A stretch of DNA of 64,000 nt, taken from contig CM114271.1 in NCBI GenBank assembly GCA_050084515.1, positions 1 through 64,000 of the forward strand, read 5' to 3'. Source of the stretch: Blasia pusilla. Taxonomy: Eukaryota. The position numbers and the translations under genes are program-made. Under the pieces are notes generated by a model, which did not search any database, was not told where the DNA came from, and saw only the letters and a list, made by a program, of their open reading frames with translations. Shown one piece after another: positions 1 to 64,000 of the stretch; the stretch's first letter is position 1, and each line of letters opens with the position of its first letter.

Positions 1-2698
1 CCTAAACCCTAAACTCCTAAACCCTAAACCCTAAACCCTAAACCCTAAACCCTAAACCCTAAAACCCTAAACCCTAAACCCTAAACCCTAAACCCTAAAC
101 CCTAAACCCTAAAAACCCTAAACCCTAAACCCTAAACCCTAAACCCTAAACCCTAAACCCTAAACCCTAAACCCTAAACCCTAAACCCTAAACCCTAAAC
201 CCTAAAAACCCTAAACCCTAAACCCTAAACCCTAAACCTAAAAAAACCCTAAAACCCTAAACTAAACCCTAAACCCTAAACCCTAAACCCTAAACCCTAA
301 ACCCTAAAACCCTAAACCCTAAACCCTAAACCCTAAACCCTAAACCCTAAACTAAACCCTAAACCCTAAACCCTAAACCCTAAACCCTAAACCCTAAACC
401 CTAAACCCTAAACCCTAAACCCTAAACCCTAAACCCTAAACCCTAAACCCTAAACCCTAAACCCTAAACCCTAAACCCTAAACCCTAAACCCTAAACCTA
501 AAAAACCCTAAACCCTAAACCCTAAACCTAAAAACTAAAACCCTAAACCCTAAACCCTAAACCCTAAACCCTAAACCCTAAACCCTAAACCCTAAACCCT
601 AAACCCTAAACCCTAAACCCTAAACCCTAAACCCTAAACCCTAAACCCTAAACCCTAAACCCTAAACCCTAAACCCTAAACCCTAAACCCTAAACCCTAA
701 ACCCTAAACCCTAAACCCTAAACCCTAAACCCTAAACCCTAAACCCTAAACCCTAAACCCTAAACCCTAAACCCTAAACCCTAAACCCTAAACCCTAAAA
801 CCCTAAACCCTAAACCCTAAACCCTAAACCCTAAACCCTAAACCCTAAACCCTAAACCCTAAACCCTAAACCCTAAACCCTAAACCCTAAACCCTAAACC
901 CTAAAAACCCAAACCCTAAACCTAAACCCTAAACCCTAAACCCTAAACCCTAAACCCTAAACCCTAAACCCTAAACCCTAAACCCTAAACCCTAAACCCT
1001 AAACCCTAAACCCTAAACCCTAAACCCTAAACCCTAAACCCTAAACCCTAAACCCTAAACCCTAAACCCTAAACCCTAAACCCTAAACCCTAAACCCTAA
1101 ACCCTAAACCCTAAAAAACCCTAAAAACCGTAAACCCTAAACCCTAAACCCTAAACCCTAAACCCTAAACCCTAAACCCTAAACCCTAAACCCTAAACCC
1201 TAAACCCTAAACCCTAAACCCTAAACCCTAAACCCTAAACCCTAAACCCTAAACCCTAAACCCTAAACCCTAAAAACCCTAAACCCTAAAACCCTAAACC
1301 CTAAACCCTAAACCCTAAACCCTAAACCCTAAACCCTAAACCCTAAAAACCCTAAACCCTAAACCCTAAACCCTAAACCCTAAACCCTAAACCCTAAACC
1401 CTAAACCCTAAACCCTAAACCCTAAACCCTAAACCCTAAAACCCTAAACCCTAAACCCTAAACCCTAAACCCTAAACCCTAAACCCTAAACCCTAAACCC
1501 TAAACCCTAAACCCTAAACCCTAAACCCTAAACCCTAAACCCTAAACCCTAAACCCTAAACCCTAAACCCTAAAAACCCTAAACCCTAAACCCTAAACCC
1601 TAAACCCTAAACCCTAAACCCTGAACCCTAAACCCTAAACCCTATAAACCCTAAACCCTAAACCCTAAACCCTAAACCCTAAACCCTAAACCCTAAACCC
1701 TAAACCCTAAACCCTAAACCCTAAACCCTAAAACCCTAAACCCTAAACCCTAAACCCTAAACCCTAAACCCTAAACCCTAAACCCTAAACCCTAAACCCT
1801 AAACCCTAAACCCTAAACCCTAAACCCTAAACCCTAAACCCTAAACCCTAAACCCTAAACCCTAAACCCTAAACCTAAACCCTAAACCCTAAACCCTAAC
1901 CCTAAACCCTAAACCCTAAACCCTAAACCCTAAACCCTAAACCCTAAACCCTAAACCCTAAACCCTAAACCCTAAACCCTAAACCCTAAACCCCTAAACC
2001 CTAAACCCTAAACCCTAAACCCTAAACCCTAAACCCTTAACCCTAAACCCTAAACCCTAAACCCTAAACCCTAAACCCTAAACTCCTAAACCCTAAACCC
2101 TAAACCCTAAACCCTAAACCCTAAACCCTAAACCCTAAACCCTAAACCCTAAACCCTAAACCCTAAACCCTAAAACCCTAAACCCTAAACCCTAAACCCT
2201 AAACCCTAAACCCTAAACCCTAAACCCTAAACCCTAAACCCTAAACCCTAAACCCTAAACCCTAAACCCTAAACCCTAAACCCTAAACCCTAAACCTAAA
2301 CCCTAAACCCTAAACCCTAAACCCTAAACCCTAAACCCTAAACCCTAAACCCTAAAACCCTAAACCCTAAACCCTAAACCCTAAACCCTAAACCCTAAAC
2401 CCTAAACCCTAAACCCTAAACCCTAAACCCTAAACCCTAAACCCTAAACCCTAAACCCTAAACCCTAAACCCTAAACCCTCTAAACCCTAAACCCCTAAA
2501 CCCTAAACCCTAAACCCTAAACCCTAAAACCCTAAACCCTAAACCTAAACCTAAACCTCCTAAAACCCTAAACCCTAAACCCTAAACCCTAAACCCTAAA
2601 CCCTAAACCCTAAACCCTAAACCCTAAAACCCTAAAAAGCCTAAAAAAAAACCCTAAAACCCTAAACCCTAAACCCTAAACCCTAAACCCTTAACCCT
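1..2698 (+). repeat. Telomeric array (CCCTAAA)n, C-strand of the plant TTTAGGG telomere (left chromosome end)
   Basis: Near-perfect CCCTAAA tandem array from base 1, with occasional variant units; C-rich on +, as expected at a 5' chromosome end. Confidence 0.99.
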
Positions 2699-2747
2699 GA
2701 AGAGTCAAGCAATTGGGTCATGTGATGGGCAGGAAGTAGATACAAAA

Positions 2748-2838
2748 CCCTAAAACCCTAAACCCCTAAAACCCTAACCCGTGAACCCTAAACCCTTAAC
2801 CCTAAACCCTTAACGCTTAACCCTAAAGCGTTAACCTA
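2748..2838 (+). repeat. Proximal degenerate telomeric repeats
   Basis: Variant units (CCCTTAA, CCCGTGAA, CGCTTAA) lie between a 49-bp non-telomeric insert (2699-2747) and unique sequence. Confidence 0.9.
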
Positions 2839-2839
2839 G

Positions 2840-4980
2840 ATGGCCAAGAGACACAGAACAATGAACAAGATGTTACACAAGGATTATAGTCAAAAATTTT
2901 CAGAAGAGTCAAGCAATTGGGTCATGTGATGGGCAGGAAGTAGATACAAAAAATAGGAGCAGAGCTTATAAGAATCAACATGCATGGAAGGACATATGGT
3001 AATCTCTCTTCGATTGGATAGAATTTCGTGTAGAAAGTGGTAGGATCTTCTGCAAAGTCTGCAAATAGGGAAAGGGAGAGCTCGTTTGCAAGGGATGGTT
3101 CCATAAATTGTAAGGTCTTGGCCTTCAGAGATCATGCCAAATCAAATGAGCATATGAAGCTCTCTTGCATTGCTAACATAGGGAAGAGGTCAATGGGCAA
3201 GGGCATTGCAACTACTAATCAAACTTGTGATGTAGCGTGATTGACTTTATTTAAGTTGTTTCATTGCAAGGGAAGCCTTGCCTTTTGTGAAATTCCGGTA
3301 TTTTTGTAAGTTGTTGTATTTTGTGAATGCCCCATTGACCACAAAGTTGTACTGAGATGAGAAGATCGAGCTGCAATGATATGTGCTTTTTCATCAGCCA
3401 AGTTTTTCTCAGAAGGACCTTTAGTAAAGTGCTTAAGTCTCCTTTTTTCGGGATTATGAAAGATGAATCCACGGATATTTCCGAAACACGGCATTTAGTT
3501 GTATTTGTAACGTACTTAGAAGAGGGCCAAGTTGAGAGCTCATTTCTAGGATTGATGCAAAGAAGTGATCCAATGCTATTACTAGTACTCTTTTGGAGTT
3601 GATGAAGGATTCACGGCTTGAGAGTACAAAAATGGTAGCTTTTGGCTCTGACAGAGCCTTAACTATGGTAGGAAGTCAGAATGGGATAGCCTCTCAGCTC
3701 AAGCCTAAAGCCTTTCTGCTCTTTGTACTTTGTGTAGCACATAGGACCAATTTGGCTGCTTTGACAACAACCAAAACACCACCTTGCAAGGAGACATCAA
3801 CACATATAGAATCCATCTTGAATGCTCTAGCTAGATACTTTAGGAGATCTTCCAAGAGGAAGTGTGCTCTTGCAACATTACAAGAGAAACTGAATGGCTC
3901 CCAGAGGATTATGAAAAGGTATCATAAAATTCATTGGTTGTCACGTTGGCAAGCAGTGACTACATTATGTGCTTCGTTGGAATCTGTTCTTAGGTATTTC
4001 GGGATACTTCGCCTTCCAAGGATGATGGTAACGCAACTAATTTATACAACAGGTTGAGATCATTTGAAATGATCTACCAATTGTATTTTCTGGCTTATAT
4101 TTTGTCAATTCTTGCAAACTTGAGTAAAGTTTTTCAACACAAATTTGTAGATGTTAGTACTATTGGCAGCATAATGAATTCTGAAATTGCCTCTATTATA
4201 ATGAATTTTGTGATGGAAAACCATGACTCGAATGCTTCTACTTTCTCACAAGATACAGAGTAGTATATTTTGCTTGATTTTGGTCTCCCTAGAGAATATC
4301 TGAAGCGCCTGCAACCTGAGATAAGGGATAGAAAGTTCCATAGCATAGAGATGGTGAGAGATCGAATGGGAAAGGACTTGGAATCTGCTTTAACCTTTCA
4401 AGAGAATTTTTCAGAGAGTGTATGTACAAGTTTACATGAGCGGTTTAAAGACAACAATTTGATTGGTGCAATGAGGGTATTGAATCCTCTAAACATGCCT
4501 TCAAGGCAAGTAGGGTTGAATAGTTGGGATAGTAAGGAGGTAGATGAGTTATAAGCACATTTTGGAGTGACACTACCACCGAGGGGTCATTTGGGTTTAG
4601 GGTTTAGGGGTCATTTGCAGCGTGCTCTTATTCCAATCATTCAAGCTCATGTCCACAACTAAGTGGAAAGACCAAAACTTTCGAGACTTATGGGCTATGG
4701 TAAGTTGGAGTAATGTAAGGTCACCTACTTGTGTTAGCTAATATTGCTAGAGTACAATGTGTAAGTACAACTATTTTTGAGAGAGCTTTCTCTATTCAGA
4801 ATACTATTAAGACTAAAATTCGTAATAGATTGATGACAAAATATTTGGATGCGGTATTTAGGATTGCTAGTACCTGATTATGAGGATTATGAGGATCTCT
4901 TGTTAAATCAGTAGTACTTTGGAAAAATAATGCAAACTTTAGATATGTATGTTCCAACCTAGAAGTATATCGTTGATCTA
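2840..4980 (+). pseudogene. hAT (ZNF862-like) transposase pseudogene
   Basis: Fragmented ORFs with SPFFGIMKDESTDIS (first catalytic D), FGSDRALTMVG, CVAHRTNLA (CxxH), IHWLSRW, and a C-terminal dimerization-like ERAFSIQNTIKTKIRNRL; multiple stops and frameshifts. Confidence 0.9.
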
Positions 4981-5508
4981 CCAATAGAAGCAACAAATGA
5001 AGTTGAGAATGTTGCAAGTCCATCTATTCCAAATGTGTAAGATAGTGGTAGAAGAGGGAATGGAGTGGGGAGGGAGGGGGCACCATTTTGTAATACTTTG
5101 GAGTTTTTCATGGAACTTCAAGTATTATGGAGAGGTAAGATACTTGGTCCATGTGGGAGGCTTGACGAGGTTCAAATCCTAAGGATATGTTAGAGTGAAA
5201 GTATCATAAGAAATTCACAATAAGGAATGATATTTGAATTGCACATAATAATAAGGGTGGAGAGGTTTGCCCACGTTCAAATACCTTTCTCAAGGATGTG
5301 AAAGTCATGCAAATGTGAGTAGAAAAAGAGAGTGCAAGAAAAGAAAAATTACTGGGACGATTGGCCGCCTGTAAACACAAGTCCTAAAAATGCACGGATT
5401 TCAGAAATGTACTTTGACAAATTTTACTCATAATTAGGTGCTTAATTTTTTTTAAGCTCCTCCTCCCGGGAATCTGCGGGTTGCCGGGGAAAAACTGCCC
5501 GGACCCTG
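2840..5508 (+). mobile_element. hAT-superfamily DNA transposon, 5'-truncated by the telomere
   Basis: Homologous to the element at 11365-15478. Its right end (...AAAACTGCCCGGACCCTG, 5508) matches the right end of that element (...AAATCTTCCCGAACCCTG, 15478). No left end is present. Confidence 0.85.
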
Positions 5509-6891
5509 GCCTGAACGGATAGCACAGACCAATTCATTCAAATGTCTCCTCCCTGAGGGCCTGAACGTAACGGGTCGTTTAGGTACTACTGAAGTCAGAT
5601 GCTGGTCGTCTTGTGGAATGTGGATGCGAGGTACTCTTGTAGTGTTGCCTGGGCCAAAGAAGGCGTACACTTGGCCTCATTAATGATTTCTTGGGACAAC
5701 GGATTTCCCAAAATTACTATTCGGCCACCGTTTGGAAGGAGAACTGACTGGAACGGAGGATTTTCAAAGAATGCAAGTCCGACTGTGTGGTCGTCGGGAT
5801 GTGGTCGTCGGGATGGATGGCCAGACATTTATTGTGATTCTATTGAAGAGCATCAGGATATTATCATTTCATTCGTGGGAGCAATGCGGATTTCAACTTG
5901 AGTCTTCGGTGCACTTGTGAAAAAGTGTAATAATAAATAGAAAGTAGGATTGGAAACCCATCAGGATACAAATGAGGGGCATAAAGAGGAAAAAAAACCA
6001 TAGAAAGGAGCCAAAACCGGCCCCAAATGCACTTGAGAACGGGCTTGACAGATTTAGGGAACCACACGTCGAGTACGGCACAAGAAGTCGCAGATGACGT
6101 AGGAAAAATTACAACAACTTAATTTTTGGATTAGTAATAGTTTTATTGAAACTGGCATTTGGCAGATATAGATAATGCGAGTCGGCACAATGTTTCGACA
6201 AGAATCGAACTAACCTTGATTTTGAGTGTGCGATGACACAACGGTTATCTGCCCAGGCCAATGAAACACTTTCCTAACGAAACGGTGTTTCAACATTCTA
6301 GAGAATCCCTTTCTTCTTGGGTTATAAGCTTCTGAACATGTGCTCATGAATGCTTCATAACAAGCTCGCAATCTGAGCACAAGACTAGTACATTATTCAC
6401 ATCTATGATACGCTGGACCAGAAGAATAATATAATTCGGTATGTGAATATACCAAACCAGTATTTACCCATGTCAACAAGAGTAGCGTTGCTAAGGTGGC
6501 GATCCTTGCAACCACCATTATTCCTAACAATAACAATTGGTTCAAACAACACAAATTGCGGAGATCAGGGGGTCGGTCCATGTGAAGCCAACTAATCCAT
6601 CAAGCTAGAGGCCGATGCCAGCAGCCAAAAGAAAGACATGGAGCTAGATGAGGAAGCTGTGTACAGGTTCATAACCCGGCGTGCCAGCCGCACTCACAAT
6701 CCGGACAGATCTGTTACAGCCGAAGTTAGAACTACGCTCGCGTCATAGATGTGTTGCAAAGAATATTAAAAAATAGACCCGCGGCCATCTACCAAACATG
6801 TATTCGACGTCCTGAAATCAAACGAGGACGAGATTATAGGAATCAGGTTAGAGGAGGCCGCACCTTAAGTACCGCGTCACGAAGTTGTGGA

Positions 6892-7200
6892 TCAACCCTG
6901 AATCCAGACGGCGCGCAGTTTGGTTCTGCCTTGCACAACACAGCCCGGTCCGAAGATTTGCGCCACACTACTGTACTGCTCACAATCCCTCTGGTTATGA
7001 ATGGAGACTCGGGTGTCGCCGCTGACTTCGGTGATGCGAACTGCGCCCTGGTCATTGAACCTCTGACAAGTATTACCGCCCACGAAGAAGGTGTTGGTAG
7101 GATTACCATCACAGCTGGCCGAATTGAACGTCTCAATCTTCGCAGCTTCCGTCAATGCTGCGAGTAGCAGTAACGCACAAATAACTCGTAGGATGGCCAT
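6892..7200 (-). CDS. Small secreted Cys-containing protein, MiAMP1-like antimicrobial peptide candidate (copy A)
   Basis: Intact 102-aa ORF with a hydrophobic signal peptide ending in TEA-A. Four mature Cys. Motifs IETFNSASC, SIHNQRDC and RAVWIQG resemble MiAMP1 FTVWSGPGC, ALYNQAGC and KSIFIQC. The ORF is conserved without indels in copy B while the flanks carry indels. Confidence 0.85.
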   Translation of the reverse strand: MAILRVICALLLLAALTEAAKIETFNSASCDGNPTNTFFVGGNTCQRFNDQGAVRITEVSGDTRVSIHNQRDCEQYSSVAQIFGPGCVVQGRTKLRAVWIQG

Positions 7201-7255
7201 GATCGATTGCTAGCGTTGAAGATCAATGGAAGAATGCAAGTCGATCGCAAGGATT

Positions 7256-7565
7256 TTTATATAGCCACGAAATGAAATTCCCAGGGAGCTAGTTGCTTGA
7301 GCGAGTGGTTGAGTTGTGAAAGGAGGTGGTCACCGCTGGGCTTATAAACTGTCGAGCTATGCATAAGGGCCTGCGTGTGATCGGTCAAATTGACTGTCGG
7401 ACCCCGCGTGACCTGTCATCCTAAACTTTTAGGCGTAGAGCTTGTCCATATAATACGTCATCGCAGCGTGATGCGTTACGCATGCGTTTAGGTTATGATC
7501 TAGTCCCAAGGAAACAACTCCAGTTCAAGTGTGAGACATAGATCGTCCATGGGTGACGCGGCGTG
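7256..7565 (-). promoter_or_regulatory. Putative promoter of peptide gene A (TATA-like motifs, W-boxes, TGACG motifs)
   Basis: CTATATAAA on the minus strand at 7256-7264; TTTATAAG at 7341-7348 (conserved in copy B); W-boxes GGTCAA 7383-7388 and TTGACT 7390-7395; TGACG cores near 7455 and 7554. Confidence 0.5.
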
Positions 7566-8379
7566 AGCTTGATTTTTGAAAGACCGGAATTGAGACGTCA
7601 ATTTCTGGAACGTATGACCGGTCCGCGTCTTGTCAGTTGTACCCTCCCAAACGTGTCCTCCGAAGGAAAGCGACAGCATTCATTTCTCGCTTTCGAGTTC
7701 GCGAATTTGCGGAATGTTTTCCGGAAGATTTCATGGAAACCATTTCAGCATTTATTGCACAAAAAGGTTGTCGGTACTGTCTACCGCCCGGCGTAAAACG
7801 CCTCAGCGGATGTCCGTTTCCTAGACAACGTGACACCCAGTGACCCACTTCTAATGCAGGGCTTCAAGAATTTTTTTGGACTAATCTAGTAAAATTCGCC
7901 TGGCAATCGACCCAGAACTCAGTGCATTGCAGTAAATCAACCCTCCGTACAATAGACAGGGTAGGAAAAGCATGTGGGGATACATATAGGTCATAGAAAA
8001 AAAAGCGTAAGAAAAAAAAGCTACCCAGCAGAGCGGTACTGGAGTCCAGGCTGGAAGATAAAAGGAACAAAATAACTTCCCCGTCGGGAAAACATGTGCG
8101 TGACATAAATGTTTCACCTAAGAAAGACTGGAGGTTGGAATCCTCGGAAAGAAAGGAAACGGATTTAACGGAACTGCCAAAAAGCATTCCGTATTCCCAC
8201 TTGTATAGGATGGGTTTCCTACCTATTTTCTATTTCTTACTACACTTTTTTTTCTCTTCTTTCTTTAATTTTTTTAAAATTTTAATTAATGGTGAAAAAA
8301 AAACTTGTGCTACCACAATAAATAAATATTCTTATGCTCGATCCGAAACGGACCAGAGATAAATTTGGATTGCGTATGT

Positions 8380-9420
8380 TCATGCGGACATTAATGAAGT
8401 TAAGATTTGGAATCCACCAATAAAACCTTCTCGTTGAGACTTACGAAATTAAGATTTATCGAAAAAAAATTTAACCAAACAATAGACTAGAGTAGAAAAT
8501 CGTAGCGGGGCGTAGAGCGTGCAGTTAATTTTCCACAAGTAGAAAGGTGAATAACGTCAAGAAGAAGGTCAAGAGTTGTTACAGAGACTCATCTTGAAAA
8601 GAAGTCTGTAGATAAAGTCGGGGAGGAAAAATGGCGCTCCTCATAATCTGTTGATTCCAGGCCTTGCCTTATTTCAGAAGAACATTATTCTTATCTTATA
8701 ATTTTCTATTATATCTTGTCTTTCTCCTTGTCAATGTGTTACATGTTTTCAAATTTTCTTATATTCAGATTTTCATGGCTTCTCCTCAAGGGAACGCGCT
8801 TCTTAACCAGACCCCTTTAGGAAAAGGAGCTCTTCCAATTTCTCACACTTTAAGCTTACGGTTCGTGTGCCGACCCTTACTAGTAAAACTTAGAATTTGG
8901 CAACATTTTAAAATTACAAATTGAACGAGTGATTTATAGTAAGTCACTTAGGCTAAAAATTGGTGACAAGTGTTTTTCTCGAAGTCCTTGGAACACATAT
9001 TAACACATTTCTCACTGCCGTCGATAATGGACACAAATCCTGTTCACTAGAAGATGGCTTGGTGATTTATTAAACGAGAAAGACCCATAAAGAGAATAAT
9101 GAAGCAAAGAAACTAACTCTGAACGGCACTACTACGGTGCCCAAAGTATCATTGCAAACTGCGTGAACACATGCACTGTGATACAAGTGCATGTGTTACT
9201 TAGTATCCAATCAATTCTGTTATTACGTTCGCGGAAATCAGATGCAATGAATCTTATGTTTACTTCATGCTTTTGACTTTGGTGGCCTGAGCACTGGATT
9301 TTGTCCATGAATGGACGTCCGCATCTATTTGAAACCAACGTTGACTGTACAGGAAAGTCCACCACGCCGATAAAGATTTCGACTGAGTCGTCACACCAAA
9401 CGTCTACCATATTTGATAGA
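8380..9420 (+). repeat. Segmental duplication block Y, copy 1
   Basis: Similar to ~32405-32830 (direct) and ~39500-40420 (inverted); shared motifs include TTCTTAACCA...ATTTCTCACACTTT and CATTTCTCACT. Confidence 0.8.
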
Positions 9421-9748
9421 CCAATAACGGTGGATACCTAGATATCGGTCTGGAGAAACCTTGCAGAATAGTGGGTCGGGATTTACCTGAGGCAGAGTGC
9501 AGGATTTTTTGTTCTTTCAACCCTCCTCTTTCACTGTCCATTCGCTATTGCAGAGAGATGAACGAAACGACAAAGACATTAGCGGAAATAACGGTTGGAC
9601 ATGCACGTGATCCAACTAGCAACCACTTGCAAATTTTCCTGCAGCAAGCGCTTGAAATTCACCCCTATAAGAAGAGTCGTTCATACCTTGCAGTCGTCAG
9701 TATTCTCGAAATTCCTGGCGTACCTCCGTTTCTGTTGTAGTTCGATCC

Positions 9749-9818
9749 TCTGAAGCGGGAACTGTTCTTTAAAGCGTCTACCCACATAGACGCTTTAAAG
9801 AACAGTTCCCGCTTCAGA
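9749..9818. repeat. Perfect 32-bp inverted repeat with 6-nt loop
   Basis: TCTGAAGCGGGAACTGTTCTTTAAAGCGTCTA - CCCACA - exact reverse complement. Confidence 0.97.
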
Positions 9819-10242
9819 ACCCCTAGACATTGGCATTCCTGAATGCATTACCCTGAATGATTACTACAGAGTTGAAAAGTGCCACCAGATTTTATAAACT
9901 AATCTGAAACTGTGACCTTATTCTCCGTTTCTATTATAATTCCGGGCAGCGACGAAAGCTGAATCTGGTTATCCTAAACCATTTCTTTCAAAAATCGATC
10001 TGTTCAGAAATCTGGGCGTGTACGTGGGGTTGAGCGGGTGTCGATTGAATCCTCCCAAATGTATGACAACAGCTGCTCAAACTGAGGACTTGCAACAATG
10101 ACAGATCTACGGGAATGGAGCTGAGCATTCGTTCCGCAAGATCTCCGCTCAAATGCAACGAGTAGACCCGGCTCATCGTATCCTTCTAGCACTGAACGAT
10201 CTGGACGATCTGGACTTGCCATTTGCAAATCTGTGTACTCAA

Positions 10243-10887
10243 TTACGTAAACTCTACTGGACGGGAATTCCAGTCGATGTTGGATCCGGAGGCCATCCTC
10301 TCCTCATCAAACGAGTGGGAGTTATATTCGAGCGATTTGTAAGGATCTCTGTTTTGTGCATCCCAATGCGCGGTTCTGCTGTTACTAGATTCCGATTTGA
10401 ATTCTGCAGAACGGAAGCCCGGATCGCCAGGACCTTCGCCAGGTCCGACGACTTTCTTCACCTTTGATGCCAATTTGTACTCGTCCGATATGGGTACCCA
10501 TTCCCACCATTCAAGGTCTCTCATGGAACCCAGATTCGCCCTCTTTTTTCCTCGGGCTAGTAGCCTCTTGTACTCAGATGTGTTTCTCCATCGATCAAAT
10601 GCTCCGCGCTGAAGTTCAAGTAGTTCTCCATTGTATTGGTTCGGCAGGAGAGGTTTTGCAGTTTTCAAGATCTTCTTAGCCTCTTTGAGAATCACAAGAT
10701 TCCGAATGTAGAAAAAAACATCGACTTCTAATGGGGCAGGAGTCGGACAGGCGTTCTCGTTATTATCGACCGGGGATTCCTCCCTCTCTTCTGAACTAAT
10801 CAAATCTTTCTGGTGTTCGTCTTGCCACCTACCAAAAGCTGTTCGCTGGAGCTCAAGCAGACCTCCGTTATAATCTGCGCCCGCCAT
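10243..10887 (-). CDS. Hypothetical protein or exon with an internal repeated motif
   Basis: Open frame of ~214 codons from the ATG at 10887; YNGGLLELQRTAFGRW recurs as YNGELLELQRGAFDRW; no family recognised. Confidence 0.4.
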   Translation of the reverse strand: MAGADYNGGLLELQRTAFGRWQDEHQKDLISSEEREESPVDNNENACPTPAPLEVDVFFYIRNLVILKEAKKILKTAKPLLPNQYNGELLELQRGAFDRWRNTSEYKRLLARGKKRANLGSMRDLEWWEWVPISDEYKLASKVKKVVGPGEGPGDPGFRSAEFKSESSNSRTAHWDAQNRDPYKSLEYNSHSFDEERMASGSNIDWNSRPVEFT

Positions 10888-11364
10888 CCCCAAAAGCTGC
10901 TATGTTCATGCCTTGGCAGCTCTAAGTCGGAGCAAATGCCGAGGGATTCATCCAGATCCCGGCGGGCGTACATGGGTCAGTGCCTAGCCTAGGGCTAGTT
11001 TGAGCTGAGCAGAGTTGAAGTGAACCGATGCGACTAATCAGGACCCTATTGGAACTTTTTGACGAATCGGATGACCCGAAAATCTATATTTTACTCAAAT
11101 GTTACTATGGTTATTTCAAAATTATACAATTGTAATTGCACGGGCAACATCTAATCTACATTTCTTTTAAACTCTAAAGTAAGATTTCTTGAAATTAATG
11201 GGAAAAGTAAAGCGCAAATTAAGTCACAATTTAATTAAGTCACTCTTGCATTGCACGGTGAATAGCGGAATAAACTTTATTTATAATTAAAACTACTGGA
11301 TTACTTGTGTATGCATGCATTCATTAATTCCCTCTTATGAAAAATATTTTCTAGCTGCCGTTAC

Positions 11365-14300
11365 CAATGTTTTCATAGATCCGGAGTTACGAGTAGTGTT
11401 GGCCGGCACTTTTCGTGAATTTCGAATTTAGCAGGGAAAGTTCCGGCAGGACTTCCGGCGAGCCTTGCACATGCACCAGAATTTGACGGGGCGATGTCGG
11501 GGCTGACGGTGCTTGTCTGGATTCCAGCAGGAATCTGCCGGAATATGGCGGAGGGCTAACTGAATCCGACAGAAGACGATGGCTTCTCGGAATAAGCCTC
11601 CCGGAATGCTGCTGTTGTAATTCCCGACTACAGGAAATCAGGTACGTAGGTGGCATAGGGGGATTGGATGTCATGATGGACGGTTGGATGGAAATTAGTT
11701 TTTCATGTAGAGATCCGCAACGTCAAAACTTAGTGGGATGGTGGTGAACCCTAACCCGTATGCCCCTTAAGCCGTCCGATCTCCATCAACAGCTTTCTAG
11801 CCACGGGTTATGGGGGAAGCTGTGGCTTCGCGCCTGTCGAGCCTGGACCCAGGGAGGATGGGCCCTGGGGGTAGTCGCCGGGGAGGCCCTCCCCCCCCCC
11901 CGCCTCATTCGAACAATTTTCCTCTCCTCTCACTCGACGTTGGCAAAGCGCTGTCAGATTCCCGCCCGATCTCGACTCCCGCATTCGAACTCTTTTCTTC
12001 TCTACACAATGTCGAAGCAGCCGAAGTTGCCCAACTCCGCACTCGAGTTTGCAAATTCTTTGAGATTCTTCCGTGTCCGAACTCTTTTCTTCACTACACA
12101 GTGAAGAAGCAGCCAAACTCCGATTTCACAGATTTTCTCTCTCTGCAGTGCAGCTCCGCTCAACGTCTACCTTTGCGCAGCAACTCCGCTCAACGTTGGC
12201 TCCTGCTCAACTTCACGATAGCCTTGGCGGTCTGAGTTTCAACCTTGCGGCCTTGCCCCAATATCTCCCGTCAACGTCTGCTCATGCACGGCAGCTCTGC
12301 TCGACGTCCGCTTTTGCAAGACATCCTTGCCGGTCTGAGTTTTGGCCTTGCCCCAGCATTCTTGTCGACGTCCGCTCTAGCGCTACTGATCTGAATGTTT
12401 GATGTTTTTCCGCTCTCTGATTTGCTGCTGCTCGTTTTTGCTACTTTGCTGCTCTACGCTTTTCCTCTCCAGATCCGTACTTCAGTTTAGCGTTAGTGTA
12501 TTTTTTGTTTCGTTTTTCAGTAACATGATTTGGCTGTTGATTCATAGTGAGCCCCGTTGAAGTCTTGAAGTTGCAAATTGGCTTTCGTTATAGCCATTTT
12601 GCAACTGGTCTCCCGACTGTCATACTTGGGGATTGGTTCAATCCGACTGTCATATTTGGATATTGGATTCAATTTCCAGCTTGCAGAGATTAGTACCTTT
12701 TTTCACAAATACTCAGATGTTTAGATTAAGTTTACTGAAGTAAAGTTTAGGGTTTAGGGTTTAGTTAGTGCTTTGGAAGTTCGTGTTCTTGACTTGAAGC
12801 TTCGTAGCTCTATATCCGCCCGAACTCTTCCATCCGATTTGAAAGAACAGGCCATTTGCTTGAGCCTTGGCCACCTGTTGGTTTGTATACTTGTTTCCCG
12901 CATTCGAGTCTTTTTATTGTGGTTAAATGGCCAAGAGACAGAAGACCATGAGTGCTTTCTTAGACAAGGGATGCGGGAACGATGTTCCAGATATCATTGC
13001 ATTGTGTGGCTCATCTGATGATAAAGATGAACAACCTATGTCAAGCAGTAGTGCAGCCTTACCTCAGAAGTTTGTGTAGCTTGGAAGGACGTTTGGTATT
13101 CAATGTACGATTGGATTGACTATGATTCAGCCCTTGGTAGAATTTTTTAGGGTGTATGTAGGAAGGGTAAGGGGAAGAGTGCTTTTGCTAGAGATGGAGC
13201 AATCAATTGCAAAGTCTCTGCATTCATTGACCACGCCAAGTCCAATGAGCATATCAAACTGTCATGGGCTGCAAATGGAGGTAAGCAATCGATGGCCAAG
13301 GCCATTGCAACAACAAACCAAACTTGTGAAGTAGCCCTCCTAACATTGTTTAGGTGTGCATACTTCCTTGCGAAAGAGGCAATTCCATTTCTAAAATTCC
13401 TCAATCTCTGTAAGTTAATGCTTTCTGTAAATGCACATTTAACCAGAGATCTTTACCACGATGAAAAGAGTTGCAGTGAAATATCTTATTATATCAGCCA
13501 AGTTCTGCAGAGAATAACTCTTTCCAGAGTGCAGGCCTCTCCCTTTTTTGGTATCATGATTGATGAATCCACCGATATATTTGTTATAAGTCATTTAGTT
13601 GTGTTTGTCACTTTCATTGAAGAGGGTCAAGCAAAATGTTGTTTTCTAGGATTACTTCAATGCGAATCCAAATCTTCTAATGCCACTACTGAAACCTTGC
13701 TGCAACTAATCAAGGATGGAGGGTTGGAGTTTACCAAGATGGTAGCATTTGAATCTGATGGGGCCTCAACAATGGTAGGTAGTAGACAGGACAGGGGGTA
13801 GCTTCACAAATGAAGCAAAAGGTGAACCCCTACATTCTATATTCATTGTGTTGCTCGGAGGACAAATCTTATGCTTTGTCTTCCTAAAGAGCGATTGATT
13901 GCAAGTCGATCTCTACTGAAGTAGATTCCATTCTCAACGCTGTTACTGGTTACTTCCGGAGGTCCTCCAAGAGGAAAACAGTCCTAGCATCTTTGCAGGA
14001 GAAGTTCAATGACTCCCAACGAGTCATGAAAAGATACCATAAAATACGATGGTTATCTCGATGGCAAGTTGTTTCCACATTATGTGATTCTCTAGAATCG
14101 GTGTTGAGTTATTTCAGGGATATCTCTCCTTCAGAGGATGATGGGAATGCTGGTAATTTATTTAAGAAGCTAAGATCATTCCAAATGATCTACCAGTTGT
14201 ATTTTTTGGCTGATATTCTTTCCATGCTTGCAAATCTGAGCAAGATTTTTCAGTACAAGTTTGTGGATGTTAGCACTCTAGGGAGTATTGTAAATTCCAA

Positions 14301-15478
14301 GATAGCTTCCATCACTATGAATTTTATGATGGAAACACATGACTTAAATGCATCGACCTTCTCTGAAGAAACCAGTTATCCAAACCCCTTGCACATGCCT
14401 TCTAGACAAGTGGAATTGAATAGTTGGGGTTGTAAGGATCTTAATGATTTTTGTGGTCATTTTGAAGGTGAATTACCTCTTAAGGGTCAGTTGCAACCTG
14501 CTCTAATTAATTCTCCTATTGTGAAACAAGAGTTTCAGTCTTTCAAACTAATGGCTAGCACAGAGTGGAAGGATTGCAACTTTAGAGATATATGGGCTAT
14601 GGTAAGTTGGAGTCCCTCTTTGCAATGTAAATTTTCAAACTTGTTGGTTTTAGCAAATATTGCTAGAGTCCAATGTGTGAGTACTGCCATTTGTGAGAGA
14701 GCATTCTCCATTTAGAATATGATCAAAAGCAAATCTCGCAATAGATTGTCCACTAAATACTTAGATGCTGTTTTGAGAATTTCCTTAGAAGGATCTTTCT
14801 TTGATAATGAGGAGTTGTTAACTGACTATGTGGTGTTATGGAAAAATTCTGCCCATTTTAGGTATATATTTGCTAGTCCAAAAAAAATATTTGTCTTCAG
14901 ATGTGGGAGAAGACAACAGTGAAATGCTTGTTTAGTAGGATGTTTATAAATTTGTTTGGTAGGGCCCTTCTAGAATACTTGGAGCCCTAAAGCTCCAAGT
15001 ATTCTAGAGGGGGAGGATCCTTGGCTCCCAACCGGTGGGAGTATTATCAGGTTCAATTCTTGCCAAGGATATCATAGAATGTGGAATGGGGAACTTCAAT
15101 AGATGTACTTGAAAGTGAATAGAGTGTTTAGTCTTTAGAATCTAAGTCTTCAGATTGTAGATTTTGGGAGTGAATGAATAAGAAAAGGTGGAATTCCACA
15201 TGAATTTTTTTTTTTCCGGAAATATACCAACGGCCGGATTACTGTTGACGACTTGCAAAAAGAACGGAAATAAGCTGGAGAGCAGAAATTTGGACAGAAA
15301 TTTAACGCGGGAAGAAAAATAATTTTCGGATATCCACAGATTAATATTAAAAATATCAGAAAAAAACTTGTACACATGATAACACCCTCTTGGAGCCGGT
15401 AACCTGTAAAAGAAATCGGGTAATAGAAAATATTACCAGTAATACTCTGGTAGTTCAAAAAAATCTTCCCGAACCCTG
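11365..15478 (+). mobile_element. Full-extent hAT DNA transposon (4114 bp) with 8-bp TSD
   Basis: Flanked by identical GCCGTTAC at 11357-11364 and 15479-15486. Imperfect TIRs (CAATGTT... vs CAGGGTT... on the minus strand). Contains a transposase remnant. Confidence 0.92.
12927..14922 (+). pseudogene. hAT transposase pseudogene
   Basis: SPFFGIMIDESTD, FESDGASTMVG, IRWLSRW, VSTAICERAFS, KSKSRNRL; stops and frameshifts; internal deletion near 14375 relative to the telomeric copy. Confidence 0.92.
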
Positions 15479-15628
15479 GCCGTTACCACCTGTAAGTATC
15501 TATCCATGGGACCATTTGCTCACAAATTTATTTATTTTTAAATTTTTATATAATATTATCCGAATAATAGCATGTTTTAAATACGTTATCCTCTTTTAAT
15601 TAAGAACACCTTGTTGTTGTTAATTTTA

Positions 15629-16960
15629 CTAGTGAATTTCCCGGGCCATGCAGTTATATAAATATTTTTTCAATTAGGAGATTAAAAATTTTATTTTTCT
15701 TCAAGATTATTTAATGGCATGAAAAAATATTTTCATTTTATCATTTAAAAATTAATTATACAACAAATATTTAGTCATGTTTAAATTTTTAATATTTTAA
15801 TCATTATTGTAATATCTCCTCACATACAACATTTCTAGTATAACTACGTTAGTTGTTGGATGTTGACAAGGTGGATAGACCTACTAGTGCCTACCCTAGA
15901 TAAAGCCACGTAAAATTGAAGTTGACCTTGGGTAAATATATTCCAATTTTTTGTAAGTTTGAATACTTTAATATTGTTGGGTGGGAGTAAACAGGTGGCG
16001 AGTTCGATCCTCACCAGAGATACTTTTAAGGTGGTGGGTATGGCCGTGAATTGATATTCAATTGTGGGTGACATGTTAGCGGATTTGAGGCTTTCACACG
16101 CCACAATTTGCGTGGAAGGCTTCAAGGAAAAGCGGGAAAGAGGACTGCCAAAAGCTACAGCTCAAAGGGGTAAGTGGGAAGGAGACTACCATGTGCACTA
16201 CGTGAAAGAATTTTTTTTGGAACAATCGTCCCAAGCTATCGGAATCGAAATTGGAAAGGAGATCGCCATATGCACTACGTGAAATTTTGTTTCTGGAGAA
16301 GCTGGAAGGAGACTTCCAAGGAACTATCGCTCCACATACTACTGTGAAGAGATAGCACAAACATTGAATAGCACAAACACAGAATAATACTATGAAGAGA
16401 CAGCACAAGCATCGACGAAAACCTGCTGAGCTCTTGGAATTGCGTGCGTTGCAACGTAAGAAGACACAACACAAACATTAACTCGCACCTTATTGACACC
16501 TTGCTGAGCTCTTGGAACCACGGGTGTTGCAAGGTAGAGAAGACACAACACAAACATTCACTCACACCTTGTTGACACCTTGCTGAACTCTTGGAACCAC
16601 TTGTGTTGCAAGGTAGAGAAGACACAACACAAACATTCACTCGCACCTTGTTGATATCTTGCTGAGCTCTTGGAACCACGGGTGTTGCAAGGTAGAGAAG
16701 ACACAACACAAACATTCACTCACACCTTGTTGACACCTTGCTGAGCTCTTGGAACCACGAGTGTTGCAAGGTAGAGAAGACACAATACAAACATTCACTC
16801 ACACCTTACTGAGCTCTTGGAACCGCTGATTTAAACAATGTTTTGTACCGCTGCTCCACCAAAATCTTAGACAATCTATCTCCTTACAAATCTGTATGTC
16901 TACCTCCACTTACACTATAAACAAAGCAAAGACAAACTAATAGGCGCAAATCAGATTTGA
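15629..16960 (-). mobile_element. Non-autonomous Helitron remnant
   Basis: The minus strand encodes the PIF1 helicase tail IFTQGQLQFYVALSRVG...RNVVCEEIL*, followed by a GC-rich GCATGGCCCGGG and terminal CTAG|T at 15632-15629. The 5' boundary is uncertain. Confidence 0.7.
16420..16825 (+). repeat. Tandem minisatellite, 79-bp unit, about 5 copies
   Basis: The GAGCTCTTGGAA anchor recurs at 16428, 16506, 16585, 16664, 16743 and 16811. Confidence 0.95.
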
Positions 16961-17166
16961 CAGCAAACTCTCACCTCGAAAGACACCAAGCGCTCTTAAC
17001 CTCTTCTCACTTTTTCACCACAGCTGTCCTCCATATCAGGTCCTCCAGATTTCACCATGGCTTTCAAAATGTTCCAACCAATATAAGCACATTAGCTCAA
17101 TACCAAAGTCTCCTCCTCTACCCTAACTTCATGGCTATATGCTCGATTCCACCAAATACAGAGGTG

Positions 17167-19990
17167 TGTCACTTCTTTTAAGACAGATCGGTGAGATCTA
17201 GTAGAGTGCCTTTGCAAGTAGTGGAGGATAGACTCAGGTCGTTGAGGATGACCTACTGAGGCCCCGAAAAACCTTAGAGAGTAGGTTTCCCCTTCATTTC
17301 GGCTCATTTGGAGCCATATTCATGAACTTACTATTTTAGGTAAGGTACCATTTTGAATAGGGTAGAATTTAGGGTTTAGGGTAAGTGACCCTTGACCTTC
17401 TACATCAAGTCTAGAGCCAAGGAGGTGACTTGGGAGCATAGGTTACCATGGAGAGTGCTTGGGAGAGGGGAGGGGTATCCTTCAAGGACCCAAGCCTTTC
17501 ATTAGGAGAGTGGGTTTGGTTTGTCATTAAGAGAGATATGTGAGAGTGCACACATTTGAGAGCTATGGTGTTGAGAGAGATTAGATCTTGATTTACAAAG
17601 AGATAATGAGATGAGTGAGAGAGCTTCATGGGGGAGCTCGCTGGTGACTCGATCGCTGGTTTTGCAGGTTGGGGGTCGTAATCCCCATTTAGCGGTGCAT
17701 GGGAGTGCTCATCGGAGCTTGAGCCGCTCATTTTTTTATGTTTCCTTTGCCGTTTTTTTGTGTGGAAGAGTAGCAAGCGGAAGCGCTGCCCAATTTTTTA
17801 TAGGGATTGAGTACGGGGAAAAATTTCTCCATGCCCGTGCTCTCAAGAGCACCTTGTAGCTTGCTAATTTTTATTTTCATAGGTTTTACATTTTCGTTGG
17901 AGAAATCAGCGTGGAAGCGTTGCCAAATTTTGTGAAGGAGAAAGAGACATTGGGCTTTACAATAGTCCCCGTCAATTTTTATTGTAATGTTTGATTGAAA
18001 ATATTTTTGGACACCGTAATAGATTGTGAAGCTCTGCACGCTGTGTAATAGACGATGCGTAATTTGGAGTTGCAAGCAAAAATTATGGTCAATCTTGAAA
18101 AACTGCCATTGATAGGCCTTTTTTAGGGTTAAATTGTTCAAACCCTAAATCAGCCGCCGCGCCTGCGCCGGCCTTCGCCATCATAGTCATCATCAACGGT
18201 CCATCGTTGACAGTCCACCGTCACCATCAACGATCCACCGTCCACTATTGACCATCGTCGGTGCTGCCTAGCGCAACTCAGAGCCGCGTTTGGCCGTTAT
18301 CAACCCTTGGTTGTCATTGCCGTCATTACGGAGTATAGGATCTTCCACGATGACCGTTGATTCTCTGACTTGCGTCGCCACCACGTACTTTGTTTTGGCC
18401 GCCACTATCACTACAGTTTTGTCAACAACCTATGATGGCAGGTGACCTTGGATTATGGTATTTGAGTTTTCATTTCATGCTGCGATGTTGTGATTGGTAG
18501 CCGCTCCACGTGGATTGAGTATCGTGCCGTGACGCCCGTAACCGCAACGCGCCGCTGATTGTCGTGCCATGCCGCTCGTGGCCGCACCGCACCATCTCGA
18601 TCATAGAGCCACTCCTTCACTAAGGAATAGAGCGTGGGAATTGCTGATTCAGGAGGGCACGCCGCCAAGTGCCGCACCCCATTCTCGAGTGTCGTGCCGT
18701 TTGTAGCTGTTCCGTGCCGCCAATGCCACACCATACATCGAGGATGTTTGAGCAGCGTCAGTATGAGAGGAGTATAACATGACCGACTTGGGGTCAAGAT
18801 TTTTAGTTGCCGAGGAGCGACATCGACATTATTGTAAGGTTACCCATTGTGGTCTCTTAGCCTCCATTATTGTGAGGGATTTTCAGGTATTGGGAAGTTA
18901 TTTGGGATATTGGGTTTCGTGTTGATATTGAGAGCATCGATGATATATGGTTTTAGGGGACATAGACCTATGTGGGATGTCCATAGTTGAGGATGGTTTG
19001 TCGATGAGATGATAGACCAGTTGATTTTCCGTACCACGCCGCTTATTGCTGTATAACACACGTCTCAGTCACAGAGGGTAGATTGAGTGCCGCATGTTTA
19101 GTTTGAGTGATTGAGGGATTACTCGTGAGATTGAGAGTGATCGTATGAGAGGGGACACGAGGGCCATCACGGCATCCTTTTGGGATTTTGAGAGGCGAGG
19201 TAGTGGACCTGAGAGTAGCTCTTGAGGGTTTAACCGGAGTGGTGCGAGGTTTTGAGGGTCTTCACGTGAGAGACCACCTCGATCTCCTTCTGTGTCATCT
19301 TCAAAATGGGAGAGCATGTAGAGGAGTGTATTAGTGATACACATTGAGTGGTCCTACCAGTTGGGCATACGAGATGGATGATCGCGGTAGAGGACCACGT
19401 AGGTTTTCGGATGTTATACGCACTATGGAGTTGCATAACTTCATTGCGGAGCTTAGGAGTTGGTATGACTCACTGCGGGCTAGGAAATCTAGAGAGTTCA
19501 ACCCGTTTACAACATGGAACGGTATGTTCTAGAACTTAGAGGGGGCGCCCATGAACGATTATCATGAGTTCTTCCACCGATATGCCCAGGAGATTGAGGA
19601 ATGATGACTTTACTATAACCCATAGTATGTGTCATGGACGAAGCCATTCCCACATAAGGAGGAGGAGTCAGGAGAGGCTACTTCCTCTTCCACTAGTGAT
19701 GTTTTAAGAGGGATCACTCGCAGTGGAGCAGTTGCACCGTCTAGTTGGGTTCGTCCCAGATTCAACCCCGTGGTTGAATTCTTCGCTGAGTTGAGGGCGA
19801 GCTACCAAGGGGTACGGACGGAGAAGTTGCGGAGCATCCACGACTTCCAGAGGTGCCCGGATGAGAATTTGTGTGAGGCTTACACTCACTTGAGCCGATT
19901 GATCAACCTCACTCAAGGGGTGATAGAGGCTAAGGCTATCCAATCATGGTACGCGATGCTCGACCGGGCCCTATGGATACGGGTGCGGGA
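17167..19990 (+). mobile_element. Ty3/gypsy LTR retrotransposon 5' part (LTR ~17167-17775, long leader, degenerate gag)
   Basis: Starts TGTCAC and is colinear with 61105-63180. Gag-like FQRCPDENLCEAYTHLSRLI within 19629-19990. Interrupted by a copia element. Confidence 0.8.
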
Positions 19991-22578
19991 TATTAAAGAT
20001 TGAGTTACAATCAAGCTCATAAGACACCTAAATTGCTACATTTGTTATTCACACGAAGTAGGGAAGCTTAATCTTGGTTAGTCAATTAAGCACGATTATC
20101 TTAACTATAGTTAGTTAATCACAGTTAGTCTAACTCAAGACTATGGTTAAGATTAGGGTTAGGATTTCTTGTACATACCCTATATAATTGAGAAGGGGAC
20201 CAGTCTCCATTCAATCTCTCATTGCAAATTTCGTTCTCCATGGTGGTGTGTGTGTGTGTGAGAGCCATTTTCCACAAATTATGCTTGTTCCACATGGTAT
20301 CAGAGCAATAAGAGAACATCACTTGACATTCTTAGTGTTTGAGGAGAGAAGAGAGACAAAAGAAGGCACAATTTCAATTTCAGAGAAGGAAGTTTTATTG
20401 AGAGCTCAGTGGGTGCAGATTTTAGGTGGAGCTTTGACGGTGATAAAACTTTAGAGGCGCTTTTGAAGGCTTTCCCGATGGATTTAGCCATCTAGGTCTG
20501 CAACGGCTAGAATGAAGTCAAAAGCTAGTTCTGAATGACTTGTAGATCTCGTTGAAGGCTTTCCAACGCACCTAAAATTTCTCGATTTTGACATTCTGAG
20601 CTCCTGCAACAGTAATTTTAGTGTAGGAAAGTGCAATTAATGAAGAAAAGTTGTGAAGTTTGCTTTCTACAAGCCAATTTTGAGTAGTTCTTTCATACAC
20701 TTGATCAATTTTGGAAAATTTCAAGTTGATTTCTGTGTAGGAGTGGTCTATGCTTCAATTAGAGTAGTAGAAAGCCTGAAATTACATTTTTGTAAGTGAA
20801 ATCGTTCGTCATGGAGTATTCCTCAACAACAATCACAGTCGAGAAGCTAAATAAGAAGAATTATAATGTCTGGAAGTTTCGCATGAAAAAATTTCTTATG
20901 GGTCAAGAACTATGGGAGCTTGTCATAGATGATGAGCCTAAGCTAGAAGATGACTCAACAGACTTGAATGTTCACGCTTGGAACAAACGCGCAAGGCAAG
21001 TAATCCATTACATTTCAATAACGATCAGTTCTCCAATGATAGGTCACATTCAAGATGTTGATACTTCAAAGGAGATCTGGGATGCATTGGAAAAGCTGTT
21101 ACAGACATCTACAAAGGCCAAAAATCTTCAATTAAAATAGCAATTGAACGAAGTCAGGAAAAGATCGCAGAGCATCAATGATTATATTTTGAGTATAAGA
21201 CATATTGTTGATCAATTGAATAGCTTTGGAGTCAAAGTAGAAGATGATGATTTGATTTTGTTCACTCTTCAAGACCTTCCAAAGGATTACAAGTCCTTTA
21301 AGACCTCTATTTATGTGAGAGAGAAGTATCCAATCTTTCAAGAGTTAGTCCCTTTGTTAATCAATGAAGAGATGCACCTAGTAGGCAACGGTAGCTCGTA
21401 TAGTCTGCAAGAGAGTGCACTATTTGCATGTTATGGATCAAACAGAGGCAGGGGTCGTGGTAGAAACTTTTGTGGTCGTGGTGGATATCAAGCATATGGA
21501 GGAAAAGACACTTAATATAACATCACTCAATGAATTGTGAACCAGTATCACACACAATTATAAGGTGATGATGACGGAAACCGTTGGGGTTGAGGTTAGT
21601 AGTAGAGGGTCCTTGGATCTTGCAATTACTGTGGAATAAAGAGTTACTATGCAAAGTTTTTCTTCAAGAAGAAGGTAGATATGAGAATATGAGTCTTACA
21701 ACAACAAAACTATGTAGAGCAACAACATCAAGAGTAATACCAAGAACAACAACATTCACAAACGGAACATCTCTTGGTCATATCTTATCATATGGGAGGA
21801 ATGGTCAAGAAAAACTCGATAGCAGATGGGTACGTTGACTCTAGTGCATCAAATCACATGATCTCACAAACTAAATGGTTCAGTAGTTGAGAGCCGGTGA
21901 AAGATCCTACAATTGTGCTCATAGAAGATGACGCTCAACATCATATCACGCATACCGATAAAGTTCCAATAGCATCAGATGGTCTTTGTGCTCTTGGAAA
22001 TGTTCTCTATGTTCCTACCATTGCAAGAAACCTGATCTCTATATGACAGATAGTAGAACATGGTTATCAAGTGAAGTTAAACGTAGATGGTTATTTCATT
22101 GAAACAATGGATGACAAGATTACGATAGCCAAAGGAATTAGATCTGGTAAAATGTTCAAATTAGATGTTTCTATGCTTGAGATTCAAACAGCAATATATG
22201 GTCAAACCGGCCAACAAATCACAGATCTAAATGTGTGGCATAAAAGAATTGGATATTAGAATCTTCAAAAATTATAGAATCTTTCATCATCTAATATAGT
22301 AATAGGACTCCCTAAATTAGCGAGTCTGACTACGTTAGAGGTATGTCCTGTTTGCCAATTTGGAAAACAAATTAGATTTCCTTTTCTAAAGCAAGGTAGA
22401 AGAGCATCCAAGATATTCGAGTGGATTCACAATGATGTGTGGACAACATCACAACATAACCTTAGTGGTTGCCAGTACTTTCTTTCATTTATTGATGATT
22501 TCTCTACTTTCAGAGTTCTAGTAGAGAAGTAGACTTGAGAACACATTCTGAAATTGCATTGTGATGGTGAAGGTGATT
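19991..22578 (+). mobile_element. Ty1/copia retrotransposon, 3'-truncated pseudo-element
   Basis: LTR ends ...CCACA at 20294; Met-tRNA PBS TGGTATCAGAGC at 20295-20306. Gag EKLNKKNYNVWKFRM, zinc knuckle CNYCG, protease WYVDSSASNHM, WHKRIG...CPVCQFGKQ, integrase start WIHNDVW. No RT. LTR start is approximate. Confidence 0.93.
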
Positions 22579-22579
22579 T

Positions 22580-23050
22580 AGCTGGATTTACAATCGTTAG
22601 GCATCTTTCTTTCCGGCTCCAGAGCTTACCCTTTCTCCGGCAAGCTCTTGTTATAATTTTGGTTCCTCCCCAGCCAAACCTGTCATGTCCTCATCCATGC
22701 ACTCTTGTTCGACGGCATGCTTCTTCTCCGCCTGGCTTCCAATTTCTCAGCTGTCGGACTATTCGTTTTGAAGAAAGACCGGTGTATTACGAGGTAAATG
22801 TGAGTGCATTTCATATCAACTGTAGCCGGATAACCTGGCGTTGGTGGGAGTAAGCGCGTACTCCATAGGCTCTCCAGATTTGTACTTCTCTTGCCAATCA
22901 CGATTGAAGTGGAACTTATTCCGAGTCGGAATTGAACGGGGTATGTACAAGGTGCTCGATCGAAACACTAGTATCTTATCTGTTTGAAGCTCTAGTACTG
23001 AAGTATAGAATCCATTGTATTTTTTGGGCCTCCATTGTGTCATGGATTCA
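22580..23050 (+). repeat. Segmental duplication block X (inverted homologue of ~40660-41160)
   Basis: Near-identical translated peptides from 22683-22901(-) and 40748-41044(+). Confidence 0.9.
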
Positions 23051-23609
23051 AAGTGAGTATGGGCACACATAGTATAGGGCTACAACTGAGTCCTAGGGAG
23101 TGCCTACGCCGTGATAATGTCTACAGTTCCCGTTTGAGATATTTCCATGGAGTATTTCTAACACCCATTCATATCGCACATGAGATTAACTCGTCTATAC
23201 ATCGCTCCAAAAGTTTGTGCTCGACATTGAAACTGAAACTTGTGGGTGTGCCTGCCTGATACTGAAATCAAGAGCGCGATGAACTTATATAGACCCGTGA
23301 TTGACTCATTTTAACTTGTGACACTAGCAAGACTGACGAGACTTTTCGACTAATCCTGGGCTCAATCATTGTGAATGTGTCTTGTTAGAGATTTTCTGAT
23401 TTCAAGGAATTGGTTTCTAACTCTGCCATGTATTGATCCAACACTTACTCACATGTGCGTACATTTTCCTTTTCTTGTGGTTTGTTCAGTAAACGTAACA
23501 TTTCTTTGAATGTATCACAAACAAGTGCTACAAGGACGGGGCTGTCTAGGCCATAAGCCGTGAAGGTAGCGATCACTAGATCTAGAGCGCACAATGTATG
23601 GTATTAATA

Positions 23610-25765
23610 ATTGGGCCCCATTAATAATTTCTTGCGTCAACGGATTTCCCATAGTTACTATGCGGCCACCTTTTAGAAGGAGACCGATAGGAACGGAGGA
23701 TTGTCAAAGAATGCAAGTCTGACCATATGGTTCTTGGGATAGATGTCCAGACATTTATTGTCACCTTATTAAAAAAGCATCAGGACTTCATCATTTTCAT
23801 ATGACTTTCATTTCGTAGGAGAAATTCGCATTCCAAATTGAGTTCTCTGTGCATTTCAGAACGGGCTTGACAGATGGAACCACACGTCCAGGACGGCACA
23901 AGAAGTCGAGAATGACGTACGAGAAATTACAACAACTCTCTTTTTGTGATTAATAAGAGGTACATTGAAACAGGTGTATCATGCGAGTCGGCACAATATT
24001 TCGACAAGAATCCAACTAACCTCGATTTTCTCACTGACGGGTGTGCGATGACATAATGGTTACCTGAACAGGCTAATGAAACAATTTCCTAACGAAACTG
24101 TGTACCAACATTCTAGAGAATTTGATCCTGTTTCTTCTTGGGTTTTAAGCTTCTGCATAACAAGCTCACAATATGAGCACACTACTAGTGTGTTATTCAT
24201 ATCTATTTATATGCTGGACCAACAGAATAATATAATCCGATACGTGAATATACCAAACCAGTTATTACCTACGTCGGCAAGACTAGCGTTGCTAAGGTGG
24301 AAGTCCTTGCAACTGCCACTTTCCCCCTTCTCGCTTCTATTTGCTGGCTTTATTGCAACGCCGTGCACTGAAGAAGCAAAACAAAAAGTTACGATACGTC
24401 AGCTAATGGCAACAACGCATTGGTTCAAACGACACAAATTGCAGATAGCAGGGGATCGGTCCATGTCAGACCAACTAAACCATTAAGCTACAAACCGATG
24501 CGAGCAGCCAAAATTAAAGACGTGGAACTAGATGAGAAAACCGTCTACACGTCCATAACTAGCCACACCAAGCGCACTGACAAGCCGGACAGCGCTGTTA
24601 TAGCTGAAGTAAGAACTGCACGCGCATCATAGACGTGTTGCAAAGAATATTAAAAGTGGACTCGCGGCCATCTAGAAAACATGCATTCGACGCCGTGAAA
24701 TCAAACTAGGATCAGATTATACGAATCAGGTTAGAGCAGGCCGCACCTTGAGTAACTTTTCACGAAGTCTCGGATCAACCCTGAATCCAGACGGCGCGCA
24801 GCGCGGTTCTGCCTTGCACAACACAGCCCGGTCCATAGATTTGCGCCACACTACTGTACTGCTCACAATCCTGCTGGTTATGGATGGACACTCGGGTGTC
24901 GCCGCTGACGTCGGTGATGCGAACTGCGCCCTGGTCATTGAATATTTGACAGGTATTGCCTCCCACGAAGAAGGTGTTCGTAGGATTACCATCACAGCTG
25001 GCCGAATTGAACGTCTCAATCTTCGCAGCTTCGGTCAATGCTGCGAGTAGCAGTGCCACACAGAGAACTCGTAAGATGGCCATGATCGACTGCTAGCGTT
25101 GGAGATCGATGAAAGAATGTAAGTCGATCGCAAGGATTGCGTTATCTAGCGAAGAAATGGAGTTCCCAGAGAGCTAGATCGTTCTCGAGGGATCGGTTTG
25201 AGTAGTGAAAGGCAGTGCTCGCCTCTGGGCTTATAAACTGTTGAGCTATGCATGTTGGCCTCCGTGTGATCGGCCAAAATTGACTCTCGGACCCCGCATG
25301 ACCTATCCACACGTCATCCACATTTGCACACGTCATCCAAATTTGTAGGCGTAGAATGAATTTGTAGGGTCATCAGAGCCTGATACGTCACTCATATGCT
25401 ACTGATGACTTTGATCGAGCCCAAGGAAACGACTCCGGTTGAAGTGCGAACAACCGAGATCATCCTTGAGTGACGCGGCGTAAGCTTGAGTTGTGAGAGG
25501 CCTTTGTCCCAGGCCTTTTGATTCTTTGTCATTGACCAAAATTGACGCGTGGTGACGTATGACCGGACCGCGTCTCATCAATTTGTTGCCTTAGGATAAT
25601 AGGAGCCTTTACTCCCATTGCCAGGAAATTCTGACTGAATGTCAGTAGAAAGCTGACGAGGAGCGGATGACTGTTTCTTCGTTAGTCAACGGTGGTCGAC
25701 AACGACTCGACACGACATTCAATGACCTAACACGCAGCAACTTCCTCCTTTCTAATGCGGGGCTT
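23610..25765 (+). repeat. Segmental duplication, peptide-gene block, copy B
   Basis: Colinear with ~5670-7860; ends approximate. Confidence 0.9.
24775..25083 (-). CDS. Small secreted Cys-containing protein, MiAMP1-like antimicrobial peptide candidate (copy B)
   Basis: Intact 102-aa ORF, 94/102 residues identical to copy A, all Cys retained. Confidence 0.85.
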   Translation of the reverse strand: MAILRVLCVALLLAALTEAAKIETFNSASCDGNPTNTFFVGGNTCQIFNDQGAVRITDVSGDTRVSIHNQQDCEQYSSVAQIYGPGCVVQGRTALRAVWIQG

Positions 25766-27225
25766 CTTCAGATTATTTGAGTAATGGAGCTAAATTCCTC
25801 CAGAAATTAGTACAATATCCGTACAATGGATACTTTGAGCTCGTATATTTCATAAAAGTAAAATTTTCGACTCAATCGCCCCCTCTGGCGCATCTAAATC
25901 CGCTGCTAGTATCATGAGGTTAATCGACGTGTAATAAGAGTCACTTCTTCTAGGTAGCTGTGTGTTCTTATAGCTGAGTAGTTGTGTGTTGTTATAGAGC
26001 GTTTTTAGTGAGGTTTTCAGGATTACGCAACGAAGTCCCAATTTTCAATGTTACCCGCTAATATGATTTGTAATGTCTATTATTAACGAACATGGGGTTA
26101 CTAAGTAAGAAATTTTTTTAAGTGCTTCTATAAAAAAAATGTTTAGAAAAAATTAAATTTTATTTGGAAATAAGCATTAGGTGGCTTGATCGTGCCAAAG
26201 TGGAACCAAAGGACGCTGGAAGTTACCCAACTTCCACAAAAATTTCCCCTTTAAACTTTGGACGTCGAGTTGGGTTTACTGCGCACCTTACCTTTGGTAG
26301 GTAGTGAAACTACAAGGATTTACTACACTGATCGAGATCTGGAAGAAATTAATGTGAACTGCTACGAGGAGGGTGCTTGCAGCTGTAAAATTGTGAAGAG
26401 TTGGTGTCATCCAGGTACTTGATCCGAACATGTTATTATAATGTCAATCCTACTTTCATTGGGAGAGGTTTGACTTGTTCCTTACGGATTGCGCCCATCA
26501 TTTCCAGTCAAAAAATGATTTGTTTTTATCCATTGCGATACTTTATTATAGGCGACGGGTCTCCAGAGCTTTGCAACGTGCCCAAAAAAATGGGCTTTTG
26601 CGGTGGGCTAAGCAGTTGGAGACGCCAATACTAGAGGCCCACTTAGTAGTAGCCATAGTTCTACAGGTGTTCTCATATTACCTCTATAGTGTTGTTGGTG
26701 ATTTAAGCGTTGCTTATATTGCCTCTTTTGTGTTGTTTAGGTCGTTAGGGACAGGATCACACTGGATTTCACCAGCTCTAGAGTGTCCGCCTGATGCGTC
26801 TTCACCGTATCGTGCATTTTTGTGTGTCCATTTTGCACCTTCAATTCCTTCTCCCTCTTCTCGGTCTCAAACCGTCAAAATTTATTTCCTTTCGCTTTGG
26901 CTTCTCCCTAGCTCGATGAAAAAGCCAATTTCATCCGGTCAATTCTCTGAGGTTTCTCAAGTTAGGGTCTTAAGCTAGAGGCTGGACAGGAATTTCAAAC
27001 ACCAATATCAGCAGTCATGAGTCTAGAGGAATGCCTCCAGGCTTCAACCAGTAGCATGCAACTATTTAATATGATAGCCTGACCTTAGGAGAAATAAAAA
27101 AACTGCATCCTCCAATTAATACATATCCTCAATTAGATGAGTACTGGCAAAAAGAAACCGGAATATCGTCCCAAAAAGTATTCTGAATTCCCAACTGGTG
27201 CCACAACCATAAATAATAGCCATAC

Positions 27226-30200
27226 ATGGATATTATGCCAAATGTACCTATAATCATTCATGCGTCTAATTTTCATAGAGGTGCTAAATTCAACAAGTCG
27301 CTAAATCTTGCTCGCATGCCCAACTTCCAAGAAAGTGATGTAAGAAAGCTACGACTACAAAGGAGTTTCAATCGTATCATTGGTCGTCATACTCTTGGCT
27401 ATATGACAGAAGTATGTCCTTCATGTCATGCTCTGCACTGGATTTGTGAAAATGTGAAGAGTAGAAGGTTTCCCAACTCACCTTTTGGGATGTCTTGTGA
27501 GCATGGGACAGTCCATTTGCCCCTCTTGAAGAAGTCTCCTCCATTTTTGGAGTCATTGATGACAGGTGTTGGCCCTCAAAGTGTTCACTGTCTTACTCAT
27601 GCTCGAGCTTATAATTGTGCATTCCAACTAGCATCTACTAGAGCACAGGTGAATGAGCAAGTTGGTGGTATTGGCCACTTTAGGATTCAAGGTGGAATCT
27701 ATTATTCCATTGGATCACTACATCCAGATTCAAGAAATCGTTCCCAATTTGCTCAAATATACATTCATGATACTGAAAATGAATTGGAGAACCAAGAAAG
27801 GGTTATGTCTCATGATCTTCAACCTAAGATCTTGAGAGGGCTACAAGAGATGTTAAATTCATGCAATCCCTATGTCAAGATGTTTCGTCGTGCTTCAATT
27901 CAAGCAAACGGTCTTAATATTTGGATCATCTTAAAGGAAAGTAAGAAAGGTCTCGATGCAAACTTTATAACTTACCAAGTACTTTTGAGATTGAAACTAT
28001 TTTTCCAAGTGATGGGACTAAAGTCATTGATCGTCGTGATATTGTTGTACGACTACATGGAGGAGGTGTACATCGTATATCAGACCTAAATGAGGCGTAT
28101 ATTCCATTGCATTTCATTTGGATATTTATGTACGGTGAAGCAGGTTGGCATCTTAGAATATCCACTAGCAACTTCCAAGTTGATGGGAATATGGAACTCT
28201 TGAATGAGTCTACGTATGAGGATGGTGTTCATTGTGAGATTCTTGAGGAAACAAGAACAAAATGTGTTACTGCCTTACAGTTCGCATGTTTTTTACTTCA
28301 AACACGGATTGGAGCTGAAGATGATAACCGAGTTCTTGAATTTGGTTGACTTACTCAAGAATATATGGTTGACGTTTATGCCACTGTCAAGATGCAGTGT
28401 TTATGTTGGATTTGCCTCAATCAAAAGGAGTTAAGGGCTGAATTATATCAAGGTGTAAAGGATGACATACATCCACATGATGGTGATAGCACAAGATTTG
28501 GGAGGCGCATTGTATTACCCTCTTCCTTTAGTGGAGGTCCACGTCACATGCATCAACTATATCAAGACGCAATTGCCATTGTGAGACACTTGGAAAAACA
28601 TGATTAATTTTTGACCATGACATGCAACCCTAAGTGGGAGGAGATTACAACCTTGGTAAAATTGCGGCAGACCAACCAGATTTAGTTGTAAGAGTTTTTC
28701 AAAAGAAGAAGAGGGAGTTATTATGACTTATTATCAAGAAACATATATTAGGCAGGATTGTTGGATGCATTCATGTTGTGGAATTCCAAAAGAGAGGTCT
28801 TCCACATGTCCATATTTTGATAATTTTGGCTCATGAGGATAAACCACAAAGCACTTCTGATTATGATGCTATAATATCAGTTGAAATCCCAAATTCTAAC
28901 ACTCACCTGAGGCTTTATTCGATGGTAGGTAATTGCATGATACATGGTCCATATAGACCATTGAATCCAAATGCACTGTGCAAGAATAAAGAGACTAAAC
29001 AATGCACCAAAGGTTATCCGAAGTCTTTCACAAGTACAACAACTGAAAGTGAAGATGGTTATCCAATCTATCGAAGGTACCCAAGATCTTATTTTTTCCT
29101 TTTATACATAAATATATCTTTGGGTGGATGATCTTCCCTATTTCTTTTTCCTTTTCTTTTAGATTAAGACAAAAAATTGGAATATACTTACTTATTTCCT
29201 GCAATATCTCCTTTTCTAGGATGGATGATGGGAAGAAGGTCATGAAGTGTGAACACTCTCTCGACAATCGATGGGTGGTGCCCTACAATCCTCTACTGTG
29301 TACATTATTCACTGTCACATTAATTTGGAGATCACAAACAACATTTCAGCTGTTAAATATCTCTAGAAATATGTATATAAGGGATCTGATGCGGTATTAT
29401 TTAAGGTGTCGAAAGAAGGAAATAATTCTCAAACATAGAGACAATTGATGAGACATCATTGTATCTTGATACAAGGTAAGCATTTCGTAACTTCATTATT
29501 TTTTCTTTTTTTCCATGTCCTTCTACTCATTGATAGTTTCTACATTTCATGTATATAACCATCATTTTCTCATCCCATATACAGATATATATCTTCTTCA
29601 GAGGCGTGTTGGAGACTTTTCAAATTCAATCTCTATGCAGAACATCCGGAGATTCTACATTGGAGATTATTATGAGATTGGCTGTTCATTTACCGGAGGC
29701 ACAAACAATTTACTTCAACGATAATGATGCTCTGGAAAATATTCTGCAAAAAAATAGAGAGACTACCCTCACACAATGGTTAGAGAGATCACCCTCACAC
29801 AATGGTTTGAAACAAATTCGCTAGATCCCATTGCTCAAAAGTATTTGTATCTTCAATTTTCTTCCTACTATCGTTGGAGTAATAAGAGATGGTTCCGTAG
29901 GGTACAAAAAAAAACTATTGTGGTCTTCCTATTGGTTGCTTATACCTTACCCATCCAGGTAAGAAGTTCTTACAACCTCATCTTACTTTCATATGCTATT
30001 TCCTACCTTACTTAAGATCTCAAATAATACTACCCACACATTCAATATTGGAATTATAACCTGTAACCTATCTTGGACTTCTATGCTGGCGAAAGAGAAC
30101 GCCATTGGTTGAGATTGCTTCTTCATCATGTTTGAGGGGCAACTATATACAAATTTTTGAGAATAGTGGATGGAGTGTTATACCCAACATTTAAGGAGGC

Positions 30201-32341
30201 TGCCATTCAATTTGGACTTCTCGAGGATGATAGGGAAGCATTATTTTAGTTAAAATAAGCTATAGAGATCCGTACAGGCTCCTCACTTCGTCGACTCTTT
30301 GCCATTATTTTGGCATATAGCACACCTGCTCGACTTGCAGTACTTTGGAGTCAATTTTTGGTTCAACTCATTGAAGATCTTAAATATGAACGATGTGAGG
30401 TAATTCTTTTTCTTCTTTAATTTTAAGGTGTATATGTTGATATTATCCTAGACTTATTACATATTGTGCACATTCCATTGCAGAAAACTGGAATTCCTGA
30501 TCTTCCCCTTGATGCTTCTATCATTAATCACGCTTAATTGGAAGTGCATTATTATCTTCAAGATCAAGGAAATTCATTGTCTGATTTTCCAAACATGCCC
30601 CAAGCTAACTTCCAAACAATTCAATCACGCTCATATCTAGAGGAAGAAGAGTTATTGTATGATCAAGAAGAACTACTCGAGCATGTGGAATTAGAAAAAT
30701 CAAGTTTGAATGAAGGGCAACGTGCTATTTGGGATGCTATACATATTCAACTTCATAATATCTCTACGGATGCTCCACCATGTGCCAAATTTTTTTTCAT
30801 TGAAGGCCCAGGAGGAACAGGAAAGACTTTCCTATACAATCTTCTTCTTGCAAGCGTTAGAAGAAGTGGAGGTATAGCTTTGGCTGTCGCATCATCTGGG
30901 ATAGCTACCCTTTTATTAGATGGAGGACGCACTACGCATTCACGCTTCAAAATTCCTCTAACTCTTGATGAGTTCTCTACTTGCAAGTAAGTGCTTTGCA
31001 CTAAAATTTCTTATTTTATTCATGAGAACTTTCTTTCTTTAGAGAGAAGAGCTAATTTATTTCATTGTGTCATATGTAGCTTGCCAGTTAATAGTGATGG
31101 TGCATGCTTAATCCGACGTGCTAGGCTTATTATATGGCACGAGGCACCCATGACTCATCGTCATGCATTTGAGGCAGTGAATTGTACCTTACAAGATATT
31201 ATGGGAATTTTCTCTAATGACTTGAGGCATATACCATTTGGCGGCAAGCTCATAATTTTGGGTGGGGGTTTTTGCCAAGTCCTACCGGTTGTACTTTGTA
31301 GAGATCACCCAAAAATTGTCCAAGCCACTTTAAAGAGATCAATTTTATGGCCTCATGTGAATGTCATGAAGTTAAGTACAAATATGAGAGTTCAAAGGTT
31401 GGAAGGTCATGAACGTGCTCACCAACAAGCTTTTGCTGATTGGTTATTGGAGGTGGGAGAGGGTAATGTACCTTTGCGAAGTGACTTGGAAGATGATTTT
31501 ATTCAATTGCCACATGATATGGTTTGCCATAGTAACAAGATAAGTGATCTTATTGATACTATATATGGAAACGATCCTCAATTATTTCATGACATCAACT
31601 TTTTGAGAGATGCGGCTATTTTGGCACCAAGAAATAGAGATGTCGACGAGATAAATGCAGAAGTCATGTCTCGATTCCACGGACAGGTAAAGATACAATA
31701 CTATTCCGGTAAATATATTTTGTGATTCTTATTAATGACGAGAGTGGAGCAATATCTAATATATGTATGTATGTTATGTATAGGAGTGTTCTTACCTAAG
31801 TGTTGACTCCATTCCCAATGAGGGGATGAATCATATCTATCCGGCGGAATTCTTGAATACATGCTTACCTTCCGGACTACCACCACATTCTTTGTCATTG
31901 AAAATAGCTGCACCGATCATGCTTCTACAAAATATGAATGGCTGGAGGGGACAAGCAAATGGTACACGATTAGTCATTCGAGGATTTATGCAACATTTGA
32001 TAGATGCTGAAATTATTACAAGAAAGAACATTAGAGATCGCGTTTTCATTCCGCATATCCCATTGATTGTGTCTGACTCCGGTTAACCTTGTGATCTACG
32101 TAGACTTCAATCCCCTATGCGTCCTGCTTTTGCCATAACCATTAATAAGTCACAAGGTCAAACCCTACGGAAAGTTGGAATTTACTTGCCTACTCCTGTT
32201 TTCTTTCATGGCCAATTATATGTAGAATTGTCTAGAGTAGGACATAGAAAATCAATCTAGGTTGCACTTGGAAGTGAAGCACATTCAAGTAAAGAGGTCT
32301 ATTGTACCTGCAATGTAGTTTACAAAGAAGTTCTAAGATAA
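27226..32341 (+). pseudogene. Helitron Rep/Helicase pseudogene (intron-containing)
   Basis: CPSCHALHW zinc motif; LPSSFSGGPRHMHQLYQDA; LFLTMTCNPKW; HUH motif EFQKRGLPHVHILI; DNRWVVPYNP; Walker [39 protein letters not shown]; terminal NVVYKEVLR*. Many stops. No 3' CTAG terminus seen. Confidence 0.97.
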
Positions 32342-32404
32342 TATCAGAATTCAAAAAAATAAATAAATTCATGGAATAAATTTTACAAATTAAATCTTAA
32401 GATT

Positions 32405-33400
32405 TTCGAGGCTTCCCCTTTCCGGAACGCTCTTCTTAACCAAATCCACTAGGAAACGGAGTTCTTCAATTTCTCACACTTTCAACTTCCTGCAGAATGT
32501 TGGTATCTGGCCATATTTTGAAAGTAAAAATTGAAAGAGAAAGAGCTATTCACATTAAGGTACACAGGCTAGATATCAGTGACAATTATTCTTCAAATAT
32601 TAAGACATTTCTCACTACTGTCCATAATGATCCAAAATTTTGTTAACTCGAAGAAGGCTCCGTGGTTTCCTAAACTAAGAGAAAAATGAAATGAAGATGC
32701 TCGAAAGAAACAAACTCTGAGGGAAGTTTCACGGTTCCCAAAGAATTATTGTATGCATGCATGTTACTTAGTATCCAATGAATTCTGTTATTACGTACAC
32801 GGAGATCGGATCAATGAATCCCACTTTTGCCTTTCCTCTATTCTTATGTTATGAATCTCATCTTGCGCGACCAGGCGTTGACTTGTAGTCTTCAGCCACA
32901 CCTAGATTGCGAAACCCACAGATAGCCTCGGCTTTACGTCGAAGCCCATGTCTATATTTGGATTTAACTTGAAAGGAAAGAAGACGAATCAGTAGACCAA
33001 GTCCAATTTGTAGGGATCACCAGCTAGAGATGAAAAGCAAAGCTCCCTCAGGAGTGCAATCCCTACTATATCAGGAATAATAGCCACAAATAGAACTCAG
33101 TTGACAAAGTTCTCATTACAACTGATGCTATTGAACGGAATGTCATGACTACGACTTTCACGGTATGGCACAGAACAAAAATTTGTTAAACTCGATCCTT
33201 TCCATGCAGTTTCCATGATTGATTTGATTGTTATCGACACCGCTTCTATGTATGTTTTCATTTTACAGTCGAGGATCATCCGATTCGAGAGCAAGCCAGA
33301 TAGCCATCATCGTGCGATGATGGAATGGTAATCTGCTCAACCCAATGACGGAATGTCCAAGCGAAACAAAAATGTGTGTCAACAACTTTCAAAGTCTTCC
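32405..33400 (+). repeat. Segmental duplication block Y, copy 2
   Basis: Direct similarity to 8776-9250; inverted similarity to 38505-40050 (e.g. ATATCAGGAATAATAGCCACAAAT). Confidence 0.85.
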
Positions 33401-33685
33401 AGCCTCTTTCTTTTCGCGTTCTACGCGTGCGACCATGCCACATACGAAACTGTGAATATGAATACTTTGGTTGTATATTATTTATGTCGGCATGATCAGC
33501 ACATGCGGAAATTCACATAAAATAGGCATATCTTTTCCAACAAGAGAAGGACTTTGAATGGATTGTGAAAGTTCTAGTTCATATGTGAGATTTAGCGCTA
33601 AGCTCAGTTGCATTGCAAACTTAGTGCATGTCCATGGAACCGTCCTACACATCTGGCTTGTTTCTTCTCGCATTTCTTCTTCTGT

Positions 33686-33869
33686 AGTGAATGACAATTG
33701 ATCCTAATCGCCCTCTTAATCTTATTTGATTCTAGGGTTCACCCTTGCCACTTTGGACGTATGGGAAACATACGTTATATCGTAATCGACTAAGTAGTGA
33801 ATGACAATTGATCCTAATCGCCCCCTTAATCTAATTTGATTCTAGGGTTCAGCCTTGCCACTTCGGACG
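33686..33869 (+). repeat. About 74-bp direct duplication, 110-bp spacing
   Basis: TAGTGAATGACAATTGATCCTAATCGCCC...CCTTGCCACTT occurs at 33686 and again at 33796. Confidence 0.9.
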
Positions 33870-33997
33870 GCCCTACAAGCAAGTATTTATAGATTTTCCG
33901 GTTGTTAATACATTTAAGCATCCAAACATCCTTGCGTTTGATCTGGTTTCGAGTGTGTTTACATTACTGAGTGTGAAGAATAATAGACTTGGATTTA

Positions 33998-34941
33998 TGC
34001 ATACTTCTTCTCATTGTCATCATCACCTATGAGTAAGCTTTTCTCATCAAGAGGAAAATGGTGTTTTCTCAAGTCTCAAGCATTATCTTTGGACGATGTG
34101 CCCAATGTCACTCAAGCCGACTCCCTACCGTCCATTCTTAAAGCATTGAATCTAATGAACATGCCCGCATGAACAATGGGAGAATGATTGAGATTTTTGA
34201 ATGACTAGCGGCAGCAAGTAAATTAAATGTATAAGTAAAATTTAGAGATTAACCTTTGAACCACAACGGTGCTTTCACCCTAAACTACGCTCTCAATTCT
34301 TATCCAGTGTGCTCCCTCTGTACTGTACCGCATCTTATGTGGCACAGTATGAAAGCCTCACAAGGAATGAATTTTTGCGGGGGGTTGTATTAGCTAGGAA
34401 GTTTCCCTCCAAAGTTACTTAAGAAGTCTCTCAAATTTTTCCGCCGTGTGTCCGGCGGAGCTGGCAGCTATTTACTATATCGGGAGTTTGTTGGCTATTG
34501 TCACTTGGCAACATTCTGCCGTAGTGTGTCAGGTGGGGGACCTGAAGACTATTTTCACCTCGCGGCATCCTAGAAGCATTCATTGGTGAAGTTGACAGCT
34601 ATTTACAATATTGCGAAAAAGACAAATATTATCACTTGGCGGCATTCTTCTACAACGTGTTCATCGGAGCTTGTAACTATTTATAGTATTGGAGGCCAAT
34701 TACAATATCAAGGACTCGACAAATATTATCAATGATGGTTGCAAAAAAACGGACAAGTCCTTCCTTAGGACAAACATGGGTTCCAAGAGGTGGGATCCAC
34801 ACTTTATAATCCATGATGGAACGTAAGGCAAGGATAAGTGGAGCAATGAGGGAGGAGGGAGTGGAGGTAGAGGGAGCAAGAAACGGGGGAGTATGGAACA
34901 CAAAGACAAGTAAGGGGAAGGAGAAAGAAGGGAAAGGTGGG
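33998..34941 (+). repeat. Dispersed repeat with an inverted copy at 49623-50668
   Basis: High-identity reverse-complement match (compare the ORF translations at 34700-35023(-) and 49655-49864(+)). Contains a degenerate internal repeat ATCACTTGGCGGCATTCT. Confidence 0.92.
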
Positions 34942-35032
34942 GCCCATATGGACAAGTCCTTCCATAGGACGGACATAAGTCCACTGACATGGACATGTCC
35001 ATGGACACGGACTTTGTCCACATGCAACCTTG
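34734..35032. mobile_element. 299-bp MITE with 8-bp TSD (hAT-type)
   Basis: TTATCAAT at 34726-34733 and 35033-35040; termini GATGGTTGCA... and ...TGCAACCTTG; subterminal GGACAAGTCC / GGACTTTGTCC. Confidence 0.75.
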
Positions 35033-36752
35033 TTATCAATAGGCGACATTCTACAGTAGTGTGTTTGGTGGAGCTAGTTTGCCACTATTTACATAATCGA
35101 GAACTCGGCGAACATTATCACTCCGGGCGGAATTCTTCCGCACTCTGTTTGGTGGAGCTAGTGGCTATTCACAATATCGGATACCCGGCGGCTGTTATCA
35201 CTTGGCGGCATTCTACGGCAGAATTCTATATTTATAGAATCCGGAACTTGGTGGTTACCATACGAGAGGAATATTGTGAACCATAGTTGGGCTCTCATCC
35301 TAAACTGCATTCTTTGTTCTTATCCAGGGGTGAACCATAGTTGAGCTCTCATCCTAAAGTGCACTCCGTGTTCTTATCCAATGTGCTACTTCTTACGATA
35401 TCTATATCCAATTACAAGAAAAAATGGAATCATCTATTCTACTACAATGAAAGAAAGTTCTCGGGGCTGCATTAGGGGCGAAGTCTCCTGAGGGGGCCCC
35501 TCAAGAAATTTCCTTGCGCCCCGGAAATCTCTACGGCCTTGCATCTGGAAAACTCCCCTCAAAATTTATAGATTTCATCCAACAACATCTCATCTCCCAA
35601 CTCTTTTATGTTCAACTCTTTTACCTCCTACTAGGCCTGGTAGTAGTTTACGTTTCTTCCCTGTTTCTACGACCGTCTTTTCCAACTCAAACAGTATAAA
35701 GCTTAGGTCGCGTCACCCACGGAAGATCCGAATATAAAACTTAATAGAAAAGGGGATGGAAACCCATCAGGATACAAGACGAAGAGACGAGAATTCGATG
35801 AGAGAGAAGGAACGATGTGGATCCAACTACCTACCATTCCCGACGTCCCAGTCGGGTGGGAGTCGGGCTTCAGTCGGCGATGGACACGAGGATTGTACGT
35901 AGGGCAGAGTCCACCATGAGCCGCAACAGACCGTTCAGTCATGAATCCTGCGATTTGGAGGAGACGGGAGGGCGCGGCGGAGCTCTACGGGATGGCGGTG
36001 GGGATGGGAAGGAGATTGATGCTGGGATGGAGGATGGAGGGGGGTCGTGTGTTATATCAAAACGGAGATACCGACTTCCTCTATGTTTTGATCCGTAGCG
36101 TCAATCTTCTAGTGAAGTATTTTTCATTTTATTTTGTTTTGTAGAGTTTTGTTGTTTTAGGGTTTCTCATGTAGGTATTAGGGTCCTCTTTGTTTTCTGG
36201 TTTTGTTGTAATGCTTTGAATGTTTCCAAGACAACTCATGTTGTTATTCCACACCACCCTTTTTTTTTTTCTCTATGTCCTTATTCTGTTGCCACACACG
36301 TTCCTCCTTCACGTTTGACCCATGTTTTTCTCCCTTATCCCACTCTATTCCCATCTATTTTTTCCATCTATTCTTTTTCCATATCATTAGTACCTCCATA
36401 CTATCTCTACATTATTTTGGGAAGGGGTTGGGCCATATGTCATAGGTGAAGATGGTAGATGAGAGTTCATACTAGGGAGAGCATTTCCGTGGATGGGAAG
36501 AGAGTCGATTACCATTAGGGCTAGTTTGAATGGGGGTTGTGGGGCGGATTTTGGTGGGGTTTGTCTCTCGAGTTTGAGGGAGGGGGTCATGTTCTCTTCT
36601 TGGTGAGAGGTGTCCGTGCCTCGCCCGCATCAGCCCCTTGTGTAGGGGCTCGTGGGTCATCTAGCTAGGATACGAAATGCCCTTGTTGTCCGGAATTCTT
36701 CACTCCTTCAGGAATTCGGAACTATTTAGCGGCTGAACATCCTGACTTTGAT

Positions 36753-38500
36753 ATGTGGGTGGTTTCTCCAATCGATCATGGATGCTCAGTGGTGCTTCAT
36801 GCATCATCGCCCCCTCCCAAGGCATGGGAGTGGTTGAGGTCCCACCCTGGCAGCATCACAGGTCTCTTTGAGACCCGTTTTCCCTGCCCGAGGTTGTTTC
36901 ATAGGATCCCCCATGCTATTCCGGATGCGCTTTGCCAGTCTTTCCTCCCTCCCTTATCTAGGATCGCACTTGATCCTATGGATGAGCTCTCCTGGTATCT
37001 ACTACCTCTCCTTCCACGATGGTGTCTTCGCTATACCCGAGGAGGGAAGGCTGGCCATAGAGAGGTTGTGGCCCGATTGCGGCGCTTCCGAGGAGGTGAT
37101 TGGGAGTCTCTGCAGAGTGAGTTCGTGGCATATGCCAGAGGTAGCACTCCACGTGGTTTCCTAGTAGACGATCTTGTAGCTCCCAGATTGCGACGATGTA
37201 GGAGACTTGGGAGAGCTAGGGAGTACTCGCAAAATGCTCGTGCGCTCCGCCCTATGGATATGGCTCCTCCTTCCGCTATTACTATCGACGCCCTCCGGAG
37301 GCTCCACCCTCGTCCACTGGTTGACATCCCAACATTTGTACATGACTTCCATCCTGACACGACCTTATGCCTAGACCCATCCCTCTTTCCACGGGCACTC
37401 AAGCATTCCCCTAGGATAGCAGCTAGAGGGTTGTCCGGTATGATGTACGAACACCTTGGTGATTGCTTTCCCTCCGAGGACTCAGCTAGCGGCTTTTCTG
37501 AGTTGCTTCAGGTTGCCTCTCACCTACCTTAGGGGAGAGTTCCAACAGTAGTAGCCCACGTATTGGGGGCGGGGTGACTTTTGGCGTTATCGAAGGAGGG
37601 TGGAGGGATCCGTCCGATTGCCATAGGGGAGGTGCTCTTGCGGTTGGTGAGTTGCACTATCGCTTTGCAGTTCCGTGAGGCTTTCAATACATCCGAGTCC
37701 GCACTTTTGATTCGGAGTTGCTACGTGAGCCGGTTGTGAGGCTGTAGCCTTAGGTTTGAGGGCTTGTTTAGATATACATCCCAAGTGGGTGGTTCTCCAA
37801 GTTGATGTGGAGAACGCCTTTAACTCACTGTATCGGGCAGCTATCTTCACGGAGCTGAGAGACGCAAGGGGTCCCATAGCGAGCCTGATTCCCTTCGTGC
37901 ATGCTTTTTATGGGGCCCCCTCGGCTCTCTATTTTCACCACGGTAGGTTCGAGGAGGAGGTCACGGTCTTGGAGTCTGCTATTGGGACGCGTCAGGATGA
38001 TCCCTTGGGTGGTGCATTGTTTGCTTTGGCTCATTATCTAGCAGTTCTTTCTAATGTGGAGGCTTTTGTGGGTTGCATTTTCCCTTCTTTGGCACATGAT
38101 ACTCACATTGTCGGCCCTGGAGACTTGGTTGTTCCTGCATTTCAGCAGTTTTCAGCATAGTTGGCACACATTGGCCTTGCGGTGAAGGTGGGAAAGTGCA
38201 AGGCATGGTCTTCATTAGGCTTGTCAGCATATATTCATTTACCCGACGGTATTTTGACACCTGCTCGAGGGCTTCGCGTCTAGGGAGTCCCACTCGGGAG
38301 CCAAGACTTTGTATCGAGTTTTGTGGCGGCGGCTCTTACCGAGGATCTTCTTCATGTCGAGGATCTCACGAGGACTTGTGACCCTCAAGTAGCTTATGGA
38401 ATCCTCTCGTAATGTTATGCCCGTAGACCTGGTTATCTGTGTAGAACCGTGTGGGCGACTAGCCATATTTCTTCCTTGTATGGATCCTTTGATAGAAAGA
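36753..38500 (+). mobile_element. Non-LTR retrotransposon RT pseudogene, CRE-clade-like, 3'-truncated
   Basis: ARGLSGMMYEHL; KEGGGIRPIAIGEVLLRLV; LQVDVENAFNS; GTRQDDPLG; FPSLAHDTHIVG (degenerate ADD); GLAVKVGKC; GVPLGS. Confidence 0.85.
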
Positions 38501-38504
38501 TTAT

Positions 38505-41160
38505 GCAAGATTGGAGAACTTTGAAAGTTGTACACACACATTTGAGTTTCATTTGGAAATTCTGTCATTGGGCTGAGCAGATTACCATGCATCATCGCAC
38601 GCTGATGGCCAGCTGGCTTGTTCTCGAATCGCATGATCCTCAACTGTCAAATGACAACATAGGTAGAAACGGTGTCAAGGAAAATTAAATCAATCCTGGA
38701 AACTGCATGGAAAGGATCGGCTCTAACAAGTCAAAGTCAAGACATTCCGTTGAATAGCATCTGTCGACTAAGTTAAATTTGTGGCTATTATTCCTGATAT
38801 AGCGGGGTTGGCACTCTTTAAGAAAGCTTGCTTTCATCTCCAGCTAGGCTTCCCAACAAGTTGGACTTGATCTACTGATTCTTCTTCTTTTCTTCGTTGG
38901 TCACGGGCCTGACAAAACTTCCGAGTACTATCGTAGAATTCTGGCCCGGCATTTTTGTTTTCTTGAAGATCGCCTTCCAAGTTCTCAGTCTGGAATCTTG
39001 ATGTGTGCGAGTTTCCGGCAGGGATATGTGACAAAACATCAGGGGAGCAGCAATTCATTTTGTTCAAGGTCGACTTCCAAGTTCTCCGTCTAGAATCTGG
39101 AAGTTTGTCTCCGACCGGGTTATGTGACAAAACATCGGGGAAGCAATACTTCAGTCTTAGAAGTGTTTTATTTCATCAAATGCATGTTCATGTAATGAAC
39201 CGTAAAAACGGATCACTTTATGACATGAATTATGGTCAAAAAACATCCCACATACGTGTGAACTTTGAAGTTTTTCCTCTTACGCTCAATCCAAATATAG
39301 ATTTGTGCTTCAAAGTTTAACTGTTCAACGTAGAGCCACGGCTATCTATGGGTGTCGGCCTCACGGGGTGTCAACTTTGAATCTTTGAGCCGCACCTAGA
39401 TTGCGACAACCTTAAAGTCGACGCCCGGTCGGGCAAGGTAAGATTCATAAGAATAGAGGAGGGTCGTCGACTATTATTGGTCTACTATTTTGTGTGAGGA
39501 CTCAGTCACACTCTTTGTCTACGTAGTGTAAAGTGAACGTTGGTTTCGAATAGATGTGGACGTCAATTCATGGGAAAAACGTACTGCCCGGGCATACCAA
39601 ACTTGGAAAGTACAAAATGAGGCAAAAGTGGGATTCATTGCATCGGATAACATAAGTCATTGGATAAGAAGTAATATGCAGACATACAACAATAACAATA
39701 CATATAACCGTGATACTGCCCTTAAGAGTTAGTTTCTTTCACGCATCTGGACTTCATTTTTCTCTTACATTAGTAAATCACCAAGCCTTCTTCTAGTTAA
39801 CAGGATTTGGTTCATTATAGACAGCAGTGAGAAATGTCTTAATATTTGAAAATGATTGTCACTGAGCCTGTCACTGTTTCAATTTGTAGTTTCAAAATGT
39901 GGCGAATATCAACGGTCGGTTCACAAATCGTAAGTTTAAACTCTGAGAAATCGTAAGTTGAAAGTGTGAGAAATAGAAAGACTTCCGTATCTTGATGGGG
40001 TTGGTTAAGAACATGGTAATCCATGAAAGTCTGAATCTGAATATGACAAAATTGGAAGATATAGTACAAGACAAGGTGTAATACAAATTATAAAAGAAGA
40101 ATATTCGGTTCATGATATAAGACCAGACCTGAAATCGACCCATCAAGAGGAAATTCACTAGGGGCGACCATTTTTCTTCCCCGATATTTCTCAAAGATCA
40201 CTCTTCACCTACTTCTTGACCTTAGTCACCTTACTACTTGTCTCGTCGAAATTTCACCGCAACTACTATGATTTTCTACTCTATTTAATTCTTTTGTTAT
40301 TTCCTGTTTCAATTTTTTGTTTTACGAAATTTCTAAGTGGAACCGTAATTTGGTAGCTTTCAATAAAGAGGTTTGATTGACGGATCCCAACTCTTAACTT
40401 ATTAATGTCCGCCATGATGAATAATCCTAATCCTGCTCCATTTTTTTTTGACAAGTGGTTTATTTCCGGTTTCGACGGGGCCCTACAAGGAGTTTATAAT
40501 CGAATTCATGACAAACATCAATTTATCTTCCTAATCATTGAGATGTACCATTGAAATGTACCTGAAAGAGGTTTGACTCGATTTTACGAATTTCGCTCAA
40601 CATCTCCGGTCCAAAAATGGGTCCTTAACCACTCTATTCTTTATTGTAGGGTCCTCTCTTTGAATCAATGGAGGACCGAAAAATCAATAGATCCGAAAGC
40701 CTATATGCAAAGAGGATTCTATACGTCTGTTCTAGAGCCACTAAAAGATGCGTTACAAGTGTTCCGATCGAGCACCTTATAGATACCCCGCTCAAAGCCA
40801 ATTCGGAATAAGTTTCAGTTCGATCGTGATTTGCAGGAGAAGTACAAATCTGGAGAGCCTCTGGAGTACCCGCTTACTCCCACCAACACCAGGTTATCCC
40901 GCTACAATGGACATGAAATGTTCTTGCACCTATCTCGTAAGACACCCGTCTTTCCTTCAAACGAATTGGCAGACAGCTGAGAAATTGGAAGCCAGGAGGA
41001 GAAGAAGCATGCCGTCGAACAAGAACTCATTGATGAGGGCATGACGATGAGGTTTGGGTGGGGAGGAAACAAAATCAAAACCGGAGCTTGCCGGAGAAAG
41101 GGGTTGTTCTGGAGGTGGATTGAAGGATGCCCAAAGACTGAAAACCCGACTAAATTAACC
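38505..41160 (-). repeat. Inverted third copy of the segmental duplication (blocks X and Y, no peptide gene)
   Basis: Reverse-complement similarity to 32405-33400, 8380-9330 and 22580-23050. Confidence 0.85.
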
Positions 41161-41994
41161 GCACGAAAATCGTGCCCAATCCCTATAATCCTGTGGGACA
41201 TACTCTCGTTGCGACAGATGATCTTCAGCCGAATTTTGAAGCCGACGTTCGGCTGTGAGCGGTGTGCGATTCGACGTGATTTCGTTGCATTTGAAAACGG
41301 AGTTTTCGAGCCGTGCGGTGAACTCACAGTACGGCTCGAGTGTCGAGAACGACGTAGAAGAAACTCAAGCGAATCGCATCCAATCCAGTTTCTGTGGATT
41401 ACTTCGGATTGTGAATCGTGGAAAAGGGTTTTAGACACTTTGTTCATTTATCATTCGGCTGGTGTGGATAAATTCACTTGAAACGTGTGCCCACCAAAAG
41501 CCAACGTACTAACTATGACTTGCGTGACCCAACTGTCACCTGCCCCACCAAATGAGACAATTTTCAAACGAGACCGTGTGTCAACTTTCAGGAGGCCGTT
41601 ATAGGCGTCTGCACACGTGGCCAGAACAAAGTAATGGCCTGAGCGCGCGCCGCGCGTGGTGATACATTGCTGACTTACAGAAGACTACCCAGTGTCCAAA
41701 CCTACATGACGAACGAGGCTCCGACAGGTTTTTTGTAGTACCCCCATATTGAATGAGAGCCACAAGCTCGATGAGAGCAATTACGGCACTTGGCATGATG
41801 AAGGACATTCTGATGGCATATGATACAATATGGATGCTCTGGCCACTAAAGACTTCAATAAGAAAGGCTCTCCGAATTCTGATGTTGTCTTATGATGATG
41901 TCAAGGAGAGACTCTCAAATCCTTCATTTGAAACATGCTTTCAAATGCAAAGACTTGGAATGTATTTGAAGCGGTTCATGCTAGCACAAGCATG

Positions 41995-42245
41995 ACCAGA
42001 AAACTGGTATTGCAAAGACGAATTTACTCAATGAAGATGAGCTCGACCTCGACTATGCATTCTCACCTCAGCATTATGAAAACATGGCGGCCACTATGAT
42101 GAATAGTGTGACCCAAGACTCCTACGGGGACTTCATAAACTCTCTAGCCCTGAGAGAGAGGACGCCTACTTTTCCTGAACTATGCACACTCCTACTTGAC
42201 GAAGAGAGGAGACGCAACGACCTTGCTGCCCAAGGAGGACAAGAG
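41995..42245 (+). pseudogene. Copia gag (UBN2-like) fragment
   Basis: KLVLQRRIYSMKM... and DSYGDFINSLALRERTPTFPELCTLLLDEERR. Confidence 0.6.
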
Positions 42246-42249
42246 TCGG

Positions 42250-42666
42250 GACTCTCAAGATGGTGCGCCTTGCACTCACATTGAACGTCGTGGGTGCCGT
42301 GTGTTGCAAGTAGACATAGTCTCCCTAATGAAACCTCCAAATAGTAGGTGGATAACCACCTCCCTGAATAGTTGCATTCTTCAAAGTATCTCGATGTTGT
42401 GCAATCACCAAGTTCTCAAACGCCATGGGCATCACTCTCCGAAATAACTCAGCCCTCTGAGAATATACTCGCATCCATAAATCAGGGTCATCAAGGTTCA
42501 ACACCTCACCAACATCTCTACGAATGGCCGCAAGTAAATTTGGCTCTCGACCATAAAAAAGCAAGTACGGTGAGAAAGTCGCTAAGGATGCTTGCATGTT
42601 GAATTTGTATCCCATCACCAACCACGGCAACTGAAGGTCCCAATCTCCTAGGTGACTTCTCTGCAA
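42250..42666 (-). pseudogene. Ty3/gypsy integrase C-terminal fragment
   Basis: DWDLQLPWLVMGY...FSPYLLFYGREP...AFENLVIAQHRD...RFH*GDYVYL. Confidence 0.85.
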
Positions 42667-42671
42667 GCCAT

Positions 42672-42962
42672 CAGTAGAAGAAAACAGTGGTTTTTATGAC
42701 TAGAATTGAACTGATTGAGGTTCTTCAGGACTTGAATATATGACTAGAATGTCCTCTGGTCATACAATAGTCATATCTTTCACCAAAAGAAGGAAATATT
42801 AGTCATATTAGAACATTACTAAGTCCTACAATAAGTCTGGGTGATAGTTTAGTAATATATGAAATGACTTAATAATCTTTTAGTGATATATAAGCAAGAT
42901 GTCTCAACTTCTAGTCATGTAAAATAGCAATATGACTCAATGACATGGATTTTTCTAGTTTG
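42672..42962. mobile_element. CACTA-like terminal region with subterminal repeats
   Basis: Begins CAGTAGAAGAAAA (CACTA-like). ATGACT/AGTCAT recurs at least 7 times in both orientations; similar motifs occur at ~60820-60925. Confidence 0.45.
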
Positions 42963-43642
42963 TTATTAATTTTAACATAGTTTTTCATTAGATATAAATA
43001 TAGATATAAACTCACACTACTTTGTACTAAAAACATGGAAAAAAATTGGATGATAGATTTTATTCCTACCATTGGAGGGCAATATGAAGCGGGAGCAAAA
43101 ATTAATAGGGTCTCACTAAGAGGGCGGGAAGCTTGGAGAAACCAAGGAAGAGATAGTACATACTAGACCGCGGCAAACAAGGGGGCGCGCGCGAACTAAG
43201 GAACTTGGTGCAAACATAGAGACAAATGACTCGTGCGCGGGAGGGAAAGGGATTGAGATAGGGTTTAGTGTGAGTTACATTGCTTTCTTGTGTGCACCAA
43301 CTCAAGGTGTTTCAAATATTTGAGAGCTATTGTTTAGGTGATATGAGTGTGGGTGAGATCAGGTTAAAGCAATTTTGGTCCTCCATTGTATACTTTTTGT
43401 ACTTGAGCGAAAAGAGAAGATCGCAGTCGCGACAAGTTTAGAGAAGAGAAGATGAGGGAGACCAATTATACCTATTTTGGGAGAGGGGAGAGGAGCTAAT
43501 GCTGTTGGCACTTTTCGAAACAAGTTCAGAGAGATCTAGATGAAGGTGTTGTTTACTTCTCTGGATGGGCGTAAGAACAAGACCGGCAACCTTTTTTGCA
43601 AGGTGAATTAGTTCACCTTAGACATGAGGTTCAATTTTGGAA

Positions 43643-43807
<165 letters not shown>

Positions 43808-45165
43808 GCTTCGCCTACTCTCTTGAGAGCTCCCATATACGCATTCTGCTGCACCATCTTTGTTTTGCTTGACATTCCTCAGCTGTGTTCATGATACAGA
43901 GACGTCTTTGCTGCTCTCCTCTGCTTTTGGCAGCTCAGGTTGTCAAGTTCACTTCATAGATTCGAACTACTGCAACGAAATGTGACTCGCTGCAAGTGAA
44001 GTTAAAGGTACTCATGGGTAGTGTTGATTAGTTTAATCAAACAGCTGGTGCCCAAACTACTGAAGAAAATGAGAGAACTTAGAAAGATCTTGAATGTAAT
44101 AATATCACTTCTTTAAACGACCGGGTGATATCCCTGTCTATGCGTGTGTTTGCGCGGAAGTGCTCGATCATTTGCACTATTTTTCTTGCCTTGTAGAATC
44201 CACATCACCGATGAAATTAGTGATATCCGGACTTGGAGATTTTCTCTTGGAAGTCAAAGATGTAGATAAAGTTCCCCGCAATATCTACAACTATTGTTCC
44301 TACTGCATTTTCAATAGCTTTGCTTCTTCAGGAAAGTTGGTGAAGTCTAGTGTAGGTGTGACACTTTTTGAAATTCTCTGCTCAAACTCCTTGACTCATT
44401 CATTGACATGGTCTATCATTGAATTCACAAGATCCTCCATATCAAATTGCAGTTTCCGCTGCTCTCTCAAACTTTTCATTTGCAAAGTCTGAGAATCGGT
44501 TCCCCTTGAACTTTGAGTCTCACTACCTTGTAGCCTTGCATTTGTGAAAGGAGCAAAAGCCAATGCTTGTGAGTTCTTTGAAATTGGTTCAACCTTAGTT
44601 GTATCTATAATTATAATTTCCTCATGCGTCTCTGGAGATGCAATAAAATTTTCAGACTTACAAGGTGGAGTTGGGCTCTACCTCGTCATAGACCTCCTAA
44701 GTTTCTTCAAGTCATGTTGTAGCTGATACAAGTACTCATTTTTTTTTCGAGCTGCACTTGATAATATTGCAGCCCCTGAAGTAGTCAGTCTCTCTCATGT
44801 GCCCAAGAAGCATCCTCTCATGCAACCCACCAATTCTATGGAGTTCCTGATTTCCAGGCCCAAAGGTTCTAAGGGTCCTTTCATCTCGCTTAAGGTGGAG
44901 TTGGCTCTCTCCATGTATTGCCCTAGCCTCAAACTCACTACAACAGACTTGAATTAAATTGTTCAAATTATTGTTGAATAATTTGAACATTTCTTTCCAG
45001 TTCCTTCCAAAGATCCAACATATTTAGCGGTCTCCTTAAGATCTTCTAAGCTTTCCTTGTGAAGTTCTTCTATTATGCCTTCCAAATATATACATCTCTT
45101 AGACAACTCTTGAACCTTCTTCATCAAATTCTCTATTTCTTTCTCGAGATTAGAGATTCTCTTGC

Positions 45166-45249
45166 TTTGACTCCTCAACTTTTCAATCGGATTCCTATTC
45201 AGCAATGCAAGCCTGAATAGGAATCCGATTGAAAAGTTGAGGAGTCAAA
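45166..45249. repeat. Perfect 37-bp inverted repeat with 10-nt loop
   Basis: TTTGACTCCTCAACTTTTCAATCGGATTCCTATTCAG - CAATGCAAGC - exact reverse complement. Confidence 0.97.
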
Positions 45250-45866
45250 AATTCAGTTGGGTCTTTTCGTAACATGGGTTTCTTAGCTACTTTCCCATTT
45301 AGTCTTGGGCCATCATTGTGGGTCCCATTTTGAGTTTCAATTGAAAAGTCTGGGGAAAGCCTTGAGTTTCTTTCAAGCCTCGAATTTGTTTCTTAGCTTA
45401 GCAAATGAGTGTTGTAAGATCTATGTAATTCCTTCTCCATGGTCTTTATAGCTTCACCTTTGATGAGTAAACATTCGCTATGAGGATCGAAGCGGTAAGA
45501 GCTCTATGTGCATCATCAAGCACTTTGTCACACTGCTCTAGCCGCAAATAGACTTGTGCTCTATTTGTGTAAGCTAATTCACCGTGTTGACGGATCCCAC
45601 CTTCATGGGGATAACATAGAGCTTCCCATGGATCACTCTCCCGACATGACGCTTGCCCAATGTGATCTCAGGCAGAATAATATTCTTCAAGCCTTGACAA
45701 TGTATCTACTAACATGTTATCCTTGCAGTTCAACTTGCAGTGCGTGAAGAGGTTGTTGAAGTGGAGGACGGCGCAATCGTGGGTCAGTTCAGAACGAGTT
45801 CCCACTCCGATTGGCGACGAGTCAAATCCAGGTAAGGGCTCTAAATCCATATACAATTTGCCCTAC

Positions 45867-47056
45867 TCCGACGGGTTGCATCTCTGCATGCAGCCCGTCG
45901 GATTGTCTGAGCTGGTAACTGCGGTGTTGCAATCCGTCTGAAAGCGACGGTTTGCAAATTTACCACAAGTCTCCATTGGATGAATGCGACCCGTCGAAAA
46001 CCGACGGGTTGCAAGTGCTTATGCTTTTCCTTGTGTTTTTGGAATGATGCAACTTGACCGAGAAAGCGACGGGTTGCTCTTAGCCAACCATGGGCTGCTC
46101 TAAGCCAGCAACGTGTCGACTTCCGACGGGTTGCTCATGGCAAAAAAAATCACTAACACTTGTAAAACAAGTCGTCGGACTCGATAGGTTGCTCCAATGT
46201 TAGGACTATAACGAAGTTCTCTAGGGTTAAGCAAAGTTCTTTGGGGACGTGTTGCACATTGTGTCACCATACTGAGAGAAGACCAGCATTCAAGTAGCTC
46301 TTTCTTGTTGCTGATATTATTTCCAACCTGCTTCTTTACAGATGGACCACTCCTATATTTACTGCTTTGCTCGGCCCGAGCACAACTTCCAAGTGTTTAA
46401 GATCCTCAATCCAGTGGATCCATGATCCGATGGGTACAACTTAGATAGCTTATACAATTCCCCCTCAGGAATTTACATGCAAGACGGTACCCCCATGCTT
46501 GGAGGAAGGGCAAAGTCGCCAGCCCTCATGCAAACGCTCATCAAGCTCTGCTCAGGGCGTGTGACTTGGTGTTCGACTTAGTGGGCCTTTTAGGGGCGAG
46601 TATTAGAGGCCCTTGGCATAGTGGTAGGAACATTCTCTGCCTTGAGGGAAGGCAAGACATGTTTGACCTTTGCAAAGAGGCAAAGCCAGATTACGACAGG
46701 CTAGTTAGGGCGTACAACTCTCCTCCGAAGCCGAGAGCTCCGGTTCCAGACCCACCATTGGTAGTGACACCATCGTCACTTCCCACGATTTCGAAAATCG
46801 GGAGGGCAAGGTCGACTATAATTCTGGAAGAGCTCTCGGACGATGACTCGTGAGTTCAAAAACTCAAGGACCTAGCTTGACTACAACATTTTGGAGTAGG
46901 GATTTATTTGATGACGAGGCAGAAGAATTCATAGAATAGATCAAACGTAGAGTTCCAAGCTTCCTTAAGATGTAATAAAGGACAAGATTTTTTCGAACGA
47001 TGATGGTGTTTGTAAAATTTTGCTGAGTTGCAACCTGTAAAATTCCGACGGGTTGG
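45867..47056. repeat. Dispersed CCGACGGGTTGC motif cluster (transposon subterminal-like)
   Basis: The motif or close variants occur in both orientations at ~45868, 45893, 45945, 45990, 46001, 46067, 46123, 46182 and 47044. Confidence 0.7.
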
Positions 47057-47820
47057 GAGGGGTGCAGCTTCTCAGTTTCTCAGATTTAGGATCTGAATGA
47101 AGGGACATTAGTTCCTCTTTACTCTAGACAACTAACAATATTTTGGTTCAATTATTGTCTCGTATGTTCACGTTTCACAAAGTTGGTCTTTATTTGAACC
47201 TTTCGTTGAGATGAGATTGCTACTTCTCGTCAAATTATTTGCCAATGGTCCTCCAACAAAAATACCCCTAGGCACAGCTAACTGTAGACTGAGATAGGCA
47301 ATGTGAAGAAACTTAGGCTCTTATGGAGAGTGATGGAAAAATTTTTGTAGTGGTCTTATGATGTCTACTTGTTTTCACCCCTGGAAAAAAGGAGGTTTCT
47401 TTAGGCCCAAATATGGACCACTACCTACTCTCTTCTAAAGATTTCATGAATTTGAAAGCAAACAAAAATTTCAAATATGTCAAAAAGTTTTGAAGAGAGG
47501 AGGCGGATTTGGCCCTTTTTTTTTAAGAGAGACTCTCCTCTCTTCCTCTCCTCTCTTCCTCTATCCTACAAGAGTACCAGCCCTCCTTGTAGGAGAGTTA
47601 GATATGTTCTCCAGCGTACATTTTGGAGAACGTGTCTTTGTTGGGAGACACTCGTGCACGTGTGATGACGAGTGTGCATGAAGTGAGGTCTTGGTTAGGA
47701 CATGCTGTGTTGCTAGATGGAGCGAGAGTTGGATCACGTGCCCATCGTGCATGACTGTGGTGGACGAACTTGATACCATCAGAGGTACTGAGTCAAGCAT
47801 ATGATAAAGTCCAGAGAGCA

Positions 47821-48190
47821 CCACATCTCACAATGGATACTATTTTGGGCTCACGGCGTTGATCTTAGGTGGTGACGCCGGATGATAGACCATTGTTGGC
47901 CATGGCCAATAGGGTGGGGGAGTTGAGGGCAGCCTTACCTACGTTGGTGAGCTTCCCAACATCCCATGCCTTTTGTCAGGGAGGGCCAGGCATGATTTGG
48001 GATGAGGTGACCGGAGCATTGGAGGAGCCTATAGCACATGAGCGCGAGCGCGCCATGGGGTTTGCTACAAGTACTACGGCGGTGCCATGTATCACAGAGG
48101 CATCTCGGAGACAAGTGTTGGGGCAGGCAATGGACCTCAACTGTCTCACATGGATAGCCATCCTAGGTATGGCTGAGCAGAGACGGATGC
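47821..48190 (+). pseudogene. C-terminal part of a C5 cytosine DNA methyltransferase domain within a gypsy pol
   Basis: EEPIAHERERAMGF...T...EASRRQVLGQAMD matches the motif IX-X pattern (E-x-E-R-x-x-G-F...T...R-x-x-L-G). Motifs I-VIII are absent because of 5' truncation. Confidence 0.72.
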
Positions 48191-48467
48191 GAGTGTCATC
48201 CATGTCGTCACGTCCACGAGTTGGACCATTGTCTACAGCGTCTGTAGAGGCATTGGCTGGGAACGGACGAGGAGAGATAGGCACCCATGGACTTCTTGGG
48301 ACGTCGTTCGAGCGGAGAGTGCAAAGGCGTCCAAAGTAGCACATGTTCATTTTTTGGATGTAGAGCATGGTGTAGGAGGTCAGAGTGGAGTGGTTGTTGC
48401 GGAGATGGCTAGGGTTGCTACATAGCAACCAAAGCCAGAGGTTGCGTCCTCTCCAAGTGAGATCACA

Positions 48468-49611
48468 ATGGAGACTTGGGAGCATGTGATAGGTCTCAAG
48501 TTGATAGGAGGAGAGCGACGGCGAGTTCATAGCTTTCTGAGAGGGCATGTTAGTTGTTTTGCCTTCAGTATGAGAGACTTGGGTACGCTGAAGGGTCCTA
48601 GGATACGGATTGAGATGGCTAGTGATACGCTGATCTTTCCTCGACCCTACAGGTATTCTCATATGGAGCGAACCTTGATTCAGAGCAGGATTCAAGACTT
48701 GTTGGAGGCAGGCCTTGTGGAGTTATCACATGGGGAGTATGCATCTGCCATAGTCATGCCGGCGAAGAAGGATATGTATGGCAATTGGACGGATAGGCAG
48801 ATGTGTGGAGATTACCGTCCTATCAACCAACAGACGAGGTCAGATTGGTACGTCATGCCTACTCCTGAGGAGATCTTTGATGCGGTAGGGCATGCAAAGA
48901 TCTTCAGTACTTTAGATCTCCGTGTTGGCTATCATACGCTTCCTATCAGGTTGGAGGACCGGGAGAAGACAACATTCTGGGGGATAGATTGGTTTGGGAG
49001 AGATTGCTTGTATTAGTGGCGGTTCTTACCGTTTGGGTTGAAGAATGCACCTGTAGAGTTTTAGAGAGTGATGGATAGGATTCTCACTGGCTTGGATTTT
49101 GAACGATGTGACATAGATGATATTCTTATCTTCACTTCCATGGTTGAGGAGCATGAGTGACACTTGGAGCAGGTGCTTCGGCGATTGTAGTTAGATGGAC
49201 TGAAGTTACATCCAGGCAAGTGCAGATTCTTTCAAGAGCACATTGAGTACTTGGGACACACCATATACTTGAGTGGGTAAGGCGTTCAGCAGACGAAGGT
49301 GGAGGCTATTGCGCAGATTCCACGCCCTACACATGTGAGTCAAGTCCGAGCAACATTGCCAAGGTGAAGTACAACTCCTACGCGGGAGAGTGCTTGGCTG
49401 CAGTGTGGGCCGTGGCACATTTCAAGTGCTATTTATTCAGAAATCCTTTCACACTTATCAGTGATCATCAGCCGTTGAGGTGGTTGATGCAGTTCGACAA
49501 GCTTACGGGAAAGATTGCCATGTGGGCTCTATTACCACAGCAGTATGAGTTTAAGGTGGTTCATAGGTTAGGTTGGCTGAACCAAGATGCGGATGGGTTG
49601 AGTCGTAACCC
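48468..49611 (+). pseudogene. Ty3/gypsy reverse transcriptase + RNase H remnant
   Basis: RPYRYS; MCGDYRPIN; FSTLDLRVGYH; LPFGLKNAP; CDIDDILI; LKLHPGKC; then, after an internal deletion, ECLAAVWAV, SDHQPLRW and NQDADGLSRNP. Confidence 0.96.
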
Positions 49612-49622
49612 TAAACCCTAAA

Positions 49623-50668
49623 CCCACCTTTCCCTTCTTTCTCCTTCCCCTTACTTGCCTTTGTGTTCCATACTCCCCCGTTTCTTGCTCCCTCTACCTC
49701 CACTCCCTCCTCTCTCATTGCTCCACTTATCCTTGCCTTGCATTCCATCATGGATTATAAAGTGTGGGTCCCACCTCTTGGAACCCATGTTTGTCCTAAG
49801 GAAGGACTTGTCCATTTTTTTGCAACCATCATTGATAATATTTGTCGAGTCCTCGATATTGTAACTAGCCTCCAATACTGTAAATAGTTGCAAGCTCCGA
49901 TGAACACGTTGTAGAAGAATGCCGCCAAGTGATAATATTTGTCTTTTCCGCGATATTGTAAATAGCTGTCACCTTCACCAATGAATGCTTTTAGGATGCC
50001 GCAAGGTGAAATTAGTCTTCAGGTCCCCCATGCTGTAAAAAGCCGCTATCTCCATTGAACATAATGAGGCAGAATGCCGCCAAGTGATAAAAGACGTTGG
50101 GTCCTTGAGACTCTAAAAATCCGCCAACTCCACCTGACACACTACGGCAGAATGTTGCCAAGTGACAATAGCCAACAAACCCCCGATATAGTAAATAGCC
50201 GCCAGCTCCGCCGGACAAACGGTGGAAAAATTTGAGAGACTTCTTAAGCAACTTTGGAGGGAAACTTCCTAGCTAATACAACCCCCTGCAAAGATTCATT
50301 CCTTGTGAGGCTTTCATACCGTGCCACATAAGATGCCGTACAGTACAGAGGGAGCACATTGGATAAGAATTGAGAGTGTAGTTTAGGGTGAAAGCACCGT
50401 TGTGGTTCAAAGGTTAATCTCTAAATTTTACTTACACATTTAATTTACTTGCTGCACCTAATCATTCAAAAATCTCAATCATTCTCCTATTGTTCATGCG
50501 AGCATGTTCATTAGATTTGATGCTTTAAGAATGGACGGTAGGGAGTCGGCTTGAGTGACATTGGGCACATCGTCCAAAGATAATGCTTGAGACTTGAGAA
50601 AACACCATTTTCCTCTTGATGAGAAAAGCCTATTCATAGGTGATGATGACATTGAGAAGAAGTATGCA
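49623..50668 (-). repeat. Inverted copy of the 33998-34941 repeat
   Basis: Reverse-complement match, with ~100 bp extra near 50025-50130. Confidence 0.92.
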
Positions 50669-51949
50669 GTGTATGGATGACGGCCTTTGGTGTCAGAGTC
50701 CAAAGCCGTGGTTGACTTGTGGAAAGCTTCCATATTCAAAAATAAGCCTAATCTTGAAGGATAAAGTCTGGAAGAAGGTATGGACTCTTTAGTTACTCCA
50801 AAGTTGTGAGTGTGTGAATGTTGGAAAGGTAGGAAGGGTAGCTTGCGTGTATTTTAAGCGCCGGGTAAGAAGGAATCCTCGGCAAGATAATCACCAAGGC
50901 TGATATTTTGTAATGCAATCAGCGGATTCCAAAAGTTGGAATGCAAGTATAGTCTTTTCTTTTGGGGTTGTGGAACTTTTGAGATGCTCATACGCTTGTG
51001 GACCCACTCCTTACAAACGTTGCTCACATGTTGTGCAGCCCAAAGACAATCTGATTGGATGACTTTGAGTTTGCACTTGATTGTTGAATCAGATGCTCTC
51101 TTAGTGTTAGAGAAAACAATTGTGTGCGGACAAAGAAATGCCATCGGCTTCAGACTTGCAGATATGGAGCTAAGATAAGAGGGAAAGGGTTTCTTGAGAG
51201 AATCAAGGGAAAAGCATTTAGTGAAAATGAGCATGCGGATCAAAGATGATGGTGTGTACCGGTGTGATGAAGTGAAATGCATGACGGGAGAGGATGCATA
51301 TTCAAAGAAAAAATGCCTTGTACATGCAAGAGTTGATAGTCTAAGAGACGATGGGGTAGTGGTGGAGAAAAGCCGCCAAAATATTCCTTCAAGACACATT
51401 GTTAGCGAAAATTCTCTCTCAACTAGCTATAGCAACTTTCATGGGTGCTATATATGGTAGGTGTAAATATTTAAGTCCATTGGGATTGGGGCCTACCTTG
51501 GAGAGCCAATCTGCAACGACGACTAAAGATTGCAAGCTTTTATCAGAGTAAATTTTGTCTCTCATTGCCTTGTTGCCCAAGAGCATGGATACCCACTTGA
51601 CGGCTAATCATAGACTCCCTCTAGTAGCCGTTCTCCGCTAGCAAAGCATGGACATTCCAGCATCAAGTGTTTGGGGGCAACAAGAAAGAAATGAGGACCC
51701 TACAATTCCTAGGGATTATATTGGTACACACGCACCATGGCATCCACAACATTCCAAGAGGCCACACCGCCTTGTCCTTAGAAGTTCCTTCATTGAGGTA
51801 TTGCCATCCTCAAAGGATTTTGCTGAAAGAAGGAGGAAGCGTGGAGAAATATCAAAGGATAAAGAGGTATCCACCATGACTTGAAATGGTGCACGCGGTG
51901 AATTTTCAAGGTACCTTTGTATGGAAAATGAGAAGGGACGACCCAAGAT

Positions 51950-54371
51950 CAAGAAGATTTGTGAGTAGAGGGTAAGATGTCACCGACACAAGAAGTCTAG
52001 TGCCTACTAAATAACGGTGTGTAACCTAAAGCACACATGTCTAGGCCATATTCACACATGGACACGCCCGACCCATAAAGCCAAGTGGCTTTCTATGGTA
52101 TTAACATAGAGGGTTGTGAATCAACCAAGTATTCTTGTGGGCAAGCTTATAAATGTCCATGCCCAGAATAACTGAAGGCACACTTGGTACTTCCTAGCTT
52201 GGAGATGCTAAGAGAACTTTCGGCATTGGATAAATAGGGTCGAATGTGCTAGTTTCCGCATGGTTCTAGCCTTCATTCACGTTGTGAACAAAGTTGACCC
52301 TCTTGCAACCACTACATGGGATGTTTGGGATTTGGAATGTAGGTTTAAGCGATTCCTCCCTGAGCCTGCGGGCTCAAGGATGAATGGGATGTTTGGGATT
52401 TGAATGGGTCACGCCTGCCCACCTCAAGACCGTGCCTTCCTCCCCCAAAGCCCACACTTGCCCGCCCTAGCCTGCGCCCAATCAGCTCTAAGCCCACACC
52501 TTCCCGCGGTAGCCTGCGCCTGCCCACCTTGAGCCCGCATCCAATCAGGCTCGAGCCCCGGCCTTCTCACCCTAGCCCATGTTGAGCCCAACCTATGGAC
52601 CACGCAATGGGTGTGGGCTTCAATAGCCCGGGTCTAGGTGGTGGGCTCGGGTGCAGGCCCGGGTGGGGCATGTCGAAGGATATATCCGGACTTGTCTGTT
52701 TCCGTTCAACCTTGCTTAGATGCATGCCATTCAAAAAATGGGAAATATCCAATACAAATTTTCATAGCTTCCATGTTGGAAAGGAATGCCAACACCATCA
52801 TTCTAGCGTATGGGATCTTTCCTCGTGAGAGCAACAAGGATTGGGAATGGTTTGCTCACATTTGAAGATTGCAATCCCTAGCCTTGATGATCCAAATATA
52901 GTTATGATTTCAGATAAAAAAAGGGATTGCTACATGTTGTTAATATTATTTTTTCCAATAACATATATAGCATGTGTGCTTAACATCTACGAGCAAATGT
53001 GAAATCAAGATATGGAAAAGTGGCAAAGGAGTATTTTATCGCATGCCTCTATGCAAGGTCAAGGGAAAAGTAAGTATTTCCTATCATTGACTAACTACTA
53101 ATCCTAGGTGTTGGATGGTGATTATTTAATCTTTTGAACATCATTTACTAGTGTCTAATTTGAGTCATGGTGCCTAATTTCAGTCATGACTCCTAATCTT
53201 AGTCTTGGCGGCTAATCTCAATGTTGCCTGCTAAACTCAGTGTTGGTGGTTTTTGGCAAAGGTTTTAGGATTCGTCTTCATTGTGTATAGGTTTGAATTT
53301 TGGTTGAATGAGATGGAAAGGCATCATATACAGAAGATTTGTGACCTTATTTCTTATATCCGAGAGAAATAGAACCACAAAAGTATGCTAGGTATGGACT
53401 CTCCTTACCTCGATATGGCAAAGTTAGTTCAAATCTAGTAGAGGTAATAAATTATGCCATCAAGCCAATTACAGACATTCCTCCTTTGGGCATTCCATGC
53501 GGGTTTTGGAACTATATGATGAAAACTTAGACCGAGAGGAAGTTAGAAGCATACCACCCTCATAAATACAACTTCTCGGTAACCACCTATGCCCTACTTC
53601 AATATCGATATAAGGAGAGCATATGTCAAGGGTTTGAAGTGATTTCCTCTGATGAAGCGCTTTTGTCATCTCAACAACAAATATGCATGAATCCATGTTC
53701 AGTTGAGTCCTAAGTGTCAATGTTCCTACCTTGAGTTTCAAGATAAATGTTGGCCTTGTACTCATGTAATGGCTTGAGATATGTTCACTGGAATGGATTC
53801 ATAATAGCTATTTGATTGATTTGGAACAATTACTTCATCAAGCGCATCTATAGTAGTAGTATACCAAGGGTAAAGTGTGATGACCTTATCCCATCCTGTT
53901 GCAACTCGATGAGGACATCATCGTGTTGTACGTATTCCTAGAAATGGACCTAGAAGGTCGCAACGACTAAAAGAAGTTCAAGGAAAAATATCCTACCCAA
54001 TACATGACTATGCAACAAGTTAGGAAATAAATATGGATGGCGTTGCTTCACGTGGAGACATACCTAAAGGGAGAGGATATGTGAGAATTGGCTGGCAGCG
54101 GTGTTCCCATTGCTTGAGAGAAGGGCACAACCAAAATATTTGTGAGGATCTAAAATCAGATATAGACGTTGGAAGACCCATGAGGAGAAGATCTCACATC
54201 CATAGACATAGCCCCCAAGTAGTGCAAAGAACTATCAATCTTGCGGATAATAGCGGTGATATAGGGGATGTCAATGGTGTATATACTTCTCCTGTGAGTG
54301 AGCAACAAAGGAAAATGATGGATTTGGCGAATAAAAGTGTGGATCATATGGCGTATAATGGTGTTGATTAG
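51950..54371 (+). mobile_element. Mutator-like (MULE) transposase pseudogene
   Basis: LDACHSK...ILAYGIFPRESNKDWEWF...MISDK-KGL...CA*HLRANV; SWIM-like CSYLEFQDKCWPCTHV near 53720; knuckle RCSHCLREGHNQNIC. GC-rich insertion at ~52345-52670. Confidence 0.88.
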
Positions 54372-56172
54372 TTGGCAAAAAGAAATGTTGTACACAATTG
54401 TATTAGAACCCAGCAATCAAGTCTAGGGGTGAAGGTAGGAAATAGAAGCAGCCTTTATTTGCATGAGAATAGGAGGTAGGAGAATAGTGGTGATCATTGG
54501 GTGGAGTATTTTTCTTATTTGGCCAATACCAATGTTGCTCCAGTGGCGGTTAATCATGGCGGCTATGGGAAAGAAAATAGTAGTGGTGGTTTGGTAGTTG
54601 ATCAAAGTGGAGTTATCCTAGAGTAAAATTTTGGAAAGGACTTCAGATTTTTTGTTCTTAATATTCATGGATAAACGTGTTGTCTTGCCAACCCAAATAA
54701 TTGCAATATAGAATAGAATTTCTTTTAAGCTGCCTGAAAGTCCTTCTGGTATTACAATTCAATGCATATATGGGCCTAGGGGACACGATTTAAGCCACCA
54801 ACCATCCTAGCTAGTCATGCATCATCTAAAATGGAGTACCTAGTAGGCATTTGTTTCCTTTTATTACCTTAGTAGCCTCATGTAATATACAAGAGTTTCT
54901 ATTTTACAGTCGTTTAATAAGTTCGATCCCCAAGAGGCATTCTTAGGGGATTGGAAGTGAATTCTCGAAAACTGTGAACTGAAACATTCCAAACACATCC
55001 AAAACCATGACATCTTGCCTCAATAACGAATTCCCTAAACCACGGCTCGACAAGCTATCATCTAAATGCATACCCACGTGAAGTCAAGACAAGTATGATA
55101 AGGCACATATACCTAACCTGGTTCTTATCTCGATGGAGATCTCAATCATCACTAACAATCCTCACCGATGTGGTCCAACGCTTCCAACGACATTCCTGAA
55201 TGACAAATGTAACACACCCAACTTTAGATAATGACTCAATCCTTTGATATGTACACTTCATCATGGCCTGGTGTAATAAATGTTTCGAGCAAAGATCTAG
55301 ACAAACAAACTATAAAGCTAATCTGCTGTGACTGACCATAGTATTTTACCTTACACTCACATCAAATCAACAACTAAAGCAAGTGACTAACCTACGTGAA
55401 GGCGCAAGGAGAACAAGGAGAAGAGTGACGTAGAAGTAAGTACTTGGTAGGTCAAGGAGTGAATGTCTTGGTTCCCTTCGTGATATTTGAGTCTTACTTT
55501 GCTCTTGTACCTGATACACAACACTAGTTGAGCCAAATTCAACCAATTCCATGGTTGGCACGATATGTATATATATAAAAAAGAGTTCTAATGTATGGAA
55601 AGCAAGAAAGTGCTTGTTGCTCAGATGGGTGTAGAAAGACAAGCAAGTGAAGAAGTACTATATGAGAGGAGGGAGACACTCTCATATAGTGTGAGTGTTG
55701 ACTAAACAACGTGTTTGTGCGGATCTTCCAAGTGTCATCCAAGAAACTATTCACCAGACCATCTACTTTACGTGATTGGGATCCCCAATAGACATTATTT
55801 ACCACTGTAGTAGCTTTGGGCAATGAATCAAGGCTACTGAATGTGTTGAACAATTCTGGTGCTACCAGAATGAGAGAGAGAAAGACTATACTATCAAGAA
55901 GTGCGTGTTGTAGCCTTGCAACCATAGACCCCTCGCCTTGGTTGGACGGTGCTTGAGAGCGGGATGGGTGTAGAGAGAGAAGCAAGTGAAGAAGATACCT
56001 TGAACAATTGGTGCTACCAGCTTAGCAATATCAGCATATGCTCTTGCTATGAGGAATACGACTTTTGCGTAGGAAGCCAAGTAATGGCTAGATGCTTCAT
56101 CCTCATCGTCACAAAAGGCGAGCAAAATCACAATGATCTGGGAACTCCAAGTCCAATCAAGAACTGAGAGGC

Positions 56173-56282
<110 letters not shown>

Positions 56283-56569
56283 TCCTTCTTCTTTCAATGA
56301 TTTGGAGATCTTCTTCATGAAATCAATGTTCAACCAAACTTAAGACGAGCAGAATGTTGAGTGAAAAAAGCGTGGTGCCTCTTTTATACGGGCCCAACTT
56401 TAGAAAAGAGGTAATAAATAAAAGATGACTTTATAAAAGTAAAGTAGTGAGATTGGTACTTTAATGAAAAGTAAAAGTACGCTTGGTTGGTGGCTAGGTT
56501 AGTTGGGGTAATTTGGAAAATATCAAGTGGGTAAAAGAGGATATTTTGGAAGAGATAAGAGGAAATCTA

Positions 56570-57780
56570 CTTGTGTCAAAATATGATTGGCTAAGCCTTG
56601 AGAGGAAGCCATGTGGCACAAGATAAGATTAGCTCTATTTCTTACTCTTGTGGGTCTCTTGTGAGTATATAAAGAGGAGGGATCTTCAAGGGTTCATCAT
56701 CTTCTATTCCACATCTTGAGTCTTTCGTGTCACTGTTGAGGTGTATGATTTTGGGATTGCTTGCTCTTCCAATGAGAGTGGATCACCCCTCTTGGGAGAG
56801 TAACTTGACCATGGTCTATTCTTTGAGAGATTTCTAGAGTGTGGTGTGTGTGGAGATGAGAGGTTTGTCACCTTAGAGGAGTTTAGTCATACTAAAATAG
56901 TGAATGTTTTGGCTTGTTTTCTTCCCCAATGAGAGTGGATTACCCCTCTTGGGAGAATAACTTCGCCAAAACCCATTCTTGAGGAGAGTAGAGAATGTCT
57001 GTCAAGCATGGATAGGGGTGGAGCACGAGTTGTGCCCGACTTTCCTTTCTTTAATCCATACCATGTTAAGATACTCTTTGTAGATAGGCACTGGTTCACT
57101 CGCTATTTAGTTTATCACTTTGGGGAGGCGTTCATGATCCAGGTCATTCAATCTCCAACTCCGGTGATCCTTCCTATCGTCACATATGGAAGGACATGGG
57201 ATTGTTCTTTGTATGTCCTTATAAAGCAATCCATGGACGTCAATAGGCCTGCTCAAGTAGGGTTTAATACTATTTGTGCTATCTTCCTCGTATATTAGCG
57301 TAAAATAGTTTATAGGGATTTTATACTTAGGAATTTCGGGGTCCGATGTTACGAAGAAGTGATCGCCTCGGCACTTCCATTTGTGATACCTGTCATGAGA
57401 GAATGGAGAGTATACATAATAAATTTATATTGAAAAAGAGATCTTCTCAGAGAATTCATCTTGCATCGACCCCGTCTGCCGCAGCTAGAAGGCCTGCCCT
57501 TACTCGAAGAAAGGCTCTCGACACGACAAATGGTGCTTCCATTGAGAGATCTTTGAGGCGGTAGATTGTGTTTGCAAGTTGGAGTCTTATCAAGATGACT
57601 ACTTTTGGTAGTACTTCATTAATGGGAAGTGAGGGAGCTGAGGATCTTCTCCGAACTTTGACAACATTGTTGAGCCAACAAGGAGGAGTTCACATAGGAG
57701 AGCAAAGATCAACAAGGGCTCTTCAAGCGATTCTAAAGAAGTTGGGGAGATTTGATGGGAGGAACATGGCTCAAATGTGA
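56570..57780 (+). mobile_element. LTR retrotransposon fragment (LTR-like region plus gag start)
   Basis: TATATAAAG at ~56667; internal duplication (CCAATGAGAGTGGAT...CTTGGGAGA at ~56769 and ~56926); gag-like TRALQAILKKLGRFDGRN at ~57710-57765. Confidence 0.55.
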
Positions 57781-58030
57781 GTCCTCAGGATGAGGTACTT
57801 GGGATTCTTACTTGTGGATATGCGATTTCGACTCTGCATCAATGGCTTGCTGCTTCAGTTGGTGAGCATGGGCTTAAAAACTTGCTAAAGGAAGTGACGA
57901 TGCATAAAAAACGTGCTTCATAGCATCATTGCTGAGCACATGCAGCCAACTGCTGAAATTATTGCGTTCAGATTGGATGACCTGAGGGGCCTCTCCCGGT
58001 GCAGCAGGCGCAGGCAAACCTTGAGAGCAG

Positions 58031-58188
58031 TCAGGCCGAACAGCGATACGGGCTTCTGACTACCCTCATACACCACACTATCACTTCTTTCTCCTACTAC
58101 CGACAGTCTCAGGCCAAACAGTAATACGGGCTTCCGACTACCCTCACACACCACACTATCACTCCTTTCTCCTACTACCGACAGTCTC
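58031..58188 (+). repeat. 78-bp tandem duplication
   Basis: GACTACCCTCA...CTCCTACTACCGACAGTCTC occurs twice in tandem. Confidence 0.9.
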
Positions 58189-59439
58189 TGCGCCCTCGAT
58201 TGCTCTTCTCTATGTCTTCACCTTGCTTCGCTTCGCTTCACTTCGATCCTGTCCCCTCCCCACCCTCTTGTGCTTTGCGCTCCTCCCCTCTTGTGCTCTG
58301 CGCTCCGCTCTCTCACTTTCAGCAACCTCCCTCTCAAGCTCCCTAGAGAGGGCGTGCAAGGCTTAAAGCCCAGCCAAGATACGTAAGCTAACACTTCCCA
58401 GAGATCATCACAATAATAGGTAAATTGAAAAACGTTCCCGTTGTCAACTATTTTACCATTCTCTTCCTAGGGACAGACTGAGCATGAAGAGATGTTTGTT
58501 CACACTCCTCAGAAAGAAGTGAATACAGGTCGAGACATTGGATGCAAAATCTACTAATTCAAAGAGAGTTTTCAATCGGCTTTTGAATTTATCATTTGAG
58601 CAGAGATCCGATGTTTTTTGTAGCTTAAAGCTTACATGAAGGGACGTCATCTCACAAATTCTTGGGTGTATTATGACGATTAGAAATTAGAGCCATTATA
58701 GCCCACCATAGCTCAACTGTTCGGCAACGAGTAGTTGCTTTGATTCTCTCTAAATCTAAAGAGGAGGAGGCCAAAGGGCCAAATCCTTGGCAAGCAATTC
58801 TGGACTTCCTGCAAGCTCTATTCTATGGATTGGCTCCGTTGGGTAAAAAGTACCACTCATCAATAGCTGCTATTACAACAATGCATTCTGGTGTGAAGAG
58901 CGATAGTGGACTTACCCGAATTTGAGGATCCAACTCTCCTTGTGGAAGCTTTCTTGCTGGTCTAGACAAGGTACTTGATTCGGGCACGCACTATTCAATC
59001 GCCCTTTTGCATCATGCGATGTGTATAGCTGGGCGCACACTATCAACGTTCTCCGAGATGTGCAGTGAGAGGTTTCTTCTCAGAGTGAGGCGAAGATAGA
59101 AATGAACAAGAGAGAGAAAGGACACCCGAAACTGGAGTTTTTCTTGACTGACTCTATCCCTGCGCATTCAATCTGCATGCTTTACTTAGTAGGTTCTCCT
59201 CACCAACATCGCTACAACAGCTTCAAAGCTCAGTGCACTCAATCCGCAAGCTTAATCTACCATCACCATTCCCTCGCATTCTCACTGTTGTGGAGTTTGG
59301 GAGACACAGAACGCGGGAATGTGGAGGGTCTGAACCTCGGCAGTACGAATAAAACCGAGCAACACGAATGAGCCCAAGTTTTTGAATCTGACACATCAAG
59401 CCACCTCTGTCTAAACATGCCACATCAACCTAGGAAGTT

Positions 59440-60570
59440 GTAAATGTCCCACTCCAAACCTTCCTCCTCCTTGTTAACACCTCCTTTTCTAACCTCCACC
59501 CTCACCAAGCGTTCTAAGAACCTGGAGACTTTGCCCAAAGGGACACCCCAACACTAGGAACAAAGGGAAAAAGAAAAAAGTTGAAATAACCACACCCACA
59601 TCGATTTAAAAATCGTAAACCCAAATTGGGGTGTTTCATTTTGGGGGGGAGCATGAGGGGTTCAAAAGCAGATCCAAACCGTTGAACTGGTGCCAAGATT
59701 TAATTCCGAGGTGTGTGCCAATTTTGATTGCCATCCAATGGTGGGATGAAAAGCTATGTCCATGTTAACCTCAGAAATCGCAAAACGCCCTATTCCTCCT
59801 TGGTCTGGTCGGTTTTTGTAGCCTCCACCCTCCATATGGTGCCCAAAGATCATAAGACTTCCTCCTGAATGGCAACCCTAACCCAAGAACAGAGGAAAAA
59901 AGGAAAAATTACAAATGAACACTCACACATGGAATTAAAAATCTTAACCCTAAAAGTGATCTTTCATTTCTGGTTTGAGCACTGAGAGCTAACCAGCAGA
60001 TCTGAACCGTTCAAGATGTGGAAGAATTTAAGACCTTGATGTGTGCCAGGTTTCATCACCATCCAATGGTGGGAGAGAAAATTAACTGCATGATACAATG
60101 AAAATGCCATCGGGACTAGAAACAATCTTACTCGACGCCTCTTCCTCCTTCTTGGCCTTGCTTTTTTGTACCCTCCACCCTCCACATGGGGCCCAAAAAT
60201 CATAAAACTTTTTATTGATGGCAACCCTAACCATCCAATGGTGGGAGAAAAAGGTAATTGCATGATACAATGAAAATGCCATCAAGACTAGAAACAATCC
60301 TACTCAAGGCGCTCTTCCTTCTTCTTGGCGTGTCTTTTGTACCCTCCACCTCCATAGGGGGCCCTAAAATCATAAAATATTCCTACTAGTGAACCCTTTA
60401 CCGTGGAACAAAGGGCAAGAGAAAAACTTCATATGACCACTCACACATGGAATTAAAAATCATGAACCGTAAAGTGGTCTTTCCTTTTGGTTTAAGAATG
60501 GAAAGCTAATCGCCAGATGTGAACCGTTGAAGCAAAGTGGAAGGATTTAGGACCTTGGCTTGTGTTAACT
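59440..60570 (+). repeat. Degenerate tandem array of ~350-bp units (one shortened)
   Basis: Recurrent CTCCACC(C)TC, CACACATGGAATTAAAAATC, CCATCCAATGGTGGGA and GGCAACCCTAA anchors. Confidence 0.8.
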
Positions 60571-61104
60571 TTCACTGCTAAACGCAAGATGCAACAAATT
60601 TTTAAATCCATGATGACATGAAAATGGCGAGAGACGTGGAACCTTCTCTTCATGCATGAGCCTCTTTTAGTACATTTCACTTTGAACCAAGGGTGCAAGA
60701 ATGTTCAATTTTTTTCCCGAGGGGCAACCAATCCTAGGAATGTAGGACATATAAATATTTATATATCCCAACAACATTAAAAGATACATTATCATTGGAG
60801 CATGAGACCACAAAACACACTAGTCATTATTTATGACTCAGTATTACTAGGCAAGTGAAAGAAGTACGACTAGTCTTTACTAAAGGGTATTGATAACTAC
60901 TTTAGTAATAAGTACATGACTAGGTGAGTTGTGCAACGTGAAGGGAAGGGACTAATGATGTTACACATACATTCAATTTTTTTTTTCCCCACGCCCGTTG
61001 CATGTGAAACATTTTCTTTGCCGGATTGCCACATGTCATATAGAGAAGTGTTTGCTAATCAAGAAGGCACTCTCCTATAATAATATAGATAGTAAGGTGC
61101 CCAT

Positions 61105-64000
61105 TGTCACGTCTTTTAGGATAGATTGGTGAGATCTAGTAGAGCGCCTTCGTGAGTAGTGGAGGACAAGCTCCGTAGGTCTAGGATGATCAACTGAGGC
61201 CTTGAGAAACTTGAGAGAGCATGTTTCCCCTTCGTTTCGGCTCATTTGGAGCCATATTGAGGAACTTACTATTTCAGGTAAGTACCATTTTGAGTATATG
61301 ATCAACTTTCTATTTTTGTTAAGTGGCCCTTGACCTCCTACATCAAATCAAGAGCCAAAGAGGTGACTTGGGAGCATAGGTTAACATGGAGAGAGCTTGG
61401 GAGAGGGGAGGGGTATACTTCAAGGAGAGAGAGCTTGAGAGCTCATTCTCTCTTTGTTGAACCTCTTGGGATGAGGCGGCGGAGCTATGGTCTTTCTTGC
61501 CTTGTGTGTGTAACCCAAACCTCTCATTAGGAGAGTGGGTTTGGTTTGACATTGAGTAAGACATGTGAGAACTATGGTGTTGTGAGAGAGATTGGATCAT
61601 ATTTTACAAAGAGAGAATGAGTGAGTGAGAGAGCTTCATGGGGGAGCTTGTTGGTCACTCGTTGGTTTGGCAAGTTGGGGATCGTATTCCCCGTTCAGCG
61701 GTTCATGGGAGTGCTCACCGGCGTCAGAGCCGCTTACTTGTGATGTTTCCTTTGCCGATTTTTCGTGGGGAAGAGTGACACGCGGAAGTGCTGCCCAATT
61801 TTCGATAGGAATTGAGTATGGGGCGGATTGCTCCATGCCGGTGCTCTCATGAGCATCATGTAGCTTCCTTATTTGTCTTCTTATAGGTTTTATATTTTCT
61901 GGGGGAGAAATCAGCGCAGAAGCGTTGCCAAATTTTGTGTATTAGAAAGAGACATTGGGTTTTACGACAATCCCTTCATTATTACTCGAATGTTTGATTC
62001 AAAATATTTCTTGACGCCATTGTAAATTGCAAAGTTATGCATGCTTTGCAACAAACAATGCACAATTTGGAGATGCGAGCAAAAATTTATGGTCAATCTT
62101 GCAAAACTTCCATTGCTAGGCATTTTTTAGGGTTAAATTGTTCAAACCCTAAACCAGCCGCCGTCGTCATACTCACCATCAACGGTCAACCATCATCATC
62201 GATGGTGAACCATCACCATCAACGTTCAACTTTCACCATCAACGGTCCGCCGTCACCATCAACATCAATGGTCCACCGTCCACCGTCGGCCGCTGTCGCC
62301 GCCTACCGCTGCTCAGAGCCGCGTTCCGCCGTTGTCCACCCTTTGGTTGCCATTTTTGCCATTACGAAGTGGAGGGTCTTCCACGAGGACCGTTGATTCT
62401 TTCACTTGCGCCGCCATCACGTACTTTGTTTTGGCCGCCACCGTCATTGTAGTTTCGTCATCAAGCAGTGATGGCAGATGACCTCGGGTTATGGTTTTTT
62501 AGTTTTCATTTCATGCTGCTATGCTGTAATTGGTAGCCGCTTAACAAAAATCGAGTACCATACCGTGATGCCCGTAGCCGCAACTGGACGCCGATTGGCG
62601 TGCCGTGCCGCTCGTGGCCGCACCGTACCGTCTTGACCGCGGAGCCGCTCCTTCACTAAGGATCAGAGCGTGTGAATTGCTGATTGAGGAGGGTGACGCC
62701 AAGTGCCGCACTCCATTACCGAGTTCCATGTCATTAAGAGCTATTCCGTGCCGTACTAGACTGCTAGACCTGCACTGTACATCGAGGAGGTTTGAGGGGC
62801 GTCAATACGAGAGGAGTCCAACTTTCCGATTGGAGGAGTTGTCTTCACAACCGAGTTGGGGTCGAGATTTGCAGTTGTCGAGGAGCGACATCGATATTAT
62901 TGTCAAGTTACCTATTCTGGTCTCTTAAGCTGCACGTGTGAGTGATTTTTGGGTATTGGGAAGTTATTTGGGATATTGTTTCGTGCTGATGCTGAGAGCA
63001 TCAATGATGTATGGATTTAGGGGACATAGACGTGTGTGGGATGTCCAGAGTTAAGGATGGTTTGTCGATGAGATGGTAGATCAGTTGATTTGCCGGACCG
63101 CGCCGCTTGTTGTCGTACAACACACGTCTCACTGAGAGAGTGTAGATTGGGTGCCGCATGTTTAGTTTTAGTGATTGAGGGATGGATCCTGATCAGAGTC
63201 GATGGGTCCTGATCAGAGTTTATGGAGAGTTGGTGATGTTGTTAGTATGCAGGCACGGAGGGCGATGGGAGAAGTGAGTGCGACGATTGCTGATGCTCAA
63301 GAGGGGCATGTGTCGAGCACGTTGTTGGGGGCGGCCACCATTGAGTACCAAGCTCCTTTATTTTCTGCTTCCGATGTTATGACGTTGGGAGGTACGCCCG
63401 CCCAGGTTTTTTAGCTGGCTGCTACACTATGTGAGCGTGGAGTTGGAGTTCTTGCATCACGTTCAAAGGTGATTGTAGAGGAGGTGCCCTTGGAGCGGAT
63501 GCTCGGGCGGTCCACGTCAGATTCATGGCAGGCTCCGGCTGCTAGGATGGCAGAGATGCCCGCTAGACCCGCGATAGAGCGTGCCATGGCTTCTCCTAGT
63601 GTTGTGTTGCTTGATAACCAGGGAGAGGTCTTCCAATTGGTGAGTCACGTAGGAAGAGCTTTTAGTCCGCAGCGTGTCTTATTGGATTCAGGAGCGCAAC
63701 CCTTGATGTTGGGGAATGTGTCATTCAGAGAATTGGGCTTGACGAGAGCCGATGTGGAGCGTTGTCCATTCCGGATAAAGACATCATTGGATGGAGCTAG
63801 TACCACACAGTATATCATCCGACAAGAGGTCATGGTGAGGATTCGCTCGAGACATCCTACAGATGAGTCGGTGGTGCGAGCCAAGGCAATACTGACTGAT
63901 GTAGAGTCCTACGACGTCTTGGTTGGTAGAGCAGTGTCATACCCGATGGGGTTTTCCGTGGATTACTGGGAGGAGTCGGCATCTTACGGACCAGGATGGC
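61105..64000 (+). mobile_element. Ty3/gypsy element (LTR 61105-61780, leader, internal deletion, protease), runs off the window
   Basis: LTR bounded by TGTCAC...GTGACA; colinear with 17167-19120 up to ~63183. Confidence 0.85.
63415..64000 (+). pseudogene. Retroviral-type aspartic protease region of gypsy pol (open to the window end)
   Basis: Stop-free frame containing RVLLDSGAQPLMLG and YDVLVG. Confidence 0.85.

Follow-up and report, generated by a model that had tools for sequence, protein, structure and literature searches.

DNA methylation is normally directed at transposons, and a transposon that bears a de novo methyltransferase of its own inverts this usual relationship. The locus analysed here, part of a window of 64,000 nucleotides (the whole stretch of DNA examined), raises precisely this question: does the cytosine DNA methyltransferase (DNMT) segment that lies upstream of a gypsy reverse transcriptase (RT) belong to the retrotransposon, and if so, what type of enzyme would such an element encode? 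Our reading, to which we assign a probability of roughly 0.92, is that positions 47569-49618 (+) represent a dead internal piece of a Ty3/gypsy LTR retrotransposon, from a family whose polyprotein would be arranged as gag(CCHC)-protease-DNMT3-type C5 cytosine methyltransferase-RT-RNase H-integrase; the label of retrotransposon for this copy is taken from homology and read depth only.

State of the fragment at 47569-49618

When the Marchantia protein P0007 (residues 1011-1229) was used as a tblastn query, the window was aligned over 47608-48264 in a single frame with 63% identity (E 7e-75), weaker alignments extending the homology back to 47569, and tblastn showed the window to be colinear with single ORFs of relatives. 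The initial annotation had described an open frame at 47869-48339 (156 aa) containing a methyltransferase-like peptide at 48022-48153, both of which were found exactly as described. Likewise confirmed were its frameshift near 48265, which shifts the reading from frame 1 to frame 3, and the stop that precedes the RT frame, at 48423; the linker bearing HPWTSWD to which it had drawn attention is conserved in the relatives. Its start coordinate needs to be moved: homology begins approximately 250 bp further upstream in the same frame, in a part that holds motif VI and the motif VIII region. Of the three motifs it had listed as missing, motifs I and IV are indeed absent, whilst motif VI is not, since ENV sits at 47626-47634. 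The window copy retains only four motifs, VI, VIII, IX and X, the second of them interrupted by a stop (Table 1), and when the whole window was searched by sensitive tblastn for the N-terminal DNMT half, which holds motifs I and IV, nothing beyond nine residues at the ENV was found.

The copy lacks both ends, with everything upstream of motif VI and downstream of RNase H lost; at the latter end, 3054 DNA reads continue into other sequence at 49611. Around a dozen stops interrupt it, its one frameshift is private and its RT active-site box is altered: there are six stops in the RT (49014, 49062, 49158, 49188, 49278, 49365), its YxDD box reads DIDD, and Pfam RVT_1 matches the window RT with an E-value of only 0.029, under the cut-off. 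The stop in the motif VIII region falls where the RxR motif of relatives has its second Arg; the family alignment A4 shows no variation at E, A, M, G and F of motif IX. Given the stops, the private frameshift and the mutated RT box, this copy is without present function and is to be regarded as a relic. No direct repeats of at least 60 nt that could represent flanking LTRs were found within 40-58 kb, and within the 64-kb window no integrase, protease or gag is joined to the copy. At its 5' end it adjoins a different repeat (46988-47575), which shows the opposite RNA strand bias. The CpG observed/expected ratio is 0.62 in the fragment vs 0.67 in the whole window and gives no distinctive signal.

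Table 1. Positions of the predicted features in the window.
Feature	Position	Strand	Frame, basis or remark
DNMT3-type C5 methyltransferase (predicted), C-terminal two thirds (motifs VI-X and target-recognition region)	47569..48264	+	frame 1; tblastn with P0007
Stops in DNMT part	47752, 47860, 47866 (inside homologous part); 47590, 47599 (at 5' edge)	+	in-frame
Motif VI (ENV)	47626..47634	+	same frame as DNMT part; alignment to relatives
Motif VIII region (GSRAHRA, stop, LWWTNL)	47731..47772	+	profile aligns with DNMT3A AHRARYFWGNL stretch
Motif IX (ERERAMGF)	48040..48063	+	profile aligns with DNMT3A motif IX stretch
Motif X (LGQAMDLN)	48118..48141	+	alignment; profile match to DNMT3A stops after its first three residues
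Frameshift, frame 1 to frame 3	48264..48266	+	tblastn frames; private to the 47569-49618 copy
DNMT-RT linker (HPWTSWD motif), stop at 48423	48267..48467	+	conserved in relatives
Ty3/gypsy reverse transcriptase	48468..49358	+	frame 3; tblastn with P0038 residues 696-950, E 4e-105
RNase H domain	49340..49618	+	frame 2; PF17917, E 3e-15; tblastn with P0038 residues 1029-1119
Separate gag fragment of the same element group, with stops	19353..19997	+	45% identity to P0007 residues 9-211
Separate fragment resembling the region upstream of the DNMT (protease region)	63277..63999	+	tblastn; runs off window end

Relatives and abundance of the family

Intact relatives are found in Marchantia, Sphagnum, Calypogeia and Riccia, all exhibiting motifs I, IV and VI, and the nearest relatives (55-63% identity), together with the tree, suggest that the source genome is most likely that of a bryophyte. 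The annotated proteins of Marchantia polymorpha include family members, and proteins from Closterium (including Closterium sp. NIES-53 and NIES-65) carry the same family. The central proposal of the initial annotation, that of a gypsy element in which a C5 DNMT domain precedes the RT, holds: P0038 unites PF00145, RVT_1 and RT_RNaseH in one ORF, and its RT-RNase H region best matches yeast Ty3 (4ol8, E 4e-48; 7q5b, E 1.4e-47). The motifs I, IV and VI, which had been anticipated upstream of the segment in more complete members, are present in the relatives and stand together with the RT in a single Marchantia ORF, that of P0038. As for the remaining parts of the polyprotein, P0007 combines PF00145 with a CCHC-type name in its source record, and P0030 exhibits rve downstream of the RT.

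These proteins bear directly on the possibility that a host DNMT3 pseudogene merely lies beside an unrelated gypsy RT fragment, whether through nested insertion or through chance neighbourhood. Such an explanation could draw on the lack of LTRs and on a 5' end that abuts another repeat of opposite RNA strand bias; we nevertheless consider it extremely improbable, as the DNMT-linker-RT order and the linker sequence itself recur in single ORFs of Marchantia and Sphagnum, 23 proteins of the set carry the DNMT upstream of the RT in one chain, and a Pfam scan of 16 relatives scored neither PWWP nor ADD domains. The DNMT part is, moreover, itself repeated approximately 200-280 fold in the DNA reads.

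The abundance of the family is apparent in the read depth, which is ~2000-5700 over 46400-49900 vs ~10 over 49928-50800, that is, ~200-570 times the single-copy flank. Since most of the DNA reads aligned to the region (94338 of 103646) are less than 95% alike, the fragment is an old member of a large family. The family is thus abundant in the source genome with copies in the hundreds, a rough figure from read depth, given that the RT depth is perhaps inflated by other gypsy families and that 82492 of the 103646 DNA reads fit partially. The same depth supports the suggestion in the initial annotation that this plant hosts a PR-DNMT-RT-RH-IN family, the integrase of which is seen in relatives only. 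DNA reads of the family carry one extra base at 48264-48266 in 868 of 1515 and in 185 of 1277 cases, and the frameshift of the 47569-49618 copy is missing from most family copies. At the RNA level, 670-716 reads per run were aligned with a strong strand bias, although only 1, 3 and 1 of these are at least 99% alike to this copy: the transcripts therefore derive from other copies of the family, which are transcribed at a low level. That these are sense transcripts holds if the RNA runs followed a dUTP-type protocol.

Nature of the methyltransferase domain

A PF00145 match for the window's own translation, which the initial annotation had proposed as a check, failed to appear: searched alone, the open pieces of the window matched neither Pfam PF00145 nor any NCBIfam model or PDB chain. 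The identity as a methyltransferase hence rests on the relatives and on the relatives' profile. In the relatives, motifs I (FxGxG), IV (PC), VI (ENV), VIII (RxR), IX and X are all present in canonical order; PF00145 matches them with 25-47 bits (cut-off 22) over motifs IV-VI only, and most of this part is missing from the window copy. When the family profile A1 was compared with the PDB, the best matches were DNMT3A (E 9e-20), DNMT3C (2e-17) and DNMT3B (4e-16), followed by a plant DRM-type chain (2e-9), HaeIII/HhaI (1e-7 to 1e-6) and DNMT2 (2e-3), whilst a single-sequence search with P0038 found, among methyltransferases, only DNMT3A/B/C. The initial annotation had compared the segment with motifs IX-X of human DNMT3A, and the family profile aligns it to this very stretch, which spans motif IX and the beginning of motif X, in agreement with the fold search: an AlphaFold model of the relative P0002 (pLDDT 72.5) matches DNMT3A/3B/3C with E-values of ~1e-16 and TM scores of 0.76-0.81 by target length, and every match listed for this model was DNMT3A, 3B or 3C. 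By profile and predicted fold, the family domain thus appears to be nearest to DNMT3, with DNMT1, DNMT2, DRM and bacterial enzymes more distant.

Compared with the catalytic domain of host DNMT3A/3B/3C, the family domain shares the canonical order of motifs I-X and a short target-recognition region in addition to the best profile and fold matches, but differs in its sequence (~21% identity in the fold alignment), in its lack of PWWP and ADD and in its embedding in a retrotransposon polyprotein. In place of such reader domains, type B members possess a PHD finger downstream of the integrase. The best 150 matches to the TE-domain profile all have E-values of 1e-68 or better, and none of those scanned resembled a host enzyme. 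Plant DRM2 is likewise a DNMT3-related de novo methyltransferase, but its profile match is weak (E 2e-9 to 2e-6) and confined to N-terminal motifs; the motifs of DRM enzymes are permuted, according to the accessible text of de Mendoza 2018 (PMC5890265), whilst the motif order of the family is canonical.

A DNMT3-type fold need not be an enzyme, and the domain could instead be a catalytically dead module that binds DNA or chromatin, as in DNMT3L. The partial PF00145 match would fit this, as would motif IV, where 98 of 137 type B domains and 11 of 17 type A domains have ECQ instead of the canonical PCQ. Across 299 domain sequences (clustered at 50% or 90% identity), however, the catalytic residues are kept to a degree that is unexpected for DNMT3L-like folds: the motif IV Cys is present in 137/137 type B and 16/17 type A domains, and in motif VI both E and N are found in 137/137 type B domains, with E in 19/19 and N in 16/19 of type A. 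The same alignment shows AHRxR to be retained and both RxR and the glycines of motif I to be almost invariant. In addition, bryophyte-clade domains exhibit the canonical PCQ at motif IV, and the Klebsormidium elements are described as keeping key residues with Ka/Ks <0.2 in the accessible text of de Mendoza 2018 (PMC5890265). We therefore consider a dead fold to be quite improbable. The DNMT of intact members would be made as part of pol, and its conserved catalytic residues suggest that it may act as a SAM-dependent de novo methyltransferase. The substrate might conceivably be the element's own new cDNA, or else DNA at the integration site, and one may speculate that the element would benefit from its DNMT; a role in cDNA methylation has already been proposed for DIRS elements (accessible text of de Mendoza 2018, PMC5890265).

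Published systems and the origin of Gypsy-DNMT3 elements

Retrotransposon DNMTs are reported from dinoflagellates and one charophyte alga in the accessible text of de Mendoza 2018 (PMC5890265). As described there, KnitGypsy-Dnmt3 of Klebsormidium nitens is the closest precedent: a non-rearranged DNMT3-type domain with conserved key catalytic residues lies inside the pol ORF of a streptophyte Gypsy LTR element that exists in multiple copies, a likeness drawn from the published description; the repeats of the K. nitens elements have a DIRS-like layout. The two differ in their hosts, Klebsormidium vs land plants (Marchantia, Riccia, Calypogeia, Sphagnum) together with Closterium, and in their numbers, with few copies reported for K. 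nitens (PMC5890265) vs hundreds in the source organism. None of the protein searches gave a match named Klebsormidium. SymbioDIRS-Dnmt3 from Symbiodinium, again from the accessible text (de Mendoza 2018, PMC5890265), also has a DNMT3-type domain in pol for which cDNA methylation is proposed, but is of DIRS type and has a tyrosine recombinase, a dinoflagellate host and an unrelated RT lineage. The accessible parts of reviews up to 2026 name only "streptophytes (Gypsy-DNMT3)", citing de Mendoza 2018, and we found no description in the literature of gypsy elements with a DNMT from either bryophytes or chlorophytes, some of which could be listed in the species survey of de Mendoza 2018. Streptophyte Gypsy-DNMT3 elements are thus already in print (KnitGypsy-Dnmt3, 2018); what would be new is their occurrence in land plants.

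The same DNMT subfamily, with E-values of 1e-76 to 1e-104 against the type A profile, is also present in Gypsy elements of the chlorophytes Haematococcus lacustris, Monoraphidium neglectum and Chromochloris zofingiensis, which have the same conserved motifs and a Ty3/gypsy RT. Here the DNMT is placed differently, between RNase H and integrase rather than before the RT, and the order RT-RNaseH-DNMT-integrase-PHD places a PHD finger at the C-terminus. Most of these domains have ECQ at motif IV and ENT at motif VI. A split supported by an SH-aLRT value of 99 separates these elements from the type A side, where Closterium, a streptophyte alga, groups with the bryophytes (in a tree calculated without host DNMT3). 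Tentatively, and at somewhat less than even odds, we propose that Gypsy-DNMT3 elements form one old green-plant lineage, arranged as RT-RH-DNMT-IN-PHD in chlorophytes and as PR-DNMT-RT in streptophyte algae and bryophytes, with host methylation possibly affected. The competing explanation is convergent capture, in which the bryophyte elements acquired a host DNMT3 in an event separate from those in the Gypsy elements of Klebsormidium and of chlorophytes. The differing domain positions, PR-DNMT-RT vs RH-DNMT-IN-PHD, speak for this, and recurrent acquisition is stressed in the accessible text of de Mendoza 2018 (PMC5890265). Even so, we regard it as rather unlikely: types A and B match one profile with E-values of 1e-68 to 1e-132, compared with 9e-20 for DNMT3A against the related profile A1, and they share family-specific stretches (a WWTNL-like segment, ERERAMGF/Y and the Asp of GQAMD). 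The position of Closterium beside the bryophytes points in the same direction, although, with host DNMT3 left out of the tree, it is suggestive only.

Should the single-lineage proposal be correct, Gypsy-DNMT3 elements would be no peculiarity of Klebsormidium, with a family of hundreds of copies, still transcribed, in at least one land plant, and a transposon-encoded de novo methyltransferase could supplement or disturb host methylation. Since these elements are abundant in bryophytes, among them the laboratory model Marchantia polymorpha, they offer a tractable land-plant system in which to ask of what use the enzyme is to the element and whether its activity leaks onto host DNA.

Identity of the methyltransferase domain

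Longer relatives were sought by a word-indexed search of 5.8 billion proteins, which returned 45 matches (E 1e-41 to 2e-12), 25 of them with a precomputed match to PF00145 (C5 DNA methylase); an organism name is attached to 16 of the 45, in every case that of a bryophyte (11 Marchantia polymorpha, 2 Calypogeia fissa and one each of Riccia sorocarpa, Sphagnum jensenii and Sphagnum fallax). Full-length relatives exhibit motif I as DLFGGISTGL, motif IV as AGWPCQG, motif VI as YILENV, motif VIII as GSRAHRxRLWWTNL, motif IX as ERERAMGF and motif X as LGQAMDLN. The initial annotation had named motifs I, IV and VI upstream of RT in the same ORF as support for its reading, and all three, along with VIII, IX and X, are present in the homologous protein P0038, in one ORF with the RT: Pfam here reports PF00145 at 35 bits (cut-off 22) together with RVT_1, RT_RNaseH and RT_RNaseH_2. 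PF00145 is also matched by the Marchantia protein P0007, named as a CCHC-type protein in its source database, and in a further homologue, P0030, Pfam places an integrase core downstream of the RT. The RT-RNase H part of P0038 finds its best match in yeast Ty3; the element class is Ty3/gypsy.

When a profile from 20 relatives was compared with all PDB sequences, DNMT3A ranked first (E 9e-20), followed by DNMT3C, DNMT3B, a plant DRM-type enzyme (2e-9) and HaeIII/HhaI. The peptide at 48022-48153 had initially been likened to a motif IX-X stretch of DNMT3A, and the second aligned stretch of the profile pairs the same two segments: weak alone (independent E about 18), it stands in colinear order with the strong first one. 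An AlphaFold2 model of the homologous protein P0002 (mean pLDDT 72.5; domain mostly 80-90) matched the methyltransferase domains of DNMT3A/3B/3C with E ~1e-16 and a TM-score of 0.76-0.81 by target length over ~330 columns, and hence the whole catalytic domain including the C-terminal motifs is covered. In intact members the domain has a DNMT3-type fold with catalytic residues conserved over very wide divergence, and it is predicted to be translated as part of pol.

Structure and decay of the window copy

Searching long relatives onto the window with tblastn revealed the window copy as a single colinear block, ending at ~49618 without an integrase. Weaker tblastn alignments extend the DNMT homology 5' as far as 47569, with its start ~250 bp 5' of that first annotated and in the same frame. 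The frame at 47869-48339 and the peptide within it are present as initially described, and the frameshift near 48265 and the stop at 48423 were likewise confirmed. Motifs I, IV and VI had all been described as lacking: motifs I and IV are indeed absent, but motif VI (ENV) is kept. The N-terminal half of the DNMT was not found anywhere in the 64-kb window by a sensitive search. The PF00145 comparison proposed at the outset was negative for the open pieces themselves: the 156-aa piece (47869-48339) and its neighbours, searched alone, gave no match in Pfam, NCBIfam or PDB.

Features of the window copy and fragments of the same element group
Feature	Position	Frame	Evidence
DNMT part	47608-48264	1	tblastn, P0007 residues 1011-1229, 63% identity, E 7e-75
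Motif VI (ENV)	47626-47634	1	
Motif VIII region	47731-47772	1	
Linker and RT	48477-49358	3	tblastn, P0038 residues 696-950, E 4e-105
RNase H	49340-49609	2	Pfam PF17917, E 3e-15
gag fragment, separate from window copy	19353-19997		tblastn
Protease-region fragment, separate from window copy	63277-63999, runs past window end		tblastn

The DNMT part is interrupted by three stops (47752, 47860, 47866), each at a site occupied by Arg or Gln in relatives, which is the pattern that C-to-T decay yields. Further stops are located at the 5' edge of the DNMT homology (two), in the linker (one) and in the RT (six), the YxDD box of the RT reads DIDD, and between RT and RNase H ~78 residues are absent compared with P0038. 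No LTR-like direct repeats were found flanking the copy. The window copy is without any present function and is itself a case of ordinary decay.

Directly 5' of the copy, the stretch 46400-47575 is strongly repeated in DNA reads (summed depth ~1300-3000), matches none of the polyproteins and shows several rearranged joints (e.g. from 47489 back to 47158); two or more other repeats adjoin the 5' break, and the RNA strand bias reverses upstream of the copy at ~46988. On the 3' side, 49813/49815 is joined back to 49623 in ~160-180 DNA reads each with few letters between, which suggests a ~190 bp tandemly repeated unit in other copies, and read depth falls to single-copy level at ~49928.

Copies and transcripts in the source organism

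Reads of one DNA and three RNA runs with the same species label were mapped on 46400-50800 at a likeness of at least 85%. Summed DNA depth was ~10 over 49928-50800, ~2000-2800 across the DNMT part and as high as ~5700 over the RT, which may draw reads of other gypsy families. These depths point to hundreds of copies of the element family, with the caveat that 82492 of the 103646 DNA reads fit in part only. Only 770 DNA reads were at least 99% alike to the window copy and 94338 were less than 95% alike, and thus it is an old, diverged family member. One extra base occurs at the frameshift site in 868/1515 and 185/1277 DNA reads, which indicates that most copies read from DNMT through the linker into RT without this frameshift. 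At 49611, 3054 DNA reads continue into other sequence, confirming the 3' truncation.

In RNA, 670-716 reads were mapped per run; they covered the DNMT part at a depth of 0.5-11, and RT and RNase H at 10-55. Reads at least 99% alike to the window copy were nearly absent (1, 3 and 1 in the three runs), and hence the transcripts stem from other copies. They are strongly strand-biased (e.g. 48 vs 5 over 48752-48898), and sense provided that the libraries follow the common dUTP protocol.

Distribution, architectures and proposed working

An exhaustive HMMER search of 1.84 billion cluster representatives with the DNMT-only profile A4 matched 10538 proteins at E <=1e-3, 2485 at <=1e-10 and 497 at <=1e-30; the best 150 of the 10538 all have E <=1e-68, many being polyproteins of 1000-3456 aa. 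Pfam scans of 16 DNMT-bearing proteins revealed two domain orders, gag-PR-DNMT-RT-RH(-IN) (type A) and RT-RH-DNMT-IN-PHD (type B). In a set of 299 domain-bearing proteins, biased in that a type B protein served as the seed of one contributing search, type A accounts for 23 and type B for 137, and 139 are without RT. Where type B proteins carry an organism name, it is that of a chlorophyte (Haematococcus lacustris, Monoraphidium neglectum or Chromochloris zofingiensis); type A also occurs in the streptophyte algae Closterium sp. NIES-53 and NIES-65. Motif IV has its catalytic Cys in every type B domain (137/137) and in 16/17 of type A, and all 137 type B domains keep E and N of ENV. In place of the motif IV Pro, 98/137 type B and 11/17 type A domains have Glu; E-C-Q, not canonical P-C-Q, is found in the majority of chlorophyte-type domains and in many others, and the bryophyte clade retains P-C-Q.

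A quick IQ-TREE (LG+G4, SH-aLRT only, unrooted) was calculated from 109 rows: those of P0001-P0059, handles of homologous proteins, with a domain of at least 180 aa, the remaining named proteins, 45 random picks from other near-full domains, and the window copy (X at stops), leaving out ~190 domain-bearing proteins. A split with support 99 sets all type B rows, together with the named chlorophytes (48 rows), apart from all type A rows, which fall with Closterium and the bryophytes (61 rows); with no host DNMT3 among its rows, the tree fits more than one root and either one capture or several. The window copy groups with Marchantia, Riccia, Calypogeia and Sphagnum in a clade of 28 rows (support 96), where its neighbour is an unnamed protein (support 87).

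DNMT-bearing Gypsy elements are a known kind: KnitGypsy-Dnmt3 of Klebsormidium nitens was described by de Mendoza et al. 2018 (PMC5890265), who regard it as acquired within that lineage and in whose main text the words Marchantia, Sphagnum and liverwort are absent. For 'streptophytes', the passages concerned of a 2025 survey (PMC12344493) and a 2026 preprint (10.64898/2026.05.21.726589) cite de Mendoza 2018 alone. Marchantia proteins of the family are already in public databases, one under a UniRef name beginning DNA (cytosine-5)-methyltransferase. A full-text literature search, with figures, supplements and most subscription journals outside its scope, found no description of DNMT-bearing gypsy elements in bryophytes or chlorophytes. 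It merits a note that the kind extends to land plants, reaches a high copy number and has a second architecture in chlorophytes.

We consider it probable, at roughly three in four, that the intact DNMT is an active enzyme; it would be a de novo methyltransferase, freed at protease processing or left fused. It would act on cDNA of the element itself or on DNA near the site of integration: cDNA methylation, an idea proposed for DIRS elements in de Mendoza 2018 (PMC5890265), is here possible but rather doubtful. The element might gain by resembling methylated host DNA, by being shielded from deaminases, by limiting its own copy number or by steering its integration.

Elsewhere in the window, long open frames at 36669-38160 (+; 287 and 143 aa) resemble by eye a non-LTR (LINE-type) element and gave no Pfam match at E <=0.01. 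hAT-like transposase remnants with similar peptide stretches lie at 13151-14715 (+) and 3569-4057 (+) (zf-C17orf113 E 1e-7; DUF4371 E 2e-4, under cut-off). Two adjoining open frames at 30538-31725 (+), perhaps from 27220, give PIF1-like helicase matches (PF05970, E 2e-27 and 3e-34), as seen in Helitron-type transposons, and are interrupted by a stop. The fragment at 42169-42738 (-) matches a gypsy polyprotein region past the integrase core (E down to 9e-32) and, on the strand opposite to the window copy, belongs to a different copy or family. Positions 1-2698 form a plant-type telomere array (381 copies of a 7-nt unit in CCCTAAA register, 95% matches): the window begins at a chromosome end, ~45 kb from the DNMT-gypsy fragment.
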